Source: an uncultured delta proteobacterium (GTDB lineage Bacteria; Desulfobacterota; Desulfobacteria; Desulfobacterales; Desulfosalsimonadaceae). Taken from it: 64,000 bases of DNA. Positions 1 to 64,000 of the stretch are shown piece by piece. The translations under genes and the position numbers were made by a program. The notes under the pieces were generated by a model. That model had not been told where the DNA came from and did not search any database. It saw only the letters and a list, made by a program, of their open reading frames with translations. How positions within the stretch are numbered: the first letter of the stretch is position 1; the number at the start of each line of letters is the position of its first letter. The stretch lies in assembly GCA_963826785.1 (NCBI GenBank), contig CAWGYD010000005.1, positions 288,001 through 352,000 on the forward strand, read 5' to 3'.

Positions 1-1033
1 CATCCAATGCCTGGCGGTCATCGATAGCCGTATACCGGACCCGCTCAAGGTCTTTGAGCAGGGAGTGCTCCGGGCCCACGCCGGGATAGTCGAGGCCTGC
101 GGAAATAGAATGGGCTTCTGTGATCTGGCCGAACCCGTCCTGGAGTACATAGGACTTGGAGCCGTGCAGCACACCCACCGATCCGGCGCACAAGGTGGCC
201 GCGTGCTTGCCGGTGTCGATCCCGGTGCCGGCGGCTTCTGCGCCAAGCATCTCCACCGGGTCGTTTAGAAACGGGTAGAAGAGCCCCATGGCGTTTGAGC
301 CGCCGCCTACACAGGCCACCAGGAGGTCGGGCAGGCGTCCGGCCATTTCCATGATCTGGGCCCGGGCTTCTTCGCCGATGATTTTCTGGAATTCCCGCAC
401 CATTAGAGGGTAGGGATGGGGGCCGGCCACGGACCCAATCACGTAAAAGGTGTCCCGCACCGCGCTCACCCAGTAGCGAAGGGCCTCGTTCATGGCATCC
501 TTTAAAGTGCCGGTGCCGGAGGAAACCGGGACCACCTGGGCGCCCAGCAGTTCCATCCGCTTCACGTTGGGGGCCTGACGCCGAATGTCCTCTTCGCCCA
601 TGAAGATTTTGCATTCCATGCCGAACAGGGCTGCCACTGTGGCGGTGGCCACCCCATGTTGACCGGCGCCGGTTTCCGCGATCACCTTTTTCTTGCCCAT
701 CCACCGGGCCAGCAATGCCTGGCCCATGGTGTTGTTGATCTTGTGCGCCCCGGTGTGGGTGAGGTCCTCACGCTTGAGATAAATGGCGGCGCCTCCGAGC
801 TTGCGGGTGAATCGCTCTGCAAAGAAAAGCGGGGTGGGACGGCCCGCATAATGGGTCAGTAGATCGGCCAATTCCCGTTGAAATGCCGGGTCGGGCATAT
901 ACTTGAAAAAAGCCGATTCCAGTTCGATCAGGGCGGGCATGAGGGTTTCAGCCACGTAGCGGCCGCCATAGGGGCCGAAATGCCCCCGGACATCCGGATG
1001 ATCTGTGGTCGTGTAATTTTGTTCTCGGTTCAT
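1..1033 (-). CDS. trpB: Tryptophan synthase beta chain (3' end runs off the window)
   Basis: Manual translation from ATG 1033: [33 protein letters not shown]..., later [14 protein letters not shown] and AETGAGQHG; frame absent from the ORF track because it has no stop in the window. Confidence 0.96.
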
Positions 1034-1746
1034 CGGAAAATTCTCCTTGGTTGGGTATGGATGCGGCATTTTGAAACCGTGCGAATGAATGCCGCCACTT
1101 TTTCGATATCCTTGCGGCCCGGCGATGATTCCACCCCGGAGCTTACATCCACCGCATCCGGGCAGGCGTCCATGATGGCCTTTTCCACGTTGTCACGATT
1201 CAGTCCGCCCGCCAGGACAAAGGGATGGGTTTTTCCAAACGGGCGGGCGTCATGCCAGTTCCAGGTGAGCGCATTGCCGCCGGGCAAGATCCCCTTCTGG
1301 CATTCCAGCAGATACGCCGAGGCGCGGTATTGATCCGCGTCAGAAAAAAAGGGGGGATGTTTCATGTACAATCCCTTGATGACGGTCAACCCCTGGCGCC
1401 TGATTTGCGCCACCAATTCGGGGGGCTCACTGCCGTGAAGCTGGATGGCATCCAGCCCGCACTTTTCGGCCGCCGCCATGATGGCCTCAAAGGGTTCGTC
1501 GACAAACACCCCCACACGGGCAATCGGCGGCAAAAGCCGTTTGCAGATATGTTCAGCCTGCTCCGGCGTCACATAGCGGGGGCTTTTTGAATAAAAAACC
1601 ACGCCCACGGCATCCGGTTCGAGGCGGGCAATTGCCTCTGCCTCGTCGATCCGGGTGATCCCGCAGATCTTGACCTGCGGTGCACGTGTCGCAGATGTGG
1701 CTGATGGAGGTTGAGATTGAGCTTGAGCTGCTTGTTTATGTTTCAT
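1030..1746 (-). CDS. trpF: Phosphoribosylanthranilate isomerase
   Basis: [24 protein letters not shown] motifs; ATG 1746 preferred over the TTG 1785 that abuts a repeat. Confidence 0.93.
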
Positions 1747-1780
1747 ACGATTGGCTCTGATGTCTTTGTTCGGGAGGTCA

Positions 1781-2106
1781 AACACCCCCCTTTATCCCCC
1801 CTCACAGGGGGGAATTTTTTATGAATTTATTTCCCCTCACATGGAAGGCATTCAATCATTCCTCTATCCGGTTTCACACATATATATCAAAAATCCCCCC
1901 TCGAGGGGGGTTAGGGGGGTGTCCCGCCCTCTCAAATCTCCCCCCTCGAGAAGGTGCCCCGCCTCTCAAATCCCCCCCTCGAAGGGTGCCCTGCCCTCTC
2001 AATTCCCCCCTCGAAGGGTGTCCCCTCGTCCCTCTCTAAATCCCCCCCTCGAAGGGTGTCCCTCTCTCTCAATTCCCCCCTTGAGGGGGGGCAGGGGGGT
2101 GTTCCG
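1781..2106. repeat. Family-C palindromic REP cluster with tandem degenerate units, inside the trp operon
   Basis: ACACCCCCCTTTATCCCCCCTCACAGGGGGGAATT, then repeated AATCCCCCCTCGAAGGGTG units, ending AATTCCCCCCTTGAGGGGGGGCAGGGGGGTGT. Confidence 0.85.
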
Positions 2107-2132
2107 CCCGATCAATATATCTTTTGATGAAG

Positions 2133-2930
2133 TCAGTGTGTCCCCTTGAGTTCACGCAGAAAACTTGCCGGGTCTTCGGACCGCACGAGGCTTTCCCCGA
2201 TTAAAAAATGGAAGATGCCGCTCTGCAGGGTTTGTTCGATGTCCTTTCGCGTTGAAATCCCGCTGGCGGCCACGGGGATGCGGTCTTGCCCCAGGTGGCC
2301 CACCAGATCGGAGGCGGTCCGGATGTCGGTTTCAAAGGATTTCAGGTTCCGGTTGTTGATGCCCACCAGCTTTGCGGAGGTTTCCCGGATCCTGTCGATG
2401 TCATCCATGGTGTGGATCTCCACCAGGGCGTCGAGACTCAGGGCGCGGCAGATGTCGAGGTAGTCGCGCAGCTGGGCCCGGGAGAGGATCCGCACGATCA
2501 GCAGGACGGCATCCGCACCGATCACCGCAGCCTCGAAGATCTGGTATTCGGAGATGAAAAAATCCTTCTGCAGCACCGGCAGATTCGTGGCGCTTCTGGC
2601 CGCCTGAAGATCATCGATGCTACCCTTGAACCAGAGGTCTTCGGTGAGCACCGACAGGGCGGAGGCGCCGCCGCGCTCGTAGGCCGAAGCGATGGCTTGC
2701 GGGTCCAGGTCCGGCCGGATATCCCCCCTGGAGGGCGATGCCCGCTTGATTTCGGCGATAATATGGAGGTGATCCGGGCCGAAATCTTCCATGGGTGCGA
2801 TAAAAGGCCGTCGGGCATCTGCCTCTTCGGCTTCGTTTCGGAGGCTGGCCTCAGACCTATGCTTTCGTTTGCCCGATACCACCTCTTGTTTATATTCCAC
2901 GATCCGGCTCAAGATGTCGCTGCTCATCAT
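2133..2930 (-). CDS. trpC: Indole-3-glycerol phosphate synthase
   Basis: IIAEIKRASPSRG, LSVLTE, KDF, GINNRNL motifs. Confidence 0.96.
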   Translation of the reverse strand: MMSSDILSRIVEYKQEVVSGKRKHRSEASLRNEAEEADARRPFIAPMEDFGPDHLHIIAEIKRASPSRGDIRPDLDPQAIASAYERGGASALSVLTEDLWFKGSIDDLQAARSATNLPVLQKDFFISEYQIFEAAVIGADAVLLIVRILSRAQLRDYLDICRALSLDALVEIHTMDDIDRIRETSAKLVGINNRNLKSFETDIRTASDLVGHLGQDRIPVAASGISTRKDIEQTLQSGIFHFLIGESLVRSEDPASFLRELKGTH

Positions 2931-3943
2931 CCGTTCTCCCGGGTGTAGGCGATGAGGGCATCGAGTTTTTCGGCGGCCTTACCGCTGTCGATGGCCCCTT
3001 CGGCCAGATGGATGCCGCCGGCGATATCACCGGCCTTGCCGGCGGCCACCAGGGCGGCGGCGGCATTGATAAGGATAACGTCTCGTTTGGGGCCTTTTTC
3101 TCCGGAAAGAAGCTGCCGGGTGATAACCGCATTCTCGGCGGGATCACCGCCGACAAGTGCTTCGGGGTCTGCCAGCTGCCCGAAATAGAGTTCCGGGGCG
3201 AGATCATAGGTGGAAATTCCCTTGTCATTGACCTCGGACACCCGGGTGGCGGCACAGACGGAGATTTCATCCAGGCCGTCATGGCCGTGCACCACAAACG
3301 CCCTCCGGGTTCCCAGCAGCTGAAGGGCACGGGCGAACATTTCGGTAAGTTCCGGTGCGAATACCCCCAGCAGCTGGCAGTTGGCTGCGGCCGGATTGGT
3401 CAGCGGACCCAGCATGTTGAAGATGCTTCTAATGCCCACCTGCTTTCGGGCATTGGCCGCATGCCGCATGGCGCCATGGAAGATCGGGGCGAACAAAAAG
3501 CCGATGCCGATTTCGGCAATGGCTTCCTCCACCACTTCGGGTGCCGTATCGAGCTTCATTCCCAGGGCTTCCAGCAGATCCGCGCTGCCGCACTGGCTGG
3601 AGACGGAACGGTTGCCGTGCTTGGCCACGGTCACCCCGCATCCGGCGACGACAAAGGCGGTGGTGGTGGAAATATTGAAGGTCTTTGCAGCGTCTCCCCC
3701 CGTGCCGCAGGTATCCACGACAACAGGTGCATTCACCTCGATCCGGGCGGCCTTTCGCCGCATGGCCGCGGCCGCTCCGGCCAGCTCCTCGAAGGTCTCC
3801 CCCTTGGTGGAAAGCGCTCCCATGAACGCGCCGATCTGGGCGTCGGTGAGGGTGCCGGAGAAGATCTCGGTCATCATCTCGGACATCTCCTCCCGGGTCA
3901 GGTCCTGGCGATGGATGATTTTGTTCAGGTACTGTTTAAACAT
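2927..3943 (-). CDS. trpD: Anthranilate phosphoribosyltransferase
   Basis: DTCGTGGD, NISTT, KHGNRSVSS, GLDEIS motifs. Confidence 0.97.
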   Translation of the reverse strand: MFKQYLNKIIHRQDLTREEMSEMMTEIFSGTLTDAQIGAFMGALSTKGETFEELAGAAAAMRRKAARIEVNAPVVVDTCGTGGDAAKTFNISTTTAFVVAGCGVTVAKHGNRSVSSQCGSADLLEALGMKLDTAPEVVEEAIAEIGIGFLFAPIFHGAMRHAANARKQVGIRSIFNMLGPLTNPAAANCQLLGVFAPELTEMFARALQLLGTRRAFVVHGHDGLDEISVCAATRVSEVNDKGISTYDLAPELYFGQLADPEALVGGDPAENAVITRQLLSGEKGPKRDVILINAAAALVAAGKAGDIAGGIHLAEGAIDSGKAAEKLDALIAYTRENG

Positions 3944-4517
3944 GGCTGTTTTCCTCCCCTTGAATGAAATTTCGCAAAAGGCGCTTGCCCACAGGCGTCA
4001 TGATCGATTCCGGATGGAACTGGATCCCCTCGGTGGGATGCGTCCGATGTCGAAGCCCCATGATTTCCCCCTCATCCGTCCGGGCAGTGATTTCCAGGCA
4101 ATCGGGCAGATCGGTTTTCGAAACCGCCAGGGAATGGTACCGCATGGCGGCAAACGGCTTGTTGATCCCTTTGTACAGCTTTTGGCCGTCGGCAGTCACC
4201 ATGGAGGTCTTGCCGTGCATGATCTTCGATGCGGAAACGATTTTTCCGCCAAAGGCCGCGGCAATGGCCTGGTGGCCCAGGCAGACGCCCAGAACCGGCA
4301 CCCGGCCCGAAAAATGCCGGATGACGGCAATGGAAAGACCGGCCGATTCCGGTGCCCCGGGGCCGGGGGAGATGACAATCGCCTTGAGGGGCAGTTCCTC
4401 CAGATCCTGTATGGAAAAGGAATCGTTTCTGAAAACCCGGACCGCTTCGCCCAACTGCCGCAGGTACTGGACCAGATTGTAGGTGAATGAATCATAATTG
4501 TCGATCATCACGATCAT
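3936..4517 (-). CDS. trpG: Anthranilate synthase component II (glutamine amidotransferase)
   Basis: IDNYDSFTYN, SPGPG, GVCLGHQ, QFHPES motifs. Confidence 0.96.
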   Translation of the reverse strand: MIVMIDNYDSFTYNLVQYLRQLGEAVRVFRNDSFSIQDLEELPLKAIVISPGPGAPESAGLSIAVIRHFSGRVPVLGVCLGHQAIAAAFGGKIVSASKIMHGKTSMVTADGQKLYKGINKPFAAMRYHSLAVSKTDLPDCLEITARTDEGEIMGLRHRTHPTEGIQFHPESIMTPVGKRLLRNFIQGEENSHV

Positions 4518-4540
4518 GGAAATCTCCTTAGACAGTGGCC

Positions 4541-6025
4541 CTATTTACGGGCCGAGATCAGGGCCAGGGCCTTTTCGATGGCCATGGCCTTGTTGACGGT
4601 TTCGATGCGCTCTTTTTCCGGCACCGAATCATAGACGATGCCGGCACCGGCATTGACGGTCAGCTTCCCGTTTTTTACGCAGGCGGTGCGGATGGTGATG
4701 GCCAGATCCATGTTGCCGGAAAAGGATATGTAGCCCACCGCGCCCCCGTAAGGCCCCCGAGGGTATTCCTCCAGTTCACTGATGATTTCCATGGCCCGGA
4801 TCTTGGGGGCGCCGGACAGGGTGCCGGCCGGAAAAGTGGCCTGCATCAGGTCCCATGCGTCCAGGCCCGTATCCAGGTCGCACCGGATATTGGATACCAG
4901 GTGCATGACATGCGAATAGCGCTCCACCACCATCAGGTCGGTCACCTGCACGGTCCCGGTCTGGGCGATCCGGCCCAGGTCGTTTCGGCCCAGGTCCACC
5001 AGCATGAGGTGCTCGGCCCGCTCCTTTTCGTCCTTGAGCAGTTCATCGGCCAGCGCCCGGTCCTCCTGTTCGGAGCCGCCCCGGGGCCGGGTGCCGGCAA
5101 TGGGGCGCAGGGTGGCCACACCGCTTTCCAGGCGCACCATGGTTTCAGGCGAAGACCCCACCAGGGCGGTGCCGTCCAGGTGGAGGAAGAAGAGGTAGGG
5201 AGACGGGTTGATGTAGCGCTGGGCCCGGTAGAGTGAGAGCAGGTTGTCGGGCGCCTGGCAGGAAAACGGCTGGGAAATGACGGCCTGGATGATATCTCCG
5301 GCCTTGATGTGTTCGATGACGGTCTTTACTTTTTCGCCGAAATGCGCCCGGGAATAGGGGGAGGTCAGGCTATGCAAATGATTTTCAGTAAAAGGCGGAT
5401 CCATTGGTATCGCGCCCTTCATGCGTGCCTGAAGGGCATCGATGCGGGACAGGGCGGCCGCGTGGGCGCTGTCGGCATCGGGGTGGTCATCTCCAAAAAC
5501 GATGGCGACAAACATCAGGGTGTTTCGAATATTGTCGAAAATAAGCATCTCATCCGGAAGAATGAAATGGATCAGCGGCTCACTGTCGGGAAGGTGGTGG
5601 GGAATCTTTTCGATCAGGCTTACCGCCTCGTATGCGATAAATCCCACCAGTCCGCCCCAGAACCTGGGCAGGTCGGGCAGTACCGCCGCATTGAACTTTT
5701 CCATGTAATCTCGCAGCAGATCAAAGGGCCTGCCCATGTGGGCCATGCGCTCGCAGCCGCCATTGCTGCTGATCTCCAGGTGATCTTTATAAACGCGCAG
5801 ATGGGCCCGGGCCGAGGTGGAAAGGAAACTGTACCGTCCCCATCTTTCGCCTCCTTCCACACTTTCAAACAGAAATGCAGGCCCGTTTTGCGAGTAGATC
5901 CGGGCCAGCACCGAGACCGGTGTTTCCATGTCGGCCAGGATTTCACGGCAGACCGGAACCACGTTGTGCCGGGAATACAACTGCTTAAAGGTGTTTGAAT
6001 CCGGAAACTGTCTCAATCGCATCAA
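4541..6025 (-). CDS. trpE: Anthranilate synthase component I
   Basis: ESVEGGERWGRYS, NPSPY, PIAGT, EHLMLVDLGRND, PAGTLSGAPK motifs. Confidence 0.96.
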   Translation of the reverse strand: MMRLRQFPDSNTFKQLYSRHNVVPVCREILADMETPVSVLARIYSQNGPAFLFESVEGGERWGRYSFLSTSARAHLRVYKDHLEISSNGGCERMAHMGRPFDLLRDYMEKFNAAVLPDLPRFWGGLVGFIAYEAVSLIEKIPHHLPDSEPLIHFILPDEMLIFDNIRNTLMFVAIVFGDDHPDADSAHAAALSRIDALQARMKGAIPMDPPFTENHLHSLTSPYSRAHFGEKVKTVIEHIKAGDIIQAVISQPFSCQAPDNLLSLYRAQRYINPSPYLFFLHLDGTALVGSSPETMVRLESGVATLRPIAGTRPRGGSEQEDRALADELLKDEKERAEHLMLVDLGRNDLGRIAQTGTVQVTDLMVVERYSHVMHLVSNIRCDLDTGLDAWDLMQATFPAGTLSGAPKIRAMEIISELEEYPRGPYGGAVGYISFSGNMDLAITIRTACVKNGKLTVNAGAGIVYDSVPEKERIETVNKAMAIEKALALISARK

Positions 6026-6104
6026 CTTTTCCTTTTTCTGTTATGTTTCGCTTCAGAAAAACCTTTTTACCAATACCGGCTTGCCGGAACACCCCCCTGA
6101 CCCC

Positions 6105-6577
6105 CATAAGCGCTAACTTAACGCATAGTATCCCCCCCGTAATCATCCTTTATGTCATTCCGGCAGTCTTTTAGCCGGAATCCATCTAAATGATTGCGGG
6201 ATACAAATCCTCCCAATCGGGATTCGTTCTCTCAATCAAATGCATTTTCCACTTTCGTTTCCAGTCTTTCAATCGTTTCTCTCGCTGGATAGCAGATTCC
6301 ATACTTCCATGAAGCTCATACCAAACCAAAAAATGGACTCCATACTTTTTGGTGAACCCTTCCACGAAATTGTTTCTATGTTCCCAAACTCGCTTGATGA
6401 GGTCGGAGGTCACACCGATATAAAGGGTGCCGTTTCTTTTATTTGCAAGAATGTATACCGCTGGTTGCCTGTTCATTTCGTCTTCCTGGATTCCGGCTTA
6501 AAGACTGCCGGAATGACGCTCTTAAGAGGAACGACAAATTAGAAGATATTGCATCGGTCATTAAGTTAGCGCTTATG
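6105..6577 (-). mobile_element. Element B copy 1: non-autonomous IS231-like cassette carrying a REP-flanked GIY-YIG gene (473 bp)
   Basis: Perfect 17-bp TIR CATAAGCGCTAACTTAA/TTAAGTTAGCGCTTATG; 11-bp direct repeat CCCCTGACCCC at 6094-6104 and 6578-6588. Confidence 0.9.
6186..6476 (-). CDS. Stand-alone GIY-YIG nuclease family protein
   Basis: AVYILANKRNGTLYIGVTSDLIKRVWEH...AIQREKRLKDWKRKWK; flanked by inverted hairpins 6154-6184 and 6487-6518. Confidence 0.92.
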   Translation of the reverse strand: MNRQPAVYILANKRNGTLYIGVTSDLIKRVWEHRNNFVEGFTKKYGVHFLVWYELHGSMESAIQREKRLKDWKRKWKMHLIERTNPDWEDLYPAII

Positions 6578-6683
6578 CCCCTGACCCCCCTGCCAGGGGG
6601 GAATTAAGGGGTGGCGTGCCTTCACCGTGAATGTCAGTTCCTTTTACAAAAACACCGCACTGCGGGGTGGGGTGCTTTCAAAC

Positions 6684-6762
6684 AAAAAAAAAGACCGTGG
6701 ATGTTTCCACGGTCTTTTATGCACAAAAAAACCGTGGGCTCTGGGGTGCCCACGGTTTTTTT
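6684..6762 (-). terminator. Tandem intrinsic terminator hairpins of the trp attenuator
   Basis: Minus strand: ACCGTGGGC-loop-GCCCACGGT+T run (6725-6762) and AGACCGTGGA-loop-TCCACGGTCT+T run (6684-6718), just downstream of the Trp-rich leader. Confidence 0.8.
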
Positions 6763-6804
6763 AAATCTTTATGTCAGGTAAACGGCGCTTCCGTCGGCAG
6801 GCCC

Positions 6805-6876
6805 CTAAAAATCAGCCCGCCACCACCAGAAGCAGTGGCCCGATGTGCATTTATTTGATCGAATGTTTAATTTCAT
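6805..6876 (-). CDS. trpL: trp operon leader peptide MKLNIRSNKCTSGHCFWWWRADF
   Basis: Manual translation; three consecutive TGG codons upstream of terminators and trpE. Confidence 0.85.
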   Translation of the reverse strand: MKLNIRSNKCTSGHCFWWWRADF

Positions 6877-6921
6877 GTCTGTACTCGTATCGCTCTTTCA
6901 AGGGACAGAATCGATGCCCTG

Positions 6922-7106
6922 TTTCGGATTCCCCGTGAGGAAATTTTCGGATTCCTCGTGAGGTAATTTTCGGATTCCCTCCGCGAGGAAATTTTAAGAT
7001 TACCCCTGCGATGCCAATTAAGATTTTTCCCTTGAGGCCTATTTTAAATTCCCCCCTTGAGGCCCATTCCAGATTCCCCCCTTGAGGGGGGCAGGGGGGT
7101 GTTCCG
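6922..7106. repeat. Degenerate ~23-25-bp tandem array ending in a family-C REP
   Basis: TTTCGGATTCCCCGTGAGGAAA-like units grading into ATTCCCCCCTTGAGGGGGGGCAGGGGGGTGTT. Confidence 0.75.
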
Positions 7107-7284
7107 CTCGTTTCAACACAAATAATTTCGGGCGAATTTTTTGTCAAGCAATTTTTTGATCTCCGACGTGCCTACAATCCCTATTCCATGTAAAAGCATG
7201 GAAAAAAGTTGTGATGATCGGTTTGGCATGTCATAAAGATGAAGCTTTATTCCTTGGATCTGTCTGAGAAAGAAAGAGAAGTCG

Positions 7285-8539
7285 ATGATCAGTGAAATTC
7301 TGGCCACCGGAGATGAAATTTGCCACGGTACATTCGTGGATACCAATTCCGCCCATATCGCCCTGGCCTTGCGGGAACTCGGGATCGAAGTCGCCCGTCA
7401 CTCCTGCGTGGGCGATGATCTGGGCATGCTGGTGAAGGTGATGAAAGAGATCGGCGGGCGCGCCGATATCGCCGTGGTGACCGGCGGGCTGGGACCCACC
7501 ACCGACGATTTGACCGCACAGGCCGCAGCCGCGGCAGCAGGGGTTGAGCTCAAGCTCGACCCGAATGCGGCGGATTCCATCAAAGCGATCTTCGACCGCT
7601 TCGGCCGGTCCATGGCCGACTCCGACCTCAAGCAGGCCATGCTGCCCGAAGGCGCCGCGGTCATATACAACCGGGCGGGAACCGCCCCGGGATTTTCCGT
7701 CAAGATCGGAAAATGCCGGTTTTACTTCCTGCCGGGCATTCCATCCGAGATGGAAAAAATGCTCCTCGATGTGATCGCTCAAGTCAGGGAGGCGGCCGGA
7801 TACGTGTCCCTGTACAGCCGGACCCGGCAGTTGTCGGTGTTCGGGCTGCCCGAGGCCCGGATCAACGATCTGCTGGCGGAAGTGGAACGCACGTGCCCGG
7901 GCGTAAAGCTGGGGATGATTGCCCGGTTTCCCATTATTTACGTGAAACTGACCGCCGGTGGGGATCATCCTGCCGAAGTGGATGCCCTGCTGCTTCAGGC
8001 AGTGGAATATGCGGCTGCACGGCTGGGTGATCACCTGTTTTCATTGTCCGGCCTCACCATGGAAGAAGAAGTTGGAAATCTGCTGCGGAAGCGCGGCATC
8101 ACGGTTGCGGCGGCGGAAAGCTGCACCGGGGGCCTGGTGGCCCACATGCTCACCAATATGGCCGGCAGCTCCGATTATTTTCTGTTTTCGGCGGTCACCT
8201 ATTCGAATCAGGCCAAGGAGAAAGTCCTGGGTGTAGCCAATGAAACCCTGAGTCGTTATGGCGCGGTTCATGAAGAAACCGCAAAGGAAATGGCCGTGGG
8301 CGCCCGGCGGGTTTCAGGAGCGGATGTAGCGGTTTCCACCACGGGAATTGCCGGCCCCTCCGGCGGATCGGATGAGAAACCGGTGGGAACGGTCTGCATC
8401 GGAATCGCCACGCCGGATCAAGTCGCGGGCAAACGATTCAATTCCCCATTTCAGGGATCGGCTGTACAACAAGCAGATCTTTGCCGTATGCGCCCTGGAT
8501 TTCCTGCGGCGGATGCTTCTTGCGGAAAAACAAATGTGA
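7285..8539 (+). CDS. cinA: CinA / nicotinamide-mononucleotide deamidase (apparent +1 frameshift near 8455)
   Basis: ATGDEI..G..DTNS, TGGLGPTTDDLT, AESCTGG, TGIAGP; C-terminus (DRLYNKQIFAVCALDFLRR) continues in another frame to 8539. Confidence 0.9.
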
Positions 8540-8622
8540 TTCAGGTTGACTTTAGAGTGTACACTTATTAATTTAAATGTACACTTTGTAAAATTAAGGT
8601 CAACAGTCGAAAGGACTGCAAC

Positions 8623-8856
8623 ATGGAAATCAATGTCAAAGAAGCCAGATCAAAGATCAGCGCCCTTTTAGACAGAACCCGCAAGGGGGAGGAAATCATT
8701 ATTGTGCGACGGGGCAGAAGGGTTGCGCGACTCGTCCCTTTTGACGTGAAGGAGAGGCGACTGCCCGATTTAAGCGACTTCAGGTCCTCGATCGCGATAA
8801 AAGGGGATGCCCTCAGTCAGATGGTCATTCGGCAGCGCAATGAGGAACGTTATTGA
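8623..8856 (+). CDS. Phd/YefM-family antitoxin
   Basis: MEINVKEARSKISALLD...GEEIIIVRRGRRVARLVP; two TGTACA palindromes upstream (8557-8583). Confidence 0.88.
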   Translation: MEINVKEARSKISALLDRTRKGEEIIIVRRGRRVARLVPFDVKERRLPDLSDFRSSIAIKGDALSQMVIRQRNEERY

Positions 8857-9281
8857 TGTTTTATCTGGATACCAGTGTGCTGGTGGCCTATTACTGCCCC
8901 GAAAGTCTGAGCGAATCGGTTCAAAAATTTCTAAGCGAACAAGTTAAGCCGGGTATCAGTTCTTTGACGGAAGTAGAGCTATTTTCCGCAGTGGCCAAAA
9001 AAGTGCGCACAAAGGAAGTCGATCAGGCGGACGGGAATCGTATTTTAGCCAAATTTTCTTCCCATGTGGACGGCGAATTATTTACGATGATTTCCGTGGA
9101 AAATCATCACTGGCGGATGGCCCGGGGGTGGCTCGGTCTTTTCACTACACCGCTTAGAGCACTTGATGCCATTCATCTTGCAATCGCTTCTGCCGAAGGG
9201 TTGGAATTGATCACGTGTGACAGGTTTCTTCATCAGGCTGCCGGTGCTCTGAATGTCAAGAGCCATTTCATGGATGGATGA
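8853..9281 (+). CDS. vapC: VapC/PIN-domain toxin
   Basis: YLDTSVLV...LRALDAIHLA...ITCD motifs; overlaps the antitoxin. Confidence 0.9.
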   Translation: MMFYLDTSVLVAYYCPESLSESVQKFLSEQVKPGISSLTEVELFSAVAKKVRTKEVDQADGNRILAKFSSHVDGELFTMISVENHHWRMARGWLGLFTTPLRALDAIHLAIASAEGLELITCDRFLHQAAGALNVKSHFMDG

Positions 9282-9299
9282 AATTCATAAGCGAAATTT

Positions 9300-9431
9300 G
9301 ATGAAGCCGTAAAAAGTCGGATTTTACGCTTTCGTCATTCCGGCGGAGGCCGGAATCTACTACAAACTTAGTTGGTTATAGACTCCGGCTTTCACCGGAG
9401 TGACGAACTTCGGACTTTTTACGGGTTCATC
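9300..9431. mobile_element. MITE A copy 1 (132 bp)
   Basis: GATGAAGCCGTAAAAAGTC...GACTTTTTACGGGTTCATC ends; TSD AAATTT at 9294-9299 and 9432-9437; internal REP doublet. Confidence 0.88.
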
Positions 9432-9463
9432 AAATTTCGGTAATTGAAAGGAATTGATCAAAA

Positions 9464-10231
9464 ATGAACTGGATGGGAAAAATGGTGGGCGGCACCATCG
9501 GGTTTGCCCTGGGCGGCCCCATAGGTGCGGTGGCGGGTGCGGCTTTCGGCCATTTGTTTGACGGCGGTGAGGCGCCTGAAAAAAAAGAATGCGATCCCCA
9601 GGCACAGGCCCCGCCCACCCTGTCCAATGAAAAGGCCCAGATGACGTTTTTTCTGGCTGCATTTTCCATGCTGGGCAAGCTGGCCACTGCCGACGGGGAC
9701 GTCTCCGAACCGGAAATCAAGTCGGTCAACTCCTTCATGGCCGACGATCTTGCGTTAAACGAACAGAGCCGGCATGTGGCCGAACAGATTTTTCAGGCCG
9801 CCACCTGCTCTTCCGAAACGTTTGAAAGTTTCGCCCACCAGTTTTTTCAGCAGTTCAAGCACGAACAGCGGCTGCTGGAAATGATGATCGATATTTTGAT
9901 CCGTGTTTCCCTGGCCGATGGTCATCTTCAGGAAAACGAAGAAAAACTCATCTTGTCTGCGGTTCATACGTTCAAAATGAATCCGGGCACGTACGAGACC
10001 ATCAAAAGCCGGTATGTCCGGAATTCCGACCCGTATTATGCGATTCTTGGCGTCAGCCGCGATGATTCAGATGAAGAGATCAAAAAACAGTACCGTAAAC
10101 TGGCAATGGAAAACCATCCGGACACGGTAGCCGCCAAGGGGCTGCCCGACGAATTTAATTCCCTGGCACAGGAAAAATTCAGGGAAATACAGACCGCCTA
10201 TGAGGCCGTCAGAAAAGAGCGGGGCTTCTGA
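9464..10231 (+). CDS. djlA: DjlA-like co-chaperone (TerB + C-terminal J domain)
   Basis: [19 protein letters not shown]-terminus; DPYYAILGV...[14 protein letters not shown] domain. Confidence 0.9.
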
Positions 10232-10232
10232 T

Positions 10233-11729
10233 ATGATAAAGCTTGTTTCCGGGGATTTGCAGAAGATCGAGGCGCCTTTGCTGATTATCCCCGTCTGTGA
10301 AGACAAAAATCTTCATGATGATCCGGTCGTTCTGGATCTGTTGAAACCGCTGGCCCGGTATGACGAGTTTACCGGAAAATCCGGAGAAGAATTCATGTGG
10401 TTTCCCGCAAATCACATCAAAGCGGCACGGGTGTTGTTTGTCGGCATCGGAAAATCCGATAAACTCGACTTGGAAACATTTCGGGACTTTGCCGGAAGAG
10501 CCGTCAAGCGCGGAATCAAAAAAGAATTTGGCCGCATGGTATTGTGCGCACCGTCATTTGAAAAAATCAACATGCCCGCCCACTCGATTATCACGGCTTT
10601 AGCAGAAGGCGCCGTTCTGGCCAACCACGTCTTCGACCGGTACAAAAAGGAAAAGAAGAAAAAGTTGTTGTCCGATATACGGGTGTTTACGGATGCGCAA
10701 ACCGTGAAAACCGGCAAGCCGTGGGTCAAACAGGCCGAAATTATCTGCCAGGGGACGATCCTTGCCCGTGACTGGGTGAATACACCCCCCAACGACAAGC
10801 GGCCGGATCAATTTGTCCGGCTCATGCACAGGGCTGCGGAAAAAGAGAATTTGAAAATCACGGTTCTCGACGAAAAGGAACTCAAAAAAAATAAGATGGG
10901 CGGCATCCTGGCGGTGGGCGCCGGCAGCCAAAGCCGCCCGCGGATGATGATTATCGACTATCATCCCGCGCCGGAGACCCGATCCGCAAAGAAGGCCAAA
11001 ACGATTGCCCTGGTGGGAAAAGGGGTCACGTTTGATTCCGGGGGAATCAATTTGAAATCTTCGGGCGGTCTGGCGGACATGAAAATGGACATGGCCGGCG
11101 CCGCCGCCGTTGCCGCCGCCCTGATCACCGCGGCCCGGTTGTCTTTGGGCATGCGGGTGGTGGGGGTCATTCCGGTGGTGGAGAACATGGTGTCCGGCGA
11201 TGCGGTCCGGCCCGGGGATATTATTGCTTCCTATTCCGGAAAATCCGTGGAGATCGGCAACACGGATGCCGAAGGCCGCCTGATCCTGATGGATGCGCTC
11301 GCCTATGCGGTCAGAACATTCAAGCCGGATGCGGTGCTCGACATCGCCACCCTCACCGGCGCATGCATCGTGGCCCTGGGGGAAAAGATCGCCGGTGTGT
11401 TCTCACAGGATCAAAAACTGTCCGATGACATCGTGGCTTCCGGTGACGCCACCCACGAGCGGTGCTGGGCCATGCCCATGCCGGAAGACTACAAGGATAT
11501 GCTCAAAAGCGATCTGGCGGACATGAAAAATGTCGGGGCCGCACGCTGGGCGGGCTCCATTGTCGCGGCCCTGTTTTTGTCCGAATTTGTCGGAAATACC
11601 CGTTGGGCGCACATCGATATCGCCGGTCCGGCATTTGCCAAAAAAGACAACGGCTACTGCGGCCCGGGCGGAACCGGCTTCGGCGTCCGCCTCTTTATCG
11701 ACCTGCTGCAGAAATGGCAGTTGGATTGA
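10233..11729 (+). CDS. pepA: Leucyl aminopeptidase (M17)
   Basis: GKGVTFDSGG, MKMDMAG, NTDAEGRL, ATLTGA, WAHIDIAG. Confidence 0.96.
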   Translation: MIKLVSGDLQKIEAPLLIIPVCEDKNLHDDPVVLDLLKPLARYDEFTGKSGEEFMWFPANHIKAARVLFVGIGKSDKLDLETFRDFAGRAVKRGIKKEFGRMVLCAPSFEKINMPAHSIITALAEGAVLANHVFDRYKKEKKKKLLSDIRVFTDAQTVKTGKPWVKQAEIICQGTILARDWVNTPPNDKRPDQFVRLMHRAAEKENLKITVLDEKELKKNKMGGILAVGAGSQSRPRMMIIDYHPAPETRSAKKAKTIALVGKGVTFDSGGINLKSSGGLADMKMDMAGAAAVAAALITAARLSLGMRVVGVIPVVENMVSGDAVRPGDIIASYSGKSVEIGNTDAEGRLILMDALAYAVRTFKPDAVLDIATLTGACIVALGEKIAGVFSQDQKLSDDIVASGDATHERCWAMPMPEDYKDMLKSDLADMKNVGAARWAGSIVAALFLSEFVGNTRWAHIDIAGPAFAKKDNGYCGPGGTGFGVRLFIDLLQKWQLD

Positions 11730-11802
11730 TGGCTGAAAACCATTTGCGTTGTCCTTCGCAAAACATCAGGGGTGGTTAGGGGTAGGGGCGGCAGCGGGTC
11801 GT

Positions 11803-12026
11803 AACACCCCCCTTTATCCCCCCTGAAGGGGGGAATTTTTATGTTGCATGACATCGATCTATTCCCCCATACACGGGGTGATTCCTAAACACGGGGGTGA
11901 ATTCTATCTTTATCCCCACAAACCTATTATTCCCCCCTTGAGGGGGGGCAGGGGGGGTGTTTCCCCTCGCGGGTTAGCAGGGGGGGTGTTGCCCCTGAAG
12001 GGCTCAGGGGTGTTACCCCTTGGGGC
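11803..12026. repeat. Inverted pair of family-C REPs plus degenerate tail
   Basis: AACACCCCCCTTTATCCCCCCTGAAGGGGGGAATT ... ATTCCCCCCTTGAGGGGGGGCAGGGGGGTGT. Confidence 0.8.
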
Positions 12027-12199
12027 CGGCCGGTGGGCTGTCGCTCCCATCCAAAAATAGATTTCTCCCACATCTGAACGGATACGGTCTTTTTTGATTT
12101 TTTCTTTGCATCTTCCGTAGATTTGACTATATTGCAGTTCTTCATCAAAAAGTCGAATCGCCTGCTGACATTCATCAAAAATTATCGGGAAAAAGGATC

Positions 12200-13225
12200 G
12201 TGACGGAATATAAAAACGTGCTGGTGACCGGCGCTGCCGGGTTTATCGGGTTTCATCTGTGCCGCCGTCTGCTGGAAGAGGGATGCCGGGTGACCGGTCT
12301 GGACAATCTGTGTGACTACTATGATGTCAATCTGAAAAAAGACCGCCTGGCACAGCTTCACCCCTATGAGCGGTTCAGTTTTGTTCAAACGGATTTAAGC
12401 GATCTTGCAGCGCTGACCCACGTATTTGCGGAAAGCGGATTTGACGTGGTGGTAAACCTGGCGGCCCAGGCCGGGGTCCGCTATTCCCTGACCAATCCCC
12501 ATGCCTATGTGAGTGCCAACCTGGTGGGATTTGTCAATCTCCTGGAATGCTGCCGTCATCACCAGATCAAGCACCTGGTGTTTGCCTCATCGAGTTCGGT
12601 TTACGGCGCCAATACCAACATGCCGTTTTCCGTGCATGACAATGTGGACCACCCGGTCTCCATCTATGCGGCCACCAAAAAATCAAATGAACTCATGGCC
12701 CACACCTACAGCCATCTCTACGATCTTCCCTGCACGGGCTTGCGCTTTTTCACGGTATACGGCCCCTGGGGGCGGCCGGACATGGCCCTTTTTCTGTTCA
12801 CCAAAGCTATTCTGGACAAACAGCCCATCCATGTGTTCAACCATGGACGCATGCGCCGGGATTTCACCTACATCGACGACATCATCGAAGGCGTGGTCCG
12901 GGTCATGGGGCACCTGCCGGCTGCAAATCCGGACTGGTCCGGTCAATCGCCCGATCCCGGCACCTCCTATGCGAAATACCGGATCTATAATATCGGCAAC
13001 AACCAGCCGGTGGAGCTGTCCCGCTTTATCGAAGTGATCGAAGAGATGCTGGGGCAAAAAGCGGAAAAATTGTATGAAGACCTGCAGCCGGGGGATGTGA
13101 AGGAGACCTATGCAGATATCGATGATCTGCATCATGCCGTGGGTTTCAGGCCGATCACTTCCATCGAGACCGGCATCAAACGGTTTATCGACTGGTATCA
13201 AAAATATTACGGCCAGGCAACATAG
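12200..13225 (+). CDS. NAD-dependent epimerase (UDP-glucuronate 4-epimerase-like)
   Basis: VTGAAGFIG, NLAAQAGVRYS, ASSSSVYG, YAATKK, FFTVYGPWGRPDMA. Confidence 0.93.
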   Translation: MTEYKNVLVTGAAGFIGFHLCRRLLEEGCRVTGLDNLCDYYDVNLKKDRLAQLHPYERFSFVQTDLSDLAALTHVFAESGFDVVVNLAAQAGVRYSLTNPHAYVSANLVGFVNLLECCRHHQIKHLVFASSSSVYGANTNMPFSVHDNVDHPVSIYAATKKSNELMAHTYSHLYDLPCTGLRFFTVYGPWGRPDMALFLFTKAILDKQPIHVFNHGRMRRDFTYIDDIIEGVVRVMGHLPAANPDWSGQSPDPGTSYAKYRIYNIGNNQPVELSRFIEVIEEMLGQKAEKLYEDLQPGDVKETYADIDDLHHAVGFRPITSIETGIKRFIDWYQKYYGQAT

Positions 13226-13242
13226 GGGCAACCCCACGGCCC

Positions 13243-13605
13243 AACACCCCCCTTTAATTCCCCCCTCAAAGGGGGACTGAGGGAATGTACGGACCGCCGG
13301 CGGGGCTAAACAATAGCGAATTATCAAAAGAAAGCTCTCGACCCCGCTGCGCAATGTTTTTGCAGGAAGGAAATTTCGAATTTTAACGCCCACCGTCAAT
13401 GCCCCTCCCCTTAATTCCCCCATACAAGGGGGGACTGAGGGAATGTACGGACCGCCGGCGGGGCTAAACAATAGCGAATTATCAAAAGAAAGCTCTCGAC
13501 CCCGCTGCGCGATGTTTTGCAGGAAGGAATTTTTGAATCCGAACGGCCACCATCAGTGCCTCCTCCCCTTAATTCCCCCCTCGAGGGGGGCGAAGGGGGG
13601 TGTCG
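13243..13605. repeat. Family-C REPs bounding a ~157-bp tandem duplication
   Basis: Units ~13256-13412 and ~13413-13570 both start AATTCCCC..AAGGGGGACTGAGGGAATGTACGGACC. Confidence 0.85.
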
Positions 13606-13694
13606 GCCTTCCGGAAACCAAAAAATTCATTATTGAAGTTCCGTGCTTAGTCAATTTCCTTAAAAGCGGAATTCAGGGGGTTTTTATTTAATCC

Positions 13695-13895
13695 ATGCAG
13701 AAACTGCTGATCCTCATCGGAATTGCCGTCATCCTGATCGGCCTGGCCTGGCCCTGGCTGGGAAAACTCCCCCTGGGCCGTCTTCCCGGCGATATCATCA
13801 TCAGCCGCCCCGGATTCAAATTCTATTTCCCCGTCACCACTATGATCCTTGTCAGCATCATTCTTTCACTGATCATGTGGCTCCTTCGCAAATAA
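13695..13895 (+). CDS. DUF2905-like small membrane protein
   Basis: LGRLPGDI...FYFPVTTMILVSIILSL pattern. Confidence 0.85.
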   Translation: MQKLLILIGIAVILIGLAWPWLGKLPLGRLPGDIIISRPGFKFYFPVTTMILVSIILSLIMWLLRK

Positions 13896-14031
13896 GCCTT
13901 TTGCCCGCTTCCATTCTTCCCGTCGGTGTTTGATGTCAGGTTCCTCTGGTAAATCCTCGAAAACACGGTTGACAGAGAGAATCTGCCGCATTAAAGTAGT
14001 TTTAAAGCCTACTTTACTGGAGGGACAATAT

Positions 14032-14280
14032 ATGAAAACCATTACGGCTGCCAATGCGAATCGCGGGTTTTCCAAATTGCTGCGTGAAGTGAGAAAGGGG
14101 GAAGAAGTCACCATTTTGTCGAGAGGTACGCCCGTGGCCAAAATCATTTCTGTTCATCAAGAGACGCTTCAAAAAAATGCAATGAAGAATCTCCTGTTGA
14201 CCCGATTAAAAGCCCAGGCGGTAACGGGATCTCGGAATTGGACCCGTGACGAATTATATGATGACCCTCCATGCGCGTAG
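14032..14280 (+). CDS. Phd/YefM-family antitoxin
   Basis: MKTITAANANRGFSKLLREVRKGEEVTILSRGTPVAKI; RBS GGAGG; inverted repeat TAAAGTAG/CTACTTTA upstream. Confidence 0.88.
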   Translation: MKTITAANANRGFSKLLREVRKGEEVTILSRGTPVAKIISVHQETLQKNAMKNLLLTRLKAQAVTGSRNWTRDELYDDPPCA

Positions 14281-14720
14281 CCCTGGATACGAATATAATC
14301 GCCTATGCCGAAGGAATCGGAGATGCTTCCCGCTGCGCCGATGCCATCCGGCTGATTGAACAATTGCCCGCCGAAATTATTCTGCTTCCCGCCCAAACTT
14401 TGGGGGAACTTTTCCGGGTCCTGACCGGAAAGGCAAAACGGGAGGCCGGGCTTGCACGAGAGGCGATTATGACATGGGCCGATAGCTTTGAAGTTGCCGA
14501 TTCATCATGGACGGCTTTCCAGGCTGCGATGGATCTGGTGGTTGATCACCGGTTACAGATCTGGGACGCTTTAATCATGTCTGTTGCAGCCGAAAATCAC
14601 TGTCGCCTCCTCTTGAGCGAAGACTTGCAAAACGGATTCATCTGGAGAGGTGTCACCGTGGTTAATCCCTTTGCTACGCCATCTTCCCCGCTGCTCGATA
14701 ATCTTCTGCAAACCGGTTGA
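14271..14720 (+). CDS. vapC: VapC/PIN-domain toxin
   Basis: VALDTNIIAYA...IWDALI...LLSEDLQNG...VVNPF. Confidence 0.9.
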   Translation: MRVALDTNIIAYAEGIGDASRCADAIRLIEQLPAEIILLPAQTLGELFRVLTGKAKREAGLAREAIMTWADSFEVADSSWTAFQAAMDLVVDHRLQIWDALIMSVAAENHCRLLLSEDLQNGFIWRGVTVVNPFATPSSPLLDNLLQTG

Positions 14721-14757
14721 CCTCAAAGCATAATCCGTCGTTTTTTCGAAACACCGG

Positions 14758-16584
14758 TCAATTGCTCAACACCTCCCGCATCTGCATCCGCCAGCTTTCC
14801 GCGTATCTTCCGCCGTTTTCAACCAGCTGTTCATGTGCCCCGGATTCGACAATCCGGCCGTCTTCCATGACATGAATGATATCCGCATGCATGGCCGTGG
14901 TGAATCGATGGGTGATGATCAAAACGGTGTGCCCTGCGCTCAGTTCCCGGAACCGGGCCAGCCATTCGGCTTCGGCCCAGGAATCCATGGCACTGGTGGG
15001 TTCGTCTAAAACAATGATGGACGCATCCCGGAAAAATGCCCGCGCCAGGGCAAGCCGCTGCCATTCACCCACGGAAAGCTCCGCCCCGCCGAACCATTTC
15101 CCCAGAACCGTATCATATCCCAGTGGCAGCTTTCTGATGATCGATTTCATGCCAGACGCCTGGGCCGCTGCATCAATTTTATCCTTATCATCAGCGTCAT
15201 CCAGCGACCCCAACGTGATATTTTCTGCGGCAGTCGTGTGATAATGAACCGGCTCCTGAAACAGGACCGTGATCTGCCGCCGCAATGATGCCAGGTCCAT
15301 CTCCCGCAGATCCTTGCCGTCCACCCGGATTTTGCCTGTTTGCGGATCATAGAACCGGCACAGCAACTTGATCAGCGTGCTTTTGCCGGACCCATTGTGC
15401 CCGACGATGGCCGTTACCCGACCGGCTTCAAGTGAAAGTGAAAAGTTTTCAACAGCAAAACGCTCACTTCCCGGATATGTAAAGGATACATCTTCAAACC
15501 GGATTTCCCGGCGCACTTCAAAATGAGCAGCTTCGGCCGATGGGTTGTCGTTGACTTGGGATTCGATGGCCAGAAATTGAAAGAGGTTTTCCAGAAAAAG
15601 GGTGCTGCGGTAGATCTGCCCCGTGCTGGAGAGCATGGAGCGGAGTAAGGCCTGCCCCTGCTGAAATGCCTGGTAGCACAGCACCAGGTCGCCCAACTGC
15701 GCCACGCCCCGCAGGGTGCGAAGCAGCATCCATCCGATGCCGATCAGTCCGCCGCTCCAGGCGACCAGCCCCGCGATCAGTTCGGTCTTCATCTCATCCC
15801 GGGCCAGTCTGAGGCGTCCGGAGCGAAGGCGTGAACGCACACGCCGATACTGATCCCGGAAATGCGGCCCCAAACCGAACAATCGGACTTCTGCAGCGCT
15901 TTCCCTCTCCGTCATCAGCCAGTCATAATACCGCACCAGCCGGTTGTTGATGGTGTTCTTCACCCGCCACTTATGTTCCCGCAGGACGAAGTTTCCCACC
16001 ACCCACAGGCCGGGCAGGGCGCTTGCGATCAGCAGCAGCGGCATCCAGAAGGCGTATCCCGCCAAAAGAACGGCCAGGGCCAGCAGCGTGACGGAGTTTT
16101 GGATGAAATTTCCAAGGTTTTCCAGAAGATTCAGCGGTTGATGGATGGCATCCACGCTGGCGCGATACAGCAGGTCATAGGAGTCCGGATGATCGTAAAA
16201 GGACATATCCAGGCCCAGTGCCTTTGCGTGGATCAGGTCATTGATGTGGTCCTGGACAAATTCGGCCTGAACGGTCCGTGCCCGGTTCACCAGGCTGGAG
16301 AGCACCTGGCTGAGGACCCACAATACGCCCATCACCGCTACGGGTGCCCACACCGGTGAGAATTTATCAAAAACTGTCCCGGGCGTTCCGGCGGCTCCCG
16401 CCAGAATATTGACCACGTACCGGATCATGTACACCAGCGCGGCCGGCACCAGTCCCTGGAGCAGAAGGAGCATGCCCCACAAAAGGGTCCATTGCCGCGC
16501 GGCCCGCCACACCAGCCGGATGCCCCGGCCCATTAACGGCAATCGTGAAAGAAATTCATTTAATGCGGCTTTTAGCATGATCAA
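14758..16584 (-). CDS. ABC transporter, fused permease/ATP-binding (peptide-export type)
   Basis: N-terminal TM segments; GHNGSGKST, LSVGEWQRLALARA, VLDEPTS, ITHRF. Confidence 0.92.
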   Translation of the reverse strand: MIMLKAALNEFLSRLPLMGRGIRLVWRAARQWTLLWGMLLLLQGLVPAALVYMIRYVVNILAGAAGTPGTVFDKFSPVWAPVAVMGVLWVLSQVLSSLVNRARTVQAEFVQDHINDLIHAKALGLDMSFYDHPDSYDLLYRASVDAIHQPLNLLENLGNFIQNSVTLLALAVLLAGYAFWMPLLLIASALPGLWVVGNFVLREHKWRVKNTINNRLVRYYDWLMTERESAAEVRLFGLGPHFRDQYRRVRSRLRSGRLRLARDEMKTELIAGLVAWSGGLIGIGWMLLRTLRGVAQLGDLVLCYQAFQQGQALLRSMLSSTGQIYRSTLFLENLFQFLAIESQVNDNPSAEAAHFEVRREIRFEDVSFTYPGSERFAVENFSLSLEAGRVTAIVGHNGSGKSTLIKLLCRFYDPQTGKIRVDGKDLREMDLASLRRQITVLFQEPVHYHTTAAENITLGSLDDADDKDKIDAAAQASGMKSIIRKLPLGYDTVLGKWFGGAELSVGEWQRLALARAFFRDASIIVLDEPTSAMDSWAEAEWLARFRELSAGHTVLIITHRFTTAMHADIIHVMEDGRIVESGAHEQLVENGGRYAESWRMQMREVLSN

Positions 16585-16723
16585 TCTATGATGAAATTGA
16601 AAGAAATCGGTTCAATATTGATGAAGCCGTAAAAAGTCGGATTTTACGCTTTCGTCATTCCGGCGGAGGCCGGAATCTACAACAAACTAAGTTGGTTATA
16701 GACTCCGGTTTTCACCGGAATGA

Positions 16724-18571
16724 GTGCGTCCGTAAAGGCGCCATATCAGCACGGTGTAAGTCCGTGTCGGGGTAAGCCAAGGCCCCGTAGTCGAGGGTAA
16801 CTGCGTCACCGCGAGGTGGGGTGGAGAGCAACCGGAGACGAACTGGCGGTCCGCAGGATGACGAACTTGATTCGGCGGGATGCAGCGACGAGCCTGCTCA
16901 TTCATGGTGAAGTCCGAAAATCGTCCGGTACGCTGGGTATTGGCGCGTAAAGCGGTGCCGGGGCGCATCACGTGGTTGGAGGTGGAACGCCGGAAAGGTG
17001 TGGCGAGATAAGCGGAGAGACCTGTTTGCGAGGTGACGCAGGCAGGAGTCAGAGCCTTCATAGTACCGAAGCAGCCGATGCTGCGGAAAGCGCGGGAAGC
17101 AAAACCGTGCCGAGGGAAGGGAGGCAGGAAGGTAGATGCGTGAAATCCAACGACAGGCAAAGCATAAGCAAAGCGCCGGCAGTGCCGGTAACGGCTAAGC
17201 AAGGCGCAGAGACCGGGCATCGGGACTGGTGCTGGGTGGAAGCCTCGATTTGGACGCCGCGCATGCTGGCGGCGCTGGAAAACGGCGTCAAAGGAGGCAA
17301 GTGGTTCAGCTTGATCGACAAGCTGGTTCGTCCCGGCACCCTGGAACTGGCGTGGCACAAGGTCGCGCGAAACAAGGGGGCGGCCGGAGTGGACGGGCAG
17401 AGCGTTGAGCGGTTTTCGTTGAAGGCGGATAAATATCTTAAGGAGCTGGAAGAAGCATTGAAGGCCGGCACTTACCGGCCGCAGCCGGTCAAGCGCGTGG
17501 AGATACCCAAAGGGCCGGGTCGCACTCGACCCCTGGGCATTCCGGCGGTAAAAGACCGCATCGTACAAACTGCGCTGAAGCTGGTAATAGAGCCGATTTT
17601 CGAATGGGACTTTCTGGATTCGAGCTATGGCTTTCGACCTGGACGCGGATGCAAAGACGCCCTGCGGGAGGTAGACGGTTTGATTAAGGCAGGCTACACG
17701 CACGTTGTGGACGCCGACCTTGCGAGCTACTTTGACACCATTCCGCATGACCGATTGATGATCCGAGTGCAGGAGCGCATCAGCGACGGGCGTATTCTGG
17801 ATCTGATTCGGGGATACCTGGGTCAGGATATCGTCCGTGGGCTGGAGCGCTGGACGCCGACCGGAGGAACTCCGCAAGGTGCGGTGATCAGTCCCCTGCT
17901 GGCGAACCTGTACCTGCATCCGCTGGATGTGCTGATGCGGACAAAAGGTTATCGCATGGTCCGATACGCAGATGACTTTGTGGTGATGTGTCCCAGTGCA
18001 GAGGCAGCGCAGTCGGCCCTGGCCGACATACGCGCCTGGGTAAAAGAAAATGAACTTACCCTGCATCCGGACAAAACCCACGTGGGAGACTGCACAGTAG
18101 AAGGACAAGGCTTTGACTTCCTGGGTTACCGGTTTGAAGCCGGAAAGCGATGGGTTCGAAAGAAAAGCCTCAAGTCCCTGCGGGAGCGTATACGGGCCAA
18201 AACCGGCCGATCCCGTGGAGAGAGCCTGGACCAGATAATAGGCAGTTTGAATCCGATGCTCATAGGTTGGTTTGGCTACTTCAAACATGCGAATCCATTT
18301 ACCTTTAAGATGATTGATGGTTTTGTCCGCCGCCGACTGCGATCTGTCTTGCGCAAACAAAAGCGACGACCGGGTATGGGTCGCTGCCTGGCCGATCATA
18401 AACGCTGGCCTAATGCATTTTTCGCTGAGCACGGGCTTTTCACCTTAACCGAAGCCCATGCTGTGGCGCGCCAGTCACGATGTTGAAACTACCAACTGGA
18501 GAGCCGTGTGCGGGAGAACCGCACGCACGGTTCGGAGGGCGGGGAGGGCGAGAGCCTTTCCCGACCCCTAT
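16724..18571 (+). mobile_element. Group II intron (retroelement)
   Basis: 5' GTGCG at 16724; domain V GAGCCGTGTGCGGGAGAACCGCACGCACGGTTC and domain VI ending CCCTAT at 18571; removal restores the MITE sequence CCGGAATGA|CGAAAGCG. Confidence 0.93.
16972..18486 (+). CDS. ltrA: Group II intron reverse transcriptase/maturase, no endonuclease domain (true start probably further downstream)
   Basis: NKGAAGVDG, RPLGIP..KDR, SYGFRPGR, GTPQGAVISPLLAN, RYADDF, FDFLGY; ends after domain X. Confidence 0.95.
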   Translation: MVGGGTPERCGEISGETCLRGDAGRSQSLHSTEAADAAESAGSKTVPREGRQEGRCVKSNDRQSISKAPAVPVTAKQGAETGHRDWCWVEASIWTPRMLAALENGVKGGKWFSLIDKLVRPGTLELAWHKVARNKGAAGVDGQSVERFSLKADKYLKELEEALKAGTYRPQPVKRVEIPKGPGRTRPLGIPAVKDRIVQTALKLVIEPIFEWDFLDSSYGFRPGRGCKDALREVDGLIKAGYTHVVDADLASYFDTIPHDRLMIRVQERISDGRILDLIRGYLGQDIVRGLERWTPTGGTPQGAVISPLLANLYLHPLDVLMRTKGYRMVRYADDFVVMCPSAEAAQSALADIRAWVKENELTLHPDKTHVGDCTVEGQGFDFLGYRFEAGKRWVRKKSLKSLRERIRAKTGRSRGESLDQIIGSLNPMLIGWFGYFKHANPFTFKMIDGFVRRRLRSVLRKQKRRPGMGRCLADHKRWPNAFFAEHGLFTLTEAHAVARQSRC

Positions 18572-18683
18572 CGAAAGCGTAAATTCGGACTTTTTACGGG
18601 TTCATCAATATTGATTCTCTATATAATCGATATGTTTGCTTAGCCGGACGGTCCGACACCCCCCTTTATCCCCCCTGGAGGGG

Positions 18684-18928
18684 CATAAGCGCTGACTTAA
18701 CGCATAGTATCCCCCCCGTAATCATCCTTTATGTCATTCCGGCAGTCTTTTAGCCGGAATCCAATGAATAGCAAAGGGTGCCGTTTCTTTTATTTGCAAG
18801 AATGTATACCGCTGGTTGCCTGTTCATTTCGTCTTCCTGGATTCCGGCTTAAAGACTGCCGGAATGACGCTCTTAAGAGGAACGACAAATTAGAAGATAT
18901 TGCATCGGTCATTAAGTTAGCGCCTATG
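18684..18928 (-). mobile_element. Element B copy 3: internally deleted (245 bp), only ~18 GIY-YIG codons remain
   Basis: Same TIRs (1 mismatch each); 11-bp TSD CCCTGGAGGGG at 18673-18683 and 18929-18939; inserted in a family-C REP. Confidence 0.9.
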
Positions 18929-19357
18929 CCCTGGAGGGGGGAATTTTCCGATATCCCCCACTCCCCCCTTGAGGGGGGAATTAAAGGGGGGGTGTTTCGG
19001 CGTCAGCCACAACGCAATCACAGATAGTCTTATACTGTAAAAACAACCTATGGTTATGCGGAAGTTACACACTTCGCGGCATATTCACATAAACACTTTT
19101 CCCATTCAACCTTTATCTTTTCGTCGATTCCCTTCAGGAGGGGGGATAAAGGGGGAGTGCAAGCCGAACACAGGTAACACTTTGGAGCTTTAACTCAAAA
19201 AAAACTGGATTCCGGATAAAAGCCTCCCGGAATGACTTAAAAGAGAAAATCCTGAATTTGTTAGGTCCCAACAAAGATTGACAACTCAATCCCTTTACAA
19301 TATTTTAATTTCATATTCAGACGGGAATTTGCAGCTTAAATTCAAACAATCAATGTT

Positions 19358-19488
19358 GATGAAGCCGTAAAAAGTCGGTTTTACGCTTTCGTCATTCCGG
19401 CGGAGGCCGGAATCTACTACAAACTAAGCTGGTTATAGACTCCGGTTTTCACCGGAGTGACGAACTTCGGACTTTTTGCGGGTTCATC
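19358..19488. mobile_element. MITE A copy 3 (131 bp)
   Basis: Non-palindromic TSD AATGTT at 19352-19357 and 19489-19494. Confidence 0.9.
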
Positions 19489-19515
19489 AATGTTTATTAA
19501 ATCAAGAGAGAAACG

Positions 19516-19731
19516 ATGAGAGGCGAACTTACCGCTATAATTGAAAAGGCCCCCGGAGGTGGATATTGGGCCATTTGTCCGGAAATTCCTGGTGCCAATG
19601 GACAAGGTGAAACCATCGAAGAAACAAAAGATAATTTAAAAGAGGCTGTTCTGCTTATTCTGGAGGACCGGCTTGAAGACATCAAACGGGGCCTTCCCGA
19701 TGACATCATTCAGGATACGATAGCTCTCTGA
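19516..19731 (+). CDS. hicB: HicB-family antitoxin
   Basis: YWAICPEIPGANGQGETIEETKDNLKEAV motif. Confidence 0.88.
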   Translation: MRGELTAIIEKAPGGGYWAICPEIPGANGQGETIEETKDNLKEAVLLILEDRLEDIKRGLPDDIIQDTIAL

Positions 19732-19911
19732 TGAAACGAAAAGATCTTGAAAAAATGTTGCGTTTAGCCGGCTGTTATCTGAAGAGAGAAGGAAAAATCA
19801 CATTCCTTATGGATTAACCCCAGAACAGGCGTTTTGGAAGCCGTACCAAGGCATGCGGAATTAAAAGAACCTTTGGCAAGAAAGATCTTGAAAAGTTTAG
19901 ACGCAGCATAA
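19731..19911 (+). pseudogene. hicA: HicA-family toxin, +1 frameshift in an A run (~19793-19797)
   Basis: Removing one A gives MKRKDLEKMLRLAGCYLKREGKSHSLWINPRTGVLEAVPRHAELKEPLARKILKSLDAA. Confidence 0.82.
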
Positions 19912-20295
19912 TTCGACTTAACCCATCGCATCACCCCAGCGAGCATCCCCAGCGAGCATCCCCCAGCGAGCATCCCCCCAACGTCATTCCGGAGATCTTT
20001 TATCCGGAATCCATCTCCTTCATCCGGCATTCCGGCCCGATCCCACAAACATCTTGACAACACTGGTACCGGTCACCCACAACGTTAATTTCTTCTTTCA
20101 TAGCAATCCATTCCCCATACAAGGAGGGCGCCCACAATCCATTCCCCCCTCGAGATGTGCGCCCAATCTCCATTCCTCCCCTTGAAAAGTGGAAGCCATT
20201 TTTCAAATCGTTGACGGGCCGGACCAAAAACTAATGATTATTTATTGCATATCCCCTCCAGCAAGTATATATTAAATGCCATTACTGGAGGAAAT

Positions 20296-20917
20296 ATGCA
20301 AGAAATTGGAGTGGATCTGCCGGATAGTGTCTGGCTCCAACATTATTTTGCTCATTATGCCAACCCCAAGGCGGTAATTGCGCGTCTTGTGCGCAACGGA
20401 GTGTTATATCGTCTCAAAAGAGGGCTTTATTTCAAGGCGGAAAAAAAAAGCGATCCTTACACCAAGGGAAAGGCTTCGAACCGCCTGTACGGTCCATCTT
20501 ATGTCTCTTTTGTCTATGCGCTCAGGTGGTACGGTCTTATACCGGAACATGTGGCGCACATCACTTCGGCAACAATGGGTAAGGGCAGAAAAAAAAGATA
20601 TGATACACCGTTGGGATCGTTTTTTTATCAGGATATCCCAGCGGATGCCTATCCTCATGGAATAGGCTTTGTCGGTGAGAGATCTGATCGGTTTTTGATG
20701 GCATCTCCGGAAAAAGCCCTTTGCGATGAATTATACCGGGTCTCCGGAATACGTTCCGTAAAGAGATTGAAGCACTCTCCTTTCGGATGATTTGCGGTTG
20801 GATCATGATATGCTGGGCAAGCTGAACCATAAAGAATTGATCTTATTCTCTGCAAAATACCACTCATCAACGTTGGATACGTTTATCAGGTATCTGGAAA
20901 GAGGTCGGGATGCGTGA
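20296..20917 (+). CDS. AbiEi-like type IV antitoxin (frameshift near 20765-20780)
   Basis: RLKRGLY, YGPSYVSF..AL..YGLIPE, ASPEKALCD; C-terminus DDLRLD...ERGRDA in another frame to 20917. Confidence 0.8.
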
Positions 20918-21791
20918 GGCCGCTGTACAATTATTCGAAGAATATCTGCAAAAAAATGACGGGGCCGTGGACAGGGCTTTGGCCGAGGTCATCCAGGTCA
21001 TCGCATTGCTGGGGCTGTCGCGTACGGATTTTTTTTCCCAGGCAGCATTTTACGGTGGCACCGCCCTGAGACTTTTGTATAATCTGGATAGATTTTCCGA
21101 AGATCTGGATTTTTCGCTGATTCAACCGGCAAAGGAGTTCCGGTTGTCAGCCTATCTGGCCGCCTTGCAGGCTGAAATGGAAGCATTCGGATTCATGGTG
21201 GATATTGAAGACCGAAAGAAAAGCACCGACACTTCCATTGAATCCGCTTTTATAAAAGCCAACACAAGAACGCATGTAATTCAGGCGGGAGTGCCGCACG
21301 CCATTGCAAAAAGAATCCACAGAAGCGCAATATGTAAAGTGAAACTTAAAGTCGACGTTGACCCGCCGCCGGGTGCTGAGTTTGATGCAAAGTATGTTGA
21401 TGATCCGGTTCCCTTTTCCATCCGGTCCTACTCCGGGCCGTCTCTACTGGCGGGGAAAATGGACGCGATTCTGTACCGGGGCTGGCAAAACCGTGTAAAA
21501 GGGCGGGACTGGTATGATTTCGCCTTTTTTGTTCGAAAAAAAATTCCGCTTTTACTACCGCACTTTGAAGCACGAATTCGGCAGAGAGGTGTCTACACCC
21601 GGCAAATCCCCTTGAGCCATGAAGAATGTGTGCAAATGATTGCGGATCGTATCAAAACAGTTGATTTTGGAGCGGCAAAAGCCGATGTCATTGCCTTTTT
21701 ACCCCATCCCGGGGATCTGGATGTATGGTCCAGGGATTATTTTGACCATGTGCTACGCAATTTGCGATTTCTTCCCGAATATACAGGCTAA
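20910..21791 (+). CDS. AbiEii/AbiGii nucleotidyltransferase toxin
   Basis: FYGGTALRLLYNLDRFSEDLDFS, KGRDWYD motifs. Confidence 0.92.
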   Translation: MREAAVQLFEEYLQKNDGAVDRALAEVIQVIALLGLSRTDFFSQAAFYGGTALRLLYNLDRFSEDLDFSLIQPAKEFRLSAYLAALQAEMEAFGFMVDIEDRKKSTDTSIESAFIKANTRTHVIQAGVPHAIAKRIHRSAICKVKLKVDVDPPPGAEFDAKYVDDPVPFSIRSYSGPSLLAGKMDAILYRGWQNRVKGRDWYDFAFFVRKKIPLLLPHFEARIRQRGVYTRQIPLSHEECVQMIADRIKTVDFGAAKADVIAFLPHPGDLDVWSRDYFDHVLRNLRFLPEYTG

Positions 21792-21941
21792 AACAATTAG
21801 ATCGAAAATCTTTCTGAACCTCACCGTCATTCCGGAGATTTTTTATCCGGAATCCATCTGTGAGCAGGGCCTTTGACAAATGAGGCAACATTAATTATTA
21901 TGTGGCCACATTGATATCAATTAAACAGGAGAAGAATCGTC

Positions 21942-22211
21942 ATGGAAAGGGTCGGCATAAGAGAATTAAAAGAGAATATGAGCCGCTATATGAGCAAAAT
22001 CAGAACGGGGGAAAAAATTATTTTGACGGATCGAAAAAAGGAAATCGCCATCATAATGCCTCTTGGGAAAAAGCCCGGGGAAGAAAAACTCTATCAGCTG
22101 ATTCAGCAGGGATTGGCTTCCTGGGACGGCGGCATGCCGGAGGGCGTACCGGGAAGGATCGCCTCAAAGGGAAAGAGCGTATCTTCGGCAGTTATTGAAG
22201 ACCGGCGGTAA
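21942..22211 (+). CDS. Phd/YefM-family antitoxin
   Basis: VGIRELKENMSRYM...GEKIILTDRKKEIA. Confidence 0.88.
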   Translation: MERVGIRELKENMSRYMSKIRTGEKIILTDRKKEIAIIMPLGKKPGEEKLYQLIQQGLASWDGGMPEGVPGRIASKGKSVSSAVIEDRR

Positions 22212-22213
22212 CC

Positions 22214-22957
22214 ATGATTCTGTATCTGGATACCAGCAGTCTGGTCAAATTATATGTGGAAGAAGCAGAATCAGCAGAGATTGAGAGCATTGTCAAATCA
22301 TCTGAAGCTGCCGCAACTTCGATCGTCGCTTATGCGGAGGCAAGAGCGGCTTTTGCCCGGCGATTCAGGGAAGGCGCCTTCACCCATGATGATTATAATC
22401 GCCTGAAACAGTACTTTGACAAGGATTGGCGCAATTACTTTGTTTTGAATGTCACAGAAGAAGTGATCGGCCTGGCGGGTAATCTTTCAGAAGAGCATGC
22501 ATTAAGGGGTTTTGATTCCATCCATTTGGCTTCGGCAGTCATATTGCACCGGAAGACATCCTCGCCCGTTGTATTCTCATGCTTTGATGAACAGCTCATG
22601 AAAGCAGCCACTCAGAAAGGACTTAACAAAAAATCGGAAACCTCCCGGGAGAAGACGGCTGTGAATCATGTACATTTTCAGTTGCTTCAAAAAATGGCAA
22701 AAAAATATGTCTGGTGGGAAATGCCCGATGCCGCCATGATCAGGCCTGAGCGCATTATCAAGCAGGTGATGAATATCGGTGATTTTGATGATGTCCTTCT
22801 GCTGGTTGAATCCCTGGGAGAGCCGTATTTACGGAAGATTTTGAAGAATGCCGAGGCCGGCGATTTTAATTCCCGATCCTGGACTTACTGGCATTACCGG
22901 CTGGGACTTGCCGAACCCGGCCATGTCCCCGCCCCGCCAAAGCGGAAAATTCAATGA
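22214..22957 (+). CDS. VapC PIN toxin read-through fused to a DUF6922-like antitoxin domain
   Basis: YLDTSSLVKLYVEE...LRGFDSIHLASA...FDEQL, then MAKKYVWWE...RIIKQVMNIGDFDD...SWTYWHYRLG. Confidence 0.75.
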   Translation: MILYLDTSSLVKLYVEEAESAEIESIVKSSEAAATSIVAYAEARAAFARRFREGAFTHDDYNRLKQYFDKDWRNYFVLNVTEEVIGLAGNLSEEHALRGFDSIHLASAVILHRKTSSPVVFSCFDEQLMKAATQKGLNKKSETSREKTAVNHVHFQLLQKMAKKYVWWEMPDAAMIRPERIIKQVMNIGDFDDVLLLVESLGEPYLRKILKNAEAGDFNSRSWTYWHYRLGLAEPGHVPAPPKRKIQ

Positions 22958-23288
22958 TCCGAACCTTTAAACCCCGCATGGATGTTCTGCCTCCTGCCCA
23001 GAAACGGTTATGGGGGAACTCCGCAACACCCAGTTCGAAGCAAAAGATTACCGGGATATTGCCGTCATGATCGCGGCCGGTATCAGCCTCTCCAAAGGGC
23101 TTGCCGGCGCGCGCGGAATGTATGGGCTGCAATTTCAGCCGATTGAAAGCCTGAAAGCGATGGTCTATTTTGAGGGTGGAGATCTGCATACGCTGAAACC
23201 CGAAGAAAAGGAAATCCTGATCCGCGCCGCCGGAAAGGTGCGTGACCTGCCGGTGGTTGAGATTGTCTCTCGCCATTTGGCGCTATGA
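22954..23288 (+). pseudogene. Internally deleted AbiEii-like nucleotidyltransferase
   Basis: N-terminus MIRTFKPRMDVLPPAQKRLW joined almost directly to the C-terminal EAKDYRDI...LKAMVYFEGGDL; GGTA/DxD core absent. Confidence 0.7.
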
Positions 23289-23363
23289 ACCAAAAGAGGT
23301 TATCGGCAGCGGTTCATGCGCTGCGCAATTTGCGATTTCTTCCCGAATATAAAAGGAGCTTTC

Positions 23364-23759
23364 ATGCTGAAGCCCGATGATATGCACAAAGTACAACAAT
23401 TTTGTTCAACATACTCCGAAATAGCGGCAGCCTATCTCTTCGGGTCTTCGGCAACCGGCAAGGACCGTAAAAAAAGCGACATTGATATCGCCATTATGGT
23501 AAAATCTAAAATCGAGGCTATGGTGCGGGTCGAAATGGAAACGGCCCTTTCCACCCGACTGCATCGGGATGTCGATCTCGTGATTTTCGATCAGGGCTCT
23601 CCTCTTCTTCAGCATCAGATTCTGAAATACGGCCGCCTGGTCTATGAGGCGGATCCAAAAGAGCGTGTTCGGCAGGAAGTTTTTGCCCGAAATGCATATT
23701 TGGACAGCGCCTATTTGTACCGCAAGATCAAACCGGAGACCGCGCATGGTGGACATTGA
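23364..23759 (+). CDS. MNT (MntA-like) nucleotidyltransferase antitoxin
   Basis: AAYLFGSSATGKDRKKSDIDIAI, DVDLV. Confidence 0.88.
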   Translation: MLKPDDMHKVQQFCSTYSEIAAAYLFGSSATGKDRKKSDIDIAIMVKSKIEAMVRVEMETALSTRLHRDVDLVIFDQGSPLLQHQILKYGRLVYEADPKERVRQEVFARNAYLDSAYLYRKIKPETAHGGH

Positions 23760-24172
23760 GCTTCTTTCCAGAAAACTCTCACGCCTTCAGTGCTATGTGG
23801 ATGAGTTAAAGGCAGCCACGGATATTACCTGGGAAAAGTACCGATCCGATCTTCGGACCAAGAGCCTTTGTGGAGCGTTTTCTGCATCTTGCCATAGAAG
23901 AGGTGATCGACATCGCCAACCACATTGTCTCGTTTGAACAATGGCGGGAGCCTTCCGGATATCGGGATCTGTTGCAGATTCTTTCAGAAAAAGGAATTAT
24001 CCCGGAAAAACAGCTTCCCCGGTTTCAGAATATGGCTTCGTTCCGTAACATGCTGGTCCATCGCTACGAAAATATCGATGAAGAACTGGTTTACGGCATC
24101 TTCAGCAAACACTTGGCAGATTTTGAACTTTTTGCAGCCTTAATCATGCAATGGGTTAAAATATCCCACTAA
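23746..24172 (+). CDS. HEPN/DUF86 (HepT-like) RNase toxin, frameshift near 23862
   Basis: MVDIELLSRKL... then VERFLHLAIEEVIDIANH...FRNMLVHRY (R-X4-H). Confidence 0.85.
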
Positions 24173-24268
24173 CCCATCACCATCACACCCATAACCCCTA
24201 ACCCCTAACCACCCATAACCCATAACCCATAACTACCCATCCTACCCATCACCCATAACCCATCACCT
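24166..24268 (+). repeat. C-rich heptamer tandem array (TAACCCA/TAACCCC/TCACCCA)
   Basis: ~14 imperfect units starting at the HEPN stop codon. Confidence 0.9.
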
Positions 24269-24482
24269 ATCGTTCCCTGGATTCTCTGACTGCCGTGATA
24301 ATATCTTTTGTAGTTGCCTTGGTTTGGATTCCAGGAACATCAAATGGAGATTTTTTGCTTTTTGTAAAAATTATTGAAAATGTTTCACCACCCCTTCTTT
24401 TGATAATAACTTCTTCATTTCTTGCGGTATTAAGAACATCAGCGAGACGCTGTCTTGCTTCAGAATATGTATATACTTTCAT
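24267..24482 (-). CDS. Phd-like antitoxin
   Basis: MKVYTYSEARQRLADVLNTARNEEVIIKRRGG. Confidence 0.85.
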   Translation of the reverse strand: MKVYTYSEARQRLADVLNTARNEEVIIKRRGGETFSIIFTKSKKSPFDVPGIQTKATTKDIITAVRESRER

Positions 24483-24489
24483 GATTGCT

Positions 24490-24879
24490 TTACTCCAAAA
24501 TTGTGATCCCCATCTCCCGCGCTACCCTTTGCATTCCAACGTCAAGCGTGAGTAACGGACTGCGAAGGTTTTCAGCGCATTTCAAAAAGTATGCATCATA
24601 TGCATATAGGTTAAATTTAATTGCGATGCTTAATGCTGATTTTATATCCGTTTTTCTTAAATCAACGGGTATCTGTTGAACAATCTCCCAAGCTGATTCG
24701 ACTTCTTCCTTTATTAAAACGTGTTTTTTCATCATTGCCGTCAATGCATTTCCAATTTCAAAAGGCAAAACATCAGGTGCAATTAATTCATGGCCTTCGG
24801 TAAATTGGATGATTTTTTCTTTTTCCGGCTCGTTCAAAGCAACTGCTATAAATGTATTTGTGTCAGCGACTATTTTCAT
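24490..24879 (-). CDS. vapC: VapC/PIN toxin (upstream of its antitoxin)
   Basis: MKIVADTNTFIAV...FEIGNAL...YAYDAYFL...LLTLD. Confidence 0.9.
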   Translation of the reverse strand: MKIVADTNTFIAVALNEPEKEKIIQFTEGHELIAPDVLPFEIGNALTAMMKKHVLIKEEVESAWEIVQQIPVDLRKTDIKSALSIAIKFNLYAYDAYFLKCAENLRSPLLTLDVGMQRVAREMGITILE

Positions 24880-24915
24880 AGGTACAATTGTACGCATTTC
24901 GCCCCCGGTTGTCAA
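24880..24915 (-). promoter_or_regulatory. Sigma70 promoter giving a probably leaderless vapC mRNA, with palindromic operator
   Basis: Minus strand TTGACA-N17-TACAAT-N7-ATG; GTACAATTGTAC palindrome over the -10. Confidence 0.65.
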
Positions 24916-25072
24916 ACCAAATTTCAGCGCGGCCCGAATGCCCCGCATAACCAGATGGCACCCCTAATAATCTAATAATCCAAAATCCACTTGATCCAGT
25001 TTGGTTTTATTTGGTATGGTTGGTTTAAAAAGACCTGCCAGGTCTTTTTAAACCAAAAGGAGTTGAATTATT

Positions 25073-25309
25073 ATGAAGATAGTCAATATTTCTGAGGCAA
25101 AAACCAATCTTTCCAAGCTGGTGGCGCTTGTTTACCGTGGAGAGAAGGTTGTTATTGCAAAAAACAACCTGCCGCTTGTGGATCTGGTTATTCATAAACC
25201 GGAAGGAAAAAGAAAACTCGGATTGCTGGCAGGCAAATTCACTGTTCCGGACAATATAATGGATGAGGATGCTGAAATAAACTCAATGTTCTATGGCAGT
25301 GATTCATGA
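25073..25309 (+). CDS. Phd/YefM-family antitoxin
   Basis: VNISEAKTNLSKLV...GEKVVIAKNNLP...RKLGLLAG. Confidence 0.9.
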   Translation: MKIVNISEAKTNLSKLVALVYRGEKVVIAKNNLPLVDLVIHKPEGKRKLGLLAGKFTVPDNIMDEDAEINSMFYGSDS

Positions 25310-25677
25310 ATATCATCATTGATACCCATATTTTTCTCTGGGCATTGTCTGATCCGGAGAGGATAAGTGCTTCGAAACGTACGGCATTGGAAGATTTGTC
25401 CAATACGATCTATGTCAGTGCTGTCAGTATCGCTGAAATTATGATTAAGGCATCTGTCGGGAAGCTTGCGATAGACTTTAATCCGGCAGATATGGCTACC
25501 GAAAGCGGCTTCGCGCTTCTTGATTTCAGCGCGGAAGCAGCGTTGTTGCTCAAGGATATGCCATTTCACCATAAAGATCTTTTCGATCGCATGCTGATAG
25601 CGCAAAGCATTACAGACAACTTTCCGATAATGACGGAAAATCCGAAAATAGCGCTGTATGATTGCCGGGTAATGTGA
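25306..25677 (+). CDS. vapC: VapC/PIN toxin
   Basis: IIDTHIFLW...VSAVSIAEIMIK...HKDLFDRMLIAQS. Confidence 0.9.
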   Translation: MNIIIDTHIFLWALSDPERISASKRTALEDLSNTIYVSAVSIAEIMIKASVGKLAIDFNPADMATESGFALLDFSAEAALLLKDMPFHHKDLFDRMLIAQSITDNFPIMTENPKIALYDCRVM

Positions 25678-25964
25678 TTATGTAATGGCATATCAGATAA
25701 CGCATTGCCACCTCCGCCCCATGTCGCGTCGTTTTCTTCTTCATGAAAAGGTGATTCAGCGGGTTTTCCCCAAAGATTTACAGAGAAAATACCAGTATGT
25801 CAGATCCATTTTATGTAAATAGACTGTATCCTTTTACATGCTCTAATTCGCATTAATGTTCACAATCGTTACAGTTCATCTTGTCATCTTGACATTTTGT
25901 CATTTATTACATATCTTAGTCTGTAAGCAATCAGCGTTTCAAACGATATCCAAAAGAGGACATT

Positions 25965-26228
25965 ATGCTTGTAACCATCGATAAAAGAGGCAGTATCAAT
26001 TTGCCAGCTTCCGTTCGGAAGGATTTAGGTATTCGGTCAGGAACCCACCTGGAGCTGACCGTGGCACCCGGCGGGGCCATCACACTTTTTCCGGTTGAAA
26101 TATATCGCAGCATCAAACTCAGCGATGCCGGTTTATTAAAAATTAAAGAGGCCAGAGCATCAGAACCGGCCACATTCCCGGAATGGTTTGACAAGGAACT
26201 TGCCGATGCCGGAACTGATCCCGAATAA
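25965..26228 (+). CDS. AbrB/MazE-family antitoxin
   Basis: VTIDKRGSINLPASVRKDLGIRSG. Confidence 0.85.
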   Translation: MLVTIDKRGSINLPASVRKDLGIRSGTHLELTVAPGGAITLFPVEIYRSIKLSDAGLLKIKEARASEPATFPEWFDKELADAGTDPE

Positions 26229-26508
26229 AAAATTCATCGCTGATCTTGTAAATTTCAAAAAGAATCCGGCATTAATCAAAAAAATTGCCAAATGCTTGAA
26301 GTTTCTGGAAACCAATCCCCTTCATCCGGGGCTGAAAATTGAGCGGATCGCCAATGACCCGAGTGCTTGGTCCGCTCGTGTGGACTTAAAATACCGAATA
26401 TCCTTTGAACCTTCTGCCTTTCGTGAGAATGGTGCGCCGGACTGGACTTTCCCTATAAATCTTTTGCGCATCCTGGAGCATGACGATCTTTACAAAACTC
26501 CTCATTAA
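26206..26508 (+). CDS. RelE-like toxin
   Basis: KCLKFLETNPLHPGLKIERI...WSARVDLKYRISF...HDDLY; overlaps the AbrB gene. Confidence 0.75.
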   Translation: MPELIPNKKFIADLVNFKKNPALIKKIAKCLKFLETNPLHPGLKIERIANDPSAWSARVDLKYRISFEPSAFRENGAPDWTFPINLLRILEHDDLYKTPH

Positions 26509-26835
26509 ATTCTTTTTTTCAGTCTGATGTCAGAACGCAGCATAATTCGACTTAACCCATCGCATCACCCCAGGTAGCATCCCCCCAACGTCATTCCGGA
26601 GATCTTTTATCCGGAATCCATCTCCTTCATCCGGCATTCCGGCCCGATCCCACAAACATCATGACAACACTGGTACTGGTCACCCAACAGCATTGCCCGG
26701 CTCCGTTTCACCGGAAGCTCAAAATTTATCTTCCGTTTCTTCTTCCATAGCATTCCATTCCCCCCTCGAGGGAGGCGCCCACATTCCATTCCCCCCTCGA
26801 GGGAGGCGCCCACATTCCATTCCCCCCTCGAGGGG

Positions 26836-27308
26836 CATAGGCGCTAACTTAATGACCGATGCAATATCTTCTAATTTGTCGTTCCTCTTAAGAGCGTCAT
26901 TCCGGCAGTCTTTAAGCCGGAATCCAGGAAGACGAAATGAACAGGCAACCAGCGGTATACATTCTTGCAAATAAAAGAAACGGCACCCTTTATATCGGTG
27001 TGACCTCCGACCTCATCAAGCGAGTTTGGGAACATAGAAACAATTTCGTGGAAGGGTTCACCAAAAAGTATGGAGTCCATTTTTTGGTTTGGTATGAGCT
27101 TCATGGAAGTATGGAATCTGCTATCCAGCCAGAGAAACGATTGAAAGACTGGAAACGAAAGTGGAAAATGCATTTGATTGAGAGAACGAATCCCGATTGG
27201 GAGGATTTGTATCCCGCAATCATTTAAATGGATTCCGGCTAAAAGCCTGCCGGAATGACATAAAGGATGATTACGGGGGGGATATTATGCGTTAAGTTAG
27301 CGCTTATG
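26836..27308 (+). mobile_element. Element B copy 2 (473 bp, inverted relative to copy 1)
   Basis: TIRs CATAGGCGCTAACTTAA / TTAAGTTAGCGCTTATG; imperfect flanking repeat CCCCTCGAGGGG / CCCCTTGAGGGA. Confidence 0.9.
26937..27227 (+). CDS. GIY-YIG nuclease, near-identical to 6186-6476 (REK changed to PEK)
   Basis: Same translation except R>P; REP hairpins at 26895-26926 and 27229-27259. Confidence 0.9.
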   Translation: MNRQPAVYILANKRNGTLYIGVTSDLIKRVWEHRNNFVEGFTKKYGVHFLVWYELHGSMESAIQPEKRLKDWKRKWKMHLIERTNPDWEDLYPAII

Positions 27309-27514
27309 CCCCTTGAGGGAGGCGCCCACATTCCATTCCCCCCTCGAGGGAGGCGCCCACATTCCATTCCCCCCTCGAGGGGGGCGCCCCACACTCCATT
27401 CCCCCCTAGAGGGAGGCGCCCACAAATCTCCATTCCCCCCTTGAGGGGGGCGCAGGGGGGGTGTCCCCACGCTGGCAATGAACTCCACAACCCATGGGTC
27501 ACGTCCGCAGTCAT

Positions 27515-27920
27515 CGTTTAGCCAGCTTTTATCTGAAGAGAGAATGAAAATCTCATTTTTTATTGATTAAACCCCGAACAGGCGTTTTGAAAACCATACA
27601 ATGCATGCGGAAACTAAAAGAATCAAGGCCTTTGAAAAATGAGGCAACGTTAATTATTATGTGGGCACATTGGTATCAATCAAAGAGGAGAAGAATCGTT
27701 ATGGAAAGGGTCGGCATAAGAGAATTAAAAAGAGTAATATGAGCCGCTATATGAGCAAAATCAGAACGGGGAAAAAAATTATTTTGACGGATCGAAAAAA
27801 GGAAATCGCCATCATAATGCCTCTTTGGGAAAAAGATATAGCTTAAGGCTTCGTTAGGCATATACTAGAATCATAACAAAAAATCGGAAACCTCCCAGGA
27901 GATGCCGGCTGTGAATTATC
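27515..27920 (+). pseudogene. Mosaic of degenerate fragments of hicA, phd promoter/5' end and the vapC junction
   Basis: 27515-27622 matches 19761-19870; 27627-27836 matches 21868-22072; 27874-27920 matches 22624-22670. Confidence 0.85.
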
Positions 27921-28130
27921 CGTTTGAATGGGAACAGATTATCATCGAGGCGAGAGAGAAGGATTTGTGGGTGGAGCCGATCACTGTTTCTCGTTTGATC
28001 CGGGAATTTCCAGCAAAGAACATGCAGGCAATCAAGTGGATTAAACCCGTGAACGAAACAAAATTACTGAAACTCCTTGAGACCGTCAGTGATGATATCG
28101 GGATTATCAACCAGTATGGTGAATTTCGCT

Positions 28131-28324
28131 TCAATGATCAGAAAGAAGGACTTTTATCTTGTCTTCCGATATCCAGAGGGTAATGTCGATATCCAGGGTG
28201 GCCTTGGGGTTTCCCCATTTCGCATTGGCCAAGCCGCCAATGACCATGTAATAGACACTGTGATTGTCCAAGACGGCGGTAATATCGCGAAGCGATTTTT
28301 CAAAAACATTTTTATTTCGGGCAT
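28131..28324 (-). pseudogene. N-terminal fragment of a nucleotidyltransferase (DUF6036-like)
   Basis: YMVIGGLANAKWGNPKATLDIDI motif, then truncation. Confidence 0.7.
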
Positions 28325-28533
28325 GCCAGCGCCTTGTGCATTTTAATAATGCCTTCGACATTGATTTCTCTTTGCCTGGCATCCTCCAGAATCAATTCAT
28401 ACAACTCGAAAACTGCGGCAAGGCTCTGATCGTCATCCATCTTGTCCCGGCGGTTTTTCTCCCATTCGTTAAATCGATGGAGCGATTCAAGATATTGTTT
28501 GTATGGGTTTTTGGTGGGGGATTGGTTTTTCAT
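28312..28533 (-). CDS. Small hypothetical protein, probable partner of the NTase
   Basis: 73-aa charged helical ORF overlapping the NTase start. Confidence 0.5.
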   Translation of the reverse strand: MKNQSPTKNPYKQYLESLHRFNEWEKNRRDKMDDDQSLAAVFELYELILEDARQREINVEGIIKMHKALACPK

Positions 28534-28835
28534 GGGGATAGGATATTATACTGATCCCTGGCTCCTTGCAGAATCTCATCACGGAAATAGCGGCTGAGGC
28601 TGTTTGGGGTATTTATGTCTACTCTGCGACCTCCAAAAAGCCTTGAAAGTTCCTGTTCCATATCGAATAGCTCGAAAAAACCAACTCGTGCGCCGGGTTT
28701 AAACTCTACCAATACATCAACGTCGCTGTTTGGCCCAAAGTCTTCTCGTAAAACAGACCCAAAGAATGCGAATCGCCGGATTTTATTCCGTTGGCAAAAA
28801 TCAGCAATTTCCTTTTCCGGTATTTTTATTTGCAT
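28530..28835 (-). CDS. Minimal nucleotidyltransferase (MNT); no adjacent HEPN partner
   Basis: IADFCQRNKIRRFAFFGSVLREDFGPNSDVDVLVEF...GRRVDI. Confidence 0.9.
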   Translation of the reverse strand: MQIKIPEKEIADFCQRNKIRRFAFFGSVLREDFGPNSDVDVLVEFKPGARVGFFELFDMEQELSRLFGGRRVDINTPNSLSRYFRDEILQGARDQYNILSP

Positions 28836-28873
28836 ACAAATATCTTCTTTTTATGAGGCAATGGGTTAGGGGA

Positions 28874-29287
28874 TTAAGGGGTGCTGGGTGGTTCGAGTCG
28901 TTTCATCCAGTTCAGGCGATCATAGTGTTTATCATAGGAATATAATTCGTATATTTCCTTTATCCTCATGCTGCAGGCATTATATGCATCGATATAGTCG
29001 ATACGTTTTTCCTCGTAAACGGCAAGCGCATGAAGAATGACTTCTTTATTTTCGCACTCCAGGTTTTCTGTGTTGAGAATCTTTTCGACCTTTTCGCGAA
29101 TGTCTGTTCTTGACAGCTCGTAATAAGATTCAAGAACCCATATAATTTCGGCTATGACCATGTCATTGGTACACAATATTTCTTCTCCGGCAACAGCTTT
29201 CCGGAAAAGCGCTTCGCAGGCATTTGCCTGGTGAGCAACATCGTTAATGAGGAAGCGAAGAAATATGTTGGTGTCAACAAAGCGCAT
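28874..29287 (-). CDS. vapC: VapC/PIN toxin
   Basis: MRFVDTNIFLRFL...IAEIIWVLESYY...DYIDAY...YSYDKHYD. Confidence 0.9.
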   Translation of the reverse strand: MRFVDTNIFLRFLINDVAHQANACEALFRKAVAGEEILCTNDMVIAEIIWVLESYYELSRTDIREKVEKILNTENLECENKEVILHALAVYEEKRIDYIDAYNACSMRIKEIYELYSYDKHYDRLNWMKRLEPPSTP

Positions 29288-29288
29288 T

Positions 29289-29543
29289 TTACTCCTTCCC
29301 TTCGGCGATTTTCTTTGCAATTGCCTTGCGGGCGGATGCACGTATATCTTCGAAGTCGCCGGGTTTGCCTTTTGCCGGTACGCTGCCCTTTAATTCGAGA
29401 ATATCTCCATGGATAGGCCTAAGAATAACCTTCCCGTCTTCGAGCAGGTAAAGCAAGCGATCGTTTGGCTTGATTCTGAGCAATTCCCTAATCTTTTTAG
29501 GAATTGTTGTTTGTCCCTTACTGGTGACGATTGACTGCACCAT
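29289..29543 (-). CDS. AbrB/MazE-family antitoxin
   Basis: SIVTSKGQTTIPKKIRELLRIKPND. Confidence 0.9.
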   Translation of the reverse strand: MVQSIVTSKGQTTIPKKIRELLRIKPNDRLLYLLEDGKVILRPIHGDILELKGSVPAKGKPGDFEDIRASARKAIAKKIAEGKE

Positions 29544-29629
29544 GGTGAATCTCCTTATTTATTTTATATGCATTACATTTTAAAGAATGAATTGTTTATT
29601 GTCAAGGGGAGGGAGGAGGATAATGTTTT

Positions 29630-29660
29630 GGTAATGGGTTATGGGTAATGGGTTATGGGG
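29630..29660 (+). repeat. G-rich heptamer array (GGT[A/T]ATG)x4
   Basis: GGTAATGGGTTATGGGTAATGGGTTATGGGG; reverse complement of the array at 30056-30110. Confidence 0.85.
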
Positions 29661-29679
29661 GGAAGGGGGAAAGGGAGTG

Positions 29680-30072
29680 ATGGGGGAGGGGTTTCGGGGT
29701 CTTCATGTTTGGCAGAAATCGAGGGATTTGGCGGTTGCGGTATATGAACAGACAGATCAAGGGATGTTGAAAAAGGATTTTGGTTTGCGTGATCAGATCA
29801 GGTGATCAGCTGTCAGCGTGCCCAGTAACATCGCGGAGAGTGATGAGCGGGACACGAATAAAGATGCCATCCGATTTTTCTATATGGCAAAAGGATCATT
29901 AGCCGAGTTAAGAACGCAACTTGAAATCGCCCATTTGATAGGCTATATCGAAAAAGATTCTTTTTCCGAATTCGAAAATCGCTGCCAGGAAATCGCCAGA
30001 ATGCTGGGCAGCTTAATAAAAGCAAGAAGCCCCCAAGCTCCTAAAAAAAATTTGCTAACCCATAACCCATAA
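29680..30072 (+). pseudogene. Four-helix-bundle (23S rRNA IVP / Avd-like) protein with in-frame TGA at 29803
   Basis: MGEGFRGLHVWQKSRDLAVAVY...DFGLRDQIR*SAVSVPSNIAES...FFYMAKGSLAELRTQLEIA. Confidence 0.88.
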
Positions 30073-30110
30073 CCCATAACCCATAACCCCTAACCCACTA
30101 ACCCATAACC
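30056..30110 (+). repeat. C-rich heptamer array (TAACCCA)n
   Basis: TAACCCA x4, TAACCCC, TAACCCAC, TAACCCA, TAACC. Confidence 0.9.
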
Positions 30111-30198
30111 TGCCGCGAAAGCACCAGCACATCGGCAAATCCATGATGGGGCGGTGCATCGATGATGATCCGATCAAATTTTTCTATATCACTGAAAA

Positions 30199-31731
30199 TC
30201 ATTTATTTCCTTCCGCCTTCCATGGAAGTCCCGAAATCCCGAACGCGATGATATGGGTGATCAGCAGCCAGCCCACTCCCAGAATCAGGATACCGGATAT
30301 GGGATATCCGGAATAGGGGGTTGAAAATTCCGTGAGCATGCTGTTGATGATGGCAATCCCGAGGGCCACCGGGGTGATGAATTTGATGCAGTATTTCCAA
30401 AGCTGCAGGATCACATAATTGAAGATCCGATGCCGGGTCCCGGAAAGTCCCAGCTGGGAGACGATATGGGATTTGAGCTTTTCCGTCCGGTAGAGCCATC
30501 CGATGATGAAGGCCTCTATGATGCCCACGGTGATCAGGCCATAATGGTTGAGGAAATGGTCGACGATATCGAGCCAGTAGAGCCCCGCATGGCTGGTAAA
30601 AAGAAGCGAAAGGCAAAATCCGATGGCGCATATCAGCGTGATGACGATTTTTCGGGAGGTTCCGAACTTGTCGATGGCCGCCGCCGTAAAGGCTTCGATG
30701 ATGGAGATGGAAGAGGAAATCCCGGCGATCATGAGCAGAAAGAAAAACAGCAGTCCGAACAGTCTGCCGAAGGGCAGCAGGGAGATGGCCTGGGGATAGG
30801 CCACAAAGGCCAGACCGATTCCGGACTGAACCGTGTCCCGGATGGGGACACCCTGCTTCAGGGCCATGTAGCCGAGAATGCTGAATACCCCGAGGCCGGC
30901 GAACACCTCATAGGAGCTGTTGGTCAGCGCCACGATGATGCTGTTTTTAAAGATGTTGGCATTCTTGGGAAGATAAGAGGCGTAGGCGATCATGATCCCG
31001 AAGCCCAGGGACAGAGAAAAAAAGATCTGGCCGTAGGCGGCGATCCAGACATTTAAGTTCATGATCTTTGAAAAATCCGGGGTGAGATAGAGCCGGATAC
31101 CGCTTCCAGCCCCCTCCAAAAACATCGACCAGATGATGATAATCAGGGTAATGGCAAACAGCACCGGCATCATGAACTTAACCGCCCGCTCAAGGCCTTT
31201 TTCAACACTCTGAAAGCTTATCCACCAGTTGATGAACCAGACCACGGCCACGCCGCCGACAATGGGCAGGTTCAATCCCCGAAAGTCCCACACGCCTTCG
31301 GATTTGTTCAAAAACGTGGAAAAGAAAAACGTATTGGGATCGCTGCCCCATTTCAGGGTAAACGAAAAGATCACATAATTGAGGCACCAGCCGATGATCA
31401 CGATATAGTAGGCCAGGATGCCGAACATGACGAATACCACCGACCACCATCCCAGCCATTCCCATTTGCTGTCGATCAGGAAAAAGGCTTTGGGCGCCGA
31501 TGCTTCCTTTTTGTGCCCGAGGGCGAATTCAAGCATCAGGATGGGGATGCCGGCTGTGATGAGGGCCACTACATAGGGGATCAGAAATGCGCCGCCGCCG
31601 TTTTCATACGCCACATAGGGAAAGCGCCAGATGTTTCCCAGACCCACGGCTGAACCGATGGCCGCAAACAGAAACCCCGCGCTGCTCCCCCATTGTGGCC
31701 GGCTGTTCTCCTGTCTTTCTTTACTGACCAT
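30199..31731 (-). CDS. Sodium-dependent transporter (NSS/SNF family)
   Basis: GSAVGLGNIWRFPY, GGGAFLIPY, GQIFFSLSLGFG, GLAFVAYP. Confidence 0.95.
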   Translation of the reverse strand: MVSKERQENSRPQWGSSAGFLFAAIGSAVGLGNIWRFPYVAYENGGGAFLIPYVVALITAGIPILMLEFALGHKKEASAPKAFFLIDSKWEWLGWWSVVFVMFGILAYYIVIIGWCLNYVIFSFTLKWGSDPNTFFFSTFLNKSEGVWDFRGLNLPIVGGVAVVWFINWWISFQSVEKGLERAVKFMMPVLFAITLIIIIWSMFLEGAGSGIRLYLTPDFSKIMNLNVWIAAYGQIFFSLSLGFGIMIAYASYLPKNANIFKNSIIVALTNSSYEVFAGLGVFSILGYMALKQGVPIRDTVQSGIGLAFVAYPQAISLLPFGRLFGLLFFFLLMIAGISSSISIIEAFTAAAIDKFGTSRKIVITLICAIGFCLSLLFTSHAGLYWLDIVDHFLNHYGLITVGIIEAFIIGWLYRTEKLKSHIVSQLGLSGTRHRIFNYVILQLWKYCIKFITPVALGIAIINSMLTEFSTPYSGYPISGILILGVGWLLITHIIAFGISGLPWKAEGNK

Positions 31732-31910
31732 GTGCTGCCTCCCGAAGACATAAAAAGATTACAGATCCATGGCATTTTCATCGTCTGATCGGAAGAATAC
31801 CATATCACTTCTCAGGTGATTTTGCGGCGATTTTTTGCAAGCTTCTCATGAAAGGAACTTAACCCGGTAAAGCGTTTTCCACCCGTTTATCTTTTGATTT
31901 CCCACCGGTC

Positions 31911-32158
31911 CAACACCCCCCCTGCCCCCCCTCAAGGGGGGAATTTGATTGTATATTCAAAGACCAATTCCCCTTTAGGGAGGAATTTGATTGTATTTCA
32001 AGGCCTAATCCCCTCGGGAGGAAAAAATTTGATCGTAATTTCAAGGCCTAATCCCCCCTTGATGGGGAAATTTGATCGTAATTTCAAAGCTTAATCCCCC
32101 GTGATGGGGAAATTTTCAATAACTAATCCCCCCTTGAGGGGGGGCAGGGGGGGTGTCC
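31911..32158. repeat. Inverted family-C REP pair enclosing a ~41-bp tandem array
   Basis: Four to five units CCCC..GGGA(G)GAATTTGAT(T/C)GTA(A)TTTCAAGGCCTAAT. Confidence 0.85.
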
Positions 32159-32294
32159 CGGCGGCGGCCGTTACGATTCAAAAGTTCCTTCCTGTAAAAA
32201 CACCGCGCAGCGGGGACGGGAGCTTTTTAAGAGGCGGGGATAAGTCATTGTTGATATCTCCGTCAGGGGCGGGCTTGGTGCTGCAGGAAACATT

Positions 32295-33066
32295 TTACGG
32301 TCGGCGGGACTTTCCTTCATCAAATGACTTCTTCCCATACCAGTTGATCTGGCGGCATATGCCCCTGATGATGCTGACCTCCCGGGGCCCGCAGGGGATA
32401 GCGTGAAAAGAAAAGCCGGATTTTATTCATCCAGTAGTCCGGGTTTTCCGGGTTAATGTAGTTGATTTTCACCAGGACGTCTTTGAGTTGTTCGTACATG
32501 CCGTCTAATTCATGGCGGCTGGCCAGGCGGGGAAGAAAATCGGATTTGCGAACCTGGCCGGCCTGAAACAGTTCGTAGCAGATGATCATCACGGACTGGG
32601 CCAGGTTGATGGAAGAGAACTCGGCCGTGGGAATGTTGACCAGGCAGTGGCACTGCCGGATCTCTTCATTGGTCAGCCCACGGTCTTCGGGGCCGAAAAC
32701 CACGGCGATGCGGTTATTTTCGGAAATGGATGAAAGGTGTTCGGCCAATACGGCGGGTTTGAGGATCAGCTGGCGCTGGGAACCCAGTCGCGCGGTGGTT
32801 CCGACCACGTAGTTGAAGGCGGCCAGTGCGGTCTCCAGGTTATCCTGAACGGATATGGCATTGACCATATCGGCTGCCGCATGGGTGGCCAGCCGGTAGA
32901 TGGCTTCCGGATCAAATCGCTCCGGGTCCACGACCGTCAGGTGCGAAAACCCCATATTCTTAATCGCGCGTGCAGCAGACCCGATATTTTCCGGGTAACG
33001 GGGCCGGTGCAAAACGATGGTGATCTGATCCAGTTTCAGAGCGTTTTTCATGATTTTGGGATACAT
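32295..33066 (-). CDS. TrmJ/LasT-family RNA methyltransferase (frameshift near 32385)
   Basis: PENIGSAARAIKNMG, VFGPEDRGLTNEE, SSINLAQSV; REVSIIRGICRQI resumes in another frame. Confidence 0.88.
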
Positions 33067-33169
33067 TTGGGGGCAGTTTTAAGCCTGCCCGTGTTCGTGT
33101 GGTATTAACTGAAAATCAGTAATATTTCAGTGGTCTGAAAAAAGCGATATATCAATGGCAAAGCGCTTC

Positions 33170-33730
33170 ACACCCCCCTGGCCCCCCTCAAGGGGGGAAT
33201 CATTCTCTATACTGACGATTACCCACACATGACGACGGGGATGAATTGGCATGGGTGCAAAGACTCGATTTAATTTATAATTAATTGTTCATCGCCTTTT
33301 AATTCCCCCCTTGAGGGGGGCAGGGGGGTGTCCCCGCGCCGGTCATCTCAAGGGGGGAATCATTCTCTATGCTGACGATTACCCACACATGACGACGGGG
33401 ATGAATTGGCATGGGTGCAAAGACTCGATTTAATTTATAATTAATTGTTCATCGCCTTTTAATTCCCCCCTTGAGGGGGGCAGGGGGGTGTCCCCGCGCC
33501 GGTCATCTCAAGGGGGGAATTATTCTCTATACTGACGATTACCCACACATAACGACGGGGATGAATTGGCATGGGTACAAAGACTCGTTATCAATTTACA
33601 ATTGCAAATTGATAATTCGCAATTCACAATAAATTGTTCATCATGATCATGGAAAAAATTAAGAGGTGCCTCCCCATTAAATTCCCCCCTTGAGGGGGGG
33701 GCAGGGGGGGTGTCCCCACGCCGGTCATCT
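33170..33730. repeat. Three ~160-bp tandem units bounded by family-C REPs
   Basis: AGGGGGGAAT(C/T)ATTCTCTAT recurs at 33191, 33351 and 33511. Confidence 0.9.
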
Positions 33731-33732
33731 CG

Positions 33733-34626
33733 CTAAACGAATACGGTTTCCAGAAATTCCATGAAGGCGCGGCACAGCGGGGAAGGGGTGCGGTCCTTGT
33801 GAACGGTCAGATAAAAGTGCCGCTTGAGATCGAGTCCCCGGATGGCCAGGGATTTTAATTTATTCTCAGCCAGATCTTCTTCCACCGCAATGGGGGATAG
33901 AATCGATACGCCCAGATGGTGCTTGATTCCTTGAATGACCGCTGCGGTGCTCCCCATTTCCGCGATGATATTCAAGCCCTCCAACGTCGAATCCGATCGG
34001 GAGAAGCTGTCCTGGATCGATCGAAGCGTTCCCGATCCACTTTCCCGGATAATGAACGGCTCGGTCTTCAACATGGAGATATCGATTTCTGAGCGATCCG
34101 CCCATTTATGATCAGATGGAATGATCAGGCGCAACGTGTCTTCGATCAATTCTTTTTGAATCGTATTCGGGCTGTCTGTTTTTGCTCCCACGATGCCCAT
34201 TTCCAGCTTGTAGGCCAGGATTTCCTCGATAATCTGGGCCGTATCCCCGATTTTTAGCGATATGTTTACGTTCTGGTGTTCATTGACGAACCGGCCGATA
34301 ACTGGCGGAAGGATATAGCCGCCGGGGATGGTGCTGCCGCCGATGGTCAGGCGTCCGCTGATTTTTCCCAGAAACTCGTTCATGGCCGATTCGGTTTCCT
34401 GGAAAAGGGTGCTGATCCGCGTGGCATAAGCGTACAGCAATTCGCCAGCCTTGGTGGGCAGGGCCTGCTTTCCTAAGCGGTCGATCAACTGACACCCGAA
34501 ATAGTTCTCCAGTTCCTTGATATGGCTGCTGATGGTCGGCTGAGTCAGATTCACCGCCTTGGCCGCTTTTGAAAAGCCCTTCAGTTCGACGACTTTTTGA
34601 AATATTTTCAGGTGCCACAGGTCCAT
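33733..34626 (-). CDS. LysR-family regulator (CysL-like, divergent from yedF)
   Basis: FSKAAKAVNLTQPTISSHIKELE HTH; IIRESGSGT. Confidence 0.92.
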   Translation of the reverse strand: MDLWHLKIFQKVVELKGFSKAAKAVNLTQPTISSHIKELENYFGCQLIDRLGKQALPTKAGELLYAYATRISTLFQETESAMNEFLGKISGRLTIGGSTIPGGYILPPVIGRFVNEHQNVNISLKIGDTAQIIEEILAYKLEMGIVGAKTDSPNTIQKELIEDTLRLIIPSDHKWADRSEIDISMLKTEPFIIRESGSGTLRSIQDSFSRSDSTLEGLNIIAEMGSTAAVIQGIKHHLGVSILSPIAVEEDLAENKLKSLAIRGLDLKRHFYLTVHKDRTPSPLCRAFMEFLETVFV

Positions 34627-34670
34627 CGCAGATCCCGCCTTAATTTTAATATTTGAGAAAGAACAACGTT

Positions 34671-34802
34671 GATGAACCCGCAAAAAGTCGGATTTTACGC
34701 TTTTGTCATTCCGGCGGAGGCCGGAATCTACTACAAACTAAGCTGGTTATAGACTCCGGTTTTCACCGGAGTGACGAACTTCGGACTTTTTACGGATTCA
34801 TC
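34671..34802. mobile_element. MITE A copy 4 (132 bp), in the lysR-yedF intergenic region
   Basis: TSD AACGTT at 34665-34670 and 34803-34808. Confidence 0.88.
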
Positions 34803-34987
34803 AACGTTATTTGGCGGCATGTATTGCCGCAGACTCGACCACCATACGAATTTTATTAAAAAATTCAATACAAAATACCAAATGATCGAAATTTACAATT
34901 TGATTATTTGATATATTGCTTATATTTCAGAAAATATGACTATCCAGGAAATAATACAATCCTTCCTATCTCTGAAAGGGTATCCAC

Positions 34988-35592
34988 ATGTCTGAAATAG
35001 ACGCGCGCAAGATGGCTTGCCCGGCGCCGGTGCTCATGGTCCGGGAGGCGGTGGAAAATCAGCATCCTGCCGTTATACAGGTGATTGTCGACAACGACGC
35101 CGCCCGGCAGAATGTTTCAAGATTTTTGCAATCAAGATCCTACACGGTGCAAACAGAAGCCCGGGACTCGGAATTTAAAGTCACCGGCAGGCGGGGTGAA
35201 GAAGCGTCCGACCAGCCGCGGGACCAGGGAGTAAGAGGCGAAAAACCAGATGCGCGGCAGAAAATCATGGTCATGATCGCCACCGACCGGATCGGATATG
35301 GCGATGCGGAACTGGGCCGGAAGCTGATGGTGAATTTCATTAAAACCCTTAAGGAAATGGGGGCGGACCTGTGGCGGCTGGTCATGGTCAACAACGGGGT
35401 CAAACTCGCCGTTGCCGGATCGGAAGTGATCGATGATTTAAAAACCTTGAGGAAAATGGCGTTTCCATTCTGGTCTGCGGCACCTGCCTGACCCATTTCA
35501 ATCTGCTCGATGCCAAACAGGTGGGGGAAACCACCAACATGCTCGATATCGTCACCGCCATGCAGCTGGCCGAAAAAGTCATCAATATTTAA
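34988..35592 (+). CDS. yedF: Sulfurtransferase-like selenium metabolism protein YedF (frameshift near 35445)
   Basis: IDARKMACPAPV TusA motif; GDAELGRKLM; VCGTCL...VGETTNM in the shifted frame. Confidence 0.85.
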
Positions 35593-35911
35593 AGTCAAAG
35601 ATCAGGTTCTTATCCTTTAACTACTGTTATTTATCGCTATCGTTTTTGCCATCGTCAAAGTGATCTGCCGATTTTGGCAGGTGCTTCCTGCCAATCCCAA
35701 ACATGGGCCCGCGCTTTGAGCCCTCCCGTCGTGCCGTGATGAGAAGTGGATCGTTGCGATACGTTTTTGTATCGTTTTGCGTCGAACCGTGCTTATAATT
35801 ACGGGAAATACCATCCGCATCCGTGCAGCAGCTTAAACTCTGCCGGGTTTTGCGCCAAGAGTGCTGCTCTGGCATGGAATTTGTAACATTCGATTACAAA
35901 GGAATCTTCAA

Positions 35912-36889
35912 TTGAAGAATCGATTGTGTCAATTGCTCGGCATCCGCTATCCCGTCATCCAGGCCGGAATGGTCTGGGTTTCCGACTGGCGCCTGGCCTG
36001 CGCCGCCAGCGAAGCGGGCATTCTCGGAACCATCGGGACCGGGGCCATGTCGATGGAGGAGATCGGAGAAAACATAAAATCCATGAAAGCCGCCACCGAC
36101 CGGCCGTTTGCCGTCAATATTCCGCTTTTGCGGCCGGATGCGGTCGAACTGGTCGAGTTCTGCCAGAAAGAAAAGGTGAGCATTTTCATCACTTCGGCCG
36201 GAAATCCCCAGAAGCTTGCCGACATCATCAAGTCATCCAAAAACATCTGGATACATGTGGTCCCGTCAGTCCGAGGGGCGCAAAAGGCGGTGGAAGCGGG
36301 TGCGGACGCGGTCATCGGGGAGGGGTACGAAGCCGGCGGGCATAACAGCCCCTATGAGATTACCACCCTGGCGCTGATCCCGCAGCTGGCCGATGCGGTG
36401 GAGGTCCCCGTGGCCGGGGCCGGCGGCATCGCCGACGGCAGGGGGATCGCCGCGGTGATGGCCCTGGGGGCGGATGGCGCCCAGCTGGGCACCCGGTTCA
36501 TCGCCACCCGGGAATGCCCGGCCCACGAGCACTATAAACAAATGATTGTTGAGGCCCTGGACCACGGCACATGCATCGTCGGTCGAAAACTCAATATGCT
36601 GCGGGTGCTGAAAAATGCATTTTCCGACACCATGGTTGAAGCGGAAAACCAGGGGGCGACCAGAGAAGCTCTTCTGGAGATCATCGGAAATGAATTCAAC
36701 CGGAATCGCGCCGCATCGCTTCTGGGGGACCTGGAGGAAGGCGCCTTTCAGGCCGGACAGTCCGCCGGTTTAATCCGGGACATTCCCACCGTCGCAGAGC
36801 TGGTCGAGCGGCTGATTGATGAATATGAACAGGCGAAAACATCCCTTCCATCCCTTGGCGGGTCTGCATCCGCCGATCCCCTGCATTGA
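35912..36889 (+). CDS. Nitronate monooxygenase / FabK-like flavin oxidoreductase
   Basis: YPVIQAGM, EGYEAGGH, GAGGIADGRG, GAQLGTRF, AGQSAGLI. Confidence 0.9.
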   Translation: MKNRLCQLLGIRYPVIQAGMVWVSDWRLACAASEAGILGTIGTGAMSMEEIGENIKSMKAATDRPFAVNIPLLRPDAVELVEFCQKEKVSIFITSAGNPQKLADIIKSSKNIWIHVVPSVRGAQKAVEAGADAVIGEGYEAGGHNSPYEITTLALIPQLADAVEVPVAGAGGIADGRGIAAVMALGADGAQLGTRFIATRECPAHEHYKQMIVEALDHGTCIVGRKLNMLRVLKNAFSDTMVEAENQGATREALLEIIGNEFNRNRAASLLGDLEEGAFQAGQSAGLIRDIPTVAELVERLIDEYEQAKTSLPSLGGSASADPLH

Positions 36890-36904
36890 ATCAGGAAAGG
36901 TTTT

Positions 36905-37507
36905 ATGATAAAGTACAACGGAATCAATCATCTGGCGCTTGCCACAAATGACATGGAAAAAACCATCCGGTTCTGGCGCGACCTCCTGGGGATGCGGCTG
37001 GTGGCGGGTCTGGGAGACAGCCGGTTCCGGCATTATTTTTTTGAAATCTCGGATACGGATCTGATCGCATTTTTTGAGTGGCCGGATGTGGAAAATATTG
37101 ATCTCAAGGATCACGGGGTGCCTGTCAGCGGGCCGCTGGCCTTCGATCATGTATCGGTCGGGGTGCGCGACGCAAAGAGTCTGTGGGAACTTAAAGACCG
37201 GCTGGAAGCGGCTGGATTCTGGGTTTCGGAGGTGATCGACCACGGCTTTATTCTCTCGATTTACACTTTTGATCCCAACCACATCGCCATTGAATTCAGC
37301 GTGGCGGTAGAGGGGGTGGATTTGCGAAAGCACCCGTTGATGAAAGACCGGCATCCGGCCATGGCCGCAAACGAAGGTTCGGAGCCTCAGCCAGGGCACT
37401 GGCCGGAAACAGTTCACTCAACTTCAAAGGATGAACAGGATATATTTCCCGGTGAAGGCGTTGTTTTCAGGGAATCAACAAGTCGATTTGAAAGGAAATC
37501 ATCATGA
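36905..37507 (+). CDS. VOC/glyoxalase family protein
   Basis: GINHLALATNDMEKT, FDHVS, SIYTFDPNHIAIEF. Confidence 0.9.
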   Translation: MIKYNGINHLALATNDMEKTIRFWRDLLGMRLVAGLGDSRFRHYFFEISDTDLIAFFEWPDVENIDLKDHGVPVSGPLAFDHVSVGVRDAKSLWELKDRLEAAGFWVSEVIDHGFILSIYTFDPNHIAIEFSVAVEGVDLRKHPLMKDRHPAMAANEGSEPQPGHWPETVHSTSKDEQDIFPGEGVVFRESTSRFERKSS

Positions 37508-39183
37508 AATTAGTCGTTATCGGCGGGGTCGCCGGCGGGGCCACCGCAGCCGCAAGGGCCCGCCGGCTCAATGAAGAGGCACAAATCGTACTGTTTGAAA
37601 GAGGACCCTACATTTCTTTTGCCAATTGCGGCCTCCCCTACTACATCGGGGAGATCATCAAGGAGCGGGACAGCCTGCTGGTCACCACGGAGAAGATGTT
37701 TAGCGACCGGTATCGGGTCGATATCCGCAGCCGTTCGGAAGTGACCGCCATCGACCGCGAAAACAAGACGGTATCCGTTAAAAACCTGTCTGACGGGGAG
37801 ACCTATACGGAACCCTACGACCGGATTATCCTGGCGCCCGGGGCCGAACCCATCCGTCCGCCCCTGCCGGGCTTCGATCTGGATCGCATTTTCCAGCTCC
37901 GGAACATACCGGACACCGACCGGATCAAGGCATATGTGGATCAGAACAAGCCGGGATCCGCAGTGATCGTGGGCGGCGGGTTCATCGGCCTGGAGATGGC
38001 TGAAAACCTGGTTCACCGGGGGGTGAAAACCACCATTGTGGAAAAGATGCCCCACGTGATGCCATCCCTGGATGAGGAAATGGCCGGCCTGCTGCAGGCG
38101 CATCTTACGGAAAAGGGGGTCGAATGCGTCACCAATGACGGGATTGCCGCATTTTCTGAAAAAGAGGGCATACTGTCCGTGACAACGGAAAGCGGCCGGG
38201 AAATTCAATGCGACCTGGTCATTTTATCGGTGGGGGTGAGGCCGGACACGAAGCTTGCCAATGCCGCGGGCCTCAAGATCGGCGAAACCGGCGGCATCTG
38301 GGTAGACCCCACCATGCGGACATCGGACCCGGACATCTATGCGGTGGGCGACGCCGTTGAAATCCATGATTTCATCACGGGCGGAAAAACACTGGTTCCG
38401 CTCGCCGGCCCCGCCAACAAACAGGCCCGTATCGCCGCGGACAACGTCATGGGCCGAAAAAGCGTGTACCGCGGTGCGTTGGGGAGCATGGTGGTCAAGG
38501 TGTTTGACCTGGTGGCGGCCTCCACGGGATGCACGGAAAAGAAGCTGCAAAACATGAAAATGCCCTACCGAAAAAGCATCACCCACTCCGGTTCTCATGC
38601 GGGCTATTACCCGGGTTCCCAGATGATGGCCATCAAGCTGATGTTTTCACCGGGAAGCGGCAAGCTGCTGGGCGCCCAGATCGTTGGGGCAGAGGGCGTG
38701 GACAAGCGGATCGACGTGATGGCCGCCGCCCTTCACGGGAACATGTCGGTATTTGACCTGGAGGAGTTGGAACTGGCCTATGCACCGCCCTATTCGTCGG
38801 CCAAGGACCCGGTCAATATCGCCGGGTATGTCGCCGCCAACCTGCTCAAGGGGGATATGGATGCGGTTTGCTGGGATGAAATCTGTGAATGCGACCCGAA
38901 TACAGAAGTGCTCCTGGACCTCCGAAATTCAGATGAACTCGAAGAAGTCGGCCGAATTGAGGGGGCACTGCACATCCCTCTGGCCAAACTCAGGGACCGC
39001 CTGGATGAACTGGATCCGGACAAGCGGTATGTTCCTTTCTGCGCAGTGGGCCTGCGGGGTTATGTGGGACATCGGATCCTGACCCAGCATGGTTTCGACT
39101 CGCGCAATTTATCCGGCGGATATAAAACCTATTCGCATGCCGGCAAAAAGAACACCAGCGGGAATAAAGCGCATAAGGCATAG
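37504..39183 (+). CDS. CoA-disulfide reductase-like flavoprotein with rhodanese domain
   Basis: GGVAGGA, SFANCGLPY, GGGFIGLE, YAPPYSS, C-terminal FCAVGLRG. Confidence 0.93.
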   Translation: MKLVVIGGVAGGATAAARARRLNEEAQIVLFERGPYISFANCGLPYYIGEIIKERDSLLVTTEKMFSDRYRVDIRSRSEVTAIDRENKTVSVKNLSDGETYTEPYDRIILAPGAEPIRPPLPGFDLDRIFQLRNIPDTDRIKAYVDQNKPGSAVIVGGGFIGLEMAENLVHRGVKTTIVEKMPHVMPSLDEEMAGLLQAHLTEKGVECVTNDGIAAFSEKEGILSVTTESGREIQCDLVILSVGVRPDTKLANAAGLKIGETGGIWVDPTMRTSDPDIYAVGDAVEIHDFITGGKTLVPLAGPANKQARIAADNVMGRKSVYRGALGSMVVKVFDLVAASTGCTEKKLQNMKMPYRKSITHSGSHAGYYPGSQMMAIKLMFSPGSGKLLGAQIVGAEGVDKRIDVMAAALHGNMSVFDLEELELAYAPPYSSAKDPVNIAGYVAANLLKGDMDAVCWDEICECDPNTEVLLDLRNSDELEEVGRIEGALHIPLAKLRDRLDELDPDKRYVPFCAVGLRGYVGHRILTQHGFDSRNLSGGYKTYSHAGKKNTSGNKAHKA

Positions 39184-39320
39184 CCTTTTTGGATGGCTTT
39201 CGGCAACCTGCCGGGATAAGAGGAAATCGCCTGTGCCTCCGGCATTGACCGCTACGGGGATGATGATCATATTTATGGCTAAGACATAAAAAACACTCTA
39301 TTTCCGGAGGAGATCATTAC

Positions 39321-39756
39321 ATGATTGTCAGATGCGGAAAATGCGGGACCAAAAATCGGGTTGAAAAACACGGTGCGGGGTTGAAACCCGTCTGCGGCCG
39401 GTGCGGGGCCCCGCTGGTGGCGGCCGCCGCCCGGGGGAAGGTTGTGAAGGTGACCGACCAGGCGTTTCAGGCAGAGGTCCTTTCTGAAAAAGGGCCGGTG
39501 CTGGTGGACTGCTGGGCGCCCTGGTGCGGCCCGTGTCAGACGGTGGGGCCGGTCATGGACCAGCTTGCCGCCCAATATGCCGGACGGCTGAAAGTGGCCA
39601 AGCTGAACGTCGATGAAAATCCGAAGAACTTCGGCCGCCTACACCATCCGCAGTGTTCCAACCCTGTTGTTCTTTAAAAATGGACAATTGAAACATACGG
39701 CGACCGGGGCGCTCCCCAGGCACGAAATCGAACGGCACCTTGCAACAATCATATAA
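39321..39756 (+). CDS. trxC: Zinc-finger thioredoxin 2 (frameshift near 39628)
   Basis: [10 protein letters not shown]...[25 protein letters not shown] in the shifted frame. Confidence 0.88.
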
Positions 39757-39806
39757 TCTCACATATAATCTCATACTTTAGTTCAACCCCAGCGAGGAGG
39801 AAAAGA

Positions 39807-40280
39807 ATGCCCAAAAAAATCTTAGTTGCTCTGGATGACTCGGAAAACGCCATGCGTGCAGTGAATTTCGTATCCCGATACTTTGCGCCGGACAGCGAAG
39901 TGACGCTGTTTCACGTCTTTCAGGATACCCAGTCCCTGTGTTCGCTGCAGAGCCCCGAACTCATCCCGTACTTTCTGGAGCAGCAGAGCGCTTTCTGTTC
40001 CCTTGAAAACAAGAAGCGCGAAATCATGGACACCTCCATGGAGCGGGCCAAGAACGCGCTGATCGGCTGCGGATTCGAAAGCTCGCAGGTGCATGTGAAA
40101 CCGGCCACGGCAGAGCAGGGCATTGCCAGGGATATTATCGCAGAAGCCCGGAACGGGCATTACGAGGTGGTGGTGCTGGGGAAGAAGGGGCATTCCGGCA
40201 TCAAGGAATTTTTTCTGGGAAGCGTTACCCAGAAGGTGATCAATGGAGTGAAAAATGCTTCCGTATTGATGGTGGACTGA
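39807..40280 (+). CDS. Universal stress protein
   Basis: KILVALDDSENAMRAV...VVLGKKGHSGIKEFFLGSVTQKV. Confidence 0.92.
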   Translation: MPKKILVALDDSENAMRAVNFVSRYFAPDSEVTLFHVFQDTQSLCSLQSPELIPYFLEQQSAFCSLENKKREIMDTSMERAKNALIGCGFESSQVHVKPATAEQGIARDIIAEARNGHYEVVVLGKKGHSGIKEFFLGSVTQKVINGVKNASVLMVD

Positions 40281-40381
40281 CGTTTGCGAAGAACTGAACA
40301 TCATTTGCGGTGAGGCGTTTGGCCGCGGCCATCACGACATGTCGCGTGAGCGGCTCAATAAAATCGGCCGGAGGAGTTGCC

Positions 40382-41278
40382 ATGAATATTCTGATAACGG
40401 GGGGTTCGGGATTTGTGGGTACTTTTCTCACCAGGGAACTGCTGGGGAAGGGACACAAGGTCGTTGCGGTGGACGCGGTGCCGCCAAAAACCGCTTCTGA
40501 TCAGCCCCGGTTCCGTTTCGTGCGGGCCGACACCACCCGGCCGGGCGACTGGCAGGGCGGGGTGGCCGATGTCGATGCGGTGATCAACCTGGCCGGCAGG
40601 AATATTTTTCATTACTGGACAAAAAAATATAAAAAAGAAATTTATGACACCCGGGTTCTGACCACCCGAAACCTGGTGGATGCGCTTCCTGACAATCCAA
40701 AAGTGGTGGTATGCTCCACCTCTGCCGTGGGGTATTACGGCAGCCGGGGCGAGGCGGTCCTGGATGAGACGGCCGCCCCCGGGGATGATTTTCTGGCAAC
40801 CGTATCCATGGACTGGGAAGCAGAAGCCCTGCGGGCAAGGGAAAAGGGCGCGCGGGTGGTCCTGACCCGGTTTGGCATCGTCATGGGGCCCGGGGGCGGT
40901 GCATTGAAGCAGATGGTCCCGGCCTTCAAGTTTTTTCTCGGCGGGCCCCTGGGAGACGGCAGTCAGTGGTTTTCCTGGATCCAAATCGAGGATCTGGTGG
41001 GCGCGATGATATTTGCACTGGAACATGCCACCCTGGATGGCCCCGTAAATTTCTGCTCACCCGAACCGGTGAGAAACCGGCGCTTTGTCAAAGCCCTGGC
41101 CCATCAGCTCGGCCGGCCGGCATTTCTCCGGGTACCCGGGTTTGCCTTGCGCTTGGCTGCCGGGGAATTGGGCGAGGTGGTCCTGGGCAGTCAGCGGGTG
41201 GTTCCGTCCAAGCTGGATGCCGCCGGGTTTGAATTTAAATTTCCCCAAATCGAAGACGCCCTGCGCGTTTCCGTATAG
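40382..41278 (+). CDS. TIGR01777-family NAD-dependent epimerase
   Basis: ITGGSGFVG, INLAG, SAVGYYG, GGPLGDGSQWFSWI. Confidence 0.92.
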   Translation: MNILITGGSGFVGTFLTRELLGKGHKVVAVDAVPPKTASDQPRFRFVRADTTRPGDWQGGVADVDAVINLAGRNIFHYWTKKYKKEIYDTRVLTTRNLVDALPDNPKVVVCSTSAVGYYGSRGEAVLDETAAPGDDFLATVSMDWEAEALRAREKGARVVLTRFGIVMGPGGGALKQMVPAFKFFLGGPLGDGSQWFSWIQIEDLVGAMIFALEHATLDGPVNFCSPEPVRNRRFVKALAHQLGRPAFLRVPGFALRLAAGELGEVVLGSQRVVPSKLDAAGFEFKFPQIEDALRVSV

Positions 41279-41293
41279 CGAAAGGAATCGGAT

Positions 41294-41500
41294 ATGGAAG
41301 AAAAAACCTTTTCAGTACCCAATATATCCTGCAAACATTGCGTGGCCACCATCAAGAATGAATTATCCGAGATCGAAGGCGTTGACCGGGTGGAGGGCGA
41401 TCCTGAAAATCGCAAGATTACGGTTTGGTGGAAGGCGCCGGCCACGCAGGACCGGATCCGTAAGATGCTCCAAGAGATCAATTATCCCGCGGAGCCGTAA
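41294..41500 (+). CDS. copZ: Copper chaperone (HMA)
   Basis: NISCKHCV motif directly upstream of the P1B-ATPase. Confidence 0.88.
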   Translation: MEEKTFSVPNISCKHCVATIKNELSEIEGVDRVEGDPENRKITVWWKAPATQDRIRKMLQEINYPAEP

Positions 41501-43954
41501 ATGCCGGAACAGCAGATCACCCTTCCGGTAACCGGCATGACCTGCGCCAACTGCGCGGCCAATATCAAACGAAGTGTCGAAAAGCTGGAAGGGGTTGTCC
41601 ATGCCGACGTCAATTTTGCCGCCGAACAGCTCACCGTTGTTTTCGATGCCAGCCAGGTCAACATAGACGACATCATCGGCCGGGTGCGAAAGGCCGGTTA
41701 TGACGTGATCACCCGGTCTGCGGACCTGGCCCTGACCGGCATGACCTGCGCCAACTGCGCGGCGGCCGTCGAACGGACCCTGAACAAAAAGGTGCCCGGG
41801 GTGATTTCGGCCGCGGTTAATTTTGCGGCCGAGCGCGCCACGGTGGAGTACGTGCCCACCATGGCCGGGATCGACGATCTGGTCAAGGCGGTCGAGAAGG
41901 CCGGTTATGGCGCGATATCATCCGAGGCCGGGGAAACCGGCGAAGACGCCGAGTCCGCCGCCCGGGACGCGGAAGTGGCCGATCAAATCCGAAAGTTTGA
42001 GGTGGGGTTGGCTTTTACCCTGCCGCTGTTTGCGCTCTCCATGGGCCGGGATTTTCTGCTCCTGGGGGCATGGTCGCACGCGCCGTGGATGAACTGGCTC
42101 TTTTTTGCCTTGGCCACGCCGGTCCAGTTTTATACCGGGTGGGATTACTACGTGGGCGGGTATCGCAGCCTGTTGAACCGCAGCGCCAACATGGATGTCC
42201 TGGTGGCCATGGGATCGTCGGTGGCCTATGGCTATTCCGTGGCGGTGCTCCTGTCCCCTGTGATGGGCGGTCATGTCTATTTCGAAACATCGGCGGTGAT
42301 TATCACCCTGATCAAAATCGGCAAACTGCTGGAGGTGCAAACCAAGCGCAAAACCGGCGGCTCCATCCGCAAACTCATCGGCCTGCGCCCAAAAACCGCA
42401 ACCGTCATTAAGGCGGGGAGGGAAGAGCAGGTCCCCATCACCCGGGTGGAAAAAGGCGATCTGATAATGGTTCGCCCCGGGGAGCGGATTCCCGTGGACG
42501 GGGTGGTGGTGAAGGGGCGCTCTTCAGTGGACGAAGCCATGCTCACAGGTGAGCCGCTGCCCGTGGACAAGAAACCGGGGGATTCGGTGGTGGGCGGCGC
42601 CATTACCGTGGAAGGCACCCTGCAGTTTGAAGCCACCCGGGTGGGCAGGGATACGGCCCTGGCACAGATTATCCGGCTGGTTCAGGAAGCCCAGGGAAGC
42701 CGCGCGCCCATTCAGGCCATTGCCGATCGCGTGGCCGCCGTGTTCGTCCCCCTGGTCATTTCAGCGGCGCTGGTGACCTTTCTGATCTGGCTGCTGCTGA
42801 CCGGGGCGTTCGTCCCCTCCATGATCCGGCTGGTGGCGGTCCTGGTGATCGCCTGCCCCTGCGCGCTGGGGCTGGCCACGCCCACGGCCATGATGGCGGG
42901 AATGGGAAAAGGGGCGGAAAACGGGATCCTCTTTAAAAGCTCGGTGGCCCTGGAGCAGGCGGCGCAGCTGGATGCCATCGTGCTGGACAAGACCGGAACC
43001 CTCACCCTGGGAAAACCGGAAGTGACGGATATCATCAGTTTACGAAAGGCGTGCGGGGATGAAATCGATCTGCTGAAAATGGCGGCCTCGGCGGAGCAGG
43101 GATCCGAGCACCCGGTGGGCCGGGCGATCCTGAAAGCGGCCCGGGAAAAGAATATCGATCCTTTTGAATTTTCGGACTTCAAGGCCCACGGCGGTTCCGG
43201 CGTGGAAGCGAATATCGGCGGCCGGATGGTGGCCGTGGGACGACCGGACTGGTTTTCATCAGAGCGCGGGGTCGATATTTCCGCTGCATCGGGCAACATC
43301 GACAAACTCCAGCAGGAGGGAAAAACCGTGATGCTGGTGGTTTTCGATGAAGGGTTGCTGTGCGGACTGATTGCGGTTTCCGATACCCTGAAGCCGGAGT
43401 CAAAGGCAGCCGTGGCGGCGCTGCATGCCTCCGGGCACCGGGTTTCCATGCTGACCGGAGACAACCGGCAGACCGCCCGGGCGATCGCCGGCCGGGTTCA
43501 CATTGACGATGTGATCGCCGAAGTCCGACCCGATGAGAAGGCGGCGGCCGTGAAAAGGCTGCAGGAAACGCATATGAAGATCGGCATGGTAGGCGACGGC
43601 ATCAATGATGCGCCGGCACTGGCACGGGCCGACGTCGGGTTTGCCATCGGCACGGGAACCGACGTGGCAATCGAAACCGCGGATGTGATACTGACCAGCG
43701 GCAACCTGACCGGCATTTCACGGGCAGTCCGGCTCAGCCGAAAAACCATGAAAACGGTCCGGCAGAACCTGTTCTGGGCCTTTGGCTACAATGTGGTCCT
43801 CATACCGATTGCCGCGGGGGTGCTCGCACCATTTGAAGGCGTCCCGGCATTTCTCCAGCACCTGCACCCCATCCTGGCTGCCCTTGCCATGGCGTTTTCC
43901 AGCATATCGGTGGTCACCAACAGCCTTTTGCTGTCAAGAGCCAACATCGAGTAA
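41501..43954 (+). CDS. copA: Copper-translocating P1B-type ATPase
   Basis: Two GMTCANC domains, [28 protein letters not shown]. Confidence 0.95.
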
Positions 43955-44015
43955 AGTGTGGTTTTTCCCTTGGGAGAACAAATTTTTAACAAAAATGGTA
44001 AAAAGGACAATCGCA

Positions 44016-44219
44016 ATGAACGTGGATCAACTGGTTTTCCGTATAGCCGGCATTTTTATCCTGTTTAGCCTGGCACTGGCCTATTTTCACAGTTCCTACT
44101 GGCTCTGGTTTACCGCTTTTGTCGGTGCCAACATGGTTCAGGCCTCTTTTTCGGGATTCTGTCCCATGGCCGCCTTTTTAAAAAAATTCGGGATCAAGCC
44201 GGGTCGGGCGTTTGATTAG
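44016..44219 (+). CDS. DUF2892/YgaP-like membrane protein
   Basis: WLWFTAFVGANMVQASFSGFCP. Confidence 0.85.
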   Translation: MNVDQLVFRIAGIFILFSLALAYFHSSYWLWFTAFVGANMVQASFSGFCPMAAFLKKFGIKPGRAFD

Positions 44220-44222
44220 ATC

Positions 44223-45010
44223 ATGCAAATTTTTTTAAACGGGCTTTATGACCGGTATAACCGGCGGGATTATGTCCGCCCGGACCCCATCGAACTGATC
44301 TATCCCTATGGGGATCTGAGGGATCGGGAAATCGCCGGGCTGATCGCGGCCTGTCTGGCCTATGGCCGGGTACAGCAGATCTTGAAAAGTGTTTCTTCGG
44401 TACTGAACGCGATGGGGCCGTCGCCTTGACCGGTATTTGACGAGAACAGAAGACGACTCGGATCCGAGCGGATTTTGCCGCCTTCGTGCACCGGTTTGCC
44501 CGGGGAAGTCATTTATCGTCGCTGCTTATTGCTATAAAACGGATCATTTCGGATTACGGGACGCTGCAGGACTGTTTCCATGATGGATATAACAGCGGTG
44601 ATGAAACCGTTCTGCCGGCGCTCACAGGCTTTGTGGCAAATATCTGCATGGCCGCACCGGGGGAGGGGCCCGGCCACCTGGTTCCCGCACCGGATAAACA
44701 AAGCGCCTGCAAGCGCCTTCACCTGTTCCTGCGGTGGATGGTGCGCGGCGATGCCGTGGACCCGGGAGGGTGGGACCGTATTTGCCCGTCGAAGCTGATC
44801 GTTCCCGTGGATGTCCACATGCACCGCCTCGGCTGCCGGCTGGGGCTGACAGACCGGAAACAGGCCAACCTGAAAACGGCCCTGGCGCTTACCGCCGGGT
44901 TTCGGCGATATGCACCCGACGACCCCGTGCGCTACGATTTCGCCCTGACCCGCTTCGGTATCCGTGATGATCTGAAAGGCCGGCTGGATTACAGCCAATC
45001 ACTCGTATAA
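44223..45010 (+). CDS. TIGR02757/DUF2400 family protein (split by frameshift near 44428)
   Basis: PDPIE...DREIAGLIAACLAYG; SACKRLHLFLRWMVR, PVDVH, DDPVRYDFAL. Confidence 0.85.
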
Positions 45011-45090
45011 CTCACAAAAGTTGTTCACGTCGATTTTTTCATTGACCTGATGGCCTTTGTCTGCTAAACAAACTTGATTATTCTTGACGT

Positions 45091-45166
45091 GGGGATGTAG
45101 CTCAGCTGGGAGAGCGCTGCGTTCGCAATGCAGAGGTCAGGGGTTCGAGCCCCCTCATCTCCACCA
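45091..45166 (+). tRNA. tRNA-Ala(CGC)
   Basis: GGGGATGTAGCTCAG...CTGCG-TTCGCAA-TGCAG...GGTTCGAG...CTCCACCA, 76 nt. Confidence 0.95.
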
Positions 45167-45234
45167 ATTCCGATTTTTCGCTTCTCACGCTTCAGAATGC
45201 CGGTATTCTGAAGCATAAGATCAGGTCTGAATCC

Positions 45235-45822
45235 ATGAAACGGCATGCCGAAACCGAACGGATCACCAAGGAAACGCAGATCCGGGCGACATTTTCCCTC
45301 GATGGCACCGGCGCCAGTGACATCTCCACCCAGATCCCCTTTTTCGACCACATGCTGACCCTGTTTTCCGTCCACGGATTTTTTGATATGATGGTGAAAG
45401 CGACCGGCGACATCGAAGTCGATTATCACCATACCATGGAAGATGTGGGGCTGGTTCTGGGCGATCTGTTCAACCAGGCGCTGGGGGATCGAAAAGGCAT
45501 CCGCCGTTATGGCGCCGCATCGGTCCCCATGGATGATGCCCTCACCGAGGTGAGCGTGGATCTTTCAAATCGGCCTTTTCTCGTTTACCGCATTCCGCCG
45601 CTTCTTTCCAGCCAGGTTGATCTGCATGTCAATCAGGCAAAGGAATTCTTCCGGGCCTTCGTCAACCGGGCCGGAATCAACCTGCATATCAATGCCCTTT
45701 ATGGTGAAAATGACCACCATGTCACCGAATCCATTTTCAAGGCATTCGCCCGGGCTTTAGACCAGGCATCGGGTACGGATCCCCGCATTGCATCCGTGCA
45801 TTCGTCCAAAGGGCTTCTCTGA
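45235..45822 (+). CDS. hisB: Imidazoleglycerol-phosphate dehydratase
   Basis: [32 protein letters not shown]. Confidence 0.96.
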
Positions 45823-45851
45823 TTTTGTCATCGGCAGTAGATGGACCGCAT

Positions 45852-46580
45852 ATGATCGTTATTCCCGCAATCGATATTAAATCCGGCAAATGCGTCCGCC
45901 TGCTCCAGGGACGCATGGATGCCGAAACCGTATTCTCTGATGATCCTGCGGCCATGGGGCTTCGCTGGGAATCGCAGGGGGCGGAATTGATTCACGTTGT
46001 CGATCTCGACGGCGCCGTGGAGAAGAAGCCCGTGAATCTTGAATCCATTCGGGCGATTTTAAACCGGGTGTCGATCCCTATTCAGGTCGGCGGCGGCATC
46101 CGGGACATGGACACCATCCGGGTCTACATGGATCTGGGCGTGCAGCGGATCGTTATCGGCACCGAAGCCATCCGGAATCCGGAACTGGTGAAGACCGCCT
46201 GCCGGGAATTTCCCGGACGCATGGTGGTGGGAATCGATGCGAAAGAGGGGATGGTGGCCATCGAAGGCTGGACCGAAGTGACCCGGGTAACGGCGGTGGA
46301 CCTGGCCAGGCAGTTTGAAGATGACGGGATCGCGGCCATCAATTTCACTGATATCGAACGCGACGGCATGCGCACCGGCCCCAATATTGAACAGACCCGG
46401 GCGCTGGCCCGCGCTGTTTCCATTCCCGTGGTCGCATCGGGCGGGGTTTCATCCATGACCGATATCATGAATCTGGCCCCGCTGGCATCAGACGGTGTCG
46501 TCGGGATCATCACCGGAAGGGCCCTGTATGACGGCAGCCTGGATCTTGAAGCGGCCCTGGCCTATTTGCGAAACGCTTGA
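45852..46580 (+). CDS. hisA: ProFAR isomerase
   Basis: [36 protein letters not shown]. Confidence 0.96.
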
Positions 46581-46759
46581 TTTTTCATTGACATCCGTTA
46601 ATCAGCGTATTATATTTATTTGATTCCCATCGGTATGGATAAATTTGTCAAATCAGGCATTTATATATTCTGCTGAGGCCTGATTTTGCCCGATCGGATG
46701 GATGAACGCATCCACACCTGCCCATCTTACCTGTTTGCGAGGCGGGAGGTACCCTTTTT

Positions 46760-48544
46760 TTGGCGATTTTTTTTCCTGAAGACAAGATTGCGGAAATTCG
46801 GAATTCCGTAGATATTGTCGACCTCATATCCGAACGCGTGGTTTTGAAAAATGCGGGCAAAGATCATATCGGTCTTTGTCCGTTTCATTCTGAAAAAACA
46901 CCCTCCTTTACGGTCAGCCCCTTAAAGCAGATTTTTCATTGTTTCGGCTGCGGTGCGGGAGGCGACATTTTTTCGTTTATGATGAAGCACGACGGCGTGG
47001 AGTTTCCGGAAGCCGTGCAATTGCTGGCACGCCGATGCGGGGTGGACCTTCCGGCAGATTCCGCTGATCCGCATCAGCGTCAAGCCCTTTCGGACCGGCA
47101 GCGGCTGTACGACCTTAACCTGCGGGTGATGAAGTTCTATCAAAGCAGGCTGGCAGAAGAGACGGCGGGAAAAGCCGCCCTGGCGTATCTGGCCCGGCGG
47201 GGATTTTCAAAGGCCGCCATCGACCAGTTCAGCCTGGGATTTGCGTCTGACGACTGGGACGCGCTGGTCAATTTTTTTCGTAAAATCCGGGTTCCCATGG
47301 ATCTGGCCGAGAAATCGGGCCTGGTGATTCCCCGGAAAAGCGCAAAGGGTTTTTACGATCGTTTTCGCAACCGGATCATCTTTCCCATTTTTGATCCTTC
47401 CGGCCAGGTGATCGGATTCGGCGGCCGGGTGCTCGATGAGGCATTGCCCAAATATCTGAATTCTCCGGAGACCCTGCTGTATCATAAAGGCAGGACCCTC
47501 TATGGGGTGCAAACCGCAAAGGCAAGGTGCCGGGAGACCGGCCGCGTTTATATTGTGGAGGGGTATTTCGATCTGATCGCACTTCACCAGCATGGCATCA
47601 CCAATACGGTGGCCACGCTGGGAACGGCATTGACGCCCCAGCATGCCAAACTGCTGCGGCGGGGATTTGCAGATCAGGTTTTTCTGGTATTCGACTCGGA
47701 TCAGGCCGGCATCAAGGCTGCCGAGCGGAGCATGCCCATTTTCATCAATGAATCGGTCAGCGCTTCGGTCATTGTCCTGCCCAAAGGCCATGATCCGGAT
47801 ACCTATGTGTTCGAATTCGGCGCCGAGGCTTTTAATAAACTGGCGGAGAAGGCCATGGGGATGGTCGATTTCCTGATTGAATCCGCCGTCGCCGCCCATG
47901 GCCTTTCCATGGAAGGCATCGTTCGGATCATCGGCCAATTGGCCCCACAGCTTGGGCAGATCGAGGACGGGGTGGCCCGATCCCTGCATATCCGGCATCT
48001 TTCCGAACGGCTGGGGGTGGATGAAGCCGCCGTTATGGAGCGGGTAAAAACAGCTGCCCGTCGGTCGGCTTCCCTGTCCGGACCGAACGGACGGAAATCC
48101 GGAATCGAGGTGTCCGGAGCGTCGGCACCTGACCATCCGATCAGCCGGCTCGAGCAGCAGGTGATTTCCATGATGTTAAAGTGCAATGAAATTTTGCCGG
48201 TGATTGAAAACAGGGGAATCCTTGATTATATTGATGACAAATTGCTCCAGTCAGTCGGACGCGTGATTCTTGCGCACCCGCCGTCGGAAGAGGGAAGCAT
48301 TGCCGATTTGATGAATCATTTGACCGAATCCCGGCAAAGGGCTCTGATCGCTTCCCTGGTCATCGAAGATGCGAAGTGGGATACCCGGTCGTGCAATAAT
48401 CTGATTGCCCAACTGATACAAAGCAAGTCAAAGCGTGAAGCGGTTTTGCTGCGCCAGATCAAGGCGGCGGAAGAGCGAAATGACCACGCAACACTCTTTG
48501 AACTGCTGAAGCAGAAACAGGATCAAGTGGCGAAACGCCATTGA
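46760..48544 (+). CDS. dnaG: DNA primase
   Basis: CPFHSEKTPSF, FHCFGC, KYLNSPET, VEGYFD, FDSDQAG. Confidence 0.97.
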   Translation: MAIFFPEDKIAEIRNSVDIVDLISERVVLKNAGKDHIGLCPFHSEKTPSFTVSPLKQIFHCFGCGAGGDIFSFMMKHDGVEFPEAVQLLARRCGVDLPADSADPHQRQALSDRQRLYDLNLRVMKFYQSRLAEETAGKAALAYLARRGFSKAAIDQFSLGFASDDWDALVNFFRKIRVPMDLAEKSGLVIPRKSAKGFYDRFRNRIIFPIFDPSGQVIGFGGRVLDEALPKYLNSPETLLYHKGRTLYGVQTAKARCRETGRVYIVEGYFDLIALHQHGITNTVATLGTALTPQHAKLLRRGFADQVFLVFDSDQAGIKAAERSMPIFINESVSASVIVLPKGHDPDTYVFEFGAEAFNKLAEKAMGMVDFLIESAVAAHGLSMEGIVRIIGQLAPQLGQIEDGVARSLHIRHLSERLGVDEAAVMERVKTAARRSASLSGPNGRKSGIEVSGASAPDHPISRLEQQVISMMLKCNEILPVIENRGILDYIDDKLLQSVGRVILAHPPSEEGSIADLMNHLTESRQRALIASLVIEDAKWDTRSCNNLIAQLIQSKSKREAVLLRQIKAAEERNDHATLFELLKQKQDQVAKRH

Positions 48545-48583
48545 TATATAAAAAGATAACCGTTTGTGAGGAGGCCTTTATTT

Positions 48584-50365
48584 ATGGCAAAAAAATCGAC
48601 CAAAACACATGATGGGTCCGAAGAAGTCAAAATTGAAAAATTTGACGAACTGGTCTCCAAGGGGAAGGAACAGGGATATCTGACGTATGATCAGATCAGT
48701 GAGGTGCTTCCCGAAGAAATGATGTCCCCTGAACAGATCGATGAAACCCTGATGTGGTTTGACGATTTGGATATCGAGGTGGTGGAAAAACGGAAAAAAA
48801 TTTCGGAATCCGAGAAAAAGGATGAAAATGAGAGCGAAAAGTTTTCCGATTCCGACGATGTGGACTCGATCTCCACTTATGGTTCGGTAACCGACCCGGT
48901 CAAGATGTATCTCAGGGAAATGGGTCTGGTAACACTGTTGTCCCGGGAAGGGGAAATCGTCATCGCCAAGAAAATCGAGGCCGGCGAGCAGGAAATGCTG
49001 CGGGCCATGCTGGAGACCACCATCGGGGTGAACAGCATTATCCAGCTGGGAGAGCAGATTGCCTCCGGTGTGCTTCGACCCAAGCACGTGTTGAGGGATA
49101 TCGATGAGGGCGACACGATAGTGGATGAGTCGATCCAGATTGAAAGTTTTCTGGAGATGATCGATGCCATCAAGAAGATCGATGATGAGAATCATGAACT
49201 CCGGAAAAAACTCTATGGCGACGAAATACTTGATCCGGAAGAGCGACGTCGGACCCGGCGGTCCATACGCCGCCGAAACCGAAAGATTTTCGACCACTTC
49301 AAGGAATGGCGCCTGGAAAGCGATGTGATCGATGCCATTGAAAAGGAAATCCGGGAGCAGTCCGAGTGGTTTGAAATCAAAAACAAGATGTTCTGCCGAT
49401 GTGTCGCCGAATTTGATCTGCCCATCATGGAAGTGCGTGAAAAGCTGGAATCCGGTGAACAGGCCTTTGTCAGCTGGGCATGTACCTGCACGGAACGTAA
49501 AGACCGCGACCTGAATACCCTGTTTTCCGAGTTGAAAAGACTCCAGACCGAGGGGGCGGAGCGGGAGAAGGAACTCAATGCCGATTATCGCAATTTGAAG
49601 CGGATCATGGGCAGCATCGAGGAGGGACGGCTCATCGCCAAGGAAGCCAAAGGGGAACTGGTCAAGGCAAACCTGCGGCTGGTGGTCAGCATTGCCAAGA
49701 AATATACCAACCGGGGATTGCAGTTTCTCGATTTGATTCAGGAAGGCAACATCGGATTGATGAAAGCGGTGGATAAGTTTGAGTACCGCCGGGGGTATAA
49801 GTTTTCCACCTACGCCACCTGGTGGATCCGGCAGGCCATCACCCGCGCCATCGCGGACCAGGCCCGGACCATCCGCATTCCCGTGCATATGATCGAGACC
49901 ATTAACAAGCTGATCCGCACCTCGCGGTACCTGGTCCAGGAACTGGGGCGGGAGCCCACCCCGGAGGAAATCGCGGGAAAAATGGAAGTTCCGCTGGACA
50001 AGGTGCGAAAGGTATTGAAAATCGCCCGTGAGCCCATCTCCCTGGAAACGCCCATCGGCGAGGAAGATGACAGCCATCTGGGAGATTTCATCGAGGATAA
50101 GACCTTCATGCTTCCCTCCGAAGCCGCCATCAACATGAACCTGGCCGAACAGACCCGCAAGGTGCTCGCCACGCTGACTCCGCGTGAAGAAAAAGTGCTG
50201 CGGATGCGGTTCGGCATCGGCGAAAAAGCGGATCATACCTTAGAAGAGGTGGGAAGCGATTTTGCGGTAACCCGTGAACGGATCCGTCAGATCGAGGCCA
50301 AAGCGCTCCGGAAATTGCGGCACCCCACCCGCAGCCGGAAATTGAAATATTTTATCGAATCCTGA
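48584..50365 (+). CDS. rpoD: RNA polymerase sigma factor RpoD
   Basis: [48 protein letters not shown]. Confidence 0.98.
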
Positions 50366-50433
50366 TATTTAAACACGGAACTTGACAACAAATCAACACA
50401 AGCGATAGAAACCAATTGCGTATGTTTTCATGG

Positions 50434-50506
50434 GGGCCCATAGCTCAGCTGGAAGAGCCACCGGCTCATAACCGGTCGGTCCCTGGTTCGAACCCAGGTG
50501 GGCCCA
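50434..50506 (+). tRNA. tRNA with CAT anticodon, most likely tRNA-Ile2 (CCA not encoded)
   Basis: GGGCCCATAGCTCAG...ACCGG-CTCATAA-CCGGT...GGTTCGAA...TGGGCCCA; position after rpoD. Confidence 0.88.
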
Positions 50507-50628
50507 TCAACTGTGATACTCGCACGCCTGTGAAAACAGGCGGGCTAACGGCGAAGAAGGCGTGGGGCGATGATTCCGCGCCTTTTTTTTTAGCCTTTTT
50601 TTAAACAGGGATGCCATGGATATGAATC

Positions 50629-51747
50629 ATGCCGCTCGTCAATGATATCATCCGCCTGCTCGAACAGATTGCCCCGAATCGGCTGGCGGAAGACTGGGAC
50701 AACGCGGGGCTGCAGATCGGCAGTCGGCAATGGCGGGCCGACCGCATCATGATTGCCCTGGATCCCCTCCTTTCCGTCGTCAAAGCCGCCTGTGAAAAAC
50801 AAATCGACCTGCTCATCACCCACCATCCCTTAATTTTTTCTCCTCTGAAACAAATCAATTTCGATACCCCCCAGGGAGAGATATTTTCCCTTGCCGCAAA
50901 TCATCGGTTGTCTGTCATTGCCGCCCATACCAACCTGGACAGCGCCGCCGGCGGCCTGAATGATCTTCTGGCGAGCAAACTTCACCTGCACGACATCAAA
51001 AGCCTGGTGCCGCCTTCCGGCAGCAGGGACGAATATAAACTTGCGCTTTATGTCCCGGCAGACCATTTCAGATCCGTTCTGGACGCTTTGTTCGACACCC
51101 CCGCCGGCAAAATCGGGAATTACACCCACTGCACTTTTTCACAGGAGGGAACCGGAACATTCAAACCCGGCCCCGACGCTGTTCCCCGATTCGGCGTTTC
51201 CGGTCAGATCAACTTTGCCCAGGAGGTCAGAATCGAAGCCAACGTGGCCAAAAAGGATTTAAACGCCACTCTTACTCGGGTGGAGCAGGCACATCCCTAT
51301 GAAACCATGGCGTATGATCTTTATCCGCTGTTTTCCCGCGAAGCGGACACGGGGCTGGGCCGGGTGGGAAAGCTCGAAGCGGCCATGGATCTGTCGGCGT
51401 TTGCCGATGACATCAAGTCACGGCTCGGCCTGGGGGCTGTCCGGGTCGCCGGGGCCACCCGCATGAGGGTGCAAAATGTCGCCGTGTGCACCGGAAGCGG
51501 CGCCGGATTGCTCAAGCCGTTTTTTGCCTCGAATGCAGACGTTTTTGTGACCGGTGATCTGCGCTACCATGATGCCCAGGATGTTTTGGCGCGCAACCGG
51601 GGCCTGGTCGACATCGGCCATTTTGCATCCGAGCATCTGATGGTGGAAATGGTCAAAAATCGGCTTGAAGATCTGGCCGTGCGGGAAGGGTATGACGTCA
51701 CCATTGAGGCCTTCGACGCAGAGGCCGATCCGTTTGAGGTGCGTTAG
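50629..51747 (+). CDS. Nif3-like dinuclear metal-centre protein
   Basis: EDWDNAGL, ITHHPLIF, HTNLD, HPYE, GDLRYH, GHFASE. Confidence 0.93.
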   Translation: MPLVNDIIRLLEQIAPNRLAEDWDNAGLQIGSRQWRADRIMIALDPLLSVVKAACEKQIDLLITHHPLIFSPLKQINFDTPQGEIFSLAANHRLSVIAAHTNLDSAAGGLNDLLASKLHLHDIKSLVPPSGSRDEYKLALYVPADHFRSVLDALFDTPAGKIGNYTHCTFSQEGTGTFKPGPDAVPRFGVSGQINFAQEVRIEANVAKKDLNATLTRVEQAHPYETMAYDLYPLFSREADTGLGRVGKLEAAMDLSAFADDIKSRLGLGAVRVAGATRMRVQNVAVCTGSGAGLLKPFFASNADVFVTGDLRYHDAQDVLARNRGLVDIGHFASEHLMVEMVKNRLEDLAVREGYDVTIEAFDAEADPFEVR

Positions 51748-51844
51748 TGCGTACGCCGTTGCGGCTGACTTCGCCGATGGATCGGCTTCTTCCGGTGCCT
51801 CGCGAAGTCATCATTATCAATCTTTAATATTAATGGAACCGGCA

Positions 51845-52561
51845 ATGAAATGCACCAGCAGAGATCAGATCGAATACATGATTGAACTGCAGCAGGAAGA
51901 AACTGCGGCAGCAAAAATCCGGGTACAACTGGAACAGCTTCCCAAACAGATCGAGGCTTTGGAAAACACCCTGGCAGAATTCGAACAATCGGTTTCATCC
52001 CACAAGACGATTGTCGAAGATCTGAAAAAAAACTACCGGGGACTGGAAGCTGAAATGCAAACCAATCTGGGGCGCATCAAGAAGCGTCAGGAGCAGCTCG
52101 ATGCCGTGAAAACCAACAAGGAATATCAGGCGCTTTTAAAAGACATCGAAGAAATTAAAAAAATCAATTCCCGGATGGAAGACAAAGCCATAGAATGCAT
52201 GGATCAGATCGAAGCCGCCGAACGCATCGTCGGGGAAAAAGAAGAAGCCCAGGCGGCGGCCCGTGAAGATATCCAGCGGCAGCAGGAGGGCCTGGCGGCA
52301 GAAGCAGGCGAGCGGAAAAAAGAACTGGCTGAACTGGATTTAAAGCAGCAGGCCATCCGGCAGCGCATCGATCCTGATCTGATGGAGCAGTACGAATTTA
52401 TCAAATCCCAGGTGGGCGGCAGGGTGATCGCCCAGGCGAAAAACTCGGTTTGCCTCGGATGCCATATGAACATCCCTCCCCAGATGTACAATGAACTGCA
52501 CCGGGAAAATGAAATAAGGATTTGCCCTCATTGTCATCGGATGCTATATGTTTTATGTTAG
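51845..52561 (+). CDS. C4-type zinc-ribbon coiled-coil protein (DUF164-like)
   Basis: Long coiled coil; CLGCHMNIPPQ...CPHCHRML. Confidence 0.9.
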   Translation: MKCTSRDQIEYMIELQQEETAAAKIRVQLEQLPKQIEALENTLAEFEQSVSSHKTIVEDLKKNYRGLEAEMQTNLGRIKKRQEQLDAVKTNKEYQALLKDIEEIKKINSRMEDKAIECMDQIEAAERIVGEKEEAQAAAREDIQRQQEGLAAEAGERKKELAELDLKQQAIRQRIDPDLMEQYEFIKSQVGGRVIAQAKNSVCLGCHMNIPPQMYNELHRENEIRICPHCHRMLYVLC

Positions 52562-52565
52562 TTCG

Positions 52566-52934
<369 letters not shown>

Positions 52935-52982
52935 CCATCTTATTTCCGAAAAACGGCAAGATTACAGGCGGATTTTGATTCA

Positions 52983-54341
52983 GTGGCGGAAAACATCAAT
53001 CCAGAAGATCTAAGTTCATCCGCAAAAAACGGCAAGGCCTTGGTCGAGTCCTGCGATATTTCATTTGCCGAGAAGGCCCGGGTCCATTCCTACAATTACC
53101 TGCGATGCGCGCTCTATCTGAGCGGCTGCAAGTCTCCAGAGCATGTGTTCACCCAGAGCCTCTACTCGAAGCTGATCACCAGTTCTCATCTGCTGGAGGA
53201 TTTTCTCGATTTCCATGGCGCCAAAAACAATTCCAAATGGTACTTCTACCGTGAACTGGCGGCGGCCGTCCGGCACATGAGCCTGGGGGCCTATGCACAG
53301 AAGCATGTGGTCAACCGCCTGGTCTTCTATGACATCGAATCCAAGGAGGATTTCCGCAAGCACGGCAACATCGCACTCGAATTCATGACCGGTTCACTGA
53401 TCAAGATGGCGCCCGTGATCCTGGACGAGGCCCGCAGCCTCAATATCCCGCTGCCCAAAAAGCCGTTTCTGGCGGAGCATTTCCCCGGTATTACCACCGG
53501 CGACATGCTGGAAACCGATTTCGAGGACGAAGTCAAGGACCGGATGCGCAATCACATTGTCCGGGTGGCAAACGAGTTTCTATCCATTGCCGGGGACTTC
53601 GACACCTATGAATTTTTTGAGGTCTACGACCAGGACGGTCTGAAAGCACTGGTGCCCAGCCGGGTGAACGAGGTGGAGATCCGGCGGTTTGAAATGCTGG
53701 TGCACAATATCCAGTCCTCCTTTGACACCTATGTGGTCCATGGGGGCCAGTTTTACGGCAACAACGTCCTGAAGCGGTTCCGCTCCTATGTATCGGTGAT
53801 CTACCATCTGCTGCAGGTCATGGGCCGGCTCCTGCATTTTTACGAACGCCACCTGATCGAGATCGGCTATAAACATTCCTACAAGAAAGCCCGGGAGCGC
53901 CTGATGGAACTGGTGGATCCGGACGCCCTGCTGGACTGTACCATCAATTTCGGGCTCTACTACGTCAACCATTTCTTTTCGGCCGGCAAGGAAGTGGCCC
54001 GGGAAATCCTCAAAGAGAATGTGGAGCGCTCGTCCATTACCGTGGGCATCCCCAGGGACCTTGGTTTTCATTGCCGCCCCAGCCTCATGGTGGCCAAAAT
54101 CGTCCAGAATTACGGTGGGGAGGTCGAAATGGTGGTCAACGGGGACCGCTATGATGCCAGCAGCGTTCTGGATATCCAGTGGGCCGGCGGGAAGATCCAG
54201 CGGGAAAATATTCAACAGGTTACCTTCGAAGGTGATATCCGCGCGTTAAACGATATCCAGACCCTGGCCGGCGTCAATTACGGGGAAGACCGCATGGGAA
54301 AGGGTATTCCGCTCCCCAAAAGCCTCCAGTACCTGAGATAG
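52983..54341 (+). CDS. Large protein with C-terminal HPr-like domain
   Basis: C-terminal LGFHCRPS...YDASSVLDI resembles the HPr His15 and Ser46 motifs. Confidence 0.75.
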   Translation: MAENINPEDLSSSAKNGKALVESCDISFAEKARVHSYNYLRCALYLSGCKSPEHVFTQSLYSKLITSSHLLEDFLDFHGAKNNSKWYFYRELAAAVRHMSLGAYAQKHVVNRLVFYDIESKEDFRKHGNIALEFMTGSLIKMAPVILDEARSLNIPLPKKPFLAEHFPGITTGDMLETDFEDEVKDRMRNHIVRVANEFLSIAGDFDTYEFFEVYDQDGLKALVPSRVNEVEIRRFEMLVHNIQSSFDTYVVHGGQFYGNNVLKRFRSYVSVIYHLLQVMGRLLHFYERHLIEIGYKHSYKKARERLMELVDPDALLDCTINFGLYYVNHFFSAGKEVAREILKENVERSSITVGIPRDLGFHCRPSLMVAKIVQNYGGEVEMVVNGDRYDASSVLDIQWAGGKIQRENIQQVTFEGDIRALNDIQTLAGVNYGEDRMGKGIPLPKSLQYLR

Positions 54342-54353
54342 AAGTTTTTGGCG

Positions 54354-55058
54354 ATGACGTCGGTTTCAGCAGTGATCGTTGCCGGTGGACAGGGTTTGCG
54401 GATGGGGTCCGGCACCCGGAAACAATACCTCTTCATCGGCGGTCGTCCCATTCTCAGTTGCACGCTCCTTGCCATCGACGCCTGTCCGATGATCCAGTCG
54501 ATTTACCTCGCCGTTCCGGAAGACGACATTGCTTTCTGCCAGGACCGGATTGTTGCCCCGCTGCCACTGAAATCGACCGTCCAGCTGGTGGCCGGCGGAA
54601 AAGAGCGGCAGAACTCCGTCTGTAATGCCCTTGAAGCGATAGACGGCAAGGCCCAGGTAGTGGTCATCCATGACGGGGTACGGCCGTTTATCCGCCAGGA
54701 TCGGATCGCGGCATGCATCGAGGCGGCCATATCCGCCGGCGCCGCCAGCCTGGGGATCCCGGCATCAGATACTTTAAAATCAGTTGACCGGGACGGAAAC
54801 ATCATTGAGACCATTCCCAGAGAATCTGTCTGGCTGACCCAGACGCCCCAGGCGTTTTCGTATGAACTGATCCGATCGGCCCATGACGCGGCCCGCGCCT
54901 GCGGATTTGCCGGCACGGATGATGCCTCGCTGGTGCAGCGGCAGGGGCACAACGTCAGAATGGTTCGCGGTGCGGCCACCAATATCAAAATCACCACCCC
55001 CGAAGACATCATCCTGGCTGATGCGATTTTAAACATATGGGATAAAAAACAGATATAA
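54354..55058 (+). CDS. ispD: 2-C-methyl-D-erythritol 4-phosphate cytidylyltransferase
   Basis: VAGGQGLRMG, GGKERQNSV, IHDGVRP, QTPQAF, NIKITTPED. Confidence 0.95.
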   Translation: MTSVSAVIVAGGQGLRMGSGTRKQYLFIGGRPILSCTLLAIDACPMIQSIYLAVPEDDIAFCQDRIVAPLPLKSTVQLVAGGKERQNSVCNALEAIDGKAQVVVIHDGVRPFIRQDRIAACIEAAISAGAASLGIPASDTLKSVDRDGNIIETIPRESVWLTQTPQAFSYELIRSAHDAARACGFAGTDDASLVQRQGHNVRMVRGAATNIKITTPEDIILADAILNIWDKKQI

Positions 55059-55155
55059 ATCATTTTTCCTTTATCTTGCTCATGCGCCTGGTCGGGTTTT
55101 ATTTGAGCACGGGCATGCCGTTGTATTCATTTTCAAATAGTGAGGGAGGTCATAA

Positions 55156-55710
55156 ATGGATGAGCTGATGACGATTATCAAGGAACGTCGCAGTATCCGC
55201 AATTACGAAGAGAAGGATGTGCCGGATGAGGCGCTGCAAGCCATTCTGGAAGCGGTCCAGTGGGCACCGTCCTGGGCCAACACCCAGTGCTGGGAGATCG
55301 TGGTGATCCGAGACCCTGCGGTCAAGGAAAAGGTGCAGGCGGCGGTCCCGGCATCCAATCCGGGCTTCAAATCAATTGTCAGAGCCCCGCTGCTGCTGGC
55401 GGTCTGCGCCCGGAAGGGGACATCCGGATTCTATAAGGATGTGGTGACCACCAAATTCGGCGACTGGTTCATGTTCGATGCCGGTCTGGCCACCCAGAAC
55501 ATCTGTCTGGCCGCGCATGGGCTGGGACTCGGAACCGTCGTGATCGGCCTCTACGACCATGACAAGGCGAGGGCCGCGCTGAATCTGCCCGAATCCGTGG
55601 AACTGGTCGCCCTGATGCCTATCGGGTATCCCTCAAAGGTTCCGTCCGCTCCCAAACGGAAAGAAATCAGCGAATTTGTCCATATCGATTCTTATGGGAA
55701 CAAGCCGTAA
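55156..55710 (+). CDS. Nitroreductase family protein
   Basis: RRSIRNY, APSWANTQCW, AAHGLGLGT. Confidence 0.92.
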   Translation: MDELMTIIKERRSIRNYEEKDVPDEALQAILEAVQWAPSWANTQCWEIVVIRDPAVKEKVQAAVPASNPGFKSIVRAPLLLAVCARKGTSGFYKDVVTTKFGDWFMFDAGLATQNICLAAHGLGLGTVVIGLYDHDKARAALNLPESVELVALMPIGYPSKVPSAPKRKEISEFVHIDSYGNKP

Positions 55711-55721
55711 GCCACGGCATC

Positions 55722-56424
55722 ATGACGGCTTCCTTTATCAGCATTTTTTCATTATCCTTTTTGGTGGCCCTGACCGGCGCCATGTCTCCCGGCCCCCTGC
55801 TGACCTATACCATCGCCCGGTCGGCCGAAGACGGCGGCCGGGGATACCTGATGGGCTTCTGGATCATCGCGGGACATGCGCTGGTGGAGATGGTCATTGT
55901 GCTGCTCCTGATTTCCGGGTTTTCATTCATATTCGAGAATTTGTACTTCATGCGCGCCGTGGGAGTGGTTGGCGGTGCGATTTTGATGGTTTTCGGCGGG
56001 GTGATTTTAAAGAACGTGAAAAGCGGCACCATTTCGGCGGACTTTTTGAGCGGGGCTGGAAGACCTCGTGCGTGAAGGGATGTCTGCACCGGGGCGCAAG
56101 GTATTGAAAAACCCCGTCATCGGCGGGATGCTCGTCTCCATGGCCAATCCGTACTGGTGGATCTGGTGGGCCACCATCGGACTGGCGTTCATGCTCCAGT
56201 TTAAGATCTCATCTTCAAATATATCGGGCCTGATCGCCTTTTTTGCGGGCCACGAGGCAGGCGACCTCGCCTGGTACCTTCTCGTATCCGTAATGGCGTT
56301 TTTCGGCCTGCGTTATCTCAGCCGCCGTGTCTATGCTTCCATACTGGTGGCGTGCGGCATTTTCATGATCGGTTTCGGGGCGTACCTGGGCGGGTCATGG
56401 ATATTCAGACCGGCATTGACCTGA
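55722..56424 (+). CDS. LysE-family translocator (split by frameshift near 56065)
   Basis: ALTGAMSPGPL...GHALVE; second part SMANPYWWIWWATIG...GHEAGD. Confidence 0.85.
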
Positions 56425-56436
56425 AGGACGACTCGC

Positions 56437-58305
56437 ATGGGTACAGAAGACCAGGAGACGAAGGCGTCCGGGGCCGAACTCCCCCGCCTGAAAGCCCGGG
56501 TGAAGGATCTGGAAGCCATGAAGGCAAAAGAGGCGCAAGCCCGGCAGGCGTTGTTCGAAAGCGAACAGCGGTACCGGAGCGTTTTTGAAAACACCGGCAC
56601 CGCCACCATCATCATTGAACATGACATGACCATTTCCATGGGCAACGCCAAGTTCGTCGAACTCACCGGCTATTCCAAGCCGGAAATCGAGGGGAAAATG
56701 AAATGGACGGCCTTCGTTGTCCCGGACGACCGGGACCGGATGGCCGAGTATCATCGCAAGCGGCGGATTGACCGGCTTTCTGCTCCCACCGAATACGAAT
56801 GCCGGGTGTTTGATCGCAAGGGTGAGATCAAGCACATGTTTGTGCGCATCGACATGATTCCGGACACCCTGCAGAGCGTGGCTTCCTTCATGGACATCAC
56901 CGCTTTCAAACAGACCGAATCGGCCCTGATCGAGAGTGAGCGCAAACTTTCCAAACTCATGGGCAATCTTCCGGGGATGGCCTATCGATGCCGGCATGAT
57001 GATTTCCGCACCATGAATTACGTCAGCGCGGGCTGCAAATGGCTGACCGGATATGCCCCCTATGATCTCATCGACAATGCCTCCAGGGCATATACGGATC
57101 TGATTCATCCGGAAGATATCGACCGGGTCCGGCAGCGGATCGGGGCCGCGCTTTCCGCAAACCGGCCTTTTCAGATGGAATACCGAATTGTATCGGCATC
57201 CGGTGAAATCAAATGGGTCTGGGAAGAAGGGCTGGGTATTTTTGCCGATGGCGGCGAGGCCATTGAATTTGAAGGATTTATTTCCGATATCACCGGGCAT
57301 AAACTGGAAGAGCAGCAGCTCCGCCGGGAAAACATCACGCTCAAGAGCAATATCAAGGAGCGGTATAAGTTCGGCGCCATCATCGGGAAAAACCGGGCCA
57401 TGCAGGAAGTGTACGAGCGGATTTCAAAAGCCGCCGCCGGCCGGGCCAATGTGATCATCTACGGGGAATCCGGAACCGGCAAGGAACTGGTGGCCCGGGA
57501 AATCCACCGGATCAGCGATACGGGCGACCTCCCGTTTATTCCGGTCAACTGCAGCGCCATCCCGGAAAATTTGTTCGAAAGTGAATTTTTTGGTCACCGC
57601 AAAGGGGCTTTTACCGGGGCGGTCAATGACAAGTCGGGATATTTCGACCGCGCGGACGGCGGCACCCTGTTTCTCGATGAACTGGGTGAAATCGGCATCA
57701 GCGTCCAGGCGAAGCTGCTCCGGGTGCTGGAGGGCGGAGGCTATACCCCGGTGGGGGGAAACGAGGTCAAAAACGTGTCGGTGCGGATTCTGGCGGCCAC
57801 CAGCCGGGATTTGAAAGCAGAAGTGAAGAAGGGACGGATGCGGGAGGATTTTTTTTACCGGATTCACATCATCCCCATCACCATGCCGCCTTTGCGGGAA
57901 CGAAAAGATGACCTTCCCCTGCTGATCGAACATTTTCTGACGCTCTATTCCAAATCAGACCACGTCCCGGATGTGGACGGCAAACTGCTGGGCCGGTTAT
58001 ACAATTATGACTGGCCCGGCAATGTCCGGGAACTCCAGAACGTGCTTCAGCGCTATATCACCCTCAATACGCTTGATTTTTTAAGCACCGACATATCGGG
58101 CTCGGTTCAGTCGCAGCAGGATTTTGCACCTGAACCCGAAGGGCTTCTTGAGGGGCCTCTGGATGCCGCCATGGACCAATGTGAAAAAAGGATCATCCGG
58201 CATGCACTGGAAAAAAGCCAGTGGAAGAAAAACGATACCGCAGACCATCTGAAGATCAACCGCAAGACGCTGTTTCGCAAAATGAAAAAACACGGACTGG
58301 ATTAA
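56437..58305 (+). CDS. PAS-domain sigma54-dependent transcriptional activator
   Basis: Two PAS domains; [27 protein letters not shown]-terminal Fis-type HTH. Confidence 0.95.
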
Positions 58306-58314
58306 CCCCTTTTT

Positions 58315-58400
58315 GGGGCGTTATCGCCCCAAAGGATATTTACAACATTGATTCAATGGCTTAAGTAATATTTGTCTATTTAAAGGGGCTAAAATGCCCC
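58315..58400. promoter_or_regulatory. Two candidate enhancer (UAS) palindromes GGGGC-N6-GCCCC
   Basis: GGGGCGTTATCGCCCC (58315-58330) and GGGGCTAAAATGCCCC (58385-58400). Confidence 0.55.
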
Positions 58401-58571
58401 TTGCCATGGCTCCTGCACCATTGCGCCGGCGGTCAGCTCTATGAGATGACCGCCGGCGTTTATTTTATAATCCGTCGGCACTTCCACCACCGGTTTACAG
58501 GCATCCACCAAATCGTCGCGCACCTTTTCGGCTGGTCAAGATCTTGAATCATGATTACTCTTTTCAATTGT

Positions 58572-58587
58572 TGGAATGAGAATTGCA
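58572..58587 (+). promoter_or_regulatory. Sigma54 -24/-12 promoter
   Basis: TGGAATGAGAATTGCA (GG-N10-GC) downstream of a bEBP gene. Confidence 0.65.
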
Positions 58588-58678
58588 TATTTATGCCATT
58601 GAAGAGGGTAACATGTCACCCTGGACCTCGATTCGTCATTCAGGATGACTCAATGTAAAATTAAAGGAGTACTTTGAC

Positions 58679-58888
58679 ATGATACATAAATTTTCAATAT
58701 TTCCGTTCAGAAGATCGGCAAAACGAACGTCGGTGCTTCCCATGGATTTCGGAACCATGTACTTTTTATATCCTTCTGAGAGTTCATATTTTTATGGCAT
58801 CGAATCCATGGGCATCGCCGGCCGGGTCGTCCGCGCCCTCAAAAGCCTGACTTGCAAAAAAAGTGGATGCGGATGTGAATTATTATAA
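58679..58888 (+). CDS. Small hypothetical protein (69 aa)
   Basis: AAGGAG RBS; follows the sigma54 promoter; followed by a terminator. Confidence 0.45.
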   Translation: MIHKFSIFPFRRSAKRTSVLPMDFGTMYFLYPSESSYFYGIESMGIAGRVVRALKSLTCKKSGCGCELL

Positions 58889-58963
58889 AAACGATCCGAC
58901 CTTCTTTTAAAATCGATGCGCTAAATTAAGGTCTTATATTCCCCCCTCCTGTTTTTAAACAGG

Positions 58964-59014
58964 TGCACAAAAAAAAGCCGGAAGCCTTGCGGGGTTCCGG
59001 CTTTTTTTTGTGCA
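58964..59014. terminator. Bidirectional intrinsic terminator
   Basis: A8-GCCGGAA-loop-TTCCGGC-T8. Confidence 0.85.
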
Positions 59015-59064
59015 ATTGATCTTTGTCATCTGATTTTGGACAAGCTGGTCATCGAAAAACCGGT

Positions 59065-59718
59065 CTAAGGGTTTGCTGTCTTGCCGGGACTGATGGCATT
59101 TGCCGTTTCGGCGATGACCGCTTTTGATATTCGGGAAACGCCGGTGCTCATGGACTGGGCCAATCCCAGGGGGTTATTCTGGTCAAGGGGAACCCGGGCG
59201 TTAAAAGTCTTTTGAAAGCATATTTTCTTGCCGGGATCGGATTCGTTTTCACGGGTCAGGGTCAGGGTGACGGAGGCAATGGCATTCCATTTTCCGTCCT
59301 GGTCCTGCTCATAAAATTTTCCGACAAACCCCTGGAGGCGGTGGGTGGGTGCATGGGACCCGGAGAGATTTACGGCGGAAAAGAGGTTGGATGCACGCAG
59401 ATCTCTGGCCAAATCTGCCGTCACCATCTCTGCAGGCGGTATAATCCACATGAAATAGGTGTAGAAGTTTTCGGTGTAAGAACCCGAACTGTAGATGATC
59501 CGGTTGGAGTTATAGGGGGGGAGCGCGGTGAGCGGATCGATGGCCAGTATATAGGGCAGAGGGCTTTCCCGAACCGGCGGCGGCGGCGGATAATCCAGGG
59601 TATAATATTTGATGGGGAGCTTCTGGGTGGATTTGCCGATACAGCCGGAAAGAGAAACGAACAGGCCGGCGGCTGCCAGGATCATCAGGAACATAAAGAG
59701 CCGGGTTTTGGTATTCAT
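59065..59718 (-). CDS. ABC transport auxiliary lipoprotein (PqiC-like)
   Basis: Lipobox LSGC; YYTLDY; last gene of an MlaEFD-type operon. Confidence 0.85.
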   Translation of the reverse strand: MNTKTRLFMFLMILAAAGLFVSLSGCIGKSTQKLPIKYYTLDYPPPPPVRESPLPYILAIDPLTALPPYNSNRIIYSSGSYTENFYTYFMWIIPPAEMVTADLARDLRASNLFSAVNLSGSHAPTHRLQGFVGKFYEQDQDGKWNAIASVTLTLTRENESDPGKKICFQKTFNARVPLDQNNPLGLAQSMSTGVSRISKAVIAETANAISPGKTANP

Positions 59719-59722
59719 GGGA

Positions 59723-60712
59723 TCACTCCTGAAACGGCTGAATCGGTTTTTCCGGAGGCGGTTTGGAAAACAGCAGAGACGACGGCTGATTCCGGAGTTC
59801 CTGTATCAGACCGCTCAGGTTTTCGGCAGCGGAACTGATCTGGTTCATGGTCGAACGGATTTTCTGATCAAACTGATCCAGTTGGGTGTTGGATGTCACC
59901 ACCGTGGATTGGATTTCCCGAAGCAGCGCGGAAGCCTGTTTCGCCGCAGTCTGAAATTCATCCAGGGACCGTGTCAGATTCTCGGACTGCCGGACCACGG
60001 ACTGATCGATCCGGCTGACCGTCTGTCTGGAGGCAGACAGCAGTTGATTGGCATTCGCTCCGGTTTCCTGAATCATTTTATTGAGTTTATTCCATTTTTC
60101 AGGATCAAGGATCGCGTTGGCATTTTCAAGGGTATTGATGACCTGATCGGAAATCTGCCGGACCCTGGCTTCTTTCAGGGTCTGGTTGGTCAGGTTGAGC
60201 GTTTCTGAGATGCTTTCGGATATGCCTTTGAAATCGATCTGCTTTAAATTATTGATGATATCGGAGACGTCCGAGAGCATCTGCTGGATATTCGAGGGGC
60301 GGGTGGGAATCACCGGATATTTGGGTTCGAAGCTCAGTTTGGGCGGGATGGGCACGCCCCCCTGCCGCTGGCGTTCGAGTTCCACGTACATGATGCCGGT
60401 AATCCCGACGGCCTTGAGCCTGGCGACCATGTAGTCGATTTCCTTTAGCGGTTCATCCAGGTTGATGACAATCCGGACCAGGTTTCCATCCGGCGCGACT
60501 CCGATGCTTTGCACCCGGCCCACCGCAACACCGCGGTACTTTACGGGTGAATCCTCTTTGAGCCCCTGGACGGATTCATCGAAAAAGGCGACGTATTTTC
60601 GTCCCTCCTTCAAATACTGGAACATGCCCAACCAGAAAACAAACAGGACGACAACCGACATCCCGATCAGGACAAAAAGACCAACGGCAAATTTGGTTCG
60701 AATCGACGGCAT
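59723..60712 (-). CDS. MlaD/MCE family protein
   Basis: VGLFVL, FDESVQGL..SPVKYRGVAVGRV. Confidence 0.92.
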   Translation of the reverse strand: MPSIRTKFAVGLFVLIGMSVVVLFVFWLGMFQYLKEGRKYVAFFDESVQGLKEDSPVKYRGVAVGRVQSIGVAPDGNLVRIVINLDEPLKEIDYMVARLKAVGITGIMYVELERQRQGGVPIPPKLSFEPKYPVIPTRPSNIQQMLSDVSDIINNLKQIDFKGISESISETLNLTNQTLKEARVRQISDQVINTLENANAILDPEKWNKLNKMIQETGANANQLLSASRQTVSRIDQSVVRQSENLTRSLDEFQTAAKQASALLREIQSTVVTSNTQLDQFDQKIRSTMNQISSAAENLSGLIQELRNQPSSLLFSKPPPEKPIQPFQE

Positions 60713-60793
60713 TGCTGCCTATTCTTTTTCTAAAGGTTTAAAAATATAATCTACCAATCTTATTCAATTTTAAGACAAATGCAATTTTCTTTT

Positions 60794-61552
60794 TTAAATA
60801 CCCGCCCTGCGCTGAAAAAATTTTCGCACCAGTGGATTGTCGCTCCCGGTTTTCAGCTCCCCGGGGCTCCCCCTGGCGATGATTTTCCGGGTGCCCTTAT
60901 CCAGCATGATCACCTGGGATGCTACAGTGAAAATACTGTCCAGTTCATGGGTGACGATGATCATGGTGGTCCCCAGCTGACGATTGATTTCTAAAATAAG
61001 TTCGTCGATTTCCGCTGCGGTGATGGGGTCGAGCCCGGCCGAAGGCTCATCCAGGAAAAGGATCTGGGGGTTTAATGCAAGTGCACGGGCCAGGCCGGCC
61101 CGTTTTTTCATGCCGCCGCTGATTTCAGCAGGGGTGTGATCCTCATAGCATTCCAATCCCACCAGGGAGAGCTTCATCCGGACCATGCTGGCAATGGCGC
61201 TTTTGGAAAGGGAGGTGAACTCGGCAATGGGAAGGGCGATATTTTCGCCAATGGTCATGGAGCCGATCAATGCGCTGCCCTGGAATAGAACCCCGATGTT
61301 TCGCAGCGCCTGGTGAAACTGCTTTTCCGAACAGGTGGCGATATCCACTCCGTCGATGTGAACATGTCCGGAAAGCGGATTCTCAAGTCCGACCATCTGG
61401 CGCAGCAATGTACTTTTTCCGGAACCGCTGCCGCCCAGGATACCGAAAATCTCTCCTTTCTCCACGGAGAATGAAATGTGGTCCAGGATCAGGAAATTCC
61501 CGTATTGAACCACCAGATCTTCGACTTGGATGATTTCGGATGAACGGTTCAT
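60794..61552 (-). CDS. MlaF-like ABC ATPase
   Basis: GGSGSGKST, ISGGMKKRAGLARA, DEPSAGLDP. Confidence 0.93.
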   Translation of the reverse strand: MNRSSEIIQVEDLVVQYGNFLILDHISFSVEKGEIFGILGGSGSGKSTLLRQMVGLENPLSGHVHIDGVDIATCSEKQFHQALRNIGVLFQGSALIGSMTIGENIALPIAEFTSLSKSAIASMVRMKLSLVGLECYEDHTPAEISGGMKKRAGLARALALNPQILFLDEPSAGLDPITAAEIDELILEINRQLGTTMIIVTHELDSIFTVASQVIMLDKGTRKIIARGSPGELKTGSDNPLVRKFFQRRAGI

Positions 61553-61553
61553 T

Positions 61554-62693
61554 TCATCTCCACTGACTCCGGATCACGGCAAAAACAGAGTCAAACAGGA
61601 TGATCAAAAAGATGCTGGTGACCACGGCGGATGTGGCGGCGTTTCCCACTGCCGAAGCCCCGCCCTTGGCTTGAAATCCTCTCAGGCAGCCCACTGCGGC
61701 GATCAGAGAAGCAAACACAAATGACTTGAACAACCCCCACAGCAGTTCGAAAAGGGTGAGGGTGGCGATGGTCTGGCTGATGTAGGTCCCGGCGGTGAGA
61801 TCGAGCATGGTGATGCCGATCATCAGCCCCCCGCTGATGGCAAATACATTGGAAAACATGGCCAGCAGCGGAATGACCAGAACGGCGGCGATCAGCCGGG
61901 GGATCGCCAGGAATAATACAGGGTCAAATCCCATGGTGATCAACGCGTCGATTTCCTCGGAAATCTTCATGGAACTGATTTCCGCCGCATACGCGGAACC
62001 CGATCGTCCCGCCACGATGATGGCGGTCATGATGGGCCCGAGTTCGGATACCATGGCCATGGCCACCAGGGATGCCACATAAATATTGGCGCCAAACGGC
62101 TTGAGCTGGAGCGATGACATGAAGGCCATGATCAGCCCCAGCAGAAAACTGATCAGTGCCACCACCGGCAGGGCATCCACTCCGGTGGTTTTCATGTGCC
62201 AGACGATATCTTCCCCCCGAAGGGATTTGGGTTTCTGAAAGATCCGGGCGGCCGCCAGCACGATGGACCCAATAAAGTCGACAAAAAATTTGAGGCCGGC
62301 AAATATGCGGATGGTGGCTTCCCCGAGTTCGACGATCAGGTTCTGGCGGGTCCGGCCGGATGAAAGGGGGCAGTGCTGGTCGACATCAAAGTGGACCATC
62401 TCGGCGATTTTTTTGAAATTGTCGGGTGCATTTTGGATGACAAACCGGTCCATTTTCATATCCAGCATGTGCTTGACCTCATAGAGGACCAGCGCGCCGT
62501 AATCATCCATGTGCGTAACCGATGTCAGATCAAACCGTATCGTTTCTCCCGGGTAATCCTTGAGCCGCAGCGAAAGTGCCTTTAGCGCGTCTGCTGCCGT
62601 CTGGATGGTGAATTCGCCGGAAAGCGAAATGGTCCACCCGGTATTGGCATCTTCGGAAACGTCGAAGTCGAATGTGTCGAAATGGGCGACCAT
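61554..62693 (-). CDS. MlaE-like permease with N-terminal STAS-like domain
   Basis: ELGPIMTAIIVAGRSGSAYAAEI, EEIDAL, VGNAATSAVV. Confidence 0.93.
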   Translation of the reverse strand: MVAHFDTFDFDVSEDANTGWTISLSGEFTIQTAADALKALSLRLKDYPGETIRFDLTSVTHMDDYGALVLYEVKHMLDMKMDRFVIQNAPDNFKKIAEMVHFDVDQHCPLSSGRTRQNLIVELGEATIRIFAGLKFFVDFIGSIVLAAARIFQKPKSLRGEDIVWHMKTTGVDALPVVALISFLLGLIMAFMSSLQLKPFGANIYVASLVAMAMVSELGPIMTAIIVAGRSGSAYAAEISSMKISEEIDALITMGFDPVLFLAIPRLIAAVLVIPLLAMFSNVFAISGGLMIGITMLDLTAGTYISQTIATLTLFELLWGLFKSFVFASLIAAVGCLRGFQAKGGASAVGNAATSAVVTSIFLIILFDSVFAVIRSQWR

Positions 62694-62896
62694 GGATCAG
62701 GTGAAATCCGTTAGGGGAAAATGCGGCCGGTTATCGGAATCGCAGCCCATCTTCGCATTGACAATTTTTCCTGCTTTGGCTTTTTCTCTTGTTGATTGAT
62801 GTATCATATTAAAATATGAAACCAATATCAACCTGTTCTGTTGACTGGTGATGTATATCCGATTAAGTGTAAGCCCATTTCGAGAAAGGACCAACG

Positions 62897-64000
62897 TTGG
62901 ACGACAGCAGAAAAGACAGCAGCCAGGAGCTGGACGGGCTTCGCCGTCAGATTGATGAAATTGATGAGCAGCTGGTACAACTTCTGGCCGAACGGCAAAA
63001 GCAGGTCGGGCGGGTCGTTGAACTGAAAAAACGCTACAGCCTGCCGGTTTATCATCCGGCGCGGGAGGAAGACGTGATCACCGGCCGCCGGGAGCAGGCC
63101 CGCCGGATGGGCCTGAATCCCGATTTTGTGGAGGAGCTGTATCGCATCATTATCCGGCAGTCGCGAATCGAGCAGTCCGGGCACCTGGCGCGAAAGGCCA
63201 TCCGGCCCGGTGCGGCCGTGCTGATCGTTGGCGGACACGGTGAGATGGGGCGCTATTTTGCCCGATGCTTCGACGCGGCCGGATACGAGGTTCGGCTCAT
63301 GGGGCGCAACGACTGGGATCGTATCGAATCCCTGTGCACCGGAATCGATATGGCCATGGTATCGGTTCCCATCGAATCCACCGCCGAAATTATTGATCGG
63401 CTGGGGCCCCATCTGCCTTCACATGCGGTGCTCACCGATATTACCAGCATCAAATCGGAGCCGCTGAAATCCATGCTTTGTGCGCATTCCGGGCCGGTAC
63501 TGGGGCTGCATCCCCTGTTCGGCCCCACCCCGGCATCCCTGGACAAGCAGATTATCGTGGCCACGCCCGGAAGGGACCAGGAGAAATACCAGTGGATCCT
63601 CGACCAGTTCGCGGCCTGGGGAGCCGTGGTCGTGATCTCCGATCCTGACGAGCACGATGAGGTGATGTCCGTGGTGCAGGCCCTGCGCCATTTTGCCACC
63701 TTCTCCTTCGGCCAGTTCCTGGCGAAAAGAAACGTCCCGCTGGCCAGGACCCTGGAATTTTCGAGTCCGATTTACCGGCTGGAACTGGGCATGGTGGGCC
63801 GTCTGTTCGCCCAGGATGCCGCCTTGTATGCAGAGATCATCTTCTCCTCCAAAAAGCGCTTGGAATTGCTCAAGTCTTACATAGAAGGCCTGAGCGCCAA
63901 TATGTCCATGCTGGAATCGGGCGACAAGGCCGATTTCATCGCGCAGTTCAATCAAATAGCGGAGTGGTTCGGGCCTTTCGGCGAACAAGCCATGCGGGAG
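62897..64000 (+). CDS. tyrA: Chorismate mutase/prephenate dehydrogenase (runs off the window)
   Basis: Manual translation from TTG 62897: LRRQIDEIDEQL...IVGGHGEMG...DITSIK...GLHPLFGP...EHDEVMSVVQALRHF. Confidence 0.92.
   Translation, partial: MDDSRKDSSQELDGLRRQIDEIDEQLVQLLAERQKQVGRVVELKKRYSLPVYHPAREEDVITGRREQARRMGLNPDFVEELYRIIIRQSRIEQSGHLARKAIRPGAAVLIVGGHGEMGRYFARCFDAAGYEVRLMGRNDWDRIESLCTGIDMAMVSVPIESTAEIIDRLGPHLPSHAVLTDITSIKSEPLKSMLCAHSGPVLGLHPLFGPTPASLDKQIIVATPGRDQEKYQWILDQFAAWGAVVVISDPDEHDEVMSVVQALRHFATFSFGQFLAKRNVPLARTLEFSSPIYRLELGMVGRLFAQDAALYAEIIFSSKKRLELLKSYIEGLSANMSMLESGDKADFIAQFNQIAEWFGPFGEQAMRE

Follow-up and report, generated by a model that had tools for sequence, protein, structure and literature searches.

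The element described here is very probably a mobile insertion cassette that is moved in trans by a DDE transposase of the IS186 group and carries the nuclease Ssn as its passenger. A hairpin-ssn-hairpin unit lies between two IS186-type ends of 17 bp each, and new copies form by insertion, which duplicates 11 bp of the target. Derivatives devoid of ssn have moved as well, and landing takes place in a family of C/G-run repeats, mostly at the hairpin centre. An earlier note on this DNA had proposed a MIC-like, transposase-less IS4 cassette that targets one repeat family, and this proposal is upheld by the ends, the duplications and the repeat sites (12 of 12). The parts are each of a known kind; what is new is the vehicle, an IS186-ended cassette carrying the Ssn unit. 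A literature search, mainly of open journals, retrieved no paper that describes passenger cassettes derived from IS186 or a transposase that moves Ssn.

Cassette copies in the window and in the source genome

The window is the whole 64-kb stretch of DNA that was analysed, positions 288001-352000 of contig C5 in the source genome (G000; 4.43 Mb, 11 contigs, 88% complete). It contains three copies of the cassette, whose coordinates, lengths (473, 245 and 473 bp) and ends, as given in the earlier note, were all re-read correctly. Copy 1 (6105..6577, plus strand) is full length, 473 bp, and has no transposase. Its 17-bp terminal inverted repeats, at 6105..6121 (plus strand, identical to the IS186A end) and 6561..6577 (minus strand), are both perfect. 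It is flanked by a perfect 11-bp target-site duplication, CCCCTGACCCC, at 6094..6104 on the left and 6578-6588 on the right, and the right duplication together with the rest of the interrupted C6-N4-G6 (family C) repeat spans 6578..6600. Copy 2 (18684..18928, plus strand) is a 245-bp deletion form with 9 bp in place of element positions 81-317, which retains both ends, both hairpins and 18 ssn codons; its perfect 11-bp duplication, CCCTGGAGGGG (left 18673..18683, right 18929-18939), is centred on the C6-N4-G6 hairpin. Copy 3 (26836..27308, minus strand) is full length (473 bp) and inverted. It sits where C6-N4-G repeat units of 31 bp follow one another in tandem, and its duplication is irregular (at best 12 bp with 2 mismatches). 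The ends of copies 2 and 3 are at most one base per end off the 17-mer. Thus the 17-bp terminal inverted repeats claimed for the three copies are present with 0-1 differences per end, the two perfect 11-bp duplications claimed were found at copies 1 and 2, and the placement of all three copies in the family-C repeat was confirmed, each lying within C6-N4-G6.

Copy 1 lies in the leader region of its downstream neighbour trpE (anthranilate synthase component I; 4541..6025, minus strand). Upstream of the copy we found a Trp-rich leader peptide ending in FWWWRADF (6805..6876, minus strand), a putative attenuator. The ssn gene of copy 1 is located between this leader peptide and trpE, all in one direction. 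Transcription from the trp promoter may extend through copy 1, and trpE may be affected by the insertion. In genome G003 the gap between trpE and cinA is 517 bp, compared to about 1.26 kb here, and contains neither ssn nor the ends, which makes it an empty locus at the level of genes. An antisense ORF of 100 aa in copy 1 (6240-6542) has no Pfam match.

Other repeats and genes surround the copies in the window. A group II intron (16725-18573, with an RT/maturase ORF at 16972-18486) directly follows an SRM-containing repeat cluster; it is the sole Rfam match in window positions 1-36000. Of its three near-identical copies in the source genome, two have a 245-bp cassette at a distance of about 110-135 bp. 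Genes of toxin-antitoxin type (PIN, MazE/AbrB, AbiEi/AbiEii, nucleotidyltransferase) are dense at 19500-29550, 8853-9281 and 13930-14720. SRM hairpins and a recurring spacer lie between these genes, and the stretch looks like an array or a defence island. A third repeat family, GATGAASCCGTAAAAAGT, has 65 matches at 1 mismatch in the source genome, including those at 16620-16640 and 19358-19378 of the window; it brackets SRM hairpins in composite clusters.

The census of the source genome contigs, made by BLAST and end scans, gave 12 two-ended copies, more than first seen: 6 are full length and 6 are internally deleted. Five copies are 473 bp long, one is 475 bp (with a 2-bp insertion within the gene), five are 245/246 bp, with a single internal deletion common to all, and one is 333 bp, with an additional outer end. 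Four one-ended or decayed remnants (C8:22694, C6:201848, C11:4614 and C10:21200) were excluded from every count; the C6 remnant is degraded (79%, many small deletions). The end pattern has 21 exact matches in the source genome, compared to 0.002 expected by chance and 0 for a reversed control pattern. The tabulated duplications of the 12 copies comprise 7 perfect ones of 11 bp, 2 with one mismatch and 3 irregular ones. The five 473-bp copies are 1-5 bases apart, and the five 245/246-bp copies, which lack most of ssn, occupy five distinct sites with a perfect duplication at four. In all three full copies with mismatched duplications (C3:319655, C8:28207 and window copy 3) the difference includes the centre, TCGA versus TCAA/TTGA; this could reflect repeat conversion, recombination between copies or a mismatched target.

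One rival explanation takes the copies for inert remains of an earlier burst that spread further only through segmental duplication or through exchange between C6-N4-G6 repeats, by recombination or gene conversion. Imperfect duplications would then be expected, as after recombination between copies. Such duplications are seen at 5 of the 12 copies, the same pattern being described for ISRm22 (PMC1525189); moreover, the C8 and C6 remnants are decayed and no transposase was found in the 88%-complete assembly. We nevertheless regard this explanation as very unlikely. Every clean copy has its own 11-bp duplication, and near-identity among the copies and to the element in other sequencing runs points to recent movement. 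Comparison of the 600-bp flanks revealed common sequence limited to short repeats and, for two copies, one adjacent group II intron, which ends 70-95 bp before the junctions and has the opposite orientation relative to the cassette. Larger segmental duplication, which the earlier note had named as a competing source of the copies, was rejected on this basis, as the shared stretch stops before the junctions. A past burst of transposition is in itself compatible with a cassette mobilised in trans.

Since the sites are C/G homopolymer runs and the C6 copy (79%) has many small deletions, we also considered an assembly artefact of homopolymer-rich repeats. The element is found at 99.7-100% in independent runs, which effectively refutes this idea, and the same architecture in unrelated genomes and a distinct duplication at each site leave it with hardly any probability. 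In run X1, 376 bp of the element are found at 100%. A contig of run X2 corresponds to 6105-6427, with a single difference; past the end it runs on for 30 letters of other sequence, and this different continuation supports the element boundary in another flank. Among the reads of independent runs, whose coverage stopped short of the flanks of this site, no joint spanning the cassette was found. A search for a congeneric genome of the source organism found none, no empty allele at the nucleotide level was obtained, and the plasmid collection contained no cassette, with one partial ssn match at 70%.

The copies are clustered: 10 of 12 have a neighbour copy at most 30 kb away, while simulation over the 419 repeat units gave a mean of 4.1, with 37 of 10000 simulations reaching 10. 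This clustering is consistent with local hopping.

IS186-type ends and the transposases that share them

At all 17 positions the cassette end agrees with each of the two ends of E. coli IS186A, an element flanked by a 10-bp duplication. To our knowledge, IS186-group elements are known mainly from E. coli. IS421, 99% identical to IS186, is assigned to the IS231 group of the IS4 family (PMC6352166). This group is characterized by CAT-N7-AA-N2-TAA ends (PMC2266710, Table 1) and duplications of 10-12 bp, and is described as nearly restricted to relatives of Bacillus cereus in an account that leaves IS186 unnamed (PMC2266710). The cassette ends fit the signature and its 11-bp duplication falls within the range. 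The IS231-type label of the earlier note is thus correct for the group, in which IS421 is listed, but the lineage is that of IS186/IS421 and not Bacillus IS231 itself.

An exact search for the end gave at least 122 loci in genomes and at least 126 in metagenomes, and 247 loci were taken further. They contain at least 66 distinct two-ended elements: 12 longer than 1.3 kb, 8 of 351-600 bp and 46 of up to 350 bp. We scanned the ORFs of 11 of the 12 long elements, leaving out L080, which is nearly identical to L075. All match NF033592 and/or PF01609 and are IS4-family DDE transposases. A single-ORF DDE transposase lies between such ends in L047, L068, L072, L075, L093, L098 and L288, all outside the source genome. 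Two partner transposases are 45% and 34% identical to InsL, and the Y(2)R(3)E(6)K motif is visible in alignments of two partners to this protein. Autonomous partners of 1.3-1.5 kb bearing these ends are spread over many phyla and are also found in the order of the source; the end is present in 14 of 250 other genomes of this order. L288 (genome G113, same order) is intact and 1377 bp long; its 11-bp duplication is perfect, and it adjoins a C/G-run hairpin. Within the same family, 1 of 57 genomes (G013) has transposase fragments at contig ends, with near-identical element ends. Viral contigs yielded at least 118 loci with end pairs mostly about 1339 bp apart, judged from this spacing to be ordinary IS186. 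The transposase ORFs of L040, L068, L072, L075 and L098 resemble that of IS186 in stopping well short of the right end, close to a PP or PWG motif. At L116:301-330 two ends overlap at TTAA in a 30-bp element, the smallest possible derivative, whose duplication is not clean.

Searches of the source assembly (88% complete) for a resident enzyme gave nothing over the cut-off with the NF033592 profile, a best E of 0.053 by tblastn for an IS186-type transposase, no IS186-type transposase with a custom HMM and no autonomous element in a relaxed scan for end pairs. Four PF01609 matches were read as IS1634/IS701-like or partial, none with cassette ends, and were discarded. The IS4/IS231 transposase with the same ends that the earlier note had suggested looking for is thus found in relatives but not in the source assembly. 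Multi-copy elements often drop out of metagenome assemblies, so that the absence of a match in the assembly does not establish absence of the enzyme. At L003 (source genome C1:852946-856557), a PilT-like ATPase ORF carries an in-frame IS701-like transposase segment in its middle.

With IS186/IS421 of E. coli (about 1.34 kb) the cassette shares the 17-bp ends, a 10-11 bp duplication and insertion between G/C runs in a palindrome. It differs by its length of 245-473 bp, its lack of a transposase, its passenger and its target, a 419-copy repeat family. With two IS ends, a passenger gene and no transposase, it has the structure of a MIC. MIC231 of the Bacillus cereus group likewise has two IS231-group ends, a passenger and no transposase, and is mobilised in trans (PMC6199540). 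In contrast to MIC231, the cassette has 473 bp, below the quoted 0.7-3 kb (PMC6199540), and is of IS186 lineage and outside Bacillus; its passenger is itself a repeat-flanked nuclease unit and it is multi-copy in one genome. The 'CA region' described for MIC231 is not evident, the cassette having a C7 run near one end with no A run after it. As MIC231 is defined in that source, the cassette is not a MIC231 in the strict sense.

According to the mechanism we propose, an IS186-group DDE transposase would act in trans, from an unassembled or transient copy, and bind the cassette ends. It would excise the cassette and insert it at (G/C)3-N5-(G/C)3 sites, where the two strands would be cut 11 nt apart. 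Replication and gap repair would raise the copy number, and nearby sites would be favoured. Since the ends hardly vary between phyla, the enzyme could come from any IS186-group element that visits the cell. Ssn would not be needed in cis for movement, and the cassette would be a vehicle spreading ssn and its two hairpins within, and probably between, genomes.

Insertion into C/G-run hairpin repeats

All 12 of the 12 rebuilt empty sites lie inside a repeat of the form ACACCCCCCT-N2-6-CCCCCCT-NN-AGGGGGG. The C6-N4-G6 family to which it belongs has 419 copies in the source genome. It supplies 820 of 9269 candidate S3-N5-S3 sites, so that the chance of the observed placement would be 0.088 to the 12th power, about 2e-13, a significance that is overstated since sites are non-independent. 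For S4-N7-S4 sites, 708 of 1428 are supplied by the repeat (p 2e-4, overstated for the same reason). The target consensus of IS231A, GGG-N5-CCC, is similar to these S3-N5-S3 sites. Among the 9 cleanest sites, 8 are hairpin-centred CCCC-N7-GGGG and 1 is CCCC-N7-CCCC; copy 1 is inserted 9 bp from the hairpin centre, within the C-rich arm. The orientation of the cassette to the repeat is identical in 8 of 9 informative sites (two-sided p about 0.04).

The published target of IS186 is GGGG-N6/7-CCCC (PMC5009759), whereas the cassette prefers CCCC-N7-GGGG, the reverse polarity. None of the 211 sites of IS186 polarity present is used, a point against mobilisation by an IS186-group enzyme. Elements from other genomes, among the matches listed, use both target polarities. 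Their duplications have at most 1 mismatch in 41 of the 66 foreign elements among these matches, 34 of them being 11 bp long, and G/C occupies 85-94% of positions 1-3 and 9-11. The rebuilt empty sites of elements among the matches listed are palindromic in 22 of 40 cases, compared to 1.7% of shuffles. IS186-group elements in general insert into GC-rich hairpins, so that this behaviour is not peculiar to the cassette.

A comparable preference is described for ISRm22 of the IS4 family, all copies of which lie in one palindromic repeat, at its symmetry axis (PMC1525189). Both elements have a minority of mismatched duplications, but ISRm22 is autonomous, with 6-bp duplications and a different repeat (PMC1525189), and the cassette is non-autonomous, with 11 bp.

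The single DUF559 gene of the source genome (L151, C5:9250-10000) is framed by inverted C6-N4-G6 repeats and resembles the DUF559 passengers of elements L077 and L083. Its product is a candidate for the cognate nuclease of the 419-copy C6-N4-G6 family.

The Ssn passenger and other cargoes of IS186-type ends

The ssn gene of copy 1 (6186..6476, minus strand) encodes a 96-aa GIY-YIG nuclease (Pfam GIY-YIG, E 7.8e-15), and that of copy 3 (26937..27227, plus strand; E 1e-13) encodes 96 aa with one amino-acid change. The reading of the full copies as encoding a 96-aa GIY-YIG protein is thus confirmed by both ORFs, and the PF01541 match identifies the passenger as a short single-domain protein of this type. 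In copy 1, an SRM/NTS-type hairpin with an 8-bp stem and a 9-nt loop lies downstream of the gene (6153..6185, plus strand; z -5.2), and a second, inverted SRM hairpin lies upstream (6486..6518, minus strand; z -3.8). Both fit the published SRM pattern at 1 mismatch and none does so at 0. A scan for promoters and terminators gave 1 weak promoter, at chance level, and 0 terminators. A search against solved structures gave no match.

Ssn proteins are short single-domain GIY-YIG proteins flanked by NTS/SRM hairpins (PMC11893778). SsnA of Neisseria meningitidis cuts single-stranded DNA a few bases 5' of the hairpin (Chenal et al. 2025, PMC11893778), and its residues Y6, Y17 and E64 are essential for activity (PMC11893778). 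Residues Y8, Y19 and E66 of the passenger, compared by spacing, are equally placed. With this spacing, 96 aa in a single GIY-YIG domain and two inverted GTCATTCC-type hairpins in common with published Ssn, the passenger has the features by which an Ssn single-strand nuclease (cd10448 type) with its two hairpins would be recognized. By homology, it is predicted to cut single-stranded DNA just 5' of its hairpins. The cassette differs from published Ssn by the 9-nt loop of its hairpins and by a gene that is multi-copy and lies between DDE-transposon ends. The link between the nuclease and a second repeat, put forward in the earlier note, is indeed present; the pairing itself was already published as Ssn with NTS/SRM (PMC11893778).

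The source genome has 70 hairpins with this stem, 26 within cassettes or remnants and 44 free. The only other Ssn of this genome is 63% identical and flanked by a different stem variant, so that the cassette Ssn is likely the cognate of the 44 free hairpins. Among these, 31 have a short loop unlike that of the cassette and 13 a long loop; the idea that the cassette seeded most free hairpins is unsupported, as just 13 of 44 have long loops.

Two-ended Ssn cassettes are also found at L066, L120 and L286, and ssn adjoins 5 of 183 one-ended matches among those listed. The dN/dS of ssn is 0.07 versus L120 and 0.08 versus L066, other pairs being saturated; this purifying signal may predate capture. 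Of 19 Ssn genes drawn from 16 further genomes of the class, 2 are accompanied by an IS186 end on one side and 0 on both.

As SsnA cuts 5' of its hairpin, which here would fall between each hairpin and the neighbouring end, Ssn might itself be mobility machinery: nicking beside the inward-facing hairpins, it would move the hairpin-ssn-hairpin core, at least upon first entry into an empty IS186 miniature element, and would possibly help later moves too. The insertion-sequence look of NTS-ssnA-NTS was remarked upon by Chenal et al., with no transposase named as mover where they raise it (PMC11893778). Variable spacers between end and hairpin among cassettes, and an IS186 end on one side only in relatives L326 and L327, also favour such a role, as do 4 changes of the 'has IS186 end' label on the Ssn tree, with one origin in 0% of bootstrap trees. 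This tree is poorly resolved, however, and no well-supported branch appears to contradict a single capture; besides, the bases just inside both ends are common to the window cassette, L120 and L066. The moving unit in the source genome is bounded by IS186 ends and duplication, not by hairpins. Copies deprived of most of ssn moved on their own, and the short IS186-ended elements found elsewhere, among the matches listed, mostly lack ssn. We therefore consider it improbable that Ssn drives the movement, and retain transposition in trans by an IS186-group enzyme.

Passengers are not limited to Ssn. The 8 two-ended elements of 351-600 bp among the matches listed comprise 2 with Ssn, 2 with DUF559, 3 with a four-helix-bundle IVP and one with no recognised gene; no passenger of another type was seen among them. 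Each passenger type has its own flanking repeats. The seven passenger-bearing elements represent about 5 independent lineages, a small and partly kin sample. Strong hairpins occur in 18 of the 46 short elements (up to 350 bp) among the matches listed, compared to 3.7% of shuffles. Multi-copy IS186-ended miniature elements in genomes G218 and G222 (L289, L290, L296, L297, L302, L316) and G133 (L304-L313) are lined inside by 7-bp tandem repeats like those flanking the four-helix-bundle IVP genes.

Tentatively, the near-invariant 17-bp IS186 ends may form a cross-phylum shuttle with a selective cargo, namely modules in which repeats flank a gene: Ssn and SRM hairpins, DUF559 and C/G-run hairpins, or IVP and 7-bp tandem repeats. 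This shuttle would insert into the hairpin repeats belonging to such modules and leave paired-hairpin deletion derivatives. The three passenger types in 7 of 8 mid-sized elements, the hairpin enrichment in short elements and the palindromic empty sites suggest this possibility, which is weakened by the count of about 5 lineages, the 2 of 19 Ssn genes near an end with none flanked on both sides, and the short loops of 31 of 44 free hairpins. If true, DDE transposases would offer 'orphan' families of palindromic repeats and their small nucleases a way to spread and to colonise new hosts.

The cassette involves no new transposition chemistry, and most sampled Ssn genes lie outside such cassettes. 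The IS186 group gains relatives in other phyla, together with passenger cassettes whose targets are GC-rich hairpin repeats, and the source genome adds a recent multi-copy burst with strict repeat targeting. The Ssn paper, in its discussion of these elements, did not settle by what means the hairpin-nuclease-hairpin unit moves or its repeats are spread (PMC11893778); one route is identified here.

Follow-up and report, generated by a model that had tools for sequence, protein, structure and literature searches.

A group II intron lies in the window, by which we mean the whole 64,000-nucleotide stretch of DNA analyzed here (Table 1). Its 5' exon ends ...TTCACCGGAATGA, and its 3' exon opens with C. 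Domains V and VI (18499-18571) match Rfam RF00029 with 57.4 bits, and the ribozyme outside the open reading frame (ORF) amounts to about 500 nt. The ORF follows a purine-rich SD-like stretch, encodes YADD at 17965-17976, passes TIGR04416 (387 bits against a cutoff of 300), and contains only the RVT_1 and GIIM domains, with no HNH or other endonuclease domain. Folding of domain I as a single sequence was uninformative (z = -0.56), and the Rfam D1-D4 models gave only a subthreshold match (D1D4-3, 24.6 versus 32 bits); the structure of domain I given here was derived from covariation among relatives. No sigma-70 promoter-like site was found at 16400-18800, and no terminator was found at the insertion site. 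Pieces of the intron and empty MITE junctions are both present in four DNA runs (contigs only). These sequence features indicate an intron that is real, intact, and devoid of an endonuclease. An earlier note on this DNA, made from the letters alone, had placed the intron at 16724-18571, followed by C, and had reported TCATTC at 16898-16903, CGGCGG at 16873-16878, an AGC triad in domain V, and an ORF without an endonuclease domain; all of these readings proved correct.

Table 1. Features of the intron and its host element in the window, with pairing elements as predicted from covariation
Feature	Position	Strand	Remarks
Target-site duplications of the MITE (AATATT)	left 16614-16619, right 18607-18612		
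MITE A, left part (5' exon of the intron)	16620-16723	+	
Hairpin left abutting IBS1 once EBS1 pairs	16706-16717	+	4 bp, 4-nt loop
IBS1 (GAATGA)	16718-16723	+	covariation
Group II intron	16724-18571	+	1,848 nt; begins GTGCG, ends CCCTAT
Alpha, loop of Ib	16776-16780	+	pairs with alpha' at 16940-16944 (terminal loop); covariation
CGGCGG, rejected EBS2	16873-16878	+	coordination loop and 5' strand of helix Id(iv), pairing with 16971-16973
EBS1 (TCATTC)	16898-16903	+	11-nt loop closed by 16892-16894/16906-16908; covariation
EBS3 (G)	16975	+	pairs with first 3' exon base; covariation
RT/maturase ORF	17140-18486	+	448 aa, GTG start
Domain V	18501-18533	+	33 nt; AGC triad 18502-18504, AC bulge, 5-nt loop
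Domain VI	18537-18569	+	bulged A at 18564; RF00029 match
MITE A, right part (3' exon)	18572-18606	+	IBS3 = C18572

The host element and the copies of the intron

The intron interrupts a 132-bp MITE (MITE A) with terminal inverted repeats (TIRs) and a 6-bp target duplication. The left part of the element holds a TIR, the left CGTC-type REP hairpin (16653-16676), a spacer, and the right hairpin. The interior of the MITE is an inverted pair of CGTC-type REP hairpins, of which the left arm has a CGTC tag, an 8-bp stem, and a 4-nt loop and the right arm is a variant. The tag, the palindromic stem, the 4- to 5-nt loop, and the inverted dimers are those of CGTC-tagged REPs (Di Nocera 2013), and the TIRs, the target duplication, the lack of coding capacity, and the many copies are those of a MITE. 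The same genome harbors 32 paired MITE elements, mostly of 132 bp, 24 of them with a 5- to 7-bp duplication; three carry the intron. Because the same terminal repeats surround other interiors in relatives, an intron in a REP in a MITE is a fair description, and the three-level nesting that the earlier note had proposed is supported by the paired elements of this genome. The terminal repeat occurs in 22 of 24 host-family genomes, around different interiors of 125 to 151 bp (G000, L254, L257, L262, and L264). No autonomous partner transposase for the MITE was found in G000 or in 20 loci (19 from relatives).

Three near-identical copies of the intron are present in the genome (C5:304724, which is that of the window, C5:282734, and C10:18536), all of them in MITE arms. 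They differ by 0 and 1 base, and the intron is therefore taken to have moved recently and to have been active until then. One lies in a left arm, at GAATGA/C (the slash marks the insertion point), and another lies in a right arm, at GAGTGA/C, from which it follows that GAGTGA is also a target, through a G.U wobble with EBS1; the EBS1 of the window intron fits both arms of MITE A. GAGTGA/C is also what the three intron-free MITE copies in the window read (9298, 19355, and 34669), as the earlier note had claimed. The window copy itself lies in a right arm carrying left-arm sequence from -4 to +12. This hybrid arm (16720-18583), unique in the genome, has the left-arm base at -4 and 12 left-arm bases at +1 to +12, the first 12 nt of the 3' exon, which accounts for the 7 extra bases of this MITE copy. 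It may have arisen by palindrome correction within the MITE or by co-conversion off the left-arm copy. Transposition of a MITE with a single insertion in it was rejected as the only means of spread, since copies occupy both arms and are bordered by different duplications.

Other repeats surround the locus. A 478-bp element derived from a REP dimer with a 9-nt loop occurs in inverted copies at 6105-6582 and 26831-27308, and a shorter relative of it lies directly downstream of the intron (18670-18931). Between 1781 and 33724, these repeats alternate with many copies of a C-run/G-run palindrome family and with several small two-gene modules, which resemble toxin-antitoxin or nucleotidyltransferase pairs as judged by eye from the ORF list.

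Pairing of the intron with its exons

Relatives of the intron were collected from at least 80 metagenome loci, at least 79 genome loci, 3 plasmid loci, and 9 loci from the same genome and its kin, at least 171 in all. A usable 5' end was available for 129 of 171 loci (L152 was dropped for a miscalled start), which yielded 93 nonredundant introns with 50 to 100% protein identity, 92 of them with 36 nt of exon and 82 with a 3' exon. At least 8,000 proteins, other classes included, pass a threshold of 1e-50 (8,000 of the 8,000 scored), and the intron set is thus a sample. Named hosts among the matches listed belong to the Proteobacteria, Desulfobacterota, Planctomycetota, Verrucomicrobiota, Acidobacteriota, and Chlamydiales.

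Across the 93 introns, exon positions -1 to -5 share 1.50, 1.37, 1.37, 1.45, and 1.35 bits of mutual information (MI) with positions 16898-16902, which are their best partners, in antiparallel order, with Watson-Crick pairs in 82 to 97% of cases against 25 to 36% expected. Position -6 pairs less well with EBS1 (0.60 bits; 72% with wobble). The first base of the 3' exon forms a Watson-Crick pair with G16975 in 94% of introns (expected, 78%; 0.50 bits). The mean number of EBS1-IBS1 pairs is 5.52 of 6, compared with 2.58 for permuted exons (1,000 permutations; maximum, 3.0), and 74 distinct EBS1 hexamers are represented in the set. When 46 phylogenetically independent pairs of introns were compared, 103 of the 125 exon differences were compensated, 9 were kept by wobble, and 13 were broken. 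This covariation with the last exon bases shows that TCATTC is the EBS1 of the window intron, as the earlier note had proposed. Its location, on which the note had staked the proposal, also agrees, as it lies in the 11-nt loop of Id3 on a 3-bp stem that shows internal covariation. The note had further expected other copies of the intron to have related exons; this fails for the exon sequences, which differ, and holds in the sense that EBS1 follows them and that the geometry of the hairpin before the junction is constant.

The second candidate of the earlier note, CGGCGG as EBS2, did not survive the comparison. Its CGGC is nearly invariant whatever the exon (92, 92, 93, and 88 of 93 introns), it has a structural role inside the ribozyme, and in three registers it matches the exons no better than it matches permuted ones (0.50 versus 0.52, 0.44 versus 0.45, and 0.41 versus 0.41). 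G16874 is probably delta', facing C16897. No intron column covaries with exon positions -7 to -25 among the 93 introns (best MI, 0.27 bits), alignment-free complementarity stayed at the null level in three regions, and in the consensus fold the 5' strand of Id(iv) leads into Id3 with no loop free for EBS2. An EBS2 elsewhere in domain I was rejected on the same grounds, namely, no EBS2-IBS2 covariation and complementarity at the null level. As far as covariation can tell, the lineage has no EBS2.

Hairpins and repeats at the insertion sites

In the window, the full hairpin of the 5' exon occupies 16704-16719. After removal of IBS1 from the exon, 82 of the 93 relatives still have a stem of 4 bp or more directly next to IBS1, compared with 194 of 953 upstream windows and 332 of 1,860 shuffles; it is missing in 11 of 93. 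In 77 of 92 exons the apex falls between -11.5 and -14.5, and the foot of the stem is variable and usually overlaps IBS1. The last 36 exon bases fold with a mean of -8.5 kcal/mol; the corresponding means are -3.9 in 732 upstream windows and -3.6 in 75 3' exons. At least 4 T's follow the stem in only 5 of 92 relatives, which bears out the earlier note's view that these insertions are not at terminators. Thus, comparison of the exon sequences shows the apex of a short GC-rich hairpin about 12 to 14 nt before the predicted insertion points. The hairpin is present at 37 of 41 distinct sites in ten genomes, nine of them multicopy, and the stem is shorter than 4 bp at the other 4; single introns there use hairpins of different sequence, with compensated stems (the EBS1 values of G061, G065, and L246 were left out of this comparison, as the regex had matched a wrong motif). 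No hairpin precedes the called 5' end of L068, the most divergent relative (about 50% identity). This locus branches outside the 0.945 node of the reverse transcriptase (RT) tree and may lie at the boundary of the clade that targets hairpins.

The targets of the relatives include CGTC REPs, GTAG REPs, and ends of IS91 elements. By crude regex classes, 22 of the 93 junctions end in TGA or CGA (the reverse of the CGTC tag), about 20 have a YA pattern, mostly GTAG or GTGG in reverse, 13 lie at the other end of CGTC-type repeats, and 32 fit no class. Four host genomes contain 41, 25, 12, and 7 matches to the target patterns and 0 matches to the reversed control; one family pattern, whose loop length was too narrow, was missed in 3 of 5 genomes. 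In G061, many of the matches form close inverted pairs. The target family has switched among close relatives, as neighbors with 73 to 76% identity to the window intron use CGTC hairpins, GTAG hairpins, and others.

One subgroup of introns sits at the ends of elements encoding an integrase and an IS91 transposase. Members of this sublineage (L002, L085, L118, L129, L136, L138, L141, L169, and L171-L177) lie at the terminal hairpin of integrase-associated elements, in or beside GTNC; such elements are annotated as IS91 family in L187 (NZ_CP022993, 20905-32440), where a three-recombinase (RIT-like) block is flanked by two of them that point toward each other and each carry this intron at the end. 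In L019 and L128/L212, introns stand head to tail, the 3' end of one joined directly to the GTGCG of the next, which is consistent with a second insertion at an occupied site.

Without EBS2, only about 7 bp of pairing remain, and these match 6,267 sites in the intron's own genome. All three copies are in MITE arms, and 67 of the compatible sites are empty MITE arms. With an ORF proxy, 5,895 of the 6,267 sites fall in ORFs and 372 are intergenic; 44 of the 372 are MITE arms, which gives a chance of about 0.002 for three of three copies (hand arithmetic), and for intergenic strict-match sites the preference for the MITE has a P value of about 0.045, (47/132)^3 (hand arithmetic), although three copies make a small sample with some dependence among them. 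Another REP family, which has GAATGA/C without mismatch but a 9-nt loop and an apex at -15, is occupied at 0 of 38 sites, which is not significant (about 0.27); these empty REPs fit the idea of a hairpin ruler and are suggestive only.

We consider it likely that this unclassified, endonuclease-less lineage finds its targets by EBS1, EBS3, and an adjoining GC-rich hairpin, with EBS1 retuned for each repeat family. The missing specificity would most likely come from the hairpin at a fixed distance, which is the IIC principle, and the geometry points to recognition of the hairpin by the ribonucleoprotein (RNP). An unlikely alternative is that the hairpin helps indirectly: palindromes would expose single-stranded DNA or a primer by fork pausing, cruciform extrusion, or nicks from an HUH transposase of the REP or IS91 type, and recognition would be left entirely to EBS1 and EBS3. 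Many targets are indeed REPs or IS91 ends, which are HUH substrates (PMC7923331), and the IS91 subgroup inserts within GTNC at the element end. However, such indirect help does not predict an apex whose position varies by only about 3 nt among hairpin families that are unrelated (77 of 92), and no dedicated transposase is known for CGTC REPs (PMC3733652).

It is quite improbable that the introns insert at any 7-bp match and persist only in neutral intergenic repeats. The predominance of compatible sites in ORFs would accord with such survivor bias, against which the three copies of this genome are by themselves too few. Yet 277 of the 372 intergenic compatible sites have no abutting hairpin and none of them is used, and survivor bias would explain neither why the geometry is constant nor why EBS1 has been adjusted time and again to the bases just past the hairpin. 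The model of the earlier note, IIB-type homing by EBS1, EBS2 (CGGCGG), and EBS3 into one REP sequence, is scarcely tenable. CGGCGG could pair with the CCGCCG that precedes the left-arm site, but two of the three copies have TCACCG instead, and the motif is constant across 74 EBS1 types, paired inside the ribozyme, and at the null level against the exons. Of the note's wider claim, base-pairing-based targeting of a multicopy repeat in a manner distinct from IIC introns, the multicopy targeting stands (in four host genomes), and the contrast with IIC was overstated, with some 7 bp matching 6,267 sites.

Proposed recognition of hairpins compared with known systems

Under the favored reading, recognition by EBS1, EBS3, and the hairpin, the RNP would meet single-stranded DNA, probably the lagging-strand template, and would recognize the shape of the hairpin in the manner of class C RNPs, one of which has a known structure in complex with hairpin DNA. 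EBS1 would open the foot of the stem, the RNA would then reverse-splice, and the nascent DNA strand would prime reverse transcription, as has been described for other endonuclease-less introns (PMC4424553). REPs, REP-built MITEs, and the ends of IS91 elements would be the commonest such hairpins and harmless places to sit, and EBS1 would mutate to suit whichever repeat family a new host offers. The class C analogy for hairpin recognition concerns an RNA exon (PMC1702495). As for the strand, GC skew of the flanks is positive in 24 of 32 (P = 0.007), a bias that may partly reflect gene orientation, and one of the three copies in this genome is on the C-rich strand; unclassified types favor the lagging strand in Miura 2022 (PMC8919778) as well, and from these two biases we infer use of the lagging-strand template.

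Homing sites, terminators, and attC are the three target specificities named in reviews, which, in their accessible parts, ascribe the recognition of hairpins only to class C (PMC4424553 and PMC12584367). This link would not hold for a widespread lineage outside class C that has IIE/IIF-like RNA, lacks EBS2, and keeps the hairpin in a fixed geometry, and that appears to mix two modes of targeting normally assigned to different classes of intron. This raises the possibility, which we put forward tentatively and would not insist on, of a fourth mode of target recognition between IIC and IIB, in which the RNP uses a hairpin as a ruler together with a freely reprogrammable guide of 5 to 6 bases, in a lineage specialized on the hairpins that REPs, REP-built MITEs, and IS91 ends form in single-stranded DNA and whose EBS1 mutates to track host repeats at each horizontal jump. 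If true, this mode could represent a stage before EBS2 arose or after its loss, which is relevant to the order in which the hairpin and EBS2 appeared, a point that PMC1702495 does not settle. Such an intron could be retargeted to any chosen repeat family by a six-base change, the lineage itself would supply natural matched guide-target pairs, and REPs would act as a common landing pad for retroelements.

The RT tree (FastTree) contained 124 RTs, 8 of 132 proteins being omitted because the match was too short; its deep nodes are weak, and its references, one or two each for F (g2-g5), G (g1), g6, A, and D with labels from Table 3 of Miura, do not include class E. The lineage stands apart from the labeled C (including the integron attC intron), F, g1, g6, A, and D references. 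Five labeled or integron C references form a clade that excludes it (0.876 to 0.99 with relatives, in FastTree with limited references), and identity as an IIC-attC intron was ruled out for the window protein by the same tree. The clade of the lineage includes the intron of P. aromaticivorans pBN3, a homolog with 68% identity (NZ_CP022993, 5' end 23112) that Miura 2022 (PMC8919778) lists as Unclassified, not E, in a table that pools U1, U2, and U3 under this label. The phylogeny, to which the earlier note had looked for a classification, thus places the intron outside class C, next to a homolog without a class.

Partial precedents for insertion beside hairpins exist. Many U1, U2, and g6 introns follow predicted terminators (Miura 2022, PMC8919778), and hairpins before IIB introns were remarked on by Sonbol and Siam. 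The g6 reference and one other Unclassified reference follow true T-tract terminators and branch apart from the lineage. For the Unclassified introns (U1-U3), the label of the close homolog, the accessible part of Miura 2022 has no RNA model, EBS analysis, or link to REPs; the word "intron" does not occur in that of the CGTC REP paper (PMC3733652). A description of targeting by this lineage was not found in a literature search whose coverage took in few subscription journals or theses; Wu 2018, cited by Miura, and the "additional classes, unpublished" of PMC4424553 may include it. IS elements that target REPs (PMC1525189) likewise use multicopy palindromes as safe landing sites, but through DNA transposases and not as RNA-guided retroelements.

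Class E and F introns (Cl.be.I2, Ge.ur.I1, and Pe.th.I2) resemble the lineage in their RNA. Alpha' in a terminal loop and a 5-nt domain V loop are hallmarks of IIE/IIF (Nagy et al., PMC3753933), and both are found here, as are the ribozyme of about 500 nt and the lack of an endonuclease, also features of these classes (PMC3753933). However, IIE/IIF introns carry a covarying EBS2-IBS2 pairing, which was not found in the lineage, and the RT does not group with the two labeled F references.

Class C introns (B.h.I1, GsI-IIC, E. rectale IIC, and IIC-attC) resemble it in their targeting, as they likewise lack an endonuclease and EBS2 and use EBS1 and EBS3. In them a stem-loop takes the place of IBS2 (PMC1702495), insertion of IIC introns behind "other inverted repeats" has been reported as well, and the best PDB matches of the window RT are the class C RTs 6AR1 and 7UIM. 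In contrast to class C, with an EBS1 of 3 to 4 bp, the lineage has one of 5 to 6 bp that varies freely, its sites usually lack the T-tract and the TTGT/T of attC, and its IBS1 overlaps the foot of the stem. Class C introns have a shortened domain V with a CGC triad, and the lineage has a full domain V of 33 nt with AGC. Its RT, with 37 to 41% identity, lies outside the class C clade. On these sequence comparisons, the lineage appears to target like a class C intron without being one, and the best reading is that an intron with IIE/IIF-like RNA homes in the manner of IIC, by a hairpin, an EBS1 of 5 to 6 bp, and EBS3.

Follow-up and report, generated by a model that had tools for sequence, protein, structure and literature searches.

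A nuclease gene and its hairpins lie within a larger cassette

The 64,000-nucleotide stretch of DNA analysed here (the window), from an uncultured member of the Desulfosalsimonadaceae, contains a small nuclease gene between two hairpins, and gene and hairpins are enclosed in turn by a 473-bp cassette with transposon-type ends that is set into an array of G/C-rich palindromes:

26755-26835, no strand assigned: host G/C palindromic repeat array, left part, the insertion target
26824-26835, + strand: left target-site duplication of 12 bp, differing at 2 positions from the right copy (11 bp in siblings)
26836-27308, no strand assigned: non-autonomous cassette with IS186/IS231-type ends, 473 bp; six full-length copies have identical boundaries
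26836-26852, + strand: left terminal inverted repeat, 16/17 identical to the IS186A end
26895-26927, + strand: upstream SRM/NTS-type hairpin directed toward the gene, CGTCATTCCGG-N11-CCGGAATCCA
26937-27227, + strand: Ssn-family single-domain GIY-YIG nuclease gene, 96 aa, from ORF, Pfam and homologue comparison
27229-27260, - strand: downstream SRM/NTS-type hairpin, inverted, from repeat search and folding
27292-27308, - strand: right terminal inverted repeat, 17/17 identical to the IS186A end
27309-27320, + strand: right target-site duplication, partner of 26824-26835
27309-27475, no strand assigned: host G/C palindromic repeat array, right part
6105-6577, - strand: second full cassette copy, intact ORF at 6186-6476, Arg65, perfect 11-bp duplication
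18684-18928, - strand: internally deleted cassette copy, 245 bp, one of five, perfect 11-bp duplication

The 96-aa product, whose sole Pfam match is PF01541 (E 1e-13), consists of one GIY-YIG domain and falls below the 150-aa limit for Ssn nucleases, which Chenal et al. 2025 (PMC11893778) describe as single-domain GIY-YIG enzymes flanked by NTS/SRM hairpins. Similarity to Neisseria SsnA at E < 1e-10, the threshold for membership of this family, is reached through an ORF of Neisseria gonorrhoeae (58 of 93 residues identical, 62%, ungapped; E 3e-44) that sits amid 12 NTS matches and that, from this repeat context, we take to be orthologous to SsnA of N. meningitidis. Like SsnA (cd10448), the focal protein is a single-domain GIY-YIG protein of ~95 aa with the same Tyr/Tyr/Glu spacing, encoded between CGTCATTCC-type hairpins on both sides; the trio, here Y8, Y19 and E66, is kept in 105 of 111 homologues and, judged from its spacing, would correspond to SsnA Y6, Y17 and E64. 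By homology with Ssn, which binds its hairpin as single-stranded DNA and cleaves a few bases upstream (PMC11893778), the 96-aa protein would recognise single-stranded hairpin DNA and cleave it a few bases to the 5' side of the hairpin. Comparison with solved structures returned nothing beyond one distant UPF0213 protein, no convincing promoter was found within the cassette, and viral contigs gave a single distant homologue match, without hairpins. Elsewhere in the genome, a second, divergent ssn paralogue (G000:C4:167247-167525, L054; 62% identity) has its own hairpin variant and lacks IS186-type ends.

The focal copy carries Pro65 where its siblings carry Arg65, at a position that adjoins the catalytic Glu within a helix (single-sequence fold of low confidence, pLDDT 59) and that is Arg in 94, Lys in 10, Gln in 2 and Pro in none of 106 homologues; contigs of three other sequencing runs have an Arg codon there. 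The focal protein is probably impaired, or Pro65 is an assembly error, and the focal cassette is probably a damaged daughter copy. The listed sequencing runs, covered in small shares only, included no RNA run, and their contigs contained no joint across the cassette, a result that is uninformative either way.

An earlier reading of this DNA from sequence alone had described the ORF as bracketed by inverted hairpins, which is confirmed, and homologues usually share this arrangement. The hairpins at 26895-26927 and 27229-27260 face inward, with fold z-scores of -3.3 and -3.9; the published degenerate SRM pattern fits each with one edit and neither exactly, a CGTCATTCC..GGAATC frame is common to them and NTS, and the loop is longer than in the known Ssn systems. 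With up to one mismatch allowed, the hairpin 11-mer matches 22 times in the window, where 2.36 matches would be expected; none of 100 shuffles reaches that number. Of 104 homologues flanked by 150 nt or more on each side, 93 have a hairpin on at least one side; for the wider family, PMC11893778 gives SRMs in the vicinity of 71% of homologues, with 42% having them on both sides.

Ends, copies and targets of the cassette

The sequence-only reading drew its unit from 26895 to 27259; the gene and hairpins within those limits are real, whereas the mobile unit is larger, with boundaries 59 and 48 bp beyond the hairpins, at the terminal inverted repeats. Both ends match the IS231-subgroup signature CAT-------AA--TAA, for which Table 1 of PMC2266710 gives 10-12 bp repeats. 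Inside the cassette a passenger gene is present and a transposase is absent.

Genome-wide, 12 two-ended copies occur, in three size classes: 473-475 bp (six copies), 245-246 bp (five) and 333 bp (one). The target-site duplication is a perfect 11 bp in seven copies and contains a single mismatch in three more; in the focal copy 2 of 12 bp are mismatched, and the remaining copy shows three mismatches. Ten of the 12 therefore carry a duplication in the 10-12 bp range with at most one mismatch. The full-length copies differ from each other at 1-8 positions, so their spread is recent. What the earlier reading had called deleted copy 3 is indeed the 245-bp form at 18684-18928, which retains the first 18 codons of the ssn gene; because each 245/246-bp copy has its own duplication, this form must have moved without a gene of its own. 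Removing the cassette in silico restores the host G/C repeat, of which the genome contains 198 uninterrupted copies.

Targets here are mostly CCCC..GGGG. Of 22 perfect duplications, 17 start and finish with three G/C bases. The motif given for Escherichia coli IS186 is GGGG(N6/7)CCCC (PMC5009759), whereas the targets here, although bounded by G/C, are mostly of reverse or mixed polarity; given this difference, we class the cassette as IS186-like and not as IS186. The targeted palindromic repeat itself has 291 core matches genome-wide (copies, for example, at window positions 27432-27475 and 33681-33724). It also lies, inverted, on both sides of the genome's only DUF559 nuclease-like gene (G000:C5:9468-9773, L184), making a second pair of nuclease and palindrome.

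Most hairpins reside in two transposon-type vehicles

The remaining hairpins of the window fall into a second, smaller element, MITE A, and a few single sites:

9300-9431, + strand: MITE A, 132 bp, ends unrelated to the cassette, 6-bp duplication, hairpin doublet
16620-18606, + strand: MITE A copy with a group II intron within its second hairpin
19358-19488, + strand: MITE A copy
34671-34802, + strand: MITE A copy
19206-19237, - strand: single hairpin outside cassette and MITE A
19982-20012, + strand: single hairpin in a 119-bp segment duplicated at 26568-26686
21825-21855, + strand: single hairpin outside cassette and MITE A
26589-26619, + strand: single hairpin, in the second copy of the duplicated 119-bp segment

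All four single hairpins listed in the earlier reading are present, as are the doublets that it placed in every MITE A, with the refinement that the second hairpin of each doublet is a compensated stem variant and that the copy at 16620 is split by the intron. Of the MITE A copies of ~132 bp, 24 of 32 have perfect 5-7 bp duplications, mostly of 6 bp. MITE A may belong to an ISDol1-like family, and no autonomous partner was found among paired ends in this genome.

A group II intron-like element interrupts three MITE A copies at a hairpin (window 16620-18606, G000:C5:280852-282831 and G000:C10:16661-18640); the window copy contains an RT-like ORF, assigned by sequence motifs, at 16972-18486. From the ORF list, the stretch from ~19500 to 30100 is presumably dense in small toxin-antitoxin-like gene pairs, with palindromic repeats and short duplications between them.

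MITE A accounts for 63 of the 102 hairpins in the genome and the cassette for 27, leaving 12 at other sites (shuffles gave 0, 0 and 2 hairpins). With 90 of 102 thus inside one or other element, transposon-type vehicles, and not the nuclease, best explain hairpin spread in this genome. Across the order the MITE A design recurs in 80 of 301 genomes, its elements (window 9300-9431 and L320-L349) keeping a length of mostly 132-133 bp and the hairpin doublet while the inner sequence has diverged. MITE-A-type ends also occur without hairpins (L325). At another locus, one of 27 (L359, genome G282), MITE-A-type ends flanked by a 6-bp duplication enclose an ssn gene together with hairpins, possibly a second, independent capture of ssn.

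Search for a cognate transposase

In the cassette's own genome (assembly 88% complete), neither the E. coli IS186 protein, nor a six-row profile, nor NF033592 above its cut-off detected an IS186-like transposase. PF01609 matches in that genome were rejected as the cognate transposase, being without cassette-type ends. One locus of the same order (L165) is an autonomous IS with both ends identical to those of IS186A and an NF033592 match above cut-off; a further genome (G333) has five autonomous IS copies with cassette-type ends as well as the hairpin MITE. Overall, an intact cognate transposase was found in 2 of 45 cassette genomes, against a baseline of 2 intact among 301 genomes of the phylum sample; three more of the 45 have C-terminal transposase remnants, with no cognate end beside them. 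Multi-copy insertion sequences are frequently missing from metagenome assemblies.

Distribution of the cassette and its relatives

When GTDB genomes were searched for the end followed by the start of the hairpin, 107 loci emerged. They come from at least 44 genomes, labelled as Desulfobacterota and relatives, Alpha- and Betaproteobacteria, Bipolaricaulota, Chloroflexota and Nitrospinota, and none of the 107 showed an IS186-like transposase nearby. An ssn match is present at 31 loci (14 with a partner end and duplication) and absent from 76 (22 with both), giving 36 of 107 with partner end and duplication, counts that are lower bounds since 27 loci have only short flanks and many loci run into contig edges.

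Among homologues picked by protein similarity alone and having at least 150 nt on each side, the IS186-type end accompanies 18 of 38 at 72% identity or above, 6 of 40 in the 66-72% range and 0 of 27 at lower identity. This count excludes 17 of 122 homologue rows because their flanks were shorter, and it includes some metagenome contigs that are near-duplicates. A second homologue set, from the order, has the end in 1 of 27. De novo search around the 122 homologues for other duplicated ends yielded only the IS186 type plus two doubtful matches. On a protein tree the cassette label is clustered (13 changes versus 27 when shuffled), although the tree was built quickly, leaves 59 of its 97 forks open and fits a single origin of the cassette as well as several. 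For cassette-borne ssn genes, the 63 scorable pairs out of 91 have a median dN/dS of 0.08, indicating strong purifying selection.

The same IS186-type ends also enclose other contents. One element of 1015 bp (L073) has these ends and hairpins, other DNA as cargo and no ssn match; in proteobacterial genomes, gene-less IS186-type MITEs lie in the loop of an SRM hairpin (L129 and L157, also L097 and L101), and at two proteobacterial loci the empty site is an SRM hairpin. A preference for G/C palindromes would bring such ends beside hairpin-flanked nuclease genes, favouring capture.

Hairpin number and the nuclease gene across the order

Hairpin abundance does vary with the gene among 270 relatives from the whole order: 20 or more hairpins occur in 29 of 47 gene-positive and in 34 of 223 gene-negative genomes, with medians of 29 and 2. 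This association is overstated, since related genomes are not independent, and a genome was scored as lacking the gene when one query did not find it, in assemblies that are related and incomplete. MITE A does not track the gene: 10 or more matches occur in 5 of 50 genomes scored as having it and in 20 of 250 scored as lacking it. Among the 63 hairpin-rich genomes, no gene was detected by that query in 34; MITE A accounts for 10% or more of the hairpins in 17 of these 34 and in 5 of the 29 with the gene. These patterns suggest two routes of hairpin spread, one MITE-borne and one linked to Ssn, and Ssn may have a family-level role in spreading hairpins.

Discussion

The shared ends, the 11-bp duplications and the deleted copies with duplications of their own make up the anatomy of a mobile insertion cassette. 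We consider it likely that the locus is an IS4-type, trans-mobilised cassette carrying an Ssn module, and that the hairpins of this genome multiplied for the most part as hitchhikers on transposon ends. At its core, an Ssn-family nuclease gene would lie between its two recognition hairpins; around it, IS186/IS231-type ends would make that module the cargo of a transposase-less mobile insertion cassette. The ends, duplications and empty sites are observed directly; the enzyme acting on the cassette, we infer, is an IS4-family DDE transposase that, supplied in trans and probably only transiently, would insert it into G/C palindromes with an 11-bp duplication, much as trans-mobilisation has been reported for IS231 cassettes (PMC6199540). 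Internal deletion would then give rise to gene-less hairpin doublets that are still mobile, and the second, unrelated MITE would disperse additional ones.

Three sets of observations sit awkwardly with this account. Hitchhiking alone leaves unexplained the purifying selection on cassette-borne ssn; a cassette-only reading does not account for total hairpin number following the gene across the order; and against a transposase acting in trans stand its absence from searches of the cassette's own genome, its intact presence in only 2 of 45 cassette genomes and a target polarity mostly reversed relative to E. coli IS186.

The sequence-only reading had gone further, suggesting that the GIY-YIG family itself spreads CGTC-type REPs. 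Ssn would then be an analogue of RAYT, placing hairpins and hairpin-gene-hairpin units by nicking single-stranded DNA, with host repair finishing the insertion. Part of this survives beyond the locus: homologues are flanked by hairpins (93 of 104), hairpin medians differ with the gene across the order (29 versus 2), and the smaller number of gene-positive than gene-negative hairpin-rich genomes with a MITE A share of at least 10% (5 of 29 versus 17 of 34) points to another route in gene-positive genomes; IS186 ends, moreover, are missing from most homologues of less than 72% identity, and cutting by Ssn 5' of the hairpin is published (PMC11893778). In this genome, by contrast, the gene is copied as cargo and 90 of 102 hairpins travel in the two MITE-type vehicles. 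At this locus the boundaries are IS186-type ends bordered by 11-bp duplications, 59 and 48 bp past the hairpins; the gene went undetected in 34 of 63 hairpin-rich genomes, and relatedness inflates the association. In contrast to HUH enzymes, GIY-YIG enzymes are not known to form a covalent intermediate. GIY-YIG domains use one active site to hydrolyse DNA (PMC3664794), and the available text of PMC11893778 demonstrates cutting and no strand joining. Since transposition through IS186-type ends explains the many gene copies without the nuclease acting as a transposase, we regard the RAYT analogy as an unlikely explanation of this locus; it could apply to the family yet not account for this cassette.

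A quite improbable compromise is a two-enzyme element, in which Ssn nicks the spacer between end and hairpin and so aids excision, copying or survival, allowing spread even where the DDE transposase is rare. It would accommodate the retention of hairpin doublets within two unrelated end types, the ssn gene between MITE-A-type ends (1 of 27 loci), purifying selection at saturated synonymous distance and the intact cognate transposase in 2 of 45 genomes only; but MITE A is abundant in gene-less genomes (20 of 250), MITE-A-type ends are found without hairpins, the rarity of the transposase may reflect assembly drop-out of multi-copy elements, and the selection may be a legacy of free ssn genes that were captured again and again, in keeping with the 13 label changes on the tree. 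There is a small chance that the locus is a two-component parasite, in which nicking by Ssn at the internal hairpins is required for, or strongly boosts, movement of the IS186-ended element; Modules of Ssn and hairpins would then have taken over IS ends many times in different phyla, making CGTC-REP doublets where a resident DDE transposase is scarce or absent.

The trans-mobilised cassette that we favour joins features of several known systems. With Ssn it shares the protein, 62% identical to the N. gonorrhoeae homologue among NTS repeats, and the paired hairpins; it differs in its longer loop, in being multi-copy where Ssn is single, in the Pro65 of the focal copy, and in the IS186-type ends and target duplications that enclose the unit, which the available text of PMC11893778 does not describe. 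With IS186 (IS4 family) and MIC231 it shares the terminal 17 bp of IS186A, 10-12 bp duplications and G/C-rich palindromic targets, and with MIC231 a passenger gene without transposase; however, its target polarity is not that of E. coli IS186, it measures 473 bp where MICs measure 700 bp to 3 kb, its cargo is a nuclease with its own recognition hairpins, and it occurs in several Gram-negative phyla and Chloroflexota, not in Bacillus. Like REPtrons and REPINs with RAYT, it has a gene between inverted hairpins, gene-less inverted doublets and the CGTC tag of CGTC-tagged REPs, but the protein is a GIY-YIG enzyme and an HUH/Y1 tyrosine transposase is absent. The pairing of gene and hairpin and the analogy with REP transposases are already published, the Discussion of PMC11893778 likening NTS-ssnA-NTS to REP-associated IS200/IS605 enzymes. 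For CGTC repeats, Di Nocera et al. 2013 (PMC3733652) noted no dedicated transposase and proposed that other transposases might move them, which the MITE vehicles here fit. We found no description of an IS186-ended Ssn cassette in titles and abstract openings of the literature, subscription journals lying outside that scope.

Counts of SRM hairpins should accordingly be read with caution, as they blend Ssn-linked and MITE-borne copies. For the spread of CGTC-type REPs and of Ssn genes, this locus offers one concrete route, in which gene and hairpins would travel on IS186-type ends, both inside a genome and from one genome to another, and loss of the cassette interior would yield REPIN-like doublets.
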